A DNA stretch of 64,000 bases from Octopus sinensis (lineage: Eukaryota): assembly GCF_006345805.1 (NCBI RefSeq), contig NC_043012.1, positions 27,094,001 to 27,158,000 of the forward strand. Direction: 5' to 3'. Made by a program: the position numbers and the translations under genes. Within the stretch, counting starts at the first letter, position 1; the number at the start of each line of letters is the position of its first letter. Below are positions 1-64,000 of the stretch, one piece after another. Under the pieces are notes generated by a model. The model had not been told where the DNA came from. It did no database searches and saw only the letters and a list, made by a program, of their open reading frames with translations.

Positions 1-1461
1 TACTACGGACCGACAGGAAAGAAAGGAGTCATGGAGGAGTTGCTATGTACATCCGTGGGGACCTCACACCCCAGGTCCTTTTGTCATACTCAAACTCGGT
101 GTGTGACACACTAATTGTACACATAAGGCAACTTGATGTAGTTGTGTGTGCTACATATCGCCCTCCAGATGCCCCAAGTCATATGGGCAAGTTCGAGGAC
201 TGCCTTTTAAAAATAGAAGAAGTTCTAACCACATTAGAACAACACATAAGTGTACTTCTCATGGGAGACTTCAATCTACCGAATGTCAGATGGCCCGAGG
301 GCCTTTCTCTCCCAGGAATGACAAGATGTGAACGTGGACAGGCGAGGTCCCTCCTGAACCTCACCAACACCCTGTACATGGAGCAAGTAATACTGCAACC
401 AACCAGAGCAGGTAACCACACTGGATCTCGCTTCACAAATAATATGGATCTCATCCATAATGTGAAAGTGACACCGACACTACTCTCGGATCACAACATG
501 GTAGAGCTGACCATGTACGGGCCAAAAGAGAGCACGGACATGCAGCCTACAAGAAACCCTCAGAATCTTTCCAGCTTGAACTTCAATAAGGCAAACTGGA
601 AACAAATTGAGAAAGAGATCCTCAAACAAAACTGGCCTGAATGTCTCTCCTCGCCGGACATCGACATGATACTTCAACAATTCATGTCTGTAATGCAAGC
701 CATATGCTACAATGTGTCCCAGAGAGAAAGGCCACTGTACACAAGAACAAAATCCCCAGAGAGAGGAAAATTCTAATGAGACGGCGTACAAAAATTTCAA
801 ATCGCCTAAACAAACAAATTGAAAGCAGTGAAAAGTCCCGCCTGAAAATAAAACTGTTGGAAATTGAAAATTGTCTGCAACTTTCCCATGAGAAGGAAAG
901 CAGACAAAGAAGCCTGGGCTATAGACAACATAAAAACTAACCCCAGAGCTTTCTACAGGTATGCCAAAGAAACGGCTACAGTGCACTGTAGATAGGGCCA
1001 CTCCTTGAAAAGGATGGCACACTCACAGGAAAACCAATGAGGGTAAGTGAAATACTGAATGAACAATTCAAGAGTGTTTTCACTCCACCCCTTGGGCATT
1101 TCCAAATCAGCAATCCAACTGACTTCTTTACCACTGCAGATATAGAATCAGAGGCGGCGACGATAAGTTACATCGAGATAAAGGAAGATGATGTAATAAA
1201 GGCTATAGATGAAATGAAAATAGACTCAGCTACTGGCCCCGATGGATTCCCGGCAATCCTCCTAAAAGTATGTAAGAGAGTCTTAGCAAGACCACTGCAG
1301 TCCCTCTTTCAGAGCTTCCTTGCAGCTGGCAAACTTCCAAGGGGACTGAAGGAAGGTAAAATATGCCCTATTCATAAAGGAGGTAGCAGAGCGGAGGCAA
1401 AGAACTACAGACCTATCTCTCTGACCTCACACATCAGCAAGGTCATGGAACGAATAGTCAG
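1..1461 (+). mobile_element. CR1/L2-type LINE fragment (APE endonuclease plus start of RT), frameshifted, broken off at 1461
   Basis: ORF 45-776 has EN motifs YRPPD, MGDFNLP, LLSDHNMV; ORF 1037-1513 has ATGPDGFP and KNYRPISLTSHISKVMERIV; homology to the copies at 3723-4592 and 32916-34440 stops after cgaatagtcag. Confidence 0.9.
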
Positions 1462-1966
1462 TTATTATATTCACTGCGGTGCTTATTTTAACCATATCGT
1501 ACTTATGCGGTGATTTGGCGGGCGATTCAGACTGGCTGTGTCCATACGTGCATATGTATGTATGTACGACGCTCGTATATGTAAGTATATCGTTTGCTGT
1601 GCATATATATATCTGTATTTATGTACCCTTGATATATTCAATTGATGACGGTAAAGCTTATCTAAAGCAGAACCAGAAATCCTTGGATCTTGAATTATTC
1701 AATAATTTTTGCTTGTATTTTGTCCCTCCGCTTTACCTCATGGTGCGATATGAACATTAACGTGGTACTATAGTCAGTGTTTCAACTGCTATTTCGGCAT
1801 GTTGGTGTCTTTTAGACACCCTCATTTTTAATTGTTAAAAATTTTTTTACCTTTGTAAGGTATTTCTTTCATGCTGGCCACTTGATAATTTCGACACTTA
1901 AATATCGATATTATCCTCATATATAAATTTATATATACATATATATATATACATATATATATATAT

Positions 1967-2536
1967 ATCCTTAAATCCTTAAATCCTTAAAAATGTTTTA
2001 GCCCGAAGGCCGTGGCCATGCTGGGGCACCACCGCTGAATGACCTACACTAGTTTGTGAATCCACCTCTGATACGTGGCACTTGATCAACAAGGGAGTTC
2101 GATGCTGCTGCCCGCATCCGCGTCTCCTGTCGTGATGTAGGTTCATCTGGGACTCCCAACAAGAAGAGATCCAGTTTAGTTTTAAAGAAACCCACATCCA
2201 CACCATGTAAGTCTCTCAGGCATTTAGGGAGGATGTTAAAGAGCTGTGGTCCTCTGAAACCCAAGCTGTTGCAGTATCTGGACCTGTATTTTGATGGTGA
2301 TGTTGGAATCCTTGGTACCACGCAGCGCGCGGCCCCGTTCTGCAGTTGGAGTAACTTTGAATGCCAAAGTTTGGGACAAGACCCTCCAGGATTTTCCAGA
2401 TGTATATCACTGCATATCTCTCCCGCCTCCGCTCTAGGGAGAAGAGTTTAATACCTTCAGTCTTTCCCAGTAGCTGATATTTTGCATTGAGACGATTTTC
2501 TTTGTGTAGCTTCTCTGAATTGCTTCGAGTTCTGCT
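1967..2536 (-). mobile_element. 3' end of the same CR1/L2-type LINE family with tandem-repeat tail
   Basis: ERRRERYAVIYIWKILEGLVP and GPQLFNILP...KLDLFL...VPDEP in ORFs 2216-2557 and 2049-2321; tail (ATCCTTAA)x3 at 1967-1990. Confidence 0.85.
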
Positions 2537-2539
2537 GTT

Positions 2540-2565
2540 TGTTTTATATATATACATATATATAC

Positions 2566-2617
<52 letters not shown>

Positions 2618-2645
2618 CAAAAATGTATATGTATATGTATATATA
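2540..2645. repeat. (TA)n microsatellite
   Basis: Direct reading. Confidence 0.95.
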
Positions 2646-2855
2646 CAAAGATGTATATGACGGGAAGGTTTACGAAAATAAACAAAAGACGAAGGCAGGT
2701 GGAGTACAAACAAACAAATGTATTGGAATGGCACTCAGGAATAGAAATAGAACAAGTCTTTTACATTTCGAGCCTACGCTCTTCGACAGAAAGATACACA
2801 GAAAGGAAACAAGGAGAGAAAAAAATGCGTGTAGGAGCTAACGGTCTATCATGGC
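2645..2855 (-). repeat. Dispersed short repeat with a minimal hammerhead-like motif (probable Penelope pseudo-LTR derivative)
   Basis: Reverse-complement homolog of 4660-4850; both carry GAAGAGCGTAGGCTCGAAA. Confidence 0.6.
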
Positions 2856-2989
2856 TTTCTGACTTCAGGCAGAGGTCAGAGGTCAGACGTTAGATGCTAG
2901 AGGGATAGTAAGGGAGATAACAGGGTCAAGTGACTTCCAAAACGAAGGTGGCCCCAACACGAAGGTGCGTGTGTGTATAAGAGAGTATG

Positions 2990-3275
2990 TATGTGCGTGT
3001 GAAAGAGGGCTGGTGGTCTGGACATGTGTATGTACGTATGTGTGAGTGTGGAGATATGGGGATGGGTGTGTAAGTGGTGTGTTGGGATATGATATGTGTA
3101 TGTATGTGTAGGTGTAAAGATGTGGGTATGGGTGTGTGGGTGGTGTGTTGTGATGTGATGTGATGTGTAAAGTGGGCGGTGTGCTATGGCTGATGTGTTG
3201 TGATGTGATGTGTAATGTCGTATAGTGTAGTGTAGTGTGGTGTGATGTTGTGGGGAGGTGGGGGCGAGAGTGGGG
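2990..3275. repeat. GT-rich low-complexity tract with (GTGAT)n/(GTGTA)n units
   Basis: Direct reading. Confidence 0.85.
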
Positions 3276-3276
3276 A

Positions 3277-3722
3277 AAGCTGGCTACCCGCATGGTTCAT
3301 GGTCTCAAAAATTTGTCCTACGAAGAAAGGCTGAGGACACTCGACCTTTATTCTCTTGAAAAACGCCGCCGCCGTGGTGATGTCATTCTCGCCCACAACA
3401 TCATAAGCGGAAAGTGTAACCTCTCGAAAGAGCTGTTCTTCACTCCTGCTCCAGAGCGTTGGCTGCGGGGTCATTCCGAAAAGCTCTACCTGCGACGATT
3501 TCATCTCAATCGAAGGAGAGGAGCTTTCTCCATCCGGGTTGCGGATCCGTGAAACAAGCTGCCAGACGAGATGGTGAAGATGCCGACGACCGCTTTGTTC
3601 AAAGCCTCCCTGGACCTCAAGTGGCCTGAACTCTTTACATGAACACCACCCTGTACTTAACTCCATGTCCCCCTACATGGCCTTGCTATTTGCTTTTGAG
3701 CCAAATTAACTAACTAACTAAC
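3277..3722 (+). mobile_element. 5'-truncated CR1-type LINE 3' end with (TAAC)n tail (second family)
   Basis: ORF 3235-3552 LYSLEKRRRRGDVI...LRGHSEKL...FSIRVADP; tail taactaactaactaa ending near 3722. Confidence 0.85.
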
Positions 3723-4592
3723 CTGTGAAATTTTTGTATCATCTGCATAACTTGTGATCGTGGCTGTCTGTGTGGCTGAGGGCATGCCTGAGAGGGCCAT
3801 TATGAACAGTAGTGGTCCCAAAACAGTGCCTTGTGGAACACCGCTCACTATTTGTGTGTTATTGGAGGTGGCCCCATTGGCTACTACCACCTGACTTCTA
3901 TCCTTCAGAAAGTCATGAGGCCATTCTCCCAATTTTCCAACTATGCCAAGATCATGCAGTTTGTGACATATCATTCCATGATCGACTTTATCAAATGCCT
4001 TTCCAAAGTTGAGATATATTACTTCCACATTTGAGTGGTTGAGCAGTTGTTTCAGTACCCAGTCATAGTGTTGTAGGAGCTGAGATAGGCAGCTTCTTCC
4101 TGTTCGGAAACCATGTTGGGTGTCAGCCAGCAAGTCATTTTCTTCAAGGAAGGCGATTAGTTTTCTTCTGACTATTCGTTCCATGACCTTGCTGATGTGT
4201 GAGGTCAGAGAGATAGTTCTATAGTTCTTGGCCTCCGCTCTGCTACCTCCTTTATGAATAGGGCATATTTTACCCTCCTTCAGTTTTCTTGCAAATTTGC
4301 CAGTTGCAAGGAAGCTCTGAAAGAGGAACTGCAGTGGTCTTGCTAGGACTCTCTTACATACTTTTAGAAGAATTGCTGGGAATCCATCGGGGCCAGTAGC
4401 TAAGTTTGGGTTCATTTCATCTATAGCCCTTATTACATCATCTTCCTTTATATTGATGTAATCAATCATCGTTGCCTCTGATTTTTTAACTGTAGTGGTA
4501 AAGAAGTCAGTTGGATTGCTGACTTGAAAATGCCCTAGGGGTGGAGTGAAAATACTTTTGAATTGCTCATTTAGTATTTCACTTATCCTCAT
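3723..4592 (-). mobile_element. CR1/L2-type LINE reverse transcriptase fragment
   Basis: ORF 3714-4592: QHGFRTGRSC, KAFDKVDH, GVPQGTVLGPLLF, YADD. Confidence 0.92.
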
Positions 4593-4659
4593 TGGATATA
4601 TATATATATATATATATACAAATATATATATATATATATATACAAATATATATTTTCAC

Positions 4660-4850
4660 CATGATAAATCAGTAGCCAATACACACATTTTTTTTTCTCT
4701 CCTTGTTTCTTTCTGTATTCCTTTCTGTGGAAGAGCGTAGGCTCGAAACGTCAGACTTTTTCAATTACCGAGCGTTATACTAATACATCTGTTTGTTTTC
4801 TACATCACTTGTCTTCGTCTCTTGTTTTTTTATCATGAATTCTCCCTGTA
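4660..4850 (+). repeat. Second copy of the hammerhead-like short repeat
   Basis: CTGTGGAAGAGCGTAGGCTCGAAACGTC at 4725-4752; homologous to 2645-2855. Confidence 0.6.
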
Positions 4851-4860
4851 TGTATATCTC

Positions 4861-6356
4861 TCTATATATAAAACTGAGAATGTGTGTCTGTCTGTCTGTG
4901 TGTTTCCCTAAAACTTGAGAACTACACAACCAATTTCATTCAAATTTTACACATGCCTTACTTAGAGTCCATGTAGTTTCATGGGTGAAAAAAAATGTTC
5001 AGCTTCTTGCCTAGAGCGAGCCCATAGCAATATCATATCTTCTCCACTATTTTAGTATTACGTGTTAAAAGTGAAACAAAAACGTTTCTCTATTTTATGT
5101 CATATACTTTCACTTTGACAATAAAAATAATAATAAAAATTGAATTATATGTAGTAAGTAATAATTAAAATCAAACTAAAGTATAATATAATCGTAACAT
5201 AACAAAAGTAAAAATAGCAATTGGTATAAAATTGCATCAATGATTTGAACTTGAATAAGTGGTTTCACATGACTGGGAATAAACTAAAAATAAAATTAGC
5301 ATGCAGAAATGGAATAGTCCAGATGGAGCTGTGCTTTTACATTAGATTATCTGCTAATTAGCTAGCATTAAGTATCTATATGAAGTTTAGCTGTATGTAA
5401 TATCTGTTTTCTCGAACAGCCGCTCCTACAGAGCTATTGGTTTATTTCTTATACGTAAAGGACTAAAGCTTCAACTGCTTACTGCTTTCTGACTCATCGT
5501 AAGGTTTGTTGTTATTATTATTATCATGTTTGTTGGTTCCTCATAAAGGAAACATTGTTGTATTGCATTTGTTAAATAATTGTAAACTATAACCCTCCCC
5601 CTTTGGGAGAAGGAGCTTTGGTTATTGTTTAAAAATTGAATTGTGTCCCTGTTTGGGGAAATTGACAATATTTTCACCGTTTACACGGAAGCATTTTTGT
5701 TAGAATGCCTTCGATAGAAGAAAGTCCAAAAATGAATTTCACTGCAGTCGTCGGTGGGTGCAAACTCATTGAAATTAAAATGGAAGAAATACGGATTGAT
5801 TACCAACAAAGACGGTGAATCTAGGATAACACCACCAAACGAAATAAAACATTCAATTAAAGAAAAGACTATTGTCTATAAAGTATACAATGTAGAGAAA
5901 AAAAAGATTTGAACACATGGAGGAAAGCACCATCGGAAAGTGTCTTGGTGCGACTATGAAAGATATCTAACTAGAGGCAGTAAATTCACCACAATAGAAG
6001 CAAGGTTTGAGTCAACGGGGCGTGCAAGGGAGTACACGACTCGAACCTTGCAAAGTGGAAATATTTTATTCTTACCTTTATATCTGGGACGTAGGACATC
6101 ACAGATAAAAATTAAAAAAGTCCCCCAAGAAGTAGAGGTAGGCTGGATTGTAGCCACACTTCTATACAAGATACAATTGATCGAAATTGCAAGAGACGGG
6201 CCTACAATTCTAGTCTGTTATATATTTTGAGTATTGTTATCACTAGCGATATCAAGATATAACTTTGTATTTTATGTGTAGATGTATATATATGGATGTA
6301 CATGTAATATGTATGCACTAGCACTATGACCCGGCAACGACGGGTCATAATGCTAG
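4861..6356 (+). mobile_element. Complete non-autonomous Helitron (~1.5 kb)
   Basis: 5' TC start (TCTATATATAAAACTGAG) followed by (TGTC)n; 3' hairpin TATGACCCG/CGGGTCATA at 6325-6349, then CTAG at 6353-6356 followed by T. Confidence 0.85.
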
Positions 6357-6436
<80 letters not shown>

Positions 6437-6715
6437 CAAACATGTATATAAATGCATCTTGAAAGTGAAACTAATATATATAGAGACATAATGAAAGTAT
6501 TTGAAACTGAAACCATATAATAGTGAAAGTACAAATACAGATGTTATTGTTTTGACATGTAATATGGAAACAGCAAGAAGTTTAAAATTTTGTCGGCCCA
6601 TGACATAGCATGGACCCTAATTAAGGCATGTGTTAAATTTGAATGAAATTGGTTGTGTAGTTCTCGAGTTTTAGGGAGACAGACAGACACATTCTCAGTT
6701 TTATATATATAAAGA
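6437..6715 (-). mobile_element. Helitron 5'-end fragment, diverged relative of 4861-6356
   Basis: Reverse complement begins TCTTTATATATATAAAACTGAGAATGTG and matches roughly the first 130 bp of the element at 4861. Confidence 0.7.
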
Positions 6716-6919
6716 TGGATACACACACACACACACACACACACATATATGTATTAATACAACCAAAAAACAAGCAACAAGAATGGATCGGTAATTTAGT
6801 ACAATTGTTTCATACTATAACAATTTATTAAAGCTGCAAATATATAAATACATGAAAGTACATGAAGTTTGTTAAAAAAAAAAGGGGATCATGTATATAC
6901 CTCCTGGTTGTTGAGATTA

Positions 6920-9900
6920 TAACACCTCGTTGTAAACAATGTTCCTTGTTTTTCCTTGTGGAACATATACAAAAAGGTTTCTTTTGGTTCCTACTCTTGA
7001 GCAGTCAACATACAGTTGCCCATGCGAGAAGCAGGGCTCTTCCAAGAGAAGACCAGCTACAGAGAGGGTTTGACCCTGAAATTTGTTAATGGACATGGCA
7101 AAGCTGACACGAAGGGGGAATTGCAGTCTTCTGAATGTAAATGGAATTTCTGCTCCTGATGGAGTAAGAGGAATTCATGGAATAAAGACGTCATCACCTC
7201 TTCCACATCCAGAAAGAATGATCGCCTCGATAACGTGTGACATCATTTTCTTTATCACCAGTCGTGTTCCATTGCAAAGTCTTGGTGGTTCAAGATTGCG
7301 GAGTAGCATTACAAGAGTTCCAACTTTAAGTGCTAATATGTGTGGAGGTAGTTCAGGAGGCTCCAGTGAATTGAGAAATTCAGGAGGATAGTTCACAACT
7401 TCATTTATATCTGGAAATGTATCAACAGACTTGTAAGTGTGTATAGTGCCAGGAAGAGAATGCATTAGCTGTTGATTAATTTTGTTAACAGCGACGTTTT
7501 TTGGAGCTAATATTGCTCTTTCACACAGCCAATTGTGATCTTGGTAGTTTTGTGTGAAGTTGGGAAAGACTTTGTTTTTGAGGTCATCTACAGAATTAAC
7601 AACAGAGGAAAATGACCACACTTCCATTTGTCCTGCAGCATCGAGAGACATCTTGCCTTCACCAAGTGTCAAAATGTCCTGTGCAAACTTTGTGGACATT
7701 TTGTCGCCGTGTAGCTGAGCTCTCATGTTAGTGGTGAGACTGAGAATTGTAACATGATGCTACAGGGTAGAGGTCTTTAGGCATGCTTGGACTTCATCTG
7801 CTCTCGTGCCTTTCGGAATGACAGGAAGAGTTTGCCTGAAATCACCTGACAACAGAAGCGTTACACCTCCCATTGGAGCCTGACAGTCTCAGATGTCTTT
7901 CAGGGCTCTATCTAATGCTTCCAAAGCTCCCTTATGAACCATAGTGCACTCATCCCAGACAATTAGATGACACATTTTAAGTACTTGTCCCTGATTTGAG
8001 CTTTTGTTGATGTTGCATGAAGGCATTTCGGATGCTGCTAAATTGAGAGGGAGTTTAAAAGTTGAGTGTGCTGTCCTGCCATCGGGTAACAAAGTAGCTG
8101 CAATGCCAGAGGAGACTACAGCTACTGCAATGTCTTGATGCTGCCTAACTTCTGCAAGGAGAAGCTTTGTAATAAATGTTTTTCCTGTCCCTCCAGGAGC
8201 ATCGAGGAAGAAGATTCGTCCCTCGCGTTGGCGTACACTGTTAAGAATAGTTCTGTAGGCCTGCAGCTGGTCCGGAAGTAATTTAGGCTCATTTTCAACA
8301 ATGTACTTTGAAAGCACTTGAGTGTCGTAGGTTGTTTCATGAATGACAGCAGTGGGAAGGCTATTTGACCCTGACCTGAATGCTTGTGGCAGGCCATATG
8401 TCGACAATTCATTTCCACCCAGTTTAGCAATTCTGTCTTCAATGTCAATGAGTGTTTTGTTATAGATTTCATTGCTGATACCCTCCATGTCAGGATAGAG
8501 CAGTTGAGCTTGGCGCTGAAAGTCTTCAGCCAGGTTGTCTCTATATTTGAGCCATAGAGTGGCCGGATCACACAGTTCGCATGCCTGCAGTAATACTGCA
8601 AATAGTGCCTTGAAACTTTTAGGTTATTGTGATAAAGCAGCCTCTCCTAAAGTTGCATCCCATTGTGCACCATCTTCTAACAGACCTTGTCGATAGCAGG
8701 CTTCTCTGTATGTTGTGCAAACATGTCCATGAACGGTTTTTAGGGCCTAGAAAGACGTTGGCCCTCTGACCTCATGCAGTAGTAGACGAAAGTAGAAGCA
8801 CTCTTGTTGAGTGGGATGCACTGTGTATACTCGCCCAAGGCAAGTGTGAAACTTAATGCCAGAGTATCCATGAACGTTTTCACCTGCTTTCCGTGGGACC
8901 CACTTTTTTCCATTCCAAGTGTAGTACGATGGAATCTGAGGATACAGCAAGGTTTGAGCGAATGGATCCACTTGACAAAGCTTGAAGAATGCAGTGAGTG
9001 TGCTATCCCTTGGTTCCTCTGCCAACAGAGAATCATTAGCATCGGTAAAGAACACTCTTTGACCATTTTCCAGGTGCACTGCAAGCTGTTGAATGGCGGG
9101 GTGTCGTTGGTGAATCGGAAAGCCAAAGATGCGCCAGAAAGCCTCATTGCTACTTATGTACCATCCCACCTGATAATGCGTCACCTCACACTGGCAGTAT
9201 TCTTGTTGAAGTCCAAACATTGCAGCGTCAGAACCCTTGTTTACATATTTGCAAACGTACTTGATGGATTTAACGGAGTTGCAAAACTCAACGTTGATGT
9301 GGGCATTGAAAGTCTTTGACAGGAGTGGGCAGTATGGAACAATCCATCTATTATCAATATTGTACTGTCCGATAATTGCTGTGAAACCTATGTCTTCTGG
9401 TTTTCTGCGTCTGTATGATGGATACCCATCAGCACCTGTCTGAGTTTCTTGTAGGAACCTCCTTGGAAATCTTTTTGAACATACGTTGTTCTTCAAGCAT
9501 GGTGTGTTTATGTTGAATCCACGCCCACATGGACCATGTACCATGTTTGCTTTAACTATTTCGTATAGTTCTTTGTCTAAAGCTGGATCAGGAAGCTCTG
9601 CAGAGATTATCTTGTCGATGTCATTGGAATTGATCTTCGCTGAGAGCCAAAGCAGGATATGAGCATGTGGAAGGCCCCTTTTTTGCCACTCGATTGTATA
9701 CATGTCACATCGTATGGGCCCAAAGACTTGCCCTTTTTGTATGAGCTCCATGAGAAATATTAACTTCAGATGGAAAACTCGGGCCAGGTCATGCCTGTCT
9801 TTAGGCTTTTGACCGAAGAAGAGTTCGGCCTGAATCTCCTTCCACTGTGAAAGTTATGAATAGATCAGGCCTGCCGTAATGGCGGACAAAGGTCATTGCA

Positions 9901-10900
9901 TCCTGTGTTCTTTCATGCATGTATCGGGGACTTCCAGTGAATGTAGAAGGTAAGATGCAAAGTCTTCCTATGTTTGTTGGAGCAGCATCATTGTTGATGG
10001 CATCTCGGAGATGGATGTAGCTGTCAGATCGCAATTTTTTTTTATGTAATCTGATGAAACACAATCTCTCTGATTCCATTTTTGCGCACATATCAACTGC
10101 AAATTGATGAAACATCTCTCGAGACTGGTGGAGGTGATTACAGCAGTTGTTTCAGGTCATAAATCTGTATGAGTAGAAGTCTATGCAGGATATTGGCTTG
10201 TTGAGATGTTCATTAAGATTTTGAGGATGTTGCTGTAGTAGACCGATGTGGTAGCCATCCTCACCGTTAATAAACAGAAGTGGGTATTGGAGTGAATCGT
10301 ATGATCTGTGTGTTTCACTAATTCATTGGCGGGTGGAGTCACGTCGCCTGAGGACAATGTCTCTGGGATTGTGCTGTTCACCGTGAAGGAGTACAGCTAT
10401 TTCATTGCATGTGGGTGCATTGTAACGGCCTGCATGTTCCCTAGATGGTCTTTTCTGGGCATCAATGATAACATTAAAATTTGAAGAATCTTCCGTTTCC
10501 AAGGTATACTTGAAGCTGCACACGTAGCTGTTTTTCTGGTGCAAAATGTCTTGCAGTTGCATTATCAAGTGAAAGTTAGTACCTGTGGAAATGGAATTTC
10601 GTTCGGTGGCTTGCTCATGTAAATTACCTACAAAGTACAGTTGAAGGAATTGAGGATCTTGATTTTCAGCAGGTTCGAGTGATCCTATCCTATGGTAAAC
10701 CTGTCCCTGCACTTTGAAAGTTGGCATGTGGTAAATATCTGTTACCATCATCCATTGTCCCATAGTGAGAAGTAAGTTTTATTTCCCTGTGTTGGGAATG
10801 AAATGAGAATGAGATGTAAGGGGACAATGTTTTTGAGATTCCGGTTCGAATGTAAGGCAGGTTTGAAAGTGTTCCCAACAGTTATTAGTTGTAGAGTGTT
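6920..10900 (-). pseudogene. Helitron Rep/PIF1-helicase gene, disrupted by frameshifts and stops
   Basis: PTFKVQGQVYHRIGSL (10323-10763); GRPDLFITFT (9801-10115); EWQKRGLPHAHILLW HUH motif and KYVCKYVNKG (8747-9751); Walker A DAPGGTGKT and Walker B WDE (7889-8488); FAMSINK.QGQTL...FSHGQLYV..SR read manually near 7000-7110. Confidence 0.93.
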
Positions 10901-10959
10901 TATGCCGAATATGTACGTATGCAAGTATATATATGTATGTATGCCTGTATATATGTACA

Positions 10960-11090
10960 AAATCCACCGAGAAGGCTTTTGTTGGTCTGAGGCTACAGCA
11001 GAAGACACATGCCAAGTCACCACACAGTGGGACTGAACCCAGGACTATGTGTTTGGAACGTAGTTTGTTACCACACAGCCACACCTGCCC
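10960..11090 (-). mobile_element. Decayed tRNA-derived SINE head between the Helitron 5' segment and the RepHel gene
   Basis: Homologous to the SINE heads at 58790-58945 and 60220-60372. Confidence 0.7.
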
Positions 11091-11127
<37 letters not shown>

Positions 11128-11189
11128 CGTGCATATGTGTGTATGGGTAGATATATTATGCATGTATATGTGTGTGTATATATGTGTAC

Positions 11190-12126
11190 ATATTACATGT
11201 ACATCTATATATAGACATCTACACATAAAATACAAAGTTATATCTTGATATCGCTAGTGATAACAATACTCAAAATATATAGCAGACTGGAATTGTAGGC
11301 CCGTCTCTTGCAATTTCGATCAATTGGATCTTGTCCTCCCTCTTGTATAGAAGTGTACGGCTGCAGCGAAATTCATTTTTGAACTTTCTTCTATCGAAGG
11401 CATGTTAACAAAAATGCTTCCGTAAAGACAGTGAAAATATTGTCAATTTCCCCAAACAGGGACACAATTCAACTTTTAAACAATAACCAAAGCAAAGCCC
11501 CTTCTCCGAAAGGGGGAGGGTTATGGTTTACAATTATTTAACAAATGCAACAAAACAACGTTTCCCTGACGAGGAACCAACAAACGTGATTACAATAGTC
11601 AAACAGTAATAATAATAACAACAAACCTTTTTAATTTATCCCTATTTATGTGAAACCACTTATTCAAGTTCAAGTCATTGATGCAATTTTATACGAATTG
11701 CTAATATACACACATGCAATAAGGGTGAAAAATTGAATATTAATTTGATTAATATGAATTGAAAACCAGTGGTGTAGTATATAAGACCATAGCGGATCTT
11801 CTTCTAGCAAAATGGATGACCATTGTTAATGGTTCATCCCTGTTATATAATACTTTCACTTTAATAGTTTCAGTATTAAAGTGAAAGTGTCTGTATTACA
11901 ATTGAGAGATGTTTTTGTTTCACTTTTAACACATTATACTGAAATAGTGGAGAAGATATGATATTGCTGTGGGGTCGCCCTAGGGAAAAAGTTAAGATTT
12001 TTGCCAATGACACTCCCCGGATTTTAAGTAAGGCATGTGTAAAATTTGAATGAAATTGGTTGTGTAGTTCTCAAGTTTTAGGGAAACACACAGACAGACA
12101 CACATTCTCAGTTTTATATATATAGA
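11190..12126 (-). mobile_element. Helitron 5' segment, inverted homolog of 4861-6312
   Basis: Same TC start (12126) and (TGTC)n; high similarity to the element at 4861 but lacking about 400 bp (5752-6155) and the 3' hairpin/CTAG. Confidence 0.85.
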
Positions 12127-12344
12127 GATTTACAAAAAGACTGCATCAATTGTTGTTCATCAATGATATCTCCATTTTCTGTTTTCTTTAAATTTTGATT
12201 CTTGATAAACTCCTCTTTATCCTTATCTTTACCTATAGTTCATGAGCATAACATTTTTGCCCATGTTTAAATATAGGTAATTTACTGGTAGTATTTTAGA
12301 TACTTTTATCCCTTAGATGGTTATTTTAACCTCTAACTCAACTA

Positions 12345-12735
12345 ACTGTGTGTGTGTGTGTGTGTGACCTGTTGAGGCAAGTGAAATCAAAATCAAATTC
12401 GATGACTGGCATCCGTGCCAGTGGAACGCTAAGAGCACCATCCAAATGCGATTGTTGTCAGTGCCGCTGGACTGGCTCCTGTGCAGGTGGCTCATAAAAA
12501 ACACCATTTGAGCATGGCTATTGCCAGTACTGCCTGACTGGCCCTTGTGTTGGTGGCACGTAAAAGCACCCACTACACTCTTGGAGTGGTTGGCGTTAGG
12601 AAGGGCATCCAGCTGTAGAAACTCTGCCAGATCAAGATTGGAGCGCGGTACAGCCATCTGGTTCGTCAGTCCTCAGTCAAATTGTCCAAACCATGCTAGC
12701 ATGGAAAGCGGACATTAGACAATGATGATGATGAT
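12345..12735 (+). mobile_element. 5'-truncated RTE-LINE 3' UTR copy (SINE-like) with (GAT)n tail
   Basis: Matches 40740-41237: GGAGTGGTTGGCGTTAGGAAGGGCATCCAGCTGTAGAAAC...GCTAGCATGGAAAGCGGAC. Confidence 0.85.
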
Positions 12736-12744
12736 ATATATATA

Positions 12745-13500
12745 TAATAATTGTTATAAATGGTAAAATCAATAATAATTTTACCAGGTAGTCAGTGTGG
12801 AAATAAAAAACCCATGGGGTTTTTTATTTCCACACTGACTACCTGGTAAAATTATTATTTTACAAAATATTTTATAATTATATACATAGTTATAACAAGG
12901 GATCAGCTTTATGCCTCACCATGCACTGCGAGAAATAGACGTTAAAGCCCCTAATTACTACCTTAAAATCTCTGAGAATAACCTACTGTATTGTATGCAA
13001 ACAAAAGAAAAATAATGAATCAACAAGATTTCCACACTGACTCTCTGGTAAAATAATTATTGATTTTACCCTTTATGACAATATTTGAATAAATTTACTC
13101 CATGATTGAAACTGCATTTACTGCGGTCTAGATCTTAAAACACAACAGATGGGTACAAATGAAGGCTGTAAATTATACTTGGCAGTATACTTTTGCAAAT
13201 ATGGATAGATACTGGTCATGCAATGCTGCTGATTGCATGCATATTTTGAAATACTCATGAATTTATCTTACGGAATACTTCCGCTGATGAGAGCAATAGG
13301 TAAATATTTAAATTTTACTTTAAGCTTGAAATTCGATCAGGTATGTAGTTAATCAACCTCGTTGATTCATTATTTTTCTTTTGCTTGCATACAATACAGT
13401 AGGTTATTCTCGGAGATTTTAAGGTAGTAATTAAAGGCAGTATCTATTTCTCGCAGTGCATGGTGAGGCATAAAGCTGATCCCTTGTTATAATTATGTAT
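12745..13500. mobile_element. Rearranged inverted-repeat module with a hammerhead-like core, probably Penelope-like
   Basis: IR arms 12882-13024 and 13361-13500; CTGATGA...GAAA core at 13284-13331; perfect 43-bp-arm hairpin at 12771-12859. Confidence 0.5.
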
Positions 13501-13541
13501 ACAGTAATAAAATATTTTATATATATAAATATATACATATG

Positions 13542-13834
13542 CAATTGCAGCGTGGAAGGTGTTTATAAGCCATTTAAGAAACACACAAAAGCCGTTCGAT
13601 TCACTTCAACATTTAAGTTTAATTTGTCAAAATATTTCCGTTGCTAAGATCCGCGACATGTTCACTGACAAAAATCCGTGCTGCATCAGATGCAGCACGG
13701 ATTTTTGTCAGTGAACAGGTCACGGATCTTAGCGACGGAAATATTTTGACAAATTAAACTTAAATGTTGAAGTGAATCGAACGGCTTTTGTGTGTTTCTT
13801 AATTGGCTTATAAACACCTTCCACACTGCAATTG
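13542..13834. repeat. 293-bp near-perfect palindrome
   Basis: 146-bp arms around a single A at 13688; about 5 mismatches by eye. Confidence 0.92.
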
Positions 13835-13920
13835 TTTTCGTTTCAGCACACGATCTCAGATCAAATTACTTGCTATGCGAGTACATCTCCCTATATACAT
13901 ATGTGTGTGTATATATTCTT

Positions 13921-16130
13921 TTATTGGCTTCAGCTCTAAGCTGTGGCCATGCTGGGGCATAGTTGTTTTGATACACTGCTATTATTGAGAGTTTGCTTTG
14001 ATATGTGGAATTTGATCGATAAGGGAGTTTGATGTCACTGCCCTCATTTGCATCTCCTGCAGCGGGGTAGGTTCGTCTGGAGCTCTCAACGTGAAGAGAT
14101 CGAGTTTTGATCTGAAAACACCTACATCCTCTTTGTGTAGGTCCCTCAGACTCTTTGGAAGAATATTAAAAAGCTGTGGGCCATTGAAACCCAGGCTGTT
14201 GCAGTAACTGTTCCTGAAGCTTGACGGCATTGTTGGGATCTTTGGCACTGTGCAGTGGCAACCCATTCTGGAATTTGTGTAGTGTTCAATGCCAAAATAT
14301 GGCTCAGTCTCTTTCAGGATCTTCCAGATGTATATTACTGCATATCTCTCCTACCTTCACTCCAGGGAGTAGAGTCTGAGCTGTTTCAGCCTCTCCCAGT
14401 AGCAATGAGATAATCTTCTTTGTGAAGCTTTGCTGGATAGCTTCAAGGTCTGCTGTTAATTTTACACTATGGCTGACCATAGTTGGGAGCAGTAGTCCAG
14501 GCAGGTGAGAACGAATGTCCTCCAGAGGACCATCATGGTTTTCTTCTCTCAGGTTCTGAAGGTTCTCAGGATCCAGCCATCTGCAATTTGTTGCCACCTT
14601 GGTAATGCACTTGGAAAGAGGTATCATCACTCATATCGATACCCAGGTCACACACTGATTTAGGTTCTGGGATTGTAATCCCCACTGGGCCAGTGTACCC
14701 TGTAAGTTTATCATTCAGTTTTGGGGGCTGGTAGCAGAGGGCTTGGAATTTTCCAGCATTAAACTGCATATTATTGTCTTCAGCCCATCTGTAGATTGCA
14801 TCCAACTCCTGCTGCAGGCGTACAACATTGGTAGAGTTTTGTATTTTCTGAGAGAGATTCATATTGTCTGTGTAGCTAGCAAGGGTGACTATCTGGGAAG
14901 TTGAGGTCATATCTGAGAGGGCCACTATGAAAAGTGGTGGTCCCAAGCAGTGGAACACTACTCACTACTTGTGTTTTCATTGAGATAGCTCTATAGGCCA
15001 CCACTGCCTATCTTCTATTTTTCAGAAGGTCATGTAACCACTCTTCAAGTTTTCCAACTATGACAAGATCAAGTTTGTGGCATATCATACCATGATCAAC
15101 TTTATCAAAAGCTTTGGCAAGTCAAGGTATATTACATCCACATTTGAGTTATCAAGTAAATGCTGTAGGAGCCATTTCAGACAGCTACTACCTGGTCGAA
15201 AACCATGCTGGATATCACTCAGTAAGTCATTTTCTTCAAGGAATGTGATTAGTTTTCCTCTGACTATTTGTTCCATGACTTTGCTGATGTGTAAAGTCAG
15301 AGAGATAGGCCTGTAATTTTGGCATCTGCTCTGCTTCTTCCTTTATAGATTCCTTTATTCCCTCCTTCATTTTTATTGGTAGCTTGCCATTTGCAAGAAA
15401 ACTCTGGAAAAGAAGTTGTAGTGGTTTGCATGATTTAAGGAAGATTGCCAAGTTTGCATCCACCTCATTTATGGCTAGTATTATACCTTCTTCTCCAATG
15501 TCAATGTAATCCATCGTAACTGCCTCACTATAGGTAACTATAGGTGAGGCAACAACAAAATCCATTGGTTCATTCACTTGTCTGTGTTCCAATGGGGTGG
15601 TAAAGACACTTTTGAACTGGTCATTTAGTACCTCACTGATCCTGGTTGGGTTATCTTTGAGGGAGCCATCCCTCTGGAAGAAGAGTCCTGTTTTGAAGCA
15701 TACTTTGGCATAATGAAAGAAGGCCTTTGGGTTCGACTTGATGCTTTTTATAACCCAGGCTTTTTTGTTTGCTCTCTCCTTCACATAGAATTGTTGCAGG
15801 CTTTTTTTAAACTCCATCAGTGTTGTTTTTAGATGGGACCTTTCACTATTTTTGGGATGTTAGTTAAAGCAATTTGCAACCTTTGCCTGTTGTCTCATGA
15901 GGATCTTCCTCTCCCTTAGAATCTCGTTTCTCTTTGTGTTGGCCTTGTGCTCTGGGACGTATTTGTAGCATATGGCTTGCATAACAGATAAGAAATATTC
16001 TAGTTTCATGCCGATGTCTGGTGTGGTGAGACATTTTGACCAGTCCTGTCTGAGGATCTCTTTTTGGATTGATTTCCAGTCTGCTTTGTGAAAGTTCAGA
16101 CTGGAGATATTTTGGGTGCTTTCTTTAGGC
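13921..16130 (-). mobile_element. Decayed CR1/L2-type LINE (same family as 1-1461)
   Basis: ORF pieces 15236-15817, 15085-15276 (QHGFRPGSSC), 14566-14958, 13982-14266 (GPQLFNILP); family 3' end GCCCCAGCATGGCCAC. Confidence 0.85.
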
Positions 16131-16389
16131 TATACACACACACACACACACATATATACACGTGCACACATACACACATACCCAGGCCAATTCCCCATTT
16201 ATTTTAGGAGGGGGTAGCCACATAAGACAAACACCAGGCATTCCATTCCTTTCCCAGTTCAAACAGGTGAGCCCTGTTCTATGCTCAGGTCAAGGCATAG
16301 TACACAACCCCCAATATCAGCACTGGGACCTGACAGCATATACTGGTTTACCCCCAATGCATTGTGCTGGTTCTGTACCCCTTTGAGCA

Positions 16390-16860
16390 ACATCAAATTC
16401 ACTCATCCATCCAAAAACACTCTCCAAGTTTTCCTATCATTTATAAACTCTCTTGCCTCTCTCACTCCAACACCTCTAACCACCAAAGCTTTCCTCACTC
16501 CATCCATCCATACAAACCGAGGTCTGCCTCTGGTTCTGCTGCCTACCATTTTTGCCTTCATCACCCTCCTTACCATCCACTCTTCATCCATCTTCTCCAT
16601 CCATCTAGCCATTTTGGTTGTTAGTTTTTTTCTCATTCCTGCTCACCTTCACACCTCATTTCTTATCCTGTCCATCCATGTCACACCAACTGTAGCCCTC
16701 AGACATCTCATCTCAAACACATCTAGTCGCCTCCTTTCTGCCTCTCTCAGCCCTCACGTCTCTGCACCATATAACATTGTCAGCACAATCATGCCCTCAT
16801 ACACACCTCTTTTCACTTCCATACTCAACCTTTTATCTCTCAGCATACCTTTCACGACTT
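16390..16860 (-). mobile_element. RTE-type LINE ORF C-terminal fragment
   Basis: ORF 16403-16636: RMDEE...VRRVM...GSRTRGRPRFVWMDGV. Confidence 0.65.
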
Positions 16861-17492
16861 GCAAAGTAAACACAGCACTGTCACTTGGTACACTGAAGAT
16901 CCCTGCTAGCTCTCATTGTGCACACAACCATGTGCTGCTATTTGTTGGCATGCTACAAAACTAGTCTAGGAACATTCTGGTACCATCTTGTAATATATTT
17001 ATCACAGGTCCAGAAAAACTATTCCTGTCAATGTTACTGGAATCTGTAGCTTGTGGGATATGTACCAATATACAACTTTCAGGTAGCATGATGAATATTT
17101 CTCTTCCAAGTTTCTAATTAAGTAGGTTAGTGTTGCCATCCTTCATTCATGTACAACAGCTACAAATGTGGAGTATTTTTCAGCAGCTCTTCATCAAATC
17201 TCATTATGTTATTATCTTCATTGTTAAGTATGTATGTGATATACTTATTTCTGCCTTTGCTATTCAGTAGATGTAGTCGGTGTGACACATTGCAGCACTT
17301 AAACACTGTCTGCATGTCACAGTTGTCCATATGATGTGGTTTCAGTTTGACTGTATGGCAAAGAGTTTAGCAATTCCAGTTCAAATTATTGCTATCTTAA
17401 GAATAAATTTTCTTGTCTAATTTACCCTTTTATTGTGCATATATCCATAGAAGTTGATTTTTAAAAAAATGTCAATTAAAAACAAAGCTTAC

Positions 17493-17617
17493 CTGTCATA
17501 CATAACTCTTTTAATTTTTCCCCACTTAAACCAATGTCTTTCACACTTGGACAACATTCGATTAAGTCAAGAACAGATACAGCAGTGTTGGTGGACTTCT
17601 TTACAGCATTTATCAAA
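17493..17617 (-). CDS. MTMR10: MTMR10-like gene, fifth exon seen (125 bp, phase 2 to 1): LINAVKKSTNTAVSVLDLIECCPSVKDIGLSGEKLKELCMT
   Basis: Acceptor ttcttttatag, donor AG|gtaagc, open frame; resembles recalled MTMR10 segment DLDKTLP...KLKQLC; phase matches exon 27014-27105. Confidence 0.82.
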
Positions 17618-17879
17618 CTATAAAAGAATTAATGTTATGTAAAAATACTGAAAACAATAATATATGAATTACACACAAAGTTAAAAACAATGATGTCTAT
17701 TGGAGTGAAAAACTGTCATAATAGCAAACAATGGTGCATGCTTATCTTTATTATTTAAATGTTTCCAATAAAGGAGCTGGTATCCAATTAATTGGATTCA
17801 GACAATGCAAATTATATTTCATATAGTAAGTCATCTATTTTTAATAAATATGTGTAATAAATATGAGACATCTGTATAT

Positions 17880-18100
17880 GTAGATATCCTCCTCGTTGTC
17901 ATAATCATTGCCATTCTGAAGTCAACTTTTCTATGCTGGCATGGGTCAGAGGGAATTTGGTGAGGCAGAATTTCTACAAATGGATGTTTTTCCTGTTGCC
18001 AATCTTCACTTGTTTCCAATCAAAATAATATTTCCCTATGACCAGACATGTTCTCAGAAAACTGGAACTGAATGACAGTGCTTGTATAATAATGACAGTC
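17880..18100 (-). mobile_element. Diverged RTE 3' UTR-related short repeat
   Basis: CTTTTCTATGCTGGCATGGGT...TTTCTACAAATGGATG resembles the RTE 3' UTR family. Confidence 0.45.
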
Positions 18101-18791
18101 ACAATTATTGTATTGTGTCAAAATAATGATGCACAAATACACAAGTATATGCACATACATGTATATGTGTGTGTGTGTGCATGAGTATATACTAATATGT
18201 CTATAAAGAGATGAATAAACAACCAAAGGTATATGGAATATATTTACATAAATTGTTACATAATTTTAATGGTGTAATCATATCTTTATGGTTGCTTCAA
18301 TGTACCCTGTGAATAGTGGATATTACACTATTATGCAATTTTATGTAAAAATTCCATAGTAATATTGCTCAAAAGCAAATAAGTAAATATGATATCAATA
18401 TAGATGAACCATGATGCCTTTATGCATCAAATAAAGTACAACATCCCCAGAAGTGGGAGAAAATTTGAAGAAAGGAATAATTTCTAAAAATATATAGTAA
18501 CATTGAGTGGGGTGGGTATAAAGTAATTATATAAAGATAAAGAGAAAAATAACTTTTATTTTTAAAATGTAGAAAGGAAAAGAGAACATGAGATAATGAG
18601 AAGAGTGTCAGCTAGTTAGAATGATTTAAGGGAGGCGATAATGAAAGATTAAGTTATGAAGGCACAGGAGGAGCGTTTAGTAATAATGTGTAGAGAGAAA
18701 GATAATGAAAGAGTAAAAAAGAAAATGAAAGCGTCAAGCTAGGCTGTGTTCAAGGCCTGACTTGCTATAAGGAAGAGCTATAAACCAAGTA

Positions 18792-21321
18792 TAGTGAAAC
18801 ATTGCAGTATGAGTTTAATTCATTCCATGACTGAGCTCATTTTATGATTTACTTGTTTTACAAATCAATTTTCCCCATTGAAATTAACTAAAATATTAAC
18901 TAAAATGCTCCAACCCCACAAAACCACCCCAAAATAATTTTTCATGGGTTTTAAAACAGAAAAGGTGAAGTTACAAGGAAAATGATAATTATAAAAACAT
19001 AATAAAAGAGAATACAAAAGAAATAAGTAAACTGGTTTTATTAATTTAATTACCTTAAAGATGGGACAAATTGTGCTCGAGGAAGACGATGGAGTGGGGA
19101 GCAAGAGTATTATTGTTTGGAAGGAGAATCTTCAGGAAAAACAATTTCTGGCATTTTCTCTGTCACTTTGCTAAACTTAGGCTTTTTGAACACACTGTCT
19201 TCACGTTTCACACTTGCAGGTTGTTTCATTACAAAAATATCAAGAGAAGTTTGCTTTTTCCAGCCTTTCAAAATGTTACAAAAATGTCTCAGAAGAGTGT
19301 CATTAAATAAAGCAGCTGCACAACCTAGAGATACTCTTTCCGAAAGATTTTCTTCTACAAATTCAAAAGCAACTTTGCCAACACTGCCTTCATGTCACTT
19401 GTAGAGATGGCCTTCTCTACTACAATGTCCTCCTCTGGGGAACCAATCTCTTCCACCACATCTGAATGCTACTGCTCCTGAAGCTGCAGGAGTTCATCTG
19501 TTATCAGCTCCTCTGAGTGCTCCTCAATAAGATCGTTAATGTCTCCATTGTCAAACTTGAGGCCCATGGACTTGCCAAGAGACACTATCTCCTCAACTAC
19601 AGGCGTCTCAGACCCCTCGAAGTCTCTTTCAGATATGCAGTCAGGCCACAGCTTCCATCATGCAGAATTCAGTGTTCTCCTCATTACACCCTGCCAGGGC
19701 ATATCGATGATTTTCAGGCAGTTAACAATGTTGTAAGTGCTCCTTCCAAAACTCATGAAGGGTTAGATTTGTATTTTCAGTGAGTTCAAAGCACTGATGA
19801 AACAGGTGTTTGGTGTACATCATCATCATCGTTTAACGTGCGTTTTCCATGCTAGCATGCATTGGACAGTTTGACTGGGGTCTGGGAAGCCAGGAGGCTG
19901 CACCAGGCTCCAGTCTGATTTGGCAGTGTCTTTACAGCTGGATGCCCTTCCTAACACCAACCATTCCATGAGCGTAGTGGGTGCTTTTTACGTGCCACCG
20001 GTACAGGGACCAGAGGAAGCTGGCAACGCCATGATCGGTTGGTGCTTTTTACGTGCCACTGGCATGGGATGCAAGCTAGGGGTGGTGTTGTGTGAAAGGT
20101 ATAGAACTTTTATGAATTTAAATTCATCCAGAATATCATCTTCAGGGTTAGGAGGGTGAGCAGGAATATTGTCAAAGACAAGGAGGGCCTTTAGAAGATC
20201 ATTCTCCAGAAGGTACTTTCTCACTGCTAATCCAAGGACAAGATTGATCCACTCAGTGAAGAATTGCCTGGTGATTCAGGCCTTAATGTTTGCCTTTCAC
20301 AGGACCTGCAGCTTCTCCTTCAAGACTTCGTGTAACTTGAATGCTTGTAGTTTTGCAGAATGGTAGACAAGGAGCAAGAGTTAGCCTATCTTTCATAGGC
20401 TCATGGCCTGGCATGTAGTTACGAAGGTTCTTCTGGACATTTTTTCCCCTAAAAGGCCAGTTTCATCACAGTTGAATAGCTGTTGAGTGATGCACTCCTT
20501 GGCTGCAATGAGTTGACGGAAATCACACATGAAATCCTCAGCTGCCTTCATGTCAGAACTCACTGCTTTTCCATACCTGATGACGCTATGAACACCAGTT
20601 CTCTTCTTGAAAATATCGAATCAGCCACAACTGGCCTTAAATGCGTCTCCTGATGTCTAGGGTTCTGCTTCAGAAGATCCCCATACATCACTTGAGCTTT
20701 CTCGCAGATGGTTGTCTCCATAATCATATCCTCTGCAAGTTGCTTCTCGTTAATCCATAGGAGAACCAAGTTTTCCATCTCTTTGTGGACAGATATATGT
20801 TGCTTGGATAGCCTGGAGACACTCTTTGCTGTTGTAATGGCTTTGATCTCATCATTTTCGTCAGGACGCTACAGGTTGTTGACCTGCTTTGGTTGTATTG
20901 ATGTGCTATGTCCCCTACATGCACTCCTCTCTCATGTTTATTAATGATTTCCTTCTTTATTTCTACTGTAATCAGCTTTTTCTTCTTTTCAGCACTGTCC
21001 TTTACACTAACCTTCTTAGGATCCATGGCTAACATAACTGTTTATAATAAGAAAAATAGCAAAAATTGCACAAAACTAAAAAACCACTGAGAAAAATACA
21101 ATAGGAAAGCTGTCATGAGATAAACATGTAAATTGAGTGAGCGGAGGCTGCGCTTGCAGGGAGAACATATGTGAGCTCAGTGCCGACAACCAGTCACTTG
21201 TATGAAACACACTCATACTGGCAATTTCCACTTGTACTTCAAGACTAAAAATTCACTTGAGCCTTGGCTTGTACAGCAAATTACTCATACAATGATGCAC
21301 TCATACTGCAAAGTTCTACTG
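18792..21321 (-). mobile_element. Tigger/pogo-family DNA transposon, decayed
   Basis: Imperfect TIRs TAGTGAAACATTGCAGTATGAG (18792) and CAGTAGAACTTTGCAGTATGAG (rc, ending 21321); HTH fragments in ORFs 20724-21035 and 20560-20778; DDE fragment LLVFDNIPAHP...NTTPSLHPM in 19988-20224. Confidence 0.85.
19821..20065 (-). mobile_element. RTE 3' UTR copy inserted in the Tigger element
   Basis: (CAT)n then GTTTAACGTGCG..TTTCCATGCTAGC...CAGCTGGATGCCCTTCC, interrupting the transposase after the NTTPSLHPM motif. Confidence 0.85.
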
Positions 21322-22049
21322 GAATAAGAAAAGGTGAGATATGGCAATAAATGAAATCTAATATACAAAAGAAGGGCAAGCGATACAAAGAAATAACTTG
21401 ACTATATTTTAGAAAACACAGCAGCATGTTAATGACCTGGTCTGAGATGAGTGCTTTCTACTGATTAATTTACCCGCTTATAGAGGACCTTACTCTCATT
21501 AAAATGCTGAATTTCAATAATTTGAACTATCTAAGCACTAACTTGGTGTCTCGGAAAATTAGCTGTCAAATTTAACAGTCTACTTGAGTTATAGTTGAGC
21601 TTTACTAAGGCTTGGAAGCTTTGTCTGTCTGACGCTTCGGAAATTCTATTTGCTGATAAGGAAAAAACACAACAGGTTGATAGTGAATTGCAAAAAAAAA
21701 TTTAAATTGACATTCCAGAAATTTCTGAGGGAAATTAGTTATCGTTATTTTATTATATTTTCCTCCACCCCCATTATCCCCTATTAGGAATCCCTCCACT
21801 TTCTTCATAACCTCTATCTCTAATCACTAGCTTTGGCACAGATCCTATTTAACCAATTGTTATTTACTGTTATCATCATTATGATTATTATTGTATCAGA
21901 ATCAAACAAGGAAACTAAAATCAGAATAAAGCGTGCACTTTCAAAATCTGAGACAGAAAACTTGAAGTACTAAAAATTCAAAAATAAATTAAAAAAGAAC
22001 GACATTGTATGTAGAAGGAAATCACTGAATGAACAACTAGAAAGACAAG

Positions 22050-23650
22050 TAAAACTATCAGAATTACGGAAAATCAACTAAAACAAAATCAAATAAAATA
22101 CTAGAATAAAAAAAAAAACTTGTAGCTATAGGAGCATGAAATCAATTATATGACAGAAGGAGTAAAAAAATAAAATAGTTAAAAATCTTTAAAATCCACA
22201 ACAGCAGAAAGAAACATAACTCCTTCTGTAATAATTTACAAGACAGATTAAGGAGTAATCAAAGGGGGCAACCAATAAACTCTTGTATGCAGAAATAATC
22301 AAAATTGGAGAAAAATTCAATAACTCCTACCAAAATAAACTCAACAACCATAAACTACTGACAAACAATAGTAATAGAGGAACAAACCAAAATATGCTAT
22401 CATACCAGAGAAAACAATGTAGATCAACTAAAAACAAGCTAACATAGTTCTTCCAAAGAGGGATTATGTAAATCCATCACTTGTAAAACACAAAAAGGAA
22501 TTTAAATCTCTAAGGAATAAATACTTAGATGAATATATACTGCATCTAAAAAGTAAACTAACCTAAACATCCAACAAATTATACATAATCAAACATTATA
22601 AACAGTAAAAAGCAGTGGAAAGATTCTGTTATATTCATTAAAGAAAATGACAATGGAGGAACCATAATAATAACGGACAAGACCCATCACTGGGTGATGG
22701 TCTTAGAACAACTAAATGACCAACATTTTTATAAAACATATAACAATAAAGGTAAAACCATAATGAACAAAACTGGTATATACAAAAAGAATTTAACAGA
22801 AAAGGAATTAAGTAATCTAACTAATTTGGAGATAAAAATAAATAACTTCTAAGGACTACTAAAAATACATAGATTTAAAGAAATCCATAGCAACATTAAA
22901 AAACTCCATACACCATATGTAAAGATTCCCAAACCATTTTGGTTTAAGATTATATTCAATTGTTGCAGAACCAACATCAAGCATCCAGTGATCAACAATC
23001 TGCTTGACTTAATTTTGAAACCATTATGCAAATTGGTTCCTAGTTTCATCAAAGATGACAAGGATTTCCTAAACCACTTTTAAGAAAGAATAAATATAGA
23101 CATGATCCTGCTTAGTTTTGAATTAGGATCAGAGCAGTAGAATTTACGGATAGACAAATACCCACACATAATTCAGAAGAGATTTTCAATACAATTCATA
23201 ATAGAAGGATTACAACTGGTGCTAGTAAATAACTACATTTGTGAACCAAGGCTACCTTCAGATAAAAGGGATGGCAAAGGGTATGAAAGTTGCACCCACA
23301 TTGGTAACATTAGTAATGAGATTCTCTGCTTGATGTGTGGCTACTTTTGATCAGCATTTCTGATCTTATTTAAAAGAACAAAAATAAGGATGTGGATTTC
23401 ATAAATAAGTATTCCTGGATTAACTAAATTTACAATGGAAATTAATAAAAGGGAACTTCCTTTTCTGGACATTTTGGTAATTAAGGAAAACGAGACTTAC
23501 AGCTGATCTCTACTGCAAAGACATGGACACACATCAATATGAAGACTTTAGAATCTTGCTGTGCATCCCATATTAAAAAGAAACAGTCCATTTAATATGG
23601 CAAAACTTATATGCTCAATAGCTACAGACTCAAGTAGACTTCCTAATGTT
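22050..23650 (+). mobile_element. Heavily decayed Penelope-like (PLE) reverse transcriptase
   Basis: Manual reading gives GMA.G.KVAPTL.TLV, PFLDILVIK, DLYCK..DTHQY..F.S..ASHIK-like pieces across frameshifts. Confidence 0.55.
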
Positions 23651-23719
23651 TGTATGTTGGTGCTGGTGTTGTTTGAATGAATGGGTTCCAACTAATTAGT
23701 AATTTTACTCAATATAGAT

Positions 23720-24400
23720 TTTTAAATCACCTGATCAAAAGCACACCTGGCTGATCGCATCATGAGAAAATCCGAGTGTTTCAGTCAGATCCAGCTGGTT
23801 TCCTTGAACGTTTCCCAACCTAGTATTAGTGTTGGCTTTGTCATTTTGAGTCAGAGACAAAGAAACAATCTAAGCAGTGGAAACACCCCTCCTCACCTGC
23901 TCTAAAGAAAGCCAAGATTGTTTCATCAGCAGGGAAGGTGATGGCCTCAGTTTTGGGGGATGCAAAAGCATTGTACTTACTGACTATTTTCAAAAGGGCC
24001 ACACCATCAATGGAGAGTACTATGCCAACTTACTGAAGCAGTTACAAGAAACTATCAAAATCAAATGCCTAGGAAAACTAATGAAAGGGGTCTTGTTTCA
24101 CCAGAACAATGCTCCAGTACACAACTCCTTACTTTCAATGGCTGCTGTGTGTGACTGGCTTTGAACTGGTTGATCACTGTCCTTATTCTCTTGATTTGGC
24201 CCCATCTGACTATCATCTGTTCCCCAACATGGAAAAACACTTGGCAGGGAACTAATATTGCAGTGATGATGATGTCATATCTACTGTTGATGACTTTTTT
24301 GACCAATAGGATGAAAGCTTCTTCACCAATGCAAGAACTATGTTAAAAAATAAACCTCATTTGGTCACATTTCATGAGAATATCTTGGATTTTCAGTCAA
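23720..24400 (+). mobile_element. Mariner transposase remnant
   Basis: AGKVMASVF, TINGEYYANLL, VLFHQNNAPVH, and YSLDLAPSDYHLFP (YSPDLAP motif). Confidence 0.85.
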
Positions 24401-25485
24401 CCCTCATAGAAAGCCAAAATACTGAACACCACAAAGATGCAAAATAAAAAAGAAAGATTTAAGTAATATCCTCAAATTTATAATACGAACGTCATCTGAT
24501 TTTATATATTAATCTCAATCACCAAGTATTTTACAGCCATTATATTGGGTTCTTGGATCAGATTAAAAAATAAAATAAGGTTTATATTAATATTTTTTAT
24601 GTGTCAATCACACAAACAATTTTCAACTAGACTTCCAATGCAGTAACATTCCTCAGAAATAACACCAATACATTGTCCTGTATCTCTTGGATGAGCCTTT
24701 GTCTCTTGCATCACTGTTTGTTCTCTTAGACATGATAGCCTTCTCAAACATCATGTTGAAGATCCTGTTGTTGCCATCTCACAACTTTCATAATCACTGA
24801 GAAAATTCTATCTGTTTTGCTCAAAGTAGTGCTACAAATTCTTCACACAGATCCTCAGCAAATATGGAAAATGGAAGCATTCTTTCCTTGTGGAACATGA
24901 AGAACCAGAAACCCCCATCTGCATTTAGGCCTTATATAGTGCTCACATGAAAAACCCTTTTGAACATTTCCTAAACCACTTGTGGTGACGACGACATTTT
25001 TGAAGTTTGATTATCTGATCATTCAGGTCTGTGCTCCCGTCCCAACTCCCATATAGTCATAGGATTTTACTGGCACGAACTGGGATACTCCTGTGTTCAG
25101 TTGCATCATATCAGTGATATACAATGACATAATCAAACAGAAAGGATATTTGCTGTTCTAGACTCAGTTGCAATATCTAAACTGAAAAACAGGTCAAAGT
25201 CTTGTATCTTCATTTAATTATCTCTTCTAATTAGTGATAAGATTTTGAAAAATTGCACCTGTTCATCAACACAGAGCTGCACAACCTAATGTCTTTCTCA
25301 TTCAACAAGTATTCTACAGAAATATTCTGGATACAATGCATAATTCTATCTTAAGTATTCATTAGTAATACACACCACTAAATGGTCTGTTATACCAAGA
25401 TTACCAATCACATTATCATCCTCTCATATCCTCATATACACCTCTGCATTGCAAACTTAACAATTTTCAGAATCACATACTAGAA

Positions 25486-25851
25486 ATATTTATCCCCACT
25501 TAAATATAGATGTTCTCTTAGAACAAACTATACTGTGGTAGTTACTATGAGAGCAACTTACATATTGGTGTTTGGTGCAAAATGCACACTTGTTTCTATA
25601 TATAGCTGGTGGGGAGATGAATCGCTGCTATCTCTAGTGGTTGAGTGTCCATCATTGGCAAGACCAAGGAAGATCAAAATCACATGATCTGGTGGTCTTA
25701 GCACTAGGAGTGGCGGAGATTTATTTCCCCACTAGCAATATAAACAAAAGAGCATTTTGCACCAAAAGTCAATATGAGGGTTGCTCTCATAGTAACTACC
25801 ACAATATAGTTTGTTCTAACAAAACATCCATATTTATGTGAGAATAAATAT
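25486..25851. mobile_element. Decayed fold-back/MITE-like palindromic element
   Basis: Arms 25486-25585 and 25752-25851 are reverse complements; weaker symmetry continues inward. Confidence 0.7.
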
Positions 25852-27013
25852 CAACTGTCAGTATTAATACTGCCTTTGTCTTGCGGTATTGTGTGAATGA
25901 AAGTTGATTCTTTGTTGATCAGAGATCAATCTCGGATCAATTAGCTGAGCACAAGATATACTTAGTAGATTTTATTATTCTTATTTGTGGATCTTTCTCA
26001 TCCACAGCATGCAATACTGGTCAAATAGCAAGAAACTTTTGCTGGGACAAGTCTTTGATAATGGGTTTCATAATTTTTAAAGTGAAATGGTCTGTGATTT
26101 TGAAAGAGGAAATGATTCTGAACTGAATGATAATGATGGAAGTGTGCATAGAAATATAGTTAGTATTATCACATCAGATGATAATGTACTAGCTTTAACT
26201 GAGAGGTGGGTGGTATGGTAGTCATTGTAGAACTGGGCCTTGTAAAGGGCTTGGTACTCTCCAAATAACTTTTAAAAATTTCTCTCATCCCCACCTGGAT
26301 GAACTATAAATACTTTTATTGAATGCCAGTTTTTCTTCTACCAGCCATGAGAGCCAAGGAACATTCTGCATGAGGTAAATGTAGTGAGTACTCTTGCTGA
26401 ATTTGATTTTGACACCAAACATGATATCATTCTACAAAACCCATAATTATCACTCTGCTCACTCTCATGAGAATCTAATAATTTGGCTTAAAAGTTTCTG
26501 TGTCATTGGTGGTGATTTAGATTCACAAAACCTGGGAAAATTCATGCAAACACATCTACTTCTTGTGATTATACAAGACGCAACTGATATGAAATGTAGC
26601 CACTAGGCAATTTATAAACAAGGACACTTGGTGGCCAATAATGAGATGCATGTATTTGTGTGCCATAATATCATGGTCAATATTTTGGCTGCTCATGTTG
26701 AAAAGATTAAAGTGAAGAAGGGAAATGATTCAACTTCAAATATCTGTCAAGATCTAAAGAGCAGTAGACAAAGAAGATATAACAAAGAAACAGTTGATAG
26801 GGTAAATCTATTACAAAATGGAGTTTATAAAAATAAACCTATCCAAGCCTATATTTGTAGTATGAATTATTGTGTTTAGGATCTTGAGTGCCATATGCAT
26901 AGGTTGTAAGAGATAAAAGAAAAGTTGAGAAGTCTGAATGATTATAGCAAATAACTTCCAGATGAATTATTAAATTAAGATATATCATATAAACTCAATA
27001 TTAATTTACTCAC

Positions 27014-27105
27014 AAGGTTTCCTTTTCAATCAAAGTATTCATTCCAGTTTTCAGACAAGACATACGAGCTAATGTCGTACCAAAAGATGATGAATAACTC
27101 CAGCT
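27014..27105 (-). CDS. MTMR10: MTMR10-like gene, fourth exon seen (92 bp, phase 0 to 2): SWSYSSSFGTTLARMSCLKTGMNTLIEKET
   Basis: Acceptor ttttacctgcttatag, donor TT|gtgagt; resembles recalled MTMR10 LWCWSHSNGSALVRMA; phases fit both neighbours. Confidence 0.85.
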
Positions 27106-27189
27106 CTATAAGCAGGTAAAAAACAAAATAATTAAAAAGAAACCCTGTGAATCTTTTTCAAAGTGATGCAACACTATATATATCATCAA

Positions 27190-29180
27190 TGTTTAATGCC
27201 TGCTTTCCATACTGGTATGGGTGAAATGGTTTGATATGGAGATGGCTAACAAGGAGCTGTTCAGACTCCAACTGTCTGTTGTGGCATGGTTTCTACAGCT
27301 GGATGCTCTTCCTAATACCAACCACTGGGTGCTCTTTATGTGCCACCAGCACGGGTGCATTTATGCAGTACTGACACAAATGCTTTTTAAGTGGCACCGG
27401 CACCTGAAATGACACAATTTTACTTAGCTTGACATGTCTTATCAAGTAGAGCAAATCGCCATATCTCCCTGCTCCCTGTCATTTCCTCAGTGAGACCCAA
27501 TATCTGAATATCATTTCTCACCACTTCATACCATGTCTTCCTGATTTGCTCCTTCCACAGGTACCCTCCACAATTAAAGCTCACCACTTCTTCCTACAGC
27601 TGTCCTCATCCATACACATCACATGACCAAACCAGCAGTCTTCTATCTTGCACACATCTGATGCCTCATATCATTTACACTCTCTTGTGCATGCACACTG
27701 ATATTATCCATTCAGCGAAGTATGCTAGCTTCATTTCTTTCAAGCCTTCACATTTTCTCTGTAGCCAAAGTGCATGTTTCATTGCCATATAACATAGTTG
27801 TTTGTATACAGGCATCATACAATCTGCCTTCCACTCTGAGGGAGAGGCCCTTAGTTACCAACAAATGTAGCAGCTCTCTGAACTTTGCCCAGCCCATTCT
27901 TATCCTAGCAACTACACTTTTAGAACTCCCTTCCCCACTGCTAACTTCATCTCATAGGTAACAGAAGCTATCTACTACATCTAATGATCCATCTGAGTAT
28001 TTGAGGGAGCCTATTGTCTGCATATTTTTAGTGCTTATTGTACCTGCACATCTGTCACATAGAAAGACTATATTCTCTGTCAAGCTTCCTTTGATACTGC
28101 TGAGCCTCTTATGAGTCCAAAGCTTGCACTGGGTATAGTGTACGGAGTTTCTATATACACCCTTCTTACATATCCAGCAGGACCATCTTCCAGAAGGGAT
28201 TTGTGATTTGTCTGTTTTCCTACTTAGATTCCAGACCTTGCTTCCACATCTGAAATTTCTTCTCTAGGTCAAGTAGTGATTCGGCTATAAGAACAAGGTT
28301 ATCAGCATAGAGGAGCTTCCAGGGACAGCTGGACTTGAATTCCTCTAAGGCTTGGAGGACTAAGATAAACAGGTGGGGGCTGAGAGCTGAGCCTTGGTGG
28401 ACTCCTACCCGAAAACTCATTGCCAACCTTCACCTTACTGGCAGCATCTCTGTATATGGCATGTACTGTGCTCACTAACCACTCATCTATACCTAGCTTC
28501 CACATTGATCATGAGATAAGGGAACAGGGGACCCCGTCAAAGGCTTTCTCCATGATGACAAAAGCCAAATATAGAGATTTATTTTTGGCTAAATATTTCT
28601 CCTGCAGTTGCCTAACTAGGAATATAGCAATAGTCATACTCCTGTCTCACACAAATCCAAACTGCATCTCATCTAGACTCTCTTCCTAATTAATTGAGCT
28701 ATGGCCCTTTCTGTAACTTCCATCAAGTGATCTAGCAATTTCATGCCTCAGTAATTATTTCTGTCTAAGGCATCACCTTTGCCTTTGTAGCAGTTGACTA
28801 TAATGCTGCAACATCAATTGTTGGGTATGACTCCCTCATGGACAATCGAATTAATTATACAGGTGACCAGGCAATATCCTACTCTGCCAGATATTTTAAG
28901 CATCTCAGTACTGATTCCTGACGGGTTGTGGGCTTTCCCCATCTTCATATCTTTAATTGCTTTATCTACCAATCTACAGTTGATTCAAATACCTAGTCCC
29001 TCAGTTGGGTCAACATTTGGTAGACTCTCCTTCTCCTATTCATTCTCAACATTTAGCAGCCTTTCATAATGGCATTTCCAAGTCTCTTTCTTTGCAGAAT
29101 CATTAAATGTAAGTGAACCATCATTCATGCAGACACATTTCTCTCCTATGACATCACAATTTTCTATCACTTGTCTTTAA
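27190..29180 (-). mobile_element. Decayed RTE-type LINE with 3' UTR
   Basis: GVHQGSALSP...YADN (28220-28426), WKLGIDEWLV (28302-28505); relative of 37700-41237. Confidence 0.85.
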
Positions 29181-29234
29181 CACTTCATATGGTTGATATT
29201 TGGAAGGGTAAAACTGTAAAAATAATGCCAAAAC

Positions 29235-29435
29235 TTAAATTGCCTGTGCTGGTGCCACATAAAAAGCACTCAGTCCACTCTGCAGGATGGTTGATATTGG
29301 GAAGGGCATCCAGCCATAAAGACCATGCCAATACAGACACAGTAGCCTTGTGTAGTCTTCTACTTGACCAGCTCCTGTCAAACTGTCCAACTCATGCCAG
29401 CTTTGAAGGTTGACATTAAATGATGGTGATGATGA
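29235..29435 (+). mobile_element. Diverged RTE 3' UTR copy
   Basis: GGAAGGGCATCCAGC...GACATTAAATGATGGTGATG tail. Confidence 0.65.
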
Positions 29436-29457
29436 TGTGTGTATGTATATATATATA

Positions 29458-29488
<31 letters not shown>

Positions 29489-30489
29489 GTAGCAGTTTAT
29501 TGGAATATAACATGTATGTATATGATAGATATATGATACAAAACCACATTAAAATCCAAATCAAAACTGAGAAAACACAAACTTGAGTGAAGAAAGCAAG
29601 AAAAAAGAAAAAGAAAAGGGAAAAGGCAGGGAAAGAAAGAAAAAGTCAATACAACTGCAAGTCCTCAATTGGTTGCACACTACAAGGTTCAACTGAACCT
29701 GCAAGCTAACGCATTTGTAGTATCACCACAGGTGATGGAGAGGCTAAGACAGAATATAGTATTATATATATTTGAAAGAATGAGTAGAGATGGCTTTTTT
29801 GAGGGGATAATTTTAATTTTTAATATTAATAATAATGTTTACAGTGAGTTACTCTGATACGAGTTTCAGGCATCACATAGCTGTTTTCAAACTGAAAAAT
29901 GTAGGTTTTACTGGTTGCTTAAATAGCAAAAGATGTTTTCTAACAAATATACATACAAAAAAGTATACACGGAAGAGAGAAAATTTTTAAAATACTTTAA
30001 AAAAAAATATAAACAAATAAGAATATTAAAAAAATAAAAACAAAAATAATATACATTGAAAGCGCGAAATGAGTAGATAGACAGCTGACAACTGATGAAG
30101 GTTTGTCCTGTTTTCCATTTTTCTGTTTACATATTTCATGTTATTTGCACTATTGGTGATGTCCTGTACCCATTTATGCATGTTTGTGTGTATATATAAA
30201 GAATACAAAAGCATGTGTGAAGAAGAAGAAGCACCACAACAAAAGGAAGGAAGAAAGAAGGCGAAGAAGGGGGAGGAGAAGAGAAAAAAGTAAATGAAAT
30301 TAACAAAAAATAAATATATAGATAAAATTAAAAAAAAAAGATTAATAGTAATTGAGAACAGTGGGGGGAAGATTTAAGTCTATCAAAAATAACCAAGTGG
30401 AAAATTTAGGAATGGTCAGTTTTGTGTTCTTGTCAAATGTTGACCTGTGTGGTGAGGTCACCTATTCAGTTCTCAAAGGTGGAATGGTG

Positions 30490-32915
30490 TGTATATATAT
30501 ACTTTGATAGGTTTCGGCCATTATTGGCCCAGGCCATGTCTAACTTAATAGCACCACCTGGTGAAGTCTTTCAAGTCAGAATTTGGGCACTATGGCCCAC
30601 TCAAGTAGAGAGTTAATGTTTACAGAGACATATCCGGGTGTAGGAGGTTTATCCGGGATTTCTTGAAGGAATCTGTCCAAAGACTTCTTGAACCCTATAG
30701 GGTCTGTTTCTGTTTTAATGTGTTTTGGTGTAATGTTAAAGAGAGCGGGGCCAATTGAGGTGAAATAATTGTGCCATATTGTTGTTATGAGATGAGAGTG
30801 CGATTTTTGTTGTGGGCGGATGGCACGGGGCCCAAGCCTTGGATGTACCTTAAAGGTGATGCCAACATCATTTGGGCAATGCTGATGGAATATTTTCCAC
30901 ATCATGCAGATGATGTAGCGTTCACGGCAACGTTGGAGAGGATAAAGTTTTAGCTTTTCTACTCGACCTCAATAGTCGAGGCCTGTCATGCCATCTATCT
31001 TTTTTGTGATTGACCTTTGAGGTGCTTCAACTTTTATGATACTTTGTTTTGTGTGGGGAGACCACAGTGGACAACAGTATTCAAGGTGGGGTCGGGCAAA
31101 AGTGGAGAAGAGAAGGATAATGGTGTGGATATCTCTCGACTGAAAAGTTCTGAGAATCCAGGAACACATTCTGCGGGCCACATCAACTTAGGTGTTTATA
31201 TGAGTGGCCCAGCTTATGTTGTTGTCCACAATTACTCCCAAGTCTCTGATGTTGTTGGAATCATCTGCAAAGATTTTTATGTTGCTGTGCTTGATGATGT
31301 CATTAATGTCATTAATGTAGATGATGAAAAGAAGTAGGCCCAGCACAGTGCCTTGCAGAACGCCACTACTGACTTTGGCTGGGCTTGATTTTACTCCTTC
31401 AACTACAACATGTTGAGATCTGTCTGTCAGGAAACACTTGATCCATTTCAGTAACTTTCCAGAGACACCAATGTTGGATAGTTTTTTCAATAGGATCTTG
31501 TGATCAACCCGGTTGAAGGCCTTGCTGAAATCAAGGTAGATGACATCGGAGTTGGAGCCCTCTCCCAAAGCTCTCAAAATGTCACCAAAGTGATGCAGGA
31601 GCTGCATTAGGCAGTCAATATGAGGGTTGCTCATTACGGAACCCATGTTGGTTAGAGATCAGCCGTCTGTTGCTTTCCAGAAATTGGGTTATTCGAGATC
31701 TCACCACCCTCTCAAATACCTTGATGATATGAAAGGTGAGTGAGATCGGACGGTAGTTCACTGCAAGGGACTTGCTTCCCTTTTTGAAAACTGGGACAAC
31801 AGACTGGGACAGAAGGTTTTTTGGAATATAGCCAGCATCTAGTGAGTTTCTCCACAGATTAGCAAGGGGAGATGCAAGTTGGTGTCGACACACCTTCAGG
31901 ACACAAGCAGGGAACCTATCGGGGCCTACTGCTGAATTGTGTTTTATTTCATTTATCGCTGCTAAGACATGAGGGGCACCAAACGTTATGTCCGATATAG
32001 TGTGTTGGGGGTTGACATCACTGATACAGCCCAGATCGGCCATATCAGGATTGCTGAAAACAGAGCAGTATTGTTTCTGCAGTATCTCACCCATGGATTT
32101 GGCATTATCTTGGAGAGTGCCATTTTCATCAATTAGAGGGCCAACAGTGGAGACAGTGACCCTGTGTTTCCTCGCAAATGAAAAGAACACTTTGGGGTTG
32201 AGTTTGATTTTTTCAATGGCCCACTTCTCCTCAACTGATCTTTGGTTACTGATGAGGGTCTTCATGCATTGTTGGAGGTTATATTTTTGGGATTCAAGCA
32301 GTGCGATAGCCGTCGAATGTGTGTGTTGCTGTTGGCAGTATTTTAGTTTGTTAATTTTTTTGTTTGTTCTTTTTATTTTTCTGATAATAGTTTTTCTGTT
32401 TTGGGGGATTCTGCACTTTTTGTTCACAGGTCTTGGTGGAGATTTTTTTGCACATATGTTTGTGACGGTGTCTAAAAAGATCTGCCAAGATGTTTTATTG
32501 TTGGTGGAGATGTGTGTATGTGTAAAGGACCAGTCAACATGCGATAGCTCGTTCCTGATTGCATCCCAGTTGGCATTATGGAGATCCATGTTATCAAATG
32601 GGTGGGCTGGAGAGAGGTCACTAGGATTAGCTTTCGGCTGGTGGAATTTCATGTTACAGAGAACCATGTCATGGTCTGAAAGAAGGGATTTTTCTACTGT
32701 AATGTTATGTATAGTGTTAGTGTGGTTACTAAATACTAGGTCCAAAATGTTCTTCTGATATCTTGTTGGTGCAAGGACAAGTTGGGACAAGAAAAACTCA
32801 TTCATAAAGACGAAAAGTGACTCTACTGCTTCTTTGTCAGCGGTTGAGGCGGGAGTGCTTGGTTTCAAACAGTTTGTAGTCCAGTCAACACAGGGTAGAT
32901 TGAAGTCTCCCATCA
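30490..32915 (-). mobile_element. CR1/L2-type LINE (third family), EN through RT to 3' end, frameshifted with internal deletions
   Basis: ORF 31615-32940 (MGDFNLP, SDHDMV, AVGPDRFP, NYRPISLT, QHGFR); 31188-31646 (KAFNRVDH, GTVLG, FADD); 30969-31181 (RPHLEYCCPLWSP). Confidence 0.9.
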
Positions 32916-34440
32916 TGAATAGCTTCCTTGCAGCTGGCAAACTTCCAAGAAAACTGAAGGCAGGTAAAATATGCCCTATTCATAAAGGAGGTAGCAGAGC
33001 GGAGGCCAAGAACTACAGACCTATCTCTCTCACCTCACACATCAGCAAGGTCATGGAACGAATAGTCAGAAGGAAACTAATCACCTTCCTTGAAGAAAAT
33101 AACTTGCTGCCTGACACCCAACATGGTTTCCAACCAGGAAGAAGCTTCTTAACTCAGCTCCTGCAGCACTATGACTGGGTGCTGAAACAACTGCTCAACC
33201 ACTCAAATGTGGAAGTCATATATCTCGACTTCGCAAAGGCCTTCGATAAAGTCGATCATGGAGTGATATGTCACAAACTGCGTGATCTTGGCATAGTTGG
33301 AAAACTAGGAGAATGGCTTCACGACTTTCTGAAGAATAGAAGTCAACTTCCATTAGCACGCAAATAGTGAGCGGTGTTCCACAGGGCACTGTTTTGGGAC
33401 CACTACTGTTCATAATGGCCCTCTCAGACATGCCCTCAGCCACGCGGAGATCCACGATCACAAGTTATGCAGATGATACAAAAGTTTCACAGGCAATACA
33501 GAACCCTGAAGACACTAAGCACCTGCAATATGAGCTGGACGAAATATACAAGTGGGCTGAGAAGAATAGCATGCAGTTGAATGCTGAAAAGTTTCAAGCT
33601 TTATACTATCAGCATGCAAAACTGAATGCAATACCCAAGGAATACACTGGACCCGGAGGGATTGCAATCCCAGAGGCACAATCAGTGCCTGACCTGGGTA
33701 TTCACATGAGTGATGACGCGACCTTTCATGTACATGTTGCTAAACTGACAATGAAATGCAGACGGCTGGCTGGATGGATTCTTAGAACCTTTAGAACAAG
33801 AGAACAAGAAACCATGATGGTCCTCCGGAAGACACTTGTCCTAAGCCACTTTGACTATTGCTCTCAGCTATGGTCACCATCCAGTGTCAAGTTGATCACA
33901 GAACTTGAGGCGATCCAACAAAGCTACACGAAGAAGATAGCCTCTATGCAGAATGTAAGCTACTGGGAAAGACTCAAGAGATTAAAATTATATTCCCTGG
34001 AGCGTAGGCGGGAAAGATATGCCATAATATACATCTGAAAGATCCTGGAGGGAAGTGTCCTGAACTTTGGCATCGAGAGTTACGCAAATGCCAGAACTGG
34101 GCGCCACTGCGTGGTGCCTAGGACTCCAAACTTGCCATCAAGATGTAGGATGAGATTCTGTGATAGCCTGTGCTTCCGAGGCCCACAGCTCTTCAATATC
34201 CTCACGAAGAACCTGAGAGACCTGCATGGGGTGGATACAGATGTCTTTAAAATGGAGCTGGATCTCTTCCTGTCAGGTGTCCCAGATGAACCAACTTCAC
34301 GGCAGGAGGGGCAGATGAGGGCAGCTGCATCGAACTCTCTCATGCACCAAATAGCAGTTGCTAGAAAGCCTCCATGAAGTGAAACAAAATAGCAACACCA
34401 AATGGCGGTGCCCCAGCATGGCCACAGCTCATAAGCTGAA
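32916..34440 (+). mobile_element. 5'-truncated CR1/L2-type LINE (first family), RT to 3' end
   Basis: NYRPISLTSH, QHGFQPGRS, KAFDKVDH, GVPQGTVLGP, YADD, ERRRERY; 3' end GCCCCAGCATGGCCACAGC. Confidence 0.92.
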
Positions 34441-34454
34441 ACTACAATCAATCA

Positions 34455-34659
34455 ATCAATATATATATATTTATATATATATACATATACACATATATAT
34501 ATATATATACATATATACAATTATATATATATATACATATATACATATATATATATATATACATATTACATATATATATATATATACATATATACATATA
34601 TATATATACATATATACATATATATATATATACATATATACATATATATATATATATTA
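34455..34659. repeat. (TA)n/(TACA)n microsatellite next to the assembly gap
   Basis: Direct reading. Confidence 0.9.
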
Positions 34660-34759
34660 NNNNNNNNNNNNNNNNNNNNNNNNNNNNNNNNNNNNNNNNN
34701 NNNNNNNNNNNNNNNNNNNNNNNNNNNNNNNNNNNNNNNNNNNNNNNNNNNNNNNNNNN
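34660..34759. other. Assembly gap of 100 N (probably a placeholder size)
   Basis: Run of n. Confidence 0.99.
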
Positions 34760-35403
34760 TCAATGATCTTTGTGAACAAGTTTAGATAGAATCTTTTCCA
34801 ATGTCCACAACCTTTTCTTCCACTTGCTAATACCACCAACATTTTCAGACAGTTCATAATATCTTCAATTAATCTCTAATGCATTCAGTACAAATTAAGG
34901 TTGCCAATAAATTCTGTAATACATTTTTAACAATCCTGTTGAATTTAACAACACTCACACATGCACACAAACATATTTGTTAAAGGCACAATCCTTACAA
35001 CTGTAAATGTCTTCTTCAGGATTACTTTTAGAATAGAAGCTGTGTCAAAGGTATTAGTCTACATTTTTTAAAAAATGACATTTGCTAAGATACAAATACA
35101 ATTGTAAATATAGTAATGATATCACATTACAATAACATATATGTTATTGCACACAGATCATTAATATATAATAGTCAGAAAATATATCAAAAGATAGTAT
35201 GACAATGTATATACAGTAATAAAATATTTGAATAAACATGCCAAAAAATAGTCAAAGATGATGATGTTGCTAATTTTAGAAAATTGCAGTGTTATTTCTC
35301 GTCAACAAAAAAATAACAGCCTAAAGATTTTGAAATCTATTACTTAATTTACTTATACAAACTTGAAAAATTGACAACAACATTTCAAAATGTTAAAACT
35401 CAC

Positions 35404-35491
35404 TAAGAGCCTTTGATCATCAAATGCCATGGCCATCTCTGTAAGACTTTCATTATTTAAACTTTCTGGAATAATGAAATATTCAGGTAAA
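35404..35491 (-). CDS. MTMR10: MTMR10-like gene, third exon seen (88 bp, phase 2 to 0): LPEYFIIPESLNNESLTEMAMAFDDQRLL
   Basis: Long polypyrimidine acceptor ending ttttcag, donor |gtgagt; matches recalled MTMR10 LPEYIVVPSSL...F..RRMP; lies within ORF 35353-35553. Confidence 0.88.
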
Positions 35492-36089
35492 CTGAAAAAA
35501 AGGAAAAAGAAAAAAAAAAGAATGAAAAATGAATTATAATTATCTAAGATCATTACATTACAAAAAGTTAAGATTCCATTTGCAGCCTATCTCTTACACT
35601 TATTAGTATTTACTCTGCTTCAAGAGTTAATTACCGCAAAGATAAGGGTGATGTTGTAAAGAGTGGGGAACTATACAAATCAGTTCCTGAGAAAATGTTT
35701 TTAAATGAAGATAATTTCATACCCTAAACAGATTCATTTAGTTTCCTCTCAATCTCTTGAACATAACTCTTGGTTTTGCAGTAATTAACTAATGGAAACA
35801 GCTACCATAAATACCCATGTAATTTATGCACTGTTTCGCAAAAACAAAAATAAACTTTAGTGGGTGCGTAAATTACATGAGTAGATCATTTCCAGAATTT
35901 TTTTAGAAATTGTTTTTGTTGAAAAATATCATACAAATGTAAACATTCATACTGGAAGTTGACTCATTTAATGTCAGAAGAGGTTTTTACAAAAAAAATA
36001 TAATGAAGTTGACTTTTATTTATGCTGGACGGTATAATGTCTACATTTTCTGTATAAATTTACTAAAACCATTAAATGGTTAACTACTT

Positions 36090-36335
36090 TTTGAAGTTTG
36101 ATGTTCATGCTGGTAATCACGGTCCGGGCTATATTTTACATTGCTTGGAGTTTCTACCTATCATAATGGAGCCCAGCAATTTCCTTAAATAGATCAGTTT
36201 TTCTCCACTTAAGAAGTCTAGCTTGTGTTTGCCTCCAAGAAGCTATTGCTAGCTTTCTCCATGTTAGGACAATGAAACCCCTGACATTGCTGCTACCAGC
36301 TCTTACTGCATCTAACGCTGACGACATCATAATTC
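36090..36335 (-). mobile_element. Possible decayed pogo/Tc5-type transposase N-terminus (psq/CENP-B HTH)
   Basis: MSSALDAVRAG..., EKLIYL..., VKY..DRD pieces in shifting frames. Confidence 0.35.
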
Positions 36336-36649
36336 ATCCTTGCACATATAAACATCTCAAAGTGAATATAACTTAGTGTTCCTACAGAAACCTTCATTTA
36401 CCTAATACAATGTTTAATCTCATTTCACATTCATGTTGAATTACACAGCAATCTTATGTTCTCTTCATAGAACACTTGTACGAACTGGGATGAGGTTCTT
36501 TTTATACAGTACATTTTTGCTATTCTTGTTTATGTCTCCTCACAGACGTGAATATTCTAACAAGTCGCTTCTTAAATTTTGCACCTCTCTTGTTCAGTAA
36601 ACACTGAGTTAAACTTTCAAAGCTGTTTATTTTCTCACTTTGATTTTGC

Positions 36650-37500
36650 AGAAGACGATGCTCTAGTCTAAACTTGCCCCAAATTCCTAAAAATATTCTT
36701 CTTCCTTGTGTTCTATTTACTGCCTGACCACCTAACTCTTACCCCTCTCTCTCTCTTCGATTTACCACTGCTGTTTCATTAAATTATTTGCTCTTTCATA
36801 AATTATATTACCCAAAACCCCTAAGAATATTCTTCCGCGTGTTGTATTTACTGCATGACCACCTAACTCTGACCCCTCTCTCTCTGCTTCACTGTCTCTC
36901 TCTTCAATTTACCACTACTGTTTCATTAAATTATGGTTCTCAAAATCCAAAAAAATATTTTTCAATTCTATCTCACAATTTTGGCATTTGCTGTTTCATT
37001 AATTTATGTTACCGAAAATCCCTAAGAATATTCTTCTTCCTCGTGTTGTATTTACTGCCTGACCACCTAACTCTGACCCCCTCTCTCAGCCTCACTGTGT
37101 GTCTCTCTCTTCACCTGATACACCAACACTTCCCCCACTAACCGGAACTCTATATAAACTGGTGCATGCTCTGTTTTCCCCTACTCGATTTTCAATTCCT
37201 CTGCTGATAGACCACGGATTTCAGAAGATGTTCAAATAAGAAATTTTTACTTTTCAACCTCGTTCATGTACCCCTGTTTCTGCGTAGATCGTAACCCCCA
37301 CCCCACCCCATTCATGCTCTATTATCTATCTATTTCTTTAACATGTAAACATAGTTCCGATAGCTTCGTCTTCCTTGTTTGTTTTAAGATCATGCATATC
37401 TGTTAATCGCAATATTTTATTTACTTATTCTATTCAAGGTTATCTAAATTTGTCTAACCATAGTATATAAGTGCAGAAGACAATGCTCTAGTCTAAACTT
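36650..37500. repeat. Unclassified repeat with three degenerate internal direct repeats
   Basis: TATTTACTGC.TGACCACCTAACTCT.ACCCC near 36715, 36845 and 37050; GCTCTAGTCTAAACTTGC near 36660 and 37485. Confidence 0.6.
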
Positions 37501-37699
37501 GCTGGATCGCGGTACAACCCGCCCTCCCACCCCCTCCACTTTAACCGGAAGTCCCTAACCTATGTCTTCCTTGTTTACCTCTCGCGAACACTCCTAAGGG
37601 CCAAATGCCACCCCCACCCCTATGTAGGGTTTATTTGATCATATAGCGCATAAAAATGGTGTAGTGTATGTAGGTTGTAGTCTAGTGTTTCTTTATGAA

Positions 37700-40600
37700 T
37701 TCTGCTAAATGCAAGCTTTCTTTTCAGGTACATGACACTGCTGTCCCTCCTCCCAGGGTCTCACAGGTCCACATCTCCCACACCCTCAGAGTTGGCACAC
37801 TGAAAGGTAGGTCTGGTGAGATTGTTGAGATGCTTGAACGGAGACGTGTAGATTTATGCTGCATCCCAGAAGGTGGAGAGGTGGTTCCGCTAGGTTCCTC
37901 ATAGGCAAAGAACACAGGTACAAGATTTTCTGGGCAGGGAACACTGACGGGGTTGGGGGCGTGGGTATACTTCTTGTGGAGAAATGGGTTGATAAGGTAA
38001 TCGAGGTAGTCAGAGTATGTGACAAAGTACATAAGATTAGATTAGTGCTTCACCATAGGTCAGCTACCATTATCTCGGCCTATGCCCCTCAACCAGGGAT
38101 ACCCGATGGACAGAAAGATCAATTCTATGACACCTTATTGCAGACTACCGCGTTGACAAATGACAGAGACCTTCTCTTTGTGGCTGGTGATTTCAATGGA
38201 CATGCTGAACAACATGCAAGGGGCTTCCATGGCGTACATGGAGGCTATGGTTTTGGTTCCCGCAATGAGGAGGGAACCAGACTGCTGGAGTTCTGTGATG
38301 CAAATGATCTTATGGTTTGCAATACCAACTTCAGGAAACCGACAAGTCACCTAAAGTTCTGGCAGACGCAATAGCCAAATTGACTACATCCTCGCCAGAA
38401 AAAGGGAAAGAGGGTTGCTTATAAATGCCAAAACCTTCCCAGGCGAAGAACGTACCCCTCAACATAGATTAGTAGTTAGCGACTTCAGGATCAGGGCTAA
38501 ATGGATGCCCAGAAGAAGACCAGCTTGGAAGAGAAGGGTCTGGAAGCTTAAAGATACTGCAAATGGACAGAGATTTAGAGACGTATTACTCAAAGCCTTC
38601 AATGAAATAGAAGGGGATATAACATCACATAATGTGGAAAACAACTGGAGGTTTCTACGGGACAACCTGCTGAGAGCCTCTGACCAGATCTGTGGATAGT
38701 GCAAAGTTCCCTCTCAACCCAAGGTAACGTGGCAGTGGAACAATGTGGTTGACAGGGGTATTAGGCAAAAGAAACAGGCCTGAAAAGGACTGGAAGAAGG
38801 GAAGCCAGGAGACAGGTTTATTTAGCAAGAGGGGAAGCAGATAAGAAAAAATTTGCCAATGTTCTGCGCCACGAGGACCAAAGACTTGAGGTATTTCGTA
38901 TTGCAAGACAGTGTGTGGGAGAGAATTGTGATGTCGTAGGAGAGAAATGTGTCTGTATGGATGATGGTTCACTTGCACTAAATGAGGCAGCAAAGAGAGA
39001 GGTTTGGAGACACCACTATGAAACTTTCCTCAATAAAGAAAATGAATGGGAGAAGGAGAGTCTGCCAAATGTCGACCCAACAGAGGGACCAGCTATCCGA
39101 ATTGACAGTACCTTGGTAGATAAAGGTAATGAAGGTCACGCAGATGGTCATAGCCCAACTAATTAGGGAGAGAGTCAGTTTAGAGGAGATGCAGTTTGGG
39201 TTCGTGCCAGGGAAAAGTACCACTGATGCTATATTTCTGCTAAGACAGCTGCAGAAGAAATATCTTGCCAAAGATAAACCTCTGTACTTGGCTTTCGTTG
39301 ACATGGAGAAAGTCTTTGACAGGGTCCCCCAATCCCTTATCTGGTGGTCAATGAGGAAACTGGGGATAGATGAATGGTTAGTGAGACCCGTGCAAGTGAT
39401 GTACAGGGACGCCGTCAGTAAGGTGAGGGTTGGCAATGAGTACAGTGAAGAATTCCGGGTAGAGGTAGGGGTCCACCAAGGTTCAGTCCTCAGCCCTCTC
39501 CTATTTATCATAGTTCTCCAGGCAATAACGGAGGAATTTAAGACAGGATGCCCCTGGGAGCCGCTCTATGCTGATGACTTTGCTCTAATTGCTGAGTCAC
39601 TATCAGAACTAGAGGAGAGGTTTCAGGTGTGGAAGCAAGGATTAATTCGAAGGGCTTTAGAGTCAACCTAGCTAAAACCAAAGTCCTAATAAGTAGGAAG
39701 TTAGACAAACCACAAACCTCTTCAGGTAAATGGCCCTGCTCAATCTGTAGAAAAGGCGTAGGTAGAAACTCTATAAGATGTACCCAGTGTAAGCTATGGA
39801 CACATAAGAGGGGCAACAATATCAAAGGAAGGCTAACTGGGAAGATAGTTTTTGTATGTGGCAGGTGCTCAGGAGCAATAAACACTGAAAATGTGCAGAG
39901 AACAACTTCCGCCACATTCCAGAGAGAAAAACTAGAAATAGTTGATAGCTTCCATTACCTAGGTGACCAAGTCAGTAGCGGAGGAGGGTGCACTGAAAGT
40001 GTAGCAGCTAGAATAAGAATAGCCTATTTCTTTACTACCCACAAGGGGCTAAACACAGAGAGGACAAACAAGGACAGACAAACGGATTAAGTCGATTACA
40101 TCGACCCCAGTGCGTATCTGGTACTTAATTTATTGACCCCGAAAGGATGAAAGGTAAAGTCAACCTCGGCGGAATTTGAACTCAGAACGTAACGGCAGAC
40201 GAAATACAGCTACGCATTTCACCCGGCATGCTAAAGTTTCTGCCAGCTCGCCCCCTTAGAATAAGAATAAGAATAGCCTGGGCAAAGTTCAGAGAGCTCC
40301 TACTGCTGCTGGTGACAAAGGGCCTCTTGCTGAGAGTAGGACACGTGTACGAACAGCCATGCTACATGGCAGTGAAACATGGGCCATGACTGCTGAGGAC
40401 ATGTGTAAGCTCGCAAGGGTTGAAACCAGTATGCTTCGATGGATGCGTAATGTCAGTGTGCATACTCGACAGAGTGTAAGTATCTTAAGCATCAGATGTG
40501 GTGTGCAAGAGAGACGTCTGCGCTGGTATGGTCATGTAGCGAGAATGGATGAAGATAGCTGTGTGAAAAAGTGCCACACCCTAGCGGTTGAGGGAACCTG

Positions 40601-41237
40601 TGGAAGAGGTAGACCCAGGAAGACCTGGGATGAGGTGGTGAAGCACGACCTTCAAACTTTAGGCCTCACTGAGGCAATGACTAGTGACCGAGACCTTTGG
40701 AAATATGCTGTGCATGAGAAGACCCAGCAGGACAAGTGAGACCATGGCCTTTACCAGGATGTAGCCAGCCCACTTATGCATACCTTTCCTTCTTTGGACA
40801 CAAAACTCTGCTTGTAAAGACCTGTTGAAGCAAGTGAAATCAAAATTGAATTTGAAATCGAACCAAATTCGATGAATGGCACCTGTGCCAGTGGAGCGCT
40901 AACAGCTCCATCCAAGCAGGATCACTGCCAGAGCAGCTGGCTTCTGTGCTGGTTGGCACGTAAAAAGCACCATTTGAGCATGATCATTACCAGTGTCGCC
41001 TTACTGGTACTTGTGCTGGTGGCACATGAACAAAACATTCAAGTGAGGACGTTGTCAGTGTCGCTGGACTGACTGCTGTGCAGGTGGCACGTAAAAAACA
41101 CCATTTTTGAGCGTGGTCATTGCCAGTACTGCCAGACTGACCCTCGTGCCGGTGGCATGTTAAAGCACCCACTACACTCTCGGAGTGGTTGGCGTTAGGA
41201 AGGGCATCCAGCTGTAGAAACTAGCATGGAAAGCGGA
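37700..41237 (+). mobile_element. Near full-length RTE-clade LINE with 3' UTR and (GAT)n tail, frameshifted
   Basis: EN (VGTLKGRSGEIVEML, SAYAPQ, GDFNGH); RT (QFGFVPGKSTTDAIF, GVHQGSVLSP, YADD); C-terminus (WYGHVARM, GRGRPRKTW). Confidence 0.93.
40026..40257 (-). mobile_element. tRNA-derived SINE inserted in the RTE LINE
   Basis: rc head has A-box-like GAGCTGGCAGAA and B-box GAGTTCAAATTCC; 16-bp duplication AGAATAAGAATAGCCT at 40010-40025 and 40264-40279. Confidence 0.88.
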
Positions 41238-41879
41238 CGTTAAACGATGATGATGATTTAGTGGGTTACCAAACTATCAGTCTGGTTTCCTGGCTAAAAC
41301 AGTAATGACAAATTTTAAAGTTTGTTTGACATTTTATAAGTGTGAAAGGGATTAAAATTTTGATACTCTGTATCAAAGGTACCAACAAGAATAAGCAGAA
41401 AATCAGAGCTTGAGACAAGAAGATACTTTTGACCAATCAGTATTCTGTTTTCATAATCAGTTTGATTGGTCACCTTCCTGTGTCAGTTGAATAAAGTGTC
41501 ATCCAAGCTGATGTTTATTGGTAATTAAACTTATTTTGCAACACTTGTGCGTATTTATCAGCTTTGTTTTTGTTGATAAGAATTATCAACAACTTTTCCT
41601 GTGATCGTGATTTGAGAAGACATACAGAAGTATGCTAAAGATTGGATATAATCTCTTGTGGGCAAGAACTGTAGATTAAAGTTTATTATAAACAAAACAA
41701 ATACTTCGTAATTTAATAGCTTTCAATGTGATACCTGCTAAACAGAAATGTTTTTTAGCAATTTTTATCTTGAAAATCACCTGCATAAATTACATGGGTT
41801 TTTACGGTATATATCCGCAGTCAGTCATCGTAAATATGATTGTTCATGTCTATGGCATTTTTGCAATATCTTTAAATCT

Positions 41880-42330
41880 GTCTAGGTCTTTCATGGTTTC
41901 TTTCCCCCTTGAATAGTTGTGAGTAGAGTCTGGGGAGTCTGTTATTGTCCATCCTGTGTATGTAACCCAACCAAAATAAATTTCTATCAAGAAGGATTTC
42001 TAACATAGGAGGCAGCCCAGCATGCTGTAGGATTTCTTCATTCCTGATTTTGTCAAAGAAAGTAATAATCATGATTCATCAATAGCTGTCCCATCCATAT
42101 ATGCATGTAACTGATCTGCTTCAGTTTTATAGACTGTCCATGTTTCAGCATATACAACAAGGAAGAAAGCACTATAGCCTGATATACCTTACATCTGACA
42201 CATACTAAAACGTGTTTATTTTTCCACAGCCTCTTCTTCAGCCTGCCAAATGAAGCACAAGCTCTGCTCATTCTGCATATGATTTCTTGGTCCAGTTGTA
42301 CATAATTTGAGACAATGTTGCCTAGGTATT
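41880..42330 (-). mobile_element. Fragment of a different RTE-type LINE
   Basis: IRNEEIL...WLGYIHRMDNNRLPR; ASFGRLKKRLW. Confidence 0.7.
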
Positions 42331-42488
42331 TGAATGCTAATAGTGATATTTTCTGCTGTTACACAACCAAAACAATTAAATATGGATAAATATTGTCTTT
42401 CATGAAAAGAGAAAACCTGGTTTACAAATAAAAGTTAAACAAAAGATAGTTCTGATTAAAAACATTACATAAATTTACATAATCTTAC

Positions 42489-42618
42489 CTGGAAGACAGT
42501 TGAAAATTTTCATTTGCACTAGTGACATACCAATTAGGATGCTGATCAATTCGTGTTAATTCATCTTGCCAGTCCTTTTGCCGAATAAACATTGGCATAG
42601 GTGGTTCAGCAGAAAATT
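42489..42618 (-). CDS. MTMR10: MTMR10-like gene, second exon seen (130 bp, phase 1 to 2): FSAEPPMPMFIRQKDWQDELTRIDQHPNWYVTSANENFQLSS
   Basis: Acceptor ttctattcttag, donor CAG|gtaaga; myotubularin pattern P.F....DW..E..R....W.V...N. Confidence 0.88.
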
Positions 42619-43599
42619 CTAAGAATAGAATTATTATATAAAATTTTAGGGTTAGGGTTATGAATGAAGGACATTTTTAAAATTGTGAATAAACCTATGA
42701 TATAGCATATTTTCAGTTATTGAAATTATTTCAACAATTAAAGGAACAACCTAAAAAGAAAAACAAAATTAGTTTGAAGAGTTCATATTGTTAACATAGC
42801 TTCAGATGGACCATCTAGAATGGTTTGATTAATGTGGTAAATATTCAGCTTAAGACTGACTGTAAGGAAAGGAAGGATAGAGGAACAGTTTTAGAGCATT
42901 GCAGTTCTAAAGACAATAGGTTAGAAAGTGTATAAACAGCATTGTAAAAAAAAGAGATGATGAAAGCCACTGAATTGCGTGGTACACATTTAGGTAACTC
43001 AAAGAAACTGGAACTTTTCCATGTTTATCAAATATCTAAAAATAGTGTTACCCCTTACTTGAATTTTTTATTCTACTATTAAAATAGTTTATTTACAGTT
43101 AAGCTTAGCAACAGTGAAATAATTAGGGTGAAAGAAGGTTGATCAGTATTGAATGGCTTCACTTATTTGAATATTTTATTTAAATGGCAACCCATTTAAA
43201 TTTTATTTTAGCTGCAATATTTTAAGCTCTTTTCTTTTAGGCTTACTTAAGAATATTGTTATTCCTTGCTCACATCCTTCATTCTAGTCCACTCATTTCA
43301 CAAGCAATGCAGAAAAATTAGTAATTTTTATTCTAATAATAAATTTAGCTTACTTTTTTGTATTATTTCATTTCTTATTGATGCCTATTCATTTTTGTTA
43401 GAAATTCTAAATTGAATAGCACTTTCTTTACATTGAGTATTATAAAATCTGCTTATTTAGAATTAATTTTTAAATTAATATTTATGAGAAATAAATCTAC
43501 TTATTTAGAATTAATTTTTTAATTAATATTTATGAGAAATAAATTTTTTTAAAAAGAAAGCAAAAATTTTAAAAATTATATACAACACCATTATTATCA

Positions 43600-44900
43600 A
43601 ACAGTAGAGAAGCAGCAGATGGAACATTAGAACAGATGGACAAATTAATAGGATGGGCAAAAATGAAATTCAAAGCCAAAATATCTCAAAGCGTGGCATT
43701 TGTGAAAGGAGTCCAAAAAGAAGTGAAATTCAGGATAGGAGGTGAAGATACACCAACGGTGAAGGAAAGTAAGGAATCTCGGCAGATGGTACAGAGATTT
43801 ACTAAATAATAAGAATCAAAGCAAAGAAACACATGATTTAGTGGAACAGGGACTAAAGGCAATTGACAGAACAACATTACCAGGGAAATTCAAATGTTGG
43901 ATATTGCAATTTGGATGGTACCCAAGGATGGTGTGACCATTTCAAATGTACGAAATAGCCTCAAGTAGAGTAGAAAGGATGGAACAAAGATGCAGTGTGT
44001 TTATCAGAAAATGGTTTGGTCTTCCAAAACCACTGAATACAACTGAACTATATGGAAAACCCATGCTGCAACTACAGGTGACATCAATCGCTGAAGAATA
44101 TAAGGTAGGAAAGGCAAGGACAGTAATGATGTTAAGGTATTCGAAAGATCAGAGCATCCGAGAAAACCCTCCAAAGGTACGAACAGAGAGGAAATAGAAA
44201 GTGGAAGAGGCAGTAAACAGGGCAATTAGAACGCTAAGGCATGCTGATATAGTTGGAGTGATACAAGAAGCAAGAGCCGGTCTAGGGTTGCACAATTTCA
44301 AGCCATTTTGCAGTGTAAAAGAGATGAAAGAGGCAGTGGTACACGAAGTGAGAAAAGAGGAAGAAGAAAGGTGCAGAAGGATATACTTCCAGATGGGAGG
44401 AAAAGGGACATAAGGCCAGGCCTTCAAATAAAGTATACGAAACAGATGAAAGCTTGAAGGGATACTGGGAGCTGGCTGTGGATTTCCACTCATAAAAACA
44501 AAAAAAACAAAATTAATCCTATGGAATACAGAATGGAAAATTGGAATTTTGCTAGAGCTGACAGTGCCATGGGAAGAGAACATTGCTAAAGCAGAGCAAT
44601 GGAAGGAGAAGAGGTATGAGAGATTTACTGAAGAGTGCAGAGAACAGGGATGGACAGTAGAGTATTACCACCTGGCAGTGGGGACTAGGGGCTTCATTGA
44701 AAAGAAAATGGCAATGTTATTTAAAAGAAAGTTTGCATTTTCAAGCTCATAGCTGAGAAAAGTAATTAGGAATATACAGGAGGCAATTGACAAAACCAGC
44801 TTCTATATATGGCTGAAATAGAAGGCCCAAAATGGCTTGAAAGCCATAACATGCCGACTGGGAAATAGCATCGCTAGATGAGGCTGGTTGACACTTAAGC
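43600..44900 (+). mobile_element. Decayed non-LTR retrotransposon with restriction-like endonuclease (HERO/NeSL-like)
   Basis: FIRKWFGLP, ARAGLGL, and RLE-domain ELTVPWEENI..A...K..RY...GW......VGTRGF (44549-44752). Confidence 0.75.
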
Positions 44901-45589
44901 AGTATTGTGGTTTGACAGGTGGGCCAAGGTAGCGATCTCGTTCATAGCCCACCCTCCTGTTTCGAAAGCTTGTATCACCAAACAGATGGTTGGTTCTGGC
45001 TGCTGGAACTGACACTAACACGACACTGTTGGAAGGCAGGTTTAGATAGGGCACAGGCTAAAACTACATGCCCTTCCCCTCTATTGGTCTGTTGAAGCTT
45101 AGACGGTGTCATGTGACAGTTAGCTGGTGCTGGCTGCTAGAGCCTACCAGCAAGTATTTAAAGGTAAATTTGGCAGGAAGGTCATTCGCCCGCTGACATT
45201 CGTTGACACTGCATCGAAGAAACCAAAGAACAGAAGAAAAAGGAAGAAAGAAGAAACGTACTCAACAACACAGCTAAAGACACCTCCAAAAGAGGGGGCC
45301 CCACCATGTCAAAAATGGTAGAGGAGTAGGGGCCAAAACCAGACGTGGTTTCTCCTGATGATGTCTTTAGCCACTGGATCCTATAAAGGAGCTGTTGAGG
45401 TAGCGAATCACGAAATGTGGTTGGAATTCCTCCTAATTATGAGCAATGACGAATCAAATTAATTAGGAGAGAAGGTAATTCAAGAACAAAACAATTATAG
45501 ACTGGATTTTCTGATTGCCTTGTATAGATAAATTGTTATTTAAGTATCTTTGTAATTACATATAAGACAGATATTTACAGCTGGCAATT

Positions 45590-46720
45590 ATTGAAAGCTG
45601 CATAACTTTTTTTTGCTTTGATATATTTTTATGGGGTTAGCAAGAAAAGATACATCTGGCGGAGATCTTCCATTTGAACACAAATAAAGTATAGTTTGCT
45701 TTTCAAATAGCTGAGATATTTTGAGTTAAAGTCAATCTTAGGGGTTATTTACCAATTTTTTGGCTACTTAAAGCTGCATAACTTTTTTTCTAATTATATC
45801 TTTTAATGAGGTTTTCACCAAAGGATTCTACTAATCGATTTTTTAAAAATAGTTATAATTAAAGTATAGATTTTCTTTTAAATAACTGAGAAATTACAAG
45901 TCAAAGTCAATTTTAGGAGTTACTGCCATGTGTGAATATATACACACAACAAATTACCACTTTTTTTCATCACCTGGCCGTCCGCCAGCCTCATCTGGCA
46001 CCTGTGTCGGTGGCACATAAAAACACCATCCGAGCGTGGCCGTCTGCCAGCCTCGTCTGGCACCTGCCAGCCTCATCTGGCACCTGTGTCGGTGGCACAT
46101 AAAAACACCATCCGAGCGTGGCCGTCTGCCAGCCTCGTCTGGCACCTGTGTCGGTGGCACATAAAAACACCATCCGAGCGTGGCCGTTCGCTAGCCTCGT
46201 CTGGCACCTGTGTCGGTGGCACATAAAATCACCCACTACACTCTCGGAGTGGTTGGCGTTAGGAAGGGCATCCAGCTGTAGAAACACTGCCAGATCTGAC
46301 TGGCCTGGTGCAGCCTTCGGGCTCCCCAGACCCCAGTTGAACCGTCCAACCCATGCTAGCATGGAAAACGGACGCTAAATGATGATGATGATGATGATGA
46401 TAAAGCTGCATAACCTTTTTATAATACCTTTTAACAAGGTTTCCACCAAAAGATTCTACTCATCGAGTTCTTTTAGAATTAGAGTTTTGTTCACTTTTCA
46501 GATACCTGAGATATTTTGAATCAAAGTCAATTTTAGGCGTCATTTATCAATTTTTTGGCGACTTAAAGCTGCTTAACTTTTTTTCTATCTAATATCATTT
46601 GAATAGGTTCTAACCAAAAGATTCTATTCTTTGAGTTCTTTTAAATAGTCATAATTAAAGTATAGATTTTCTTTTAAATAACTGAGAAATCACAAGTCAA
46701 AGTAAATATTAGGCATTACT
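45590..46720. repeat. Degenerate AT-rich tandem repeat (unit roughly 160-180 bp), interrupted by an RTE 3' UTR copy
   Basis: AAAGCTGC.TAAC.TTTTT near 45595, 45772, 46402 and 46566 with recurring CCAAA.GATTCTA and AAAGTCAAT. Confidence 0.65.
45970..46400 (+). mobile_element. RTE 3' UTR copy with an expanded 62-bp tandem module
   Basis: About 4 units of CACCTGTGTCGGTGGCACATAAAAACACCATCCGAGCGTGGCCG...; (GAT)n tail. Confidence 0.85.
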
Positions 46721-46914
46721 CTTCCATTTTTATCATAACTTTTTTTCTACAGAACCAAATTTCAATTATTTTATGTCAAAATGTAGCTTACCACTGGTCC
46801 CACATAGTGCAAAAAACTAAATTAAGATTGAGCTAAAACTGAATTAGTGGTAAAGTGTTAAATTGGCTGTGAGTGAGTAAAAGTTGATCTTAATATTATT
46901 CACACACTGCCATG

Positions 46915-47800
46915 TCATCATCATTTAATGTCAGCTTTCCATACTAGCATGGGTTGGACAATTTGACTGAGGACTGGCAAACCAGATGGTTGCACCAGGC
47001 TCCAATCTGATCTGGCAGACTTTCTACAGCTGGATGCCCTTCCTAATGCCAACCACTCTGAGAGTGTAGTGGGTGCTTTTACATGCCACCGGCATGAGGG
47101 CCAGTCAGGTGGTACTGGCAACTGGCAACGGTATTTTTTATGTGCCACCTGCACAGGAACCAGTCCAGCAGCACTGACAACGACCTCACTCGAATATTTT
47201 TTCACATGCCACTGGCACAATTACCAGTGAGGCAATACTGGTAATGTTCACGCTCAAATGGTGCCTTTTATGTGCCACCGGCACAGAAGCCAGTTTGCTG
47301 CCCTGGCAACGATCGTGCTTGGATGGTGCTCTAAGCACACCACTAGCACGGACGCCAGTCATCGAATTTGAGTTCTATTTCAATTGCTTCAACAGGTCTT
47401 CGCAAGCAGAGTTTAGTATCCGATGAAGCAAACGTATGCATAAGTGGGCTGGTTACACCCCTGGCATAGGCCACGAGGTTATGGTCTCACTTGGCTTGCT
47501 GGGTCTTCTCAAGCACAGCATATTTCCAAAGGTCTCAGTCACAAGTCATTGCCTCAGTGAAGCCTAATGTTCGAAGGTCATGCTTCACCACCTCATCCCA
47601 GGTCTTCCTGGGTCTACCTCTTCCCCAGGTTCCCTCAACTGTTAGGTGTGGGACTTTTTCACACAGCTATCCTCATCCATTCTTGCCATATGGCCATACC
47701 AGTGCAAACAACTCTCTTGCACACCACATCTGATGCTTTTAAGGTTCAACTTTTCTCTCAAGGTACTTACATTCTGATGAGTATGCACACTGACATTACA
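46915..47800 (-). mobile_element. 5'-truncated RTE LINE (ORF C-terminus plus 3' UTR)
   Basis: WMCNVSVHT...WYGHMARMDEDSCVKK; (CAT)n tail at 46915. Confidence 0.85.
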
Positions 47801-48420
47801 CATCCATGTATGTGGAAGATGTGCAGGTATAATAAACACTAGGAATGTACAGAAAATAGACTTCCTCAAATGTCTGGGGAGTGGGATCCTTAAAAGTAGT
47901 AGATAGTTTTCATTATCAAGACAACCAATTAGCAGTGGAGGAGAAACTTCTGAAAGCATAGTTGCTAGAATAATAGGGTCATTCTGTTAACAAAGGGTCT
48001 CCCCCTCAGAGAGAAAGGCAGATTATATGATGCTTATGTATGAACAGCTATGATACATGGCAGTGAAACATGGGCTGTGACAGTAGAGGACATGCAGAAA
48101 CTTGAAAGAAATGAACCCAGTATGCTTTGCAGGATGGGTAATGTCAGCGTGCATGTATGGGAGAGTGTAAATGATTTAAGAGAAAAACTGGGTATAAGAG
48201 TCATTAGATGTAATGTGCAAGAGAGAAGACTGTATTTGTATGGTCATGTGATATGTATTGATGAGGACAGCTGTATAAACAAGTATTGATTTCTAATTGT
48301 GAAGGGAATCTGTGGAAGGGGAAGACCCATGAAGATGTGGGATGAAGTAGTAAGAAAAGGTCTTCAGATATTGAACGTCAGTGAGATGTTAAGGGACTGG
48401 TATTTGCTGTTTGAAAAGAT
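47801..48420 (+). mobile_element. Older RTE LINE ORF C-terminal fragment, back-to-back with the previous copy
   Basis: MIHGSETWAVTVEDM...ERRLYLYGHV (48050-48289). Confidence 0.75.
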
Positions 48421-49088
48421 ACATGAAGTTAAGTAAAACTGTGGCCATCCATAGACACAGACATGTCCTCTATGGCCACAACCCACCCCTTCTCCTCATA
48501 CACATAAATGTCCTCTGGCAAAACTCACTCACAACCATTTCCCCCAAAACCCCACTACAGGCTCCTACAGTTTCCATTCAACATCACTTTCTATCCCTAA
48601 ATATTTCATTTCACACTCTTATGGGATATCTCCTCTATGCCACTTATACTTCCCCAGCCACTGTTCCTAGTGGATAGGCCCCACTTCTCTCTCTCACTTT
48701 GTCTCTATCTTTCTCTCTCTCCCCCGCCTCTCTCTACTTACTTGTCCTACTGGGGTAGTCAAGTACCTCCTCTGTATTAAGACAGCTATCCCTGACCTTC
48801 TATCATACTCCAACCACTTGCCTGGCTAACAGCCACCTTCATAAGTTCTTCTCCCTCTCTTAGCTGAGATGTCCTTGTTTTGCAAGCAACTTGGCGATTC
48901 TGCAGGTACTGGTACCATGTAAAAAGCACCCATGTTGATGCAATGTAAAATCACCCAGTACACTCTGTAAAGTGTTAGGAAGGGCATGTGAAAACAGACA
49001 ATTGGAGTCTGGTGCAGCCATCTAGCTTACAAGCTCCAGTCAAATCATCCAACACATACCATCATGGAGAACAATGATGATGATGATG

Positions 49089-49122
<34 letters not shown>

Positions 49123-49794
49123 ATGTATACACACACAAATACATACTCATATACCATCATAATTTAACAGCCATTTTCCATGCTTATATATTGTTTCTTT
49201 CTACTGTCTCATCCTGTTCATGTATAGAGTTCCTGTGGTCCTACATTTCTTTTCAGCTGCAGCCAGTTTTATTAACTTAGAGGATGTAAAACTCTACTGT
49301 CTCTCATTGAATAAATCTCTTAACTATTCCCTGCTGAAGAAGGACTCTATCTGAAATGTTGTATTTTCCACACCCCACGAAATGTTCATTGTACTCTTTT
49401 TACTAATTTTACTATACACACACATACACCTTAATAGACTCAAATTACATGGTTGAGAATTTGATTCTACAAACCATGCTAAGGTTCATAGCAATGCTGT
49501 GAACTCATTTCACATAAAAAAGTGACTACACAGTCTCCCAGTACAGACCACATCACACCCAATAATTTAGGTTCTATGTTTACTATTCATAACACTCTCA
49601 GATTGAGTATACAGCCAGTATGCTGCTTTCCTGGACTAGTGCTGAGATTGCTCAGCACTGCACCGACACTTCTTTGGCATACTAAGAGTCACTGTCTCCT
49701 CACTGCCTTTATAACTGTAACTGTAGGGCAGCTAGAGCCTGCTCTTTAAATGGGAATTGTGTAAAGAAAAAAGTGGTCTACAAATGCACCTTTA

Positions 49795-50906
49795 TGAGGT
49801 GGTATCAAAAAAGTTCCTGAACTAGTTCTGTAGTGCTGAATGACATCACTGTTTACTTTCCAAGTTGTAAAATTTGTAGTTTTGTGATCATATGTATGCT
49901 AAAGTCTGCGAATGATGATGATGATGATAGGGAACAAAGAGCCAACATGAAATTTTGTGTTAAACTTAGGAAGTCTGCTATAGAGACATTGAGCATGCTT
50001 TGGCAAGCTTACAGCAACAAGGCAATGGGTTGTATGCAATGCTTTGAGTGGCACAGATGCTTCAAAAGTGGAAGAATGTCATTGGAAAACAATGAGCTAT
50101 CTGGAAGACCAACTACGAGCGTCACATCCAGAAATGTGGAGAAAATTCATCAGCTTGTGAATGAGGATTGTTGGAGAACAATCAACGACATTGTTGATGT
50201 TGTGTGGGTCTGTCGTATGGGCCTGTGCAGGCAATACTAATGTCTGAATTGAACATGTGGCATGTCTCTGTCAAGTTTGTTCCCCATCGGCTGACCATTG
50301 AGTGGAAAGAACATCGTGTCAAAGTCTGTCAAGATCTCTATCAGCATGCCACTGATGACCCATCCTCCATGTTGAGAATCATCACTCATGACGAGAGTTA
50401 TGACCCTGAGATGAAGCAGCAGTTGTCACAATGGAAGAGCTCTTCATCACAACAGAAGAAGGCATGACAGAGCCACAGCTCAATCAAGAGCATGCTCATC
50501 ACTTTTTTCAACATCTATGATATTGTGCATTGAGATTTCATCCCCTTGGGCCAGACTGTCAATCGAGAATTCTATTGCAATAGCTTTTTGAGGGCAGACA
50601 TTCAACAAAAGTGACTAGATCTATGGAGCAACAGAAACAACATGGTATCGCTTCTGCACCCGCCCTATTTGCCAGATTTAGCACCTGCTGTTTTAACACT
50701 GTTGTAAAGATCAAGAGTGAATTGCAGATCCTCCACTCACTCACTGAAAACAACTTCCAGGCTGGACTCCGAAAGTGGCAGGAACACTGGGACTGGTGTA
50801 TTGTTGTGCAAGGTGACTTTTTGAAATGAGATAATGTTAAAACTTATGTAAATAAGTTATCTTTTATTAAACATAACCAATTTCGGAACTCTTTGATATC
50901 ACCTTG
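49795..50906 (+). mobile_element. Mariner element with both TIRs and TA duplications; transposase decayed
   Basis: TA|TGAGGTGGTATCAAAAAAGTTCC ... GGAACTCTTTGATATCACCTTG|TA; MKFCVKLRKSAIETL, KFVPHRLT, RIIT.DES motifs. Confidence 0.9.
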
Positions 50907-51477
50907 TAAGTACTACATAGGTTTCACAGCTGGTTTTACAAAAACAGAATCTTTATGCATCTTCTCTTATTTAAGAATGACAGACACTGACTTTCTACTT
51001 CTTGAGTCAAATATATTTTTAAACAAAAATCAAGGTGGAGTCTAAAATCAAGTGGTCTGTCATTGATTCTGTTCCTTCCTACCACACTGTTAGACTGACA
51101 TGTACATCATATTTATGTGAGGCCATCACCAACATCACCACTGATGACCTCCAAGTTAATAAGTGTAATGAACTACTTATTGACATCACTTAAAATCATT
51201 ATTCAATAGCTACTCTGGATAACCACTCTTCTTAGGTTAGATCCTACATTAGATCCTAAATTATGTCTATATCTTATGAGTTTTACATGAAGGGCTACTC
51301 TAATACTGATATAATTATTCTAGACTCTTTAAACCCCTCCAAAGCTATTGAACATCTAACTTTTGAACTGTTCTGAACATCACTGTACATCACCTATCCC
51401 TATCCCTATTAGCCCCACCAAACCCCATGTTTCTAGACAGCAGCCAACACTCTACACTTGACTTTTGTGTCATAATC

Positions 51478-52860
51478 TCTATATATAAAACTGAAATGCG
51501 TTTTTACCGCTTGGATTGCTTTCAATGCCACTAAGTCCCATCCGATTCGCTCCAAAATTTACAGGGACATGTAGAATGAGGTGACAATGCTCGTGGACTA
51601 CCTTAGAAATCCCTATCTTAAAAGGTGTGGTTGCTAGGGGCCATCTTCCTCACTCACGCTATTTCCTCCTTTCCCTCTCTTACTCCCCTTCATTTATAAC
51701 TTTGAGAATTCCACTACCGTTATTTAAAGTAGCTGTCACTCTCGCTATTTCCTCTCTTTTTCACTGACTCTGTGTCCTACCTTCCCATCACTTCGGCGGC
51801 GTTCTTTTAAGTATCTGTCTGTCACCAACAACACACGAGCATGAGAACAAATATTATGAATCAGATATTCTTGCGTTCATTTATATATGTGTGTGTGTGT
51901 GTTCTATATATAAATATGTATATATAATGTATGTGTGTGTTCTATATATAAATATGTATATATAATGTATATATACAAAGTGTATATATCTGTATTTATG
52001 TATATTAAACTTTTTCATACTTTTTCATAGTTATATATATTTTTAAACAAATTCTAAATATAATTTAATAATTTTTATTTTCAATTTAAATAATTTAAAT
52101 TTTTCAATTTTATATTTTATATATTTTCTATATTATATTTTTTTTTTCATGTTTTTGGTTTTTCACTGTTTGATTTGCCTATTAGTGGTTTTCTCTCTAA
52201 TTTCATTTATACAGATATATATCTCATTTATATACATTTGTATATATAATGCGTGCACACACACACACACACATATACATATATAATGTGTGCATTACGT
52301 AGTCGGTCGATTCAGCTGAAAATATGCACACCTATGTTAAAAGTACTGGCAAGTTTGCATGACAACTATTTTTTTCCTCAAATGAAAGGCGTCACCTCTA
52401 GGACAAAATTCCTCATCTTATAAACTGTGGCCCCAGTAGACCCGAATGAAATCGGGTTATATTAACCAAAATGTGAAAAGGGGTCTAAATGGGGCTGGAA
52501 GGGGATTAAAATTTCAAGGAGTGGGTGTTTAGGAATTCTCTGTTACATCAAGCTAAAAAATTTGCGCCAGCCTTTTAATCGTCAATGTGCTGCCGTCCAT
52601 GATAAAGAAGTTTTGAATGCTTGCCATGGTGAGTCTACTGTCGTGAGAAAGAATCACTTCAAAACTTGGTGTTTACGAATTTTCTTTTACATCAAGTTCA
52701 AAATTTTACGCCAGCCGTTAAACTGTCAATACGTTGTTGTCCGTCGTTAAGAAATGCCAGCCATGGTGACTCTACTATCCTCAGATTCTATCCCTTCAAA
52801 CTTTGGTTTCCAATATTTTATTATTTTTATTCAGCTCGCAAGTTCGTCTGTCCCTTTTAA
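51478..52860 (+). mobile_element. Possible non-autonomous Helitron-like element of another family; 3' end not identified
   Basis: Starts TCTATATATAAAACTGAAATG like the other Helitron 5' ends; degenerate ~145-bp direct repeat at 52560-52830. Confidence 0.4.
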
Positions 52861-53098
52861 ATGTTAGCGTTTTGCTGTCTGCCTTGAAGCAGACCTTTCC
52901 GTTGCCACTGCCTGATATTTATGATTGATCTTTCTAAATATTTTATTTCTCAACTTACTCAAGATCTTCTGTTGTTTATAAATGGGAGAGAGATAGATAA
53001 AGATAGAGAGTAAGAGAAAGCGAGGGAGAGTCCGAGAGAAAAGAAAAGTAAGAGAGTGGGAAAGTGAGATAAAAAGGAGAGAGAAACAAAGACGGAGA

Positions 53099-53410
53099 AT
53101 CATCATCATCATCATCGTTTAACGTCCGTTTTCCGTGCTAGCACGGGTTGGACAGTGTGACCGGGGTCTGCGAAGCCAGGAGGCTGCACCAGGCTCCAGT
53201 CTGATCTGGCAGTGTTTCTACAGCTGGATGACCTTCCTAACGCCAACCACTCTGTGAGTGTAGTGGGTGCTTTTTTCGTGCTGCCGGCACAGGTGCCAGG
53301 GGGGCTTGCAGTGACAACGATCGGTTGGTGCTTTTTACGTGCCACCGGCACAGAAGCAAGTCAAGGCGGCGCTGCAATCGGCCACGTTCGGATGGTGCTT
53401 TTTACGTGCT
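53099..53410 (-). mobile_element. RTE 3' UTR copy
   Basis: (CAT)n GTTTAACGTCCG...CAGCTGGATG.CCTTCCTAACGCCAACCAC. Confidence 0.88.
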
Positions 53411-53569
53411 GAAAGGAAGCAACAGAAAGTAACAACCACACTCTTACCCGCGCGTAGAGCGGGTCACCTTCAGATAGTTAGTTATATATTTAATACACCC
53501 TTTACTTTTGTATTGTTGTTGAAGATGATGAGGATTACTGGGAGTACTATTGCCACCACCACTGTTACC

Positions 53570-54010
53570 ATTATTTTTCCTCATCATCATCATCATCCAC
53601 TTTCCATCTTAGGATTCTTTCAAAATATAAGACTGCAGTTTTTTGTAAGTCAACAATGCAAGTCTTAATTCCAGTATCCTGCAGCTGCTTAGATAGCAGT
53701 TTGGGTGTTGTGCCAAGTATACCAATTACTACAGGAATAAATGTCATCTTCATGTCCCCAGTCTCTTTATTTCTCAGGCTAGATTCTGATATTTTACAAT
53801 TTCTTCTGGCATTTGTATGATATTGCAAAACCTATGATCTTACACATTTTACTGTTCTCTACAATCATATCTAGTCTTCTTACGTATGGCCAGTCTTTAT
53901 GGAGATATTCCATAAAATCCTGTAATTGTTATTCTCTAGCTTGTGTTCAAACCACTTTTCTGCTAACATCCCAATGCACTCTTTTACCAACATAGTCTTA
54001 CCTTTGCTTT
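53570..54010 (-). mobile_element. C-terminal fragment of an R4/NeSL-type LINE
   Basis: IPVVIGILG..PK.L...L...GI....DLQKTA.L...RILR (53571-53828). Confidence 0.65.
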
Positions 54011-55800
54011 TACTCTTTTTGTGGTAGCATACTGCACTCAATCCTTAGCATTCAGATTACTCTGTCAAATGAGTGCAATAGGCTGGATCTTATTGGTTTG
54101 AACATAAACAGGTAGAATATTTGGGATGGATATGGCTGGTTAGGAAATGGTTAATATTTCTAAATTTGCTCTCTGACTGCATTTTATCAACTTTTACCTT
54201 TATCAAATTCAATCTAATGGCTTGGTTCTGAGTGAGTATAATTAGTGACTTGATTTCTCACATCAAGTTTCTGTCTGCCAGCACAACCAATACATGGAAT
54301 GTATATGATGATGATGCATTTATTATATACTATTTTCAGCTTATTTCTTCTAAAATGCCATCACTTTTTGATGGCACAAGTATAGGAGTGAATTGAAAAA
54401 ACACCAACTTTTGAAGTACAGTACCACAAGTAATCACATCTGTTACTGGGTAATCAACGGTATATAATTCTAATTCGAAAAAATGTTGCTTTGGGCCAAG
54501 AAACAAGAAATAAGAACTCTTTTGTATATGAGAAAATTTAGCATCAATTTAGAATGACCTTCATGTCAAAATATTTCCTGTTGCACACAATGCATTTGTT
54601 TATTCAGTTAATAGTGGCAAATTTTTTCCTTGCTTTGATTTTTGAGCATCATAATGTGTATATCTCAAGCGGTAAGTTAGATACAGTGACATTATACATT
54701 AATAACAGGAGATAGAGAAATTGAACTCAGAAAACATAAATCAGAGAGAAGATTCAATGTCACTTATACACACCAGTATGGAATTTATATAGGGATTTAT
54801 TGATTCTGAGCAGTAGTAGAGTGATCACATACTTCATCATTGCTTTGATGCTTTCACTGGTGATGTAGGCCCTATGGAAAGCCTCTTGAGTATTTTCAAC
54901 TTTTTCCTGAAGAAATATTTTTCAGGATGAGTAATGAAATTAAAAAGTATGAGTGTCAAAAAGACAACCCTATCTTCATAACATCAATGAAAGAAATGAA
55001 GGAATATCTCAAAATGCTTATCTCATGGGAGTTGTGCAGCTTTCAAATTATAGGAGATTATTGGAGCACAAATTCAGCACTGAAATTGAAAAATTGATGC
55101 CCAGGAATCAATACCTTGTAAATAAGTTAAAACATCTACCTGTAATCAGCTTACCAATATTCAACCTGCCTAAGTAGTTGATAGTGACATTACAAGCGAT
55201 AAGTCAAAAACAAATACCAAACTACATTCCCAGTGTACACCAGCAATCATTACATCCTATCACCAAGTTTCATTCCTATTCATGCAATGCTCATATTTTT
55301 ATATGAATTAACAAGAGTCAGTGGCCTGGTGAGTGAGAGAGAAAGCAAGTGTGTGTGTGTGCATGTAATTAATATGGAAAACCAAGAGGAAAGCCAGCGA
55401 GAGTTAACAAGATATTAATCACGAGAAGTTTCGCTTTGTTTGTCCAAAGGCTTCTGAGAAGTTTCAACCCAGGAATGTTGCCTGCTATTTATTTTATCAA
55501 TCTTGAAAAAGGAGAAAAGCAAAACAACTAAGCACAAAGAAATGTAGCCTGGGTAAAATAAATATCATTATATGTTTCACTCAACGTAATACCATGTCAG
55601 TATACACATACATGCACACAAGACACACACACCTTTGACAAGGGACACACAGTTTCTGTTTACCACATTCCACTTTTGGGTTAGGTGAAAATGAAGCTAT
55701 AGTAGGACAAAAGGCCAAGACTTTGGTAGAAACAGACATGAAGCCATAAGGTAGTGAAGCAGACTTTTTAATTACAGTCATGACTACATCTATGTATATG

Positions 55801-55832
<32 letters not shown>

Positions 55833-55833
<1 letters not shown>

Positions 55834-56550
55834 CATCATCATCATTGTCGTCGTTTAACGTCCGTTCTCCATGCTAGCATGGGTTGGACGGTTCGACCGG
55901 GGTTCTGGGAAGCCAGAAGGCTGCACCAGGCTCCAGTCTAATCTGGCAATGTTTCTACAGCTGGATGCCCTTCCTAACGCCAACCACTCCGTGAGTGTAG
56001 TGGGTACTTTTTACGTGCCACCTGCACAGGTGCCAGGCGGGGCTGGCAACGGCCACGGTCAGATTGGTGTATTTTATGTGCCACCGGCACGGAAGCCAGT
56101 CGAGGCGGTGCTGGCATCGGCCACGAGTCGGATAGTGCTTTTTACGTACCACCAGACCAGGGATCCTGGCTGGTTCAATTCGATTTCGATTTCGCTTGCC
56201 CCAACATGTCTTCACAAGCAAAGGGGGTTGGCATGGGTGCCTGTCGTACGGTCGCATTGGAGTATTTTACGTGCCACGGCCACGAGTCGGATAGTGCTTT
56301 TTACGTACCACCAGGCCAGGGATCCTGGCTGGTTCAATTCGGTTTCGATTTCGCTTGCCCCAACATGTCTTCGCAAGCATGGGGGGTTGGCATGGGTGTC
56401 TGTCGTCGGATGAGGTTCTATATCGACTTCGCTTGCCTCAACCGGTCTTTGTGTCCAAGGGAGGAAAGGCATTCATAAGTGGGCTGGGCTCACTTGTCCT
56501 GCCTGGTCTTCTCACGTACAGAATATTTCCAAAGGTCTCGGTCTCTGACC
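55833..56550 (-). mobile_element. RTE 3' UTR copy with an internal ~158-bp duplication
   Basis: GGCCACGAGTCGGATAGTGC...GCATGGGTG repeated at about 56119 and 56277. Confidence 0.85.
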
Positions 56551-57068
56551 TAGTGCTAAATAATAACAATTAAATCCAATAATGTTCTACTTTTTTTAAA
56601 TATGGTAAGATTTCACATATGGAATACAGTAAGTTGAACTGCTTTGATTAAATGACGTTATTAATGGAATTTATAGACAAATTATCTCTCCAGAAGGATT
56701 TTAAATTATTTTTAAAAAATAGCAAAGTAGCAAACTCCAATAAAATCAACCAGGTGAACTTTAAAATATATAGAAAAATGTAATAGTAGAATGGGACTTG
56801 TTTTAACCAGTTTGCCATATTTTAATAATTCATTTAGGAAATGTCATGCCATTAACTAATACTAAACAGATCAACATTAGTAACTATACCCAGGGTAAAT
56901 GACTATTTAGGCCATAATTATTATGATTTAAATCTAAACAATTAAGAGAGGAAAATTTATGTTTATAGACATTTTAATTTATAGATATTTTGTGTTTTTC
57001 ATTGAAACTGAAATTATAATTGATGTTGGTTAAAGATAGTATTCAGCAATTTGATATCTTTCTTCCAG

Positions 57069-57171
57069 ATACAACTAGACTAAAAAAAAAAAAAAAACCT
57101 CATGAAGTTGATGGAAGGGATTATCATTTTGTATCTAGAGATGAAATGGAGAAAGGTATTTTACTAAACAG
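57069..57171 (+). CDS. Single exon (103 bp, phase 1 to 2) of a MAGUK guanylate-kinase domain, probably p55/MPP subfamily: TTRLKKKKKPHEVDGRDYHFVSRDEMEKGILLNR
   Basis: Acceptor atctttcttccag, donor AG|gtatgt, open frame; GK signature TTR...E.DG.DY.FVS...ME. Confidence 0.75.
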
Positions 57172-58334
57172 GTATGTATATCTATCTATCTATCTATCTG
57201 TGTGTGTTCATGCATGTGTGTGTGCACATGCATGCATGTGTATGTGCATACCGAAGATTGCAATTAATTCCCATACTCAGAGACAGCTATAGACATTAAA
57301 TCTTGTCACCTAAAAGATTATACTGAAGATAAATTCAGAGTAGTAACTGGGTGACTCACCAGCTTCACACAATATGCTCTACAACATGTATTGAGTTAGT
57401 CTTTTTCTCTTTTGTTAAATCATCATCATCATTCAAGTTCATTTTCCTTGATGGCATTGGCTGAATGGTTTGATACAAGCTAGTAAGCCAGAAAACTGTG
57501 CCAAGCCCTACTATCTGCTTTGGCATGGTTTCTATGGCTGAATGCCCTTTCTAACATCAATCACTTTACAGAATGTATCGGGTGTTTTTTTACATGGCAC
57601 CAACACTAGTGAAGTCATCAAATAACTTACAAGACAGGACCTCTCAACTGAGGGGGAGAGTAGTATTGAGGGCGGTGGCTTTGTGCCCAGTGACAAGAGG
57701 TTATAACAGCCTTTCTCAACTGGGGTTCCGCAACAGGGGTTCCATGAGAAAGAGTGAGATAAGCTAATGCTAATTTCATGATCTTAATATTACTATTCAT
57801 GCTTAACATATTATTGGTTATTGTAATATAGGCATCATCCTATCTAACCTTATTATATATAACTATATATATATATATATACATACATACATACATATAT
57901 ATTATACATACATACATACATATATATTATACATACATACATACATATATATATATATATTTTCCTCATTAACTTCAATGAAAAAATATGAGAAAGATAT
58001 GGTATATAATTTTTTTTGTGCTGGGGTTCCTTGAGACATGTAATTTATTTTAAGGGTTATGCAAGGGTAAAAAGTTTGAGAAACACTGAGTTAGAGTATG
58101 AATAAAGAGACAGAAAAAGGTGCCTTGCTACACATTCATGTTATAAGGTGGTGTATATAAGTGATGTAGAACCAAGGATTGGATGGGTAAGTTGATGGGG
58201 TGAGTGGATGGGTAAGATTGTGAAAGGGAAGTGGGAGATGGAGTGGAGGGAATGTTGTAGGTAAAGGTAAAGATACTGTCTTGAGTCGTGCTGGTTTCCT
58301 AGTTTCCATGTCATATAAATTCCCACCTGAAGAG

Positions 58335-58504
58335 AATGCTAGTCTGTCACAGGAGTACTCATTTTAGCCAGGTGAGTGGACTGGAGCAATGTGAAATGAA
58401 GTGTTTTGTTCCAGAAACACAACGCATCATCCAGTCCAGGAATCAAAACCACAATCTTACAATCATGAATCCGACACCCTAACCACTAATCCACGTGCCT
58501 CCAC
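58335..58504 (-). mobile_element. Decayed tRNA-derived SINE (another family)
   Basis: rc head GTGGAGGCACGTGGATTAGTGGTTAGGGTGTCGG with degraded B box. Confidence 0.55.
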
Positions 58505-58557
58505 AAGGGAATGTAGTGAGTGGACACAAATAGAAGGAGGAATTGTTAGGAGGATAT

Positions 58558-58945
58558 GTTGTTTCAGTCATGTGACTGGCCATGCTGGAGCACCGCCTTT
58601 AGTCGAGCAAATCGACCCCAGGACTTATTCTTTGTAAGCCTAGTACTTATTTTGTCGGTCTCTTTTGCTGAGCCGCTAAGTTACGGGGACGTAAACACAC
58701 CAGCATCGGTTGTCAAACGATGTTGGGGCACAAACACAGACACACAAACACACACACACACATATATATACATACATATATACAACGGGCTTGTTTGAGT
58801 TTCCGTCTACCCAATCCACTCACAAGGCTTTGGTCGGCCCGAGGCTATAGTAGAAGACACTTGCCCAAGGTGCCATGCAGAGGGACTGAACCCGGAACCA
58901 TGTGGTTCGTAAGCAAGCTACTTACCACACAGCCACTCCTACGCC
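58558..58945 (-). mobile_element. Full-length tRNA-derived SINE with central CA/TA microsatellite
   Basis: rc head GTGGCTGTGTGGTAAG...GGTTCAGTCCC; body CCTTGGGCAAGTGTCTTCTAC; near-identical copy at 59990-60372. Confidence 0.85.
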
Positions 58946-59099
58946 TATAGTATTGTAGGGAATAGATTCAACATAATCACATTGTATCCAGGTAGGTGTA
59001 TGAGGGTACAAAGGGTAAGTGGAAGAGAGATGGAAGGGGAATAAAATGCGTGATAAATTTGGATGGGGAGATGGGGGAGGTCTAAGGAAGAGTTTTCTT

Positions 59100-59600
59100 T
59101 TCCCCATGCATTCTCCACATTTAGCAGTCTTTCAATTTTGTATTTCCATGCCTCTCATTAAGTGCAAGTGTACTATCCTCCATTTGAACACACTTCTTTC
59201 CTACATTATCATGATTTTCTCCAACATATTGTCTTGCAATCCAGAACACCTCATACCTCTCGACTTATTGCTGCTGAAAATAGGCAAACTTCTTCTTTTC
59301 TGCTTCACATCTGGCTAAATATGCCTGTCTGTTTCCTTGTCTTCTAACTTCCTGGTATAGTTGTCTACTATCCCCACTCATGCAGTCCTTCCATGCCTGT
59401 TTCTTTGCCCTTTTGGCAGTGTCTACTTTACTGTTCCATCACCATGTTATCCTAGTTCTGGATGCAATTATGCACCAGCCACAAATTTTGTCTGTAGCCC
59501 TTTGTAGGCTATCCTGCAGAAATTTGCAGTTGTTCTCTAAGCTACACATTTCTATTTTCTCATCCTTCTCATAAAATGCTTCAATTAGCACATCTGTAAA
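59100..59600 (-). mobile_element. Old RTE LINE endonuclease-to-RT linker fragment
   Basis: Similar to 38390-38800 (ENNWRFLRDNL...DQICG-like segment). Confidence 0.55.
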
Positions 59601-59824
59601 TCTAACTATTTAAATGTATGTATGTATGTATGAAATAAAATAAAATAAAATAAAAATTGAAGATTGTTGTCTGTGATATTTTTATTTCATGCTTGACAAT
59701 TGTTTCAACAATTCCATAGTGATTGTTCACTACATGAGTGCTTCCTAAGGTAGGAATACTTGGATTATCTTACCCCTACTAACCTACCATATATATCTGT
59801 GTGTGTGTGTGTATTTGTGTGTAT

Positions 59825-59856
<32 letters not shown>

Positions 59857-59989
59857 CACTTGTGAATTATGAGAACATTAAAAAAAATTTACTTGATAAA
59901 TTCCAAAAGAAATATTTCAAAATAAATGCTTTAGATATATGAAGTTTCTTTTTTAAAATATTACTTGTGTGAGAACATGTATACTCTTA

Positions 59990-60372
59990 CTCTCTCTTTT
60001 ACTCTTTTACTTGTTTCAGTCATTTGACTGTGGCCATGCTGGAGCACCGCCTTTAGTTGAGCAAATTGACCCCAGGACTTATTCTTTGTAAGCCTAGTAC
60101 TTATTCTATCAGTCTCTTTTGCTGAACCGCTAAGTTACAGGGACGTAAACACACCAGCATTGCTGGGGGGACAAACACAGACACACAAACATATACATAC
60201 ACATATATATATATATACAACAGGCTTCTTTCAGTTTCCATCTACCAAATCTACTCACAAGGCTTTGGTCGGCCCGAGGCAATAGTAGAAGACACTTGCC
60301 CAAGGTGCCATGCAGTGGGACTGAACCCAGAACCATGTGGTTGGTAAGCAAGCTACTTACCACACAGCCACA
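59990..60372 (-). mobile_element. Second full-length copy of the same tRNA-derived SINE
   Basis: Alignable over its length with 58558-58945. Confidence 0.85.
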
Positions 60373-61384
60373 TTTTTTTGATGGAAGGACATACAACAAA
60401 AATCTGTAATAATATATTGAATTTCTTTTTGAGAAAAACTAGCCTGCATTAAGAAAAAGATTGGCATAGCTTATGATAAGTATGTATGAGTTTTTTAAGA
60501 ATGATAACACATATTTCAGGAGGAAACAAAATATATAACCCCAACACCAATAATGTATTTACTAGGTTATCATTGAATATTTACAAAACAAAATACTTAA
60601 TTTCTTCAAAATTATTTTTTAAGTAAACATGCAGTGTGGGTATAGAAATATAAACACAATATTGATGTTTCCATGATTTTCCATTATAATTTAGTATTAT
60701 CAAATCTATTTCTTGTGCGCTACCTTTTGTTGAACATTTTTATCAGCAATAATTTGCTGTTCTGAATACCCTGTGCATATACCCTGTTCTGAATACCATG
60801 TTCTATCAACTTCTGGGCAAATTTCATATCTTGGTTCCTTTCACTTTTTACTTTTCCTTTACCAAACCACATGTCTCAATTTTAAACACTCTTCCTCCCC
60901 CATTATTTTCATGATTAAACATACTTTCCTGAAATACATACCTTCAATTTAGTGAACTTAGCATACTGGTAGACATTATCACCTAGATTACATAACAAGA
61001 AATAATGCAAGGCTGCTTGTTTATTATTAAAAAACACAAAGTCAATAAAAGGAGTATACTTGATGTACATGCAATTCCTGCTTGGTACTTGCTTTTATTT
61101 CCATATTAAGTTCTATTTAACTCAATTTCCATTTAGCATAAAAAATAATACTAACTTACATAATTTATTATTTAAAGCAAAACTATAAAACTTTATGTAT
61201 TATAATGTTCTAAAGAATTACACTCCTTTTGTTCTCAATGCAAACTCATAAACCTGATCACCTGTTCATGATGTGAAACTGTGATATCTCTCTTAAATGA
61301 ATTTAGTTTGGCTTATTTACAAACCAATGTATAGAAAAGGGAGGAAACTGCATTCAGATACATATTAAATAAATATTTGCTTAC

Positions 61385-61469
61385 CATCTGCTTTCACTTT
61401 TAAATTATAATTAAGCACAAAGAGGTTGTTCTTGTCAGGAAAGGCATATTGACTCATTTGCTTGAGGAA
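61385..61469 (-). CDS. MTMR10: MTMR10-like gene, first exon seen (85 bp, phase 0 to 1): FLKQMSQYAFPDKNNLFVLNYNLKVKAD
   Basis: Acceptor tttctttaaatttag, donor G|gtaagc; resembles recalled MTMR10 IAHYSQP...LFAFEY; terminal G joins AA of exon 42489-42618 to give Glu. Confidence 0.82.
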
Positions 61470-62959
61470 CTAAATTTAAAGAAAAAAAATTTTATTTGGA
61501 ATTAGAAAAATTTAACATGACTTATACATCCGATTGAAATTTAATTATGTATTAAAATTTATTTCTATAAAGACTAAAGCTGCAGGTTCTCATTCTCATT
61601 TGAACATCTAAACTTGATACAAATCAAAGAAAATTTCTCAAATTATCACATACAAGTCACTTATTACTATCCATAAATCGTTGAATATTACCTCTCTAAT
61701 TCTTCACACAAAAGCGTGTAGGGTGTGTGAAAAAGTGTAAATTTTTACGCTTAATTATAATTTATCTGCCAAGTGCTGTTAGTAAAGTAATATACATCAG
61801 TAAAGTAATATATATAAAGCTTTTCTTCCTCTCTAAAACATAGTTTAAGCAAAATTAATTAATAAAATTTCTTTATCCTTTATATTAATGAACAATAACA
61901 AAATTTTTTAGCATATTAAGAAAGATACACAAATTCAATACAGTAAAGTCCTATCAAATTATTCCTATTTGTGCCAATGAGAAAATTATAACAGTAAATT
62001 AGAAAATACTCATTTCATAGAATCCTAACACAAAATCTTTTAAGCGATGTAAATATATTTGCATTCCAAAATTAATATCAAGTCTAGAATAATATTTTCT
62101 AGTTACATTTGCAATCTTTTTAGCTTACAAAGCCCTGATAAATTATAGAGATCTCATTATTAGTTTGAATAACATGAGCAGGTATACAGTTGACAACCTT
62201 AGGAAACAAAAGATATGTTGAAGCAAATTATACAATGGTTAACTTCTTAACACCCTTAAATGTTACACTTAAATTCCATTTTGCTATTACAAACAAACCT
62301 ATCAGTGAATATCAAATACATTATCAAAAAAATAAGTACATTGTCTGATGAAGGTATTTTTAGCAAGTCTACTGAGTACTACAGCAACCAACCAAAAATT
62401 AATAGGAGATATAAATATATCCTACAATAAAATGTAATACCACAGTTGGCAAATATTTTCTCTCTTTAATCAGAAAATACTTCCAAAGAAGTCATAAAAT
62501 ACCATCAACACAATGGCTACCAAATTTCAACAAGTACAACATAAAAATTAGCTACACCTGCATATAAAACACATCAAGTCCTACTGAGTAATACATTGCA
62601 GAAATGTAAACGAAGGAAGAGCAAAATGAACCAACTTGCAATTGTTGAACTACAGAACTCTGCCATCTGTTTAGAAAAAGGAATTGCATAACAAGCTGAT
62701 GTCTTCACTAACTATACATCAGTAGACTACACAAAATTCACAGAACATTCTTTCAAAGTCATCTCTATTATCACAATAGTTAATTTTCTCACTAACACCC
62801 GAAAACCACCTCAACATTTTCAAAATACATTTTAAAATCAGATAAACACCTGCAAATAATATCTTACAGAGATACTTAATATTAAACTCTACTCCAATCT
62901 TAAAAAATAGAAAACATATCAACTCATCAACATATAGGTTAGTAGAAATTGTAACAGTG

Positions 62960-63460
62960 TATGGGGAGAGTAACAGATGATGTGGAGATGGGAAATGGAT
63001 GAAGGGTTGAATACAATGAGAGAAGAACAATTGTTGAGAGATGATAGAGATTGGAAGGAAGGTAGGGTAAAGTGATGACTGTAGAAATTGGGTAGGATTG
63101 AGAGGTAGATGTAGTGAATGGTGAATAAGAAGTGGAGGTGACCAGTGATACATGAAGTGAGGGAGGTTGGGAAAAGTAGGAAATGATTAGCAGTACTGAA
63201 AGGAGTGAAAAGTAGCAAAGATAGTAATAATGAGAAAGTAGAAAATGTAGGTTGCAAGAGTATGAGAGGAGAGGCAAGCAAAGTGCATGAGGAAAGTGAG
63301 AGATGTATGGCAATGGAGGAGGAAAGCAAATTTTGTGGCACTGAAGATTGATCAATGCAAAATGTAGGTGGAGAAGGATAATATTAAGAATGAAGGATAG
63401 ATGTCAAGTGAAACGGTTCTAGAGTAGGAAGGATAAATAGCAATAGGGAAAGCTGGTGAA
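62960..63460. repeat. Purine-rich (GA) low-complexity tract
   Basis: Direct reading; explains the spurious Leu/Ser/Pro-rich minus ORFs. Confidence 0.7.
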
Positions 63461-63589
63461 GTATTTCATTCAGCTCACATTTAATTAGAACAGCAGAATA
63501 TAATACGTAGGCATGTGATGAAGGTGTCACTGGTAAAGAGATAATGGAAGGGTGGTGGGAATGTCTTTGGGAGGAAATTGGCGAAAGTG

Positions 63590-64000
63590 CCCAGTTCATT
63601 ATCATCAATATCAACATTTAATGTATGTTTTCTGTTTTGAGATGGGTTGAACAGCTTGACAGGAACTGGCAAGGCCAAGGACCACACCAGGTTCCATAGT
63701 CTGTTTTGGCTTGGTTTCTGCAAGCTGGATGCCTTTCCTAATGCCAATCACTTTACCAAGTATACTGGGTGCTTTTCATGTGGCACCAGAACCAGTGTGT
63801 TTTACATGGTACCAGCAGCCATACAAATGTTTTTTACATGGCACCTTTGTTTTCGGATATCAATTCTGTTGTGGTGGGCAGGTCTTCCTGAGTACAGCAA
63901 TAAACCACATATCTTCGTCTTCTTTCATCTCCTTTGCAAGGCTCGGCGTTTTGACATTGATCTTCAAACTTTGTCCCATGTCTCCCTCAGCTTCCCACTT
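63590..64000 (-). mobile_element. Diverged RTE 3' UTR copy running to the window end
   Basis: TTTAATGTATG..TTC...CAAGCTGGATGCCTTTCCTAATGCCAATCAC. Confidence 0.7.

What the first reader, a model, noticed from the sequence alone, without database searches (positions are those of the whole stretch)
57069..57171. Lone MAGUK guanylate-kinase exon lying antisense inside an MTMR10-like intron
Seen: a 103-bp plus-strand exon with good acceptor and donor and an open frame encoding TTR...PHEVDGRDYHFVSRDEMEKGILLNR, inside the 18.8-kb minus-strand intron 42619-61384. Known: this is the nucleotide-binding-lobe signature of MAGUK GK domains, and my recollection is that p55/MPP genes have a phase-1/phase-2 exon at this position. 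I found no other PDZ, SH3 or GK exon by eye in 57 kb upstream or 6.8 kb downstream. Inference: either two multi-exon genes are interleaved on opposite strands over more than 45 kb, which is unusual, or this is an orphan exon copied here with its flanks.
Basis: partly seen in the sequence, partly recalled or inferred. Interest (0 to 1): 0.72.

Follow-up and report, generated by a model that had tools for sequence, protein, structure and literature searches.

The report
Orphan copy of a PALS1/MPP5 exon
The lone guanylate-kinase exon is real, but it sits in a 3.3-kb piece of an octopus PALS1/MPP5-type scaffold gene copied backwards into an intron of a myotubularin-related gene, so it is most likely a young, non-functional gene fragment rather than part of two interleaved genes.

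Summary
Window 57069-57171 (+) is an open 103-bp exon with AG/GT borders. It encodes (Y)TTRLKKKKKPHEVDGRDYHFVSRDEMEKGILLN(R) and scores above Pfam's Guanylate_kin threshold. It lies antisense inside a minus-strand myotubularin-like intron (42619-61384).

It is not part of a gene here. In cuttlefish the same exon is exon B of four GK exons within 7 kb, and it is spliced into a 647-aa L27-PDZ-SH3-GK protein closest to MPP5/PALS1. In Octopus vulgaris (OX597823.1) exon B has exon A 9.3 kb upstream and exon C 5.4 kb downstream.

The window shares one colinear block with that locus: 56544-59824, with 1.3% substitutions and 9 indels. This is 525 bp of upstream intron, the exon, and 2.65 kb of downstream intron. 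Homology stops abruptly on both sides, at a truncated repeat copy on the left and at a (TA)n tract on the right. No other exon of the gene is in the window.

The exon differs from the O. vulgaris exon by one synonymous change and an A7-to-A16 expansion (KK to KKKKK).

Best reading: a young DNA-level partial duplicate, i.e. an orphan exon with its flanks. The interleaved-gene model is very unlikely. An assembly artefact is not excluded. Ordinary; low interest.

The parts
57069..57171 (+). Orphan copy of GK exon 'B' of a PALS1/MPP5-type MAGUK gene (phase 1 in, phase 2 out), encoding (Y)TTRLKKKKKPHEVDGRDYHFVSRDEMEKGILLN(R)
   Evidence: Guanylate_kin, 29.6 bits. Identical to the O. vulgaris exon except for one synonymous TAT/TAC change and the length of the A run. 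Orthologous exon in cuttlefish contigs and in transcript protein P0026.
57082..57097 (+). A16 homopolymer inside the exon (K5). The parent exon in O. vulgaris has A7 (KK) and cuttlefish has AAAGAAA (KK), so this is a derived, in-frame +9 nt expansion.
56544..59824 (+). 3.28-kb block colinear with O. vulgaris OX597823.1 (L005 18800-22068): the last 525 bp of intron A-B, exon B, and the first 2.65 kb of intron B-C, including a SINE copy (58559-58948) that the parent locus also carries
   Evidence: 96.5% including gaps. (41 substitutions in 3237 aligned positions = 1.3%, 9 indels). Borders.
55834..56543 (.). Copy of a high-copy (CAT)n-headed SINE-like repeat, cut off internally exactly at the left border of the block. 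Other copies (46915-47807, 41220-40439) continue at least about 270 bp past this point.
55807..55832 (.). (TA)13 tract next to the head of the truncated repeat. It may be part of that element's terminal simple repeat, since 4 of 9 copies have one.
59825..59856 (.). (TA)n tract starting exactly where homology to the parent locus ends. The parent continues ...GTGTAT|TTGAAAAAAG.
42619..61384 (-). 18.8-kb intron of the minus-strand myotubularin-related gene that holds the block
   Evidence: GT at 61384-61383, AG at 42620-42619, phase-compatible flanking exons
61385..61469 (-). Host-gene exon (FLKQMSQYAFPDKNNLFVLNYNLKVKAD), the end of the PH-GRAM-like region
   Evidence: The motif resemblance (..AFP....LF.F.Y) is recalled from memory, not tested with a profile. 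Phase (28 codons + 1 nt) matches the next exon.
42489..42618 (-). Host-gene exon (EFSAEPPMPMFIRQKDWQDELTRIDQHPNWYVTSANENFQLSS), the start of the myotubularin-like phosphatase domain
   Evidence: (Myotub-related, 25.9 bits when joined with the next exon)
35407..35487 (-). Part of the next host-gene exon (PEYFIIPESLNNESLTEMAMAFDDQRL)

Best explanation
The exon is a gene fragment. A segment of about 3.3 kb of genomic DNA (not spliced RNA) from the PALS1/MPP5-type MAGUK gene was copied into an intron of a myotubularin-related gene, in the opposite orientation to that gene. The segment is the end of one intron, GK exon B, and the start of the next intron. Because the copy is very young (no more than 1.3% substitutions from the O. 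vulgaris parent block), it still has the parent's open frame and both splice sites. It has no partner exons, so it cannot contribute to a MAGUK protein. It is most likely transcriptionally silent or at most incidental in antisense transcripts. The antisense orientation is what one expects to survive: a splice-competent 103-nt exon in the sense orientation would be liable to be spliced into the host mRNA and shift its frame. The A7-to-A16 expansion is the first visible drift. Shown: the exon's identity, the extent and sharp ends of the block, the intact parent gene in O. vulgaris and cuttlefish, the absence of other exons here, and the host intron. Inferred: that the source genome also keeps exon B at its PALS1 locus (so this is a duplication, not a translocation), that the copy has no function, and the insertion mechanism. 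The likely mechanisms are capture of a DNA fragment during double-strand-break repair at a (TA)n tract, or template switching during insertion of the adjoining truncated retroelement.
For: Cuttlefish contigs carry GK exons A, B, C and D within 7 kb, and exon B has the same borders. L004 comes from Acanthosepion esculentum reads. The exon is spliced into a 647-aa L27-PDZ-SH3-GK transcript protein, and the GK domain is closest to MPP5/PALS1. In O. vulgaris L005 the exons lie in order at 8877, 9959, 19325, 24779, 26418 and 34454. The window shares only 56544-59824 with that locus, at 1.3% substitutions. The borders are abrupt. The left border lies inside a truncated repeat and the right border at a (TA)n tract. 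No other exon of P0026 is in the window. The exon differs from the parent by one synonymous site plus A16 versus A7. The block retains introns, so the copy was made from DNA or from unspliced RNA. Host-gene exons flank the block on the minus strand with compatible phase.
Against: The source species and assembly of the window are unknown. I could not show that the same genome also holds exon B at its PALS1 locus, nor that reads span the two junctions; look-ups of junction and block ORFs found nothing on record. If the window is O. sinensis (about 2.5 My from O. vulgaris, PMC10700109), the 1.3% could be species divergence alone, which would leave no extra divergence to prove an independent copy. 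The exon is fully intact and the A-run expansion is in frame, so use in some transcript is not excluded. No clear target-site duplication or transposon termini were found, so the mechanism is open.
Confidence: 0.7

Rival explanations
1. Assembly artefact: a 3.3-kb piece of the PALS1 locus was wrongly placed in the MTMR intron of this assembly, for example through a chimeric long read or faulty gap filling at low-complexity sequence.
For: Both borders touch repeat or low-complexity sequence: a truncated SINE-like copy on the left and (TG)n/(TA)n on the right. The divergence from O. vulgaris (1.3%) is about what two sibling species would show without any duplication (2.5 My split, PMC10700109). 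The published O. sinensis assembly has 5.2% duplicated BUSCOs against 0.5% in O. vulgaris. The long A16 run could be a homopolymer error.
Against: Two mis-joins 3.3 kb apart are needed, because consecutive, phase-compatible exons of one gene lie on both sides. The left junction has no sequence similarity that could mislead an assembler: the parent's left flank is unrelated. The only N gap is 22 kb away. If the window comes from the same species as L005, 41 substitutions and 9 indels cannot be an artefact.
Confidence: 0.13
2. The fragment has been taken into use: the splice-competent exon is included in a new plus-strand transcript (non-coding or chimeric) antisense to the myotubularin-related gene.
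For: Both splice sites and the open frame are intact. The +9 nt change keeps the frame. The exon lies inside a transcribed locus.
Against: With at most 1.3% divergence, intactness is expected by default: about one substitution is expected in 103 nt and one is seen. There are no partner exons, no evidence of a promoter and no transcript evidence. An in-frame indel has a one-in-three chance of arising at random.
Confidence: 0.1
3. Two functional genes are interleaved: this is the working exon B of the MAGUK gene, with introns of more than 57 kb and more than 6.8 kb that enclose the myotubularin-related exons.
For: The exon is intact. Against cuttlefish, 12 codons differ synonymously and 1 non-synonymously. 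Cephalopod genes can have very long introns.
Against: The synonymous/non-synonymous pattern is inherited from the parent: O. vulgaris against cuttlefish gives 13 and 1. In the sibling genome the neighbouring exons are 9.3 and 5.4 kb away, and in cuttlefish 1.6-1.8 kb. Here intron homology stops after 525 bp and 2.65 kb, and unrelated sequence follows. Exon C would be expected near 62.5 kb, inside the window, and is absent.
Confidence: 0.03

Closest known systems
Partial gene duplicates or gene fragments ('orphan exons') made by DNA-level segmental insertion, as seen widely in large animal and plant genomes
   Same: An exon with both intron flanks is copied out of its gene. The homology has sharp ends, partner exons are missing, the fragment sits in an intron of an unrelated gene, and divergence from the parent is very low.
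   Different: The parent copy was shown in a sibling genome (O. vulgaris), not in the same genome. The insertion mechanism is not identified.
MPP5/PALS1 (Stardust) family of p55-type MAGUK scaffold proteins (L27-PDZ-SH3-GK)
   Same: The exon is orthologous to the GMP-binding-lobe exon of the cephalopod gene whose GK domain is closest to human MPP5 (146.7 bits). Exon borders and phases are conserved between octopus and cuttlefish.
   Different: At this locus there is only one of at least 6 C-terminal exons and none of the L27, PDZ or SH3 exons. The copy also carries three extra lysines.
Chimeric retro-insertions and sequence capture at the 5' junction of truncated non-LTR retroelements (L1-type template switching), and fragment capture at double-strand breaks
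   Same: An internally truncated retroelement-like repeat abuts the foreign fragment, and the far junction lies in a (TA)n tract.
   Different: No target-site duplication, poly(A) tail or proven element orientation was found. The fragment contains introns, so a mature mRNA was not the template. This is a resemblance only.
Nested or interleaved antisense gene pairs
   Same: An exon of one gene lies on the opposite strand inside an intron of another.
   Different: Here the 'guest' is a single copied exon, not a gene.

Membership tests
MAGUK p55 / MPP5-PALS1 GK-domain exon | Significant match to the guanylate-kinase domain profile | tested here: met
   PF00625, 29.6 bits against a gathering score of 25.2. 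PDB hits to DLG4, DLG1, MPP5 and MPP1.
MAGUK p55 / MPP5-PALS1 GK-domain exon | Orthology to an exon of a full L27-PDZ-SH3-GK gene | tested here: met
   Same exon, borders and phase in cuttlefish contigs and in the 647-aa transcript protein P0026 and in the O. vulgaris locus L005. The spliced GK domain is closest to MPP5.
Functional MAGUK gene at this locus | Neighbouring PDZ, SH3 and GK exons on the same strand in colinear order | tested here: not met
   tblastn of P0026 against the window finds only exon B. Homology to the parent locus is limited to 56544-59824.
Functional MAGUK gene at this locus | Spliced plus-strand transcripts using 57069-57171 | not testable with these tools
   No RNA data for the source species. 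Exact-ORF look-ups found nothing on record.
DNA-level partial gene duplicate (orphan exon) | Near-identical parent block, including non-coding flanks, inside an intact gene | tested here: met
   L005 18800-22068 against window 56544-59824: 1.3% substitutions and 9 indels. The parent gene has exons in order. The parent is in O. vulgaris; the window's species is unknown.
DNA-level partial gene duplicate (orphan exon) | Abrupt ends of homology with unrelated flanking sequence | tested here: met
   both borders; left border inside a truncated repeat.
DNA-level partial gene duplicate (orphan exon) | Second copy present in the same genome | not testable with these tools
   The source assembly is not available.
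Processed retrocopy | Intron-less copy with a poly(A) tail | tested here: not met
   The block keeps 525 bp and 2.65 kb of intron on either side of the exon, and there is no poly(A) at either end.
Transposon-mediated gene capture (Helitron, Pack-type, LINE 3' transduction) | Canonical element termini or target-site duplication bracketing the captured fragment | tested here: inconclusive
   No direct repeat other than (TA)n was found between the flanks. The adjoining repeat is truncated at the junction rather than read through. A decayed Helitron exists in the window but lies 47 kb away.
Myotubularin-related host gene | Match to the myotubularin-like phosphatase domain across spliced exons | tested here: met
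   PF06602, 25.9 bits against a gathering score of 25 for the joined exons. Splice sites and phases. Assignment to MTMR10 specifically rests on weak hits with a probe written from memory.

The most novel reading that the evidence does not exclude
Exon shuffling caught early. A still splice-competent, open MAGUK GK exon has just been delivered into a foreign transcribed locus, possibly co-inserted with a truncated retroelement by template switching at a (TA)n tract. It may already be spliced into a plus-strand transcript antisense to the myotubularin-related gene.
Probability: 0.08. Interest if true: 0.5.

Novelty: new member of a known kind. Interest (0 to 1): 0.22.

Why it matters
Mostly as a matter of annotation. 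Gene predictors and homology searches will see a perfect guanylate-kinase exon here and may call a spurious MAGUK gene or an 'interleaved' gene pair. The exon should be flagged as a gene fragment. It is also a clean, datable example (no more than 1.3% from its parent) of how exons with working splice sites are scattered into other genes' introns in the repeat-rich octopus genome. That scattering is the raw material of exon shuffling. The antisense orientation fits the idea that sense-oriented insertions of strong exons are removed by selection.

Tried and rejected
1. A word-indexed protein search with the exon returned only a cuttlefish genomic ORF, and the myotubularin exon returned nothing. 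Later searches showed that the index misses obvious relatives such as P0002 and P0026. These negatives therefore carry no weight.

I prepared X-joined ORF chunks but replaced the brute-force scan with tblastn using the full-length cephalopod orthologue, which is more sensitive for this gene.

3. I first read the excess of synonymous over non-synonymous differences against cuttlefish (12 codons to 1) as evidence that this copy is under selection. I rejected that reading because the O. vulgaris parent shows the same pattern (13 to 1) and the copy differs from it at one site.

4. I considered LINE 3' transduction and rejected it. The adjoining repeat is truncated at the junction, not read through, and the parent locus has no such repeat upstream of the block.

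5. I considered Helitron capture. Insertion next to TA is suggestive and there is a decayed Helitron at 7-10 kb, but there are no TC...CTRR termini at the block ends.

6. I tested (TA)n as a target-site duplication typical of the repeat family. Other copies have (TA)n only at the head end, so this is not supported.

7. I tried to identify the source species, or to verify the junctions in independent reads, by exact-ORF look-ups. all returned nothing.

Full report
**1. The observation**

Window 57069-57171 on the plus strand reads ttcttccAG|ATACAACTAGACT(A)16CCTCATGAAGTTGATGGAAGGGATTATCATTTTGTATCTAGAGATGAAATGGAGAAAGGTATTTTACTAAACAG|GTATGT. The frame from 57071 is open and gives TTRLKKKKKPHEVDGRDYHFVSRDEMEKGILLN. 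The peptide exceeds Pfam's gathering score for Guanylate_kin (29.6 bits against 25.2, E 6.6e-7). On its own it aligns best to the DLG4/DLG1 GK domains among solved structures (E 4e-6). The lysine run comes from a 16-A homopolymer, the only run of 12 or more bases in the window.

**2. The exon belongs to a known, expressed gene elsewhere**

A database search found an 80-aa ORF on 7.1-kb genomic contigs from four sequencing runs. One run, ERR12945500, is Acanthosepion esculentum (golden cuttlefish) according to the Sepia officinalis genome paper. That contig carries the same exon with the same AG and GT borders, but with KK instead of KKKKK. It also carries three further GK exons in order:

- exon A at 746-838
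- exon B at 2472-2567
- exon C at about 4384-4491
- exon D at about 6746-6870

The spacing is only 1.6-2.2 kb. The spliced GK sequence is closest to human MPP5/PALS1 (146.7 bits, against MPP1 108 and DLG4 99). An exhaustive profile search then returned P0026, a 647-aa transcript-derived cuttlefish protein. It contains ...FQEVVP-Y-TTRLKKPHELDGRDYHFVSRDEMEKGILLN-R-FVEYGEY.... That the protein has the L27-PDZ-SH3-GK layout is my reading of its sequence and of the Pfam domains on record for the two O. vulgaris gene models.

**3. The parent locus in an octopus**

The last protein search found CAI9729189.1, a 195-aa 'hypothetical' GK protein of Octopus vulgaris. Its locus is L005, at OX597823.1:67828296-67875512 (reversed). 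It lies directly downstream of a 447-aa L27-PDZ-SH3 gene model. tblastn places the exons at:

- 8877-8963 (the exon before A)
- 9959-10039 (A)
- 19325-19421 (B)
- 24779-24889 (C)
- 26418-26540 (D)
- 34454-34636 (last conserved exon)

In O. vulgaris, exon B therefore has exon A 9.3 kb upstream and exon C 5.4 kb downstream.

**4. What the window shares with that locus**

BLASTN of L005 against the window gives a single colinear block, L005 18800-22068 = window 56544-59824. All other hits are dispersed repeats. A global alignment of the block has 41 substitutions in 3237 aligned positions (1.3%; 26 transitions, 15 transversions) and 9 indels. The exon itself differs only by A16 versus A7 and one synonymous TAT/TAC change.

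The block comprises 525 bp of intron A-B, exon B and 2.65 kb of intron B-C. It includes a SINE copy (58559-58948) that the parent also carries. Homology ends abruptly on both sides.

- **Left border.** The window continues into a (CAT)n-headed SINE-like repeat (55834-56543) that is cut off internally. Two other copies in the window run on for at least about 270 bp past that point. The parent's left flank is unrelated.
- **Right border.** The parent reads ...GTGTAT|TTGAAAAAAG, whereas the window reads ...GTGTAT|(AT)n CACTTG....

With the full-length cephalopod protein as probe, no other exon of the gene exists anywhere in the 64 kb. If this were the gene itself, exon C would fall near 62.5 kb and exon A near 47.7 kb.

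**5. The host gene**

On the minus strand, exon 61469-61385 has an AG acceptor at 61471-61470 and a GT donor at 61384-61383. Exon 42618-42489 has an AG acceptor at 42620-42619 and a GT donor at 42488-42487. The two have matching phase: 28 codons plus 1 nt, then 2 nt plus codons. Joined with the next exon at about 35.4 kb, the peptide reaches Pfam Myotub-related (25.9 bits, gathering score 25).

A human MTMR10 sequence written from memory gives weak but colinear hits at 42.6, 35.4 and 17.5 kb. This supports 'myotubularin-related' and is only suggestive of MTMR10.

**6. Interpretation**

- The copy was made from DNA, or at least not from spliced mRNA, because it keeps intron sequence on both sides.
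- It is young. 1.3% substitutions is the most that can have accumulated, and part or all of that may be species divergence if the window is from a sibling of O. vulgaris. O. sinensis split about 2.5 My ago and O. bimaculoides about 34 My ago (PMC10700109), so a relative as distant as O. bimaculoides looks unlikely.
- Intact splice sites and frame are therefore the default expectation, not evidence of function.
- I first took the excess of synonymous differences against cuttlefish (12 codons to 1) as a sign of constraint on this copy. The O. vulgaris parent shows 13 to 1, so the pattern is inherited.
- The only copy-specific change of note, A7 to A16, inserts three lysines into the TTR-x5-E-x-DG loop, whose length is the same in O. 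vulgaris, cuttlefish and the DLG4 alignment. This is consistent with relaxed constraint, or with a homopolymer error.
- The antisense orientation makes sense. A strong 103-nt exon in the sense orientation would risk inclusion in the host mRNA and a frameshift. This point is inference.

**7. Mechanism (inferred)**

Two readings fit the anatomy. The anatomy is: (TA)n, then a truncated retroelement-like repeat, then the PALS1 block, then (TA)n.

- **(a) Capture at a break.** A stray DNA fragment is captured during repair of a double-strand break in a fragile (TA)n tract.
- **(b) Template switching.** A switch occurs at the truncated end of a non-LTR element during its insertion.

A (TA)n tract of 8 or more units occurs 14 times in the window. 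By my rough estimate, landing on one by chance has odds of about 1%, so the junction's position is probably meaningful.

I found no target-site duplication beyond (TA)n. Other copies of the repeat have (TA)n only at the head end. Helitron-type termini are absent, although a decayed Helitron lies at 7-10 kb. LINE 3' transduction is excluded because the repeat is truncated at the junction and is absent from the parent locus.

**8. What remains open**

I could not identify the source species or show that the same genome keeps exon B at its PALS1 locus. I also could not verify the two junctions in independent reads.

An assembly artefact therefore stays possible (about 0.13). It would need two mis-joins 3.3 kb apart inside one intron, and the left junction has no shared sequence to cause one.

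The interleaved-gene model is left at about 0.03. Exonisation of the fragment into some new antisense transcript is at about 0.1.

**9. Verdict**

This is a real exon-shaped sequence that was correctly recognised. It is an ordinary young gene fragment of the PALS1/MPP5-type MAGUK gene, lodged antisense in a myotubularin-related intron. It should be annotated as a fragment or pseudo-exon. Interest is low. Its main value is as an annotation warning and as a neat, datable instance of exon scattering in octopus genomes.

Noticed in passing
window 7175-9751 (-): Decayed Helitron: consecutive ORFs with Helitron_like_N/Rep (8750-9751), PIF1 helicase (7892-8488, E 3.6e-38) and the Pif1 2B domain (7178-7726), split by frame breaks.
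   Followed up: partly
window 45-776 (+), 3714-4592 (-), 31615-32940 (-): Non-LTR retrotransposon remnants: endonuclease-reverse-transcriptase ORFs (Exo_endo_phos_2) and an RVT_1 ORF (E 9e-23). They lie inside what should be introns of the myotubularin-related gene.
   Followed up: partly
window 34660-34759: The only assembly gap (100 N) lies about 650 bp from the myotubularin-like exon at about 35.4 kb. The host-gene structure around it may be incomplete.
   Followed up: no
L005 1-37217 (O. vulgaris OX597823.1:67828296-67875512, reversed): The O. vulgaris annotation splits the PALS1/MPP5 orthologue into two gene models: 447 aa with L27-PDZ-SH3, and the 195-aa CAI9729189.1 with GK. The 195-aa model starts within exon A and ends in a non-conserved exon (37161-37214, ..EYQKFHWIFRGNSTAQCN) instead of the conserved ..EPLYVPANWVQY encoded at 34454-34636.
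   Followed up: partly
window 55834-56543 and at least 8 other sites (e.g. 12366-12746, 19818-20067, 46091-46402, 46915-47807, 53099-53407): A high-copy (CAT)n-headed SINE-like family. In 4 of 9 copies a (TA)n tract lies directly next to the head, which suggests the simple repeat is the element's true 3' tail in the opposite orientation. The copy at 55834-56543 has an internal 130-bp tandem duplication (56118-56247 and 56277-56406, 95% identical).
   Followed up: partly
window 58559-58948 and 60011-60372: Two copies of another SINE (head ...CTTTTACTTGTTTCAGTCATTTGACTG...). The first lies inside the copied block and is shared with the O. vulgaris parent, so it predates the copying. The second lies just outside the block, 155 bp beyond the (TA)n junction.
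   Followed up: no
L001 746-6870 compared with L005 9959-26540: GK-domain introns are 1.6-2.2 kb in cuttlefish (genome about 5.7 Gb) but 1.5-9.3 kb in O. vulgaris (about 2.8 Gb). For this gene, intron size does not follow genome size.
   Followed up: no
tool behaviour, searches compared: The word-indexed protein search missed P0002 and P0026, although they share a run of more than 20 identical residues with the 48-aa query. 'No candidate' results from short queries are therefore not evidence of absence.
   Followed up: yes
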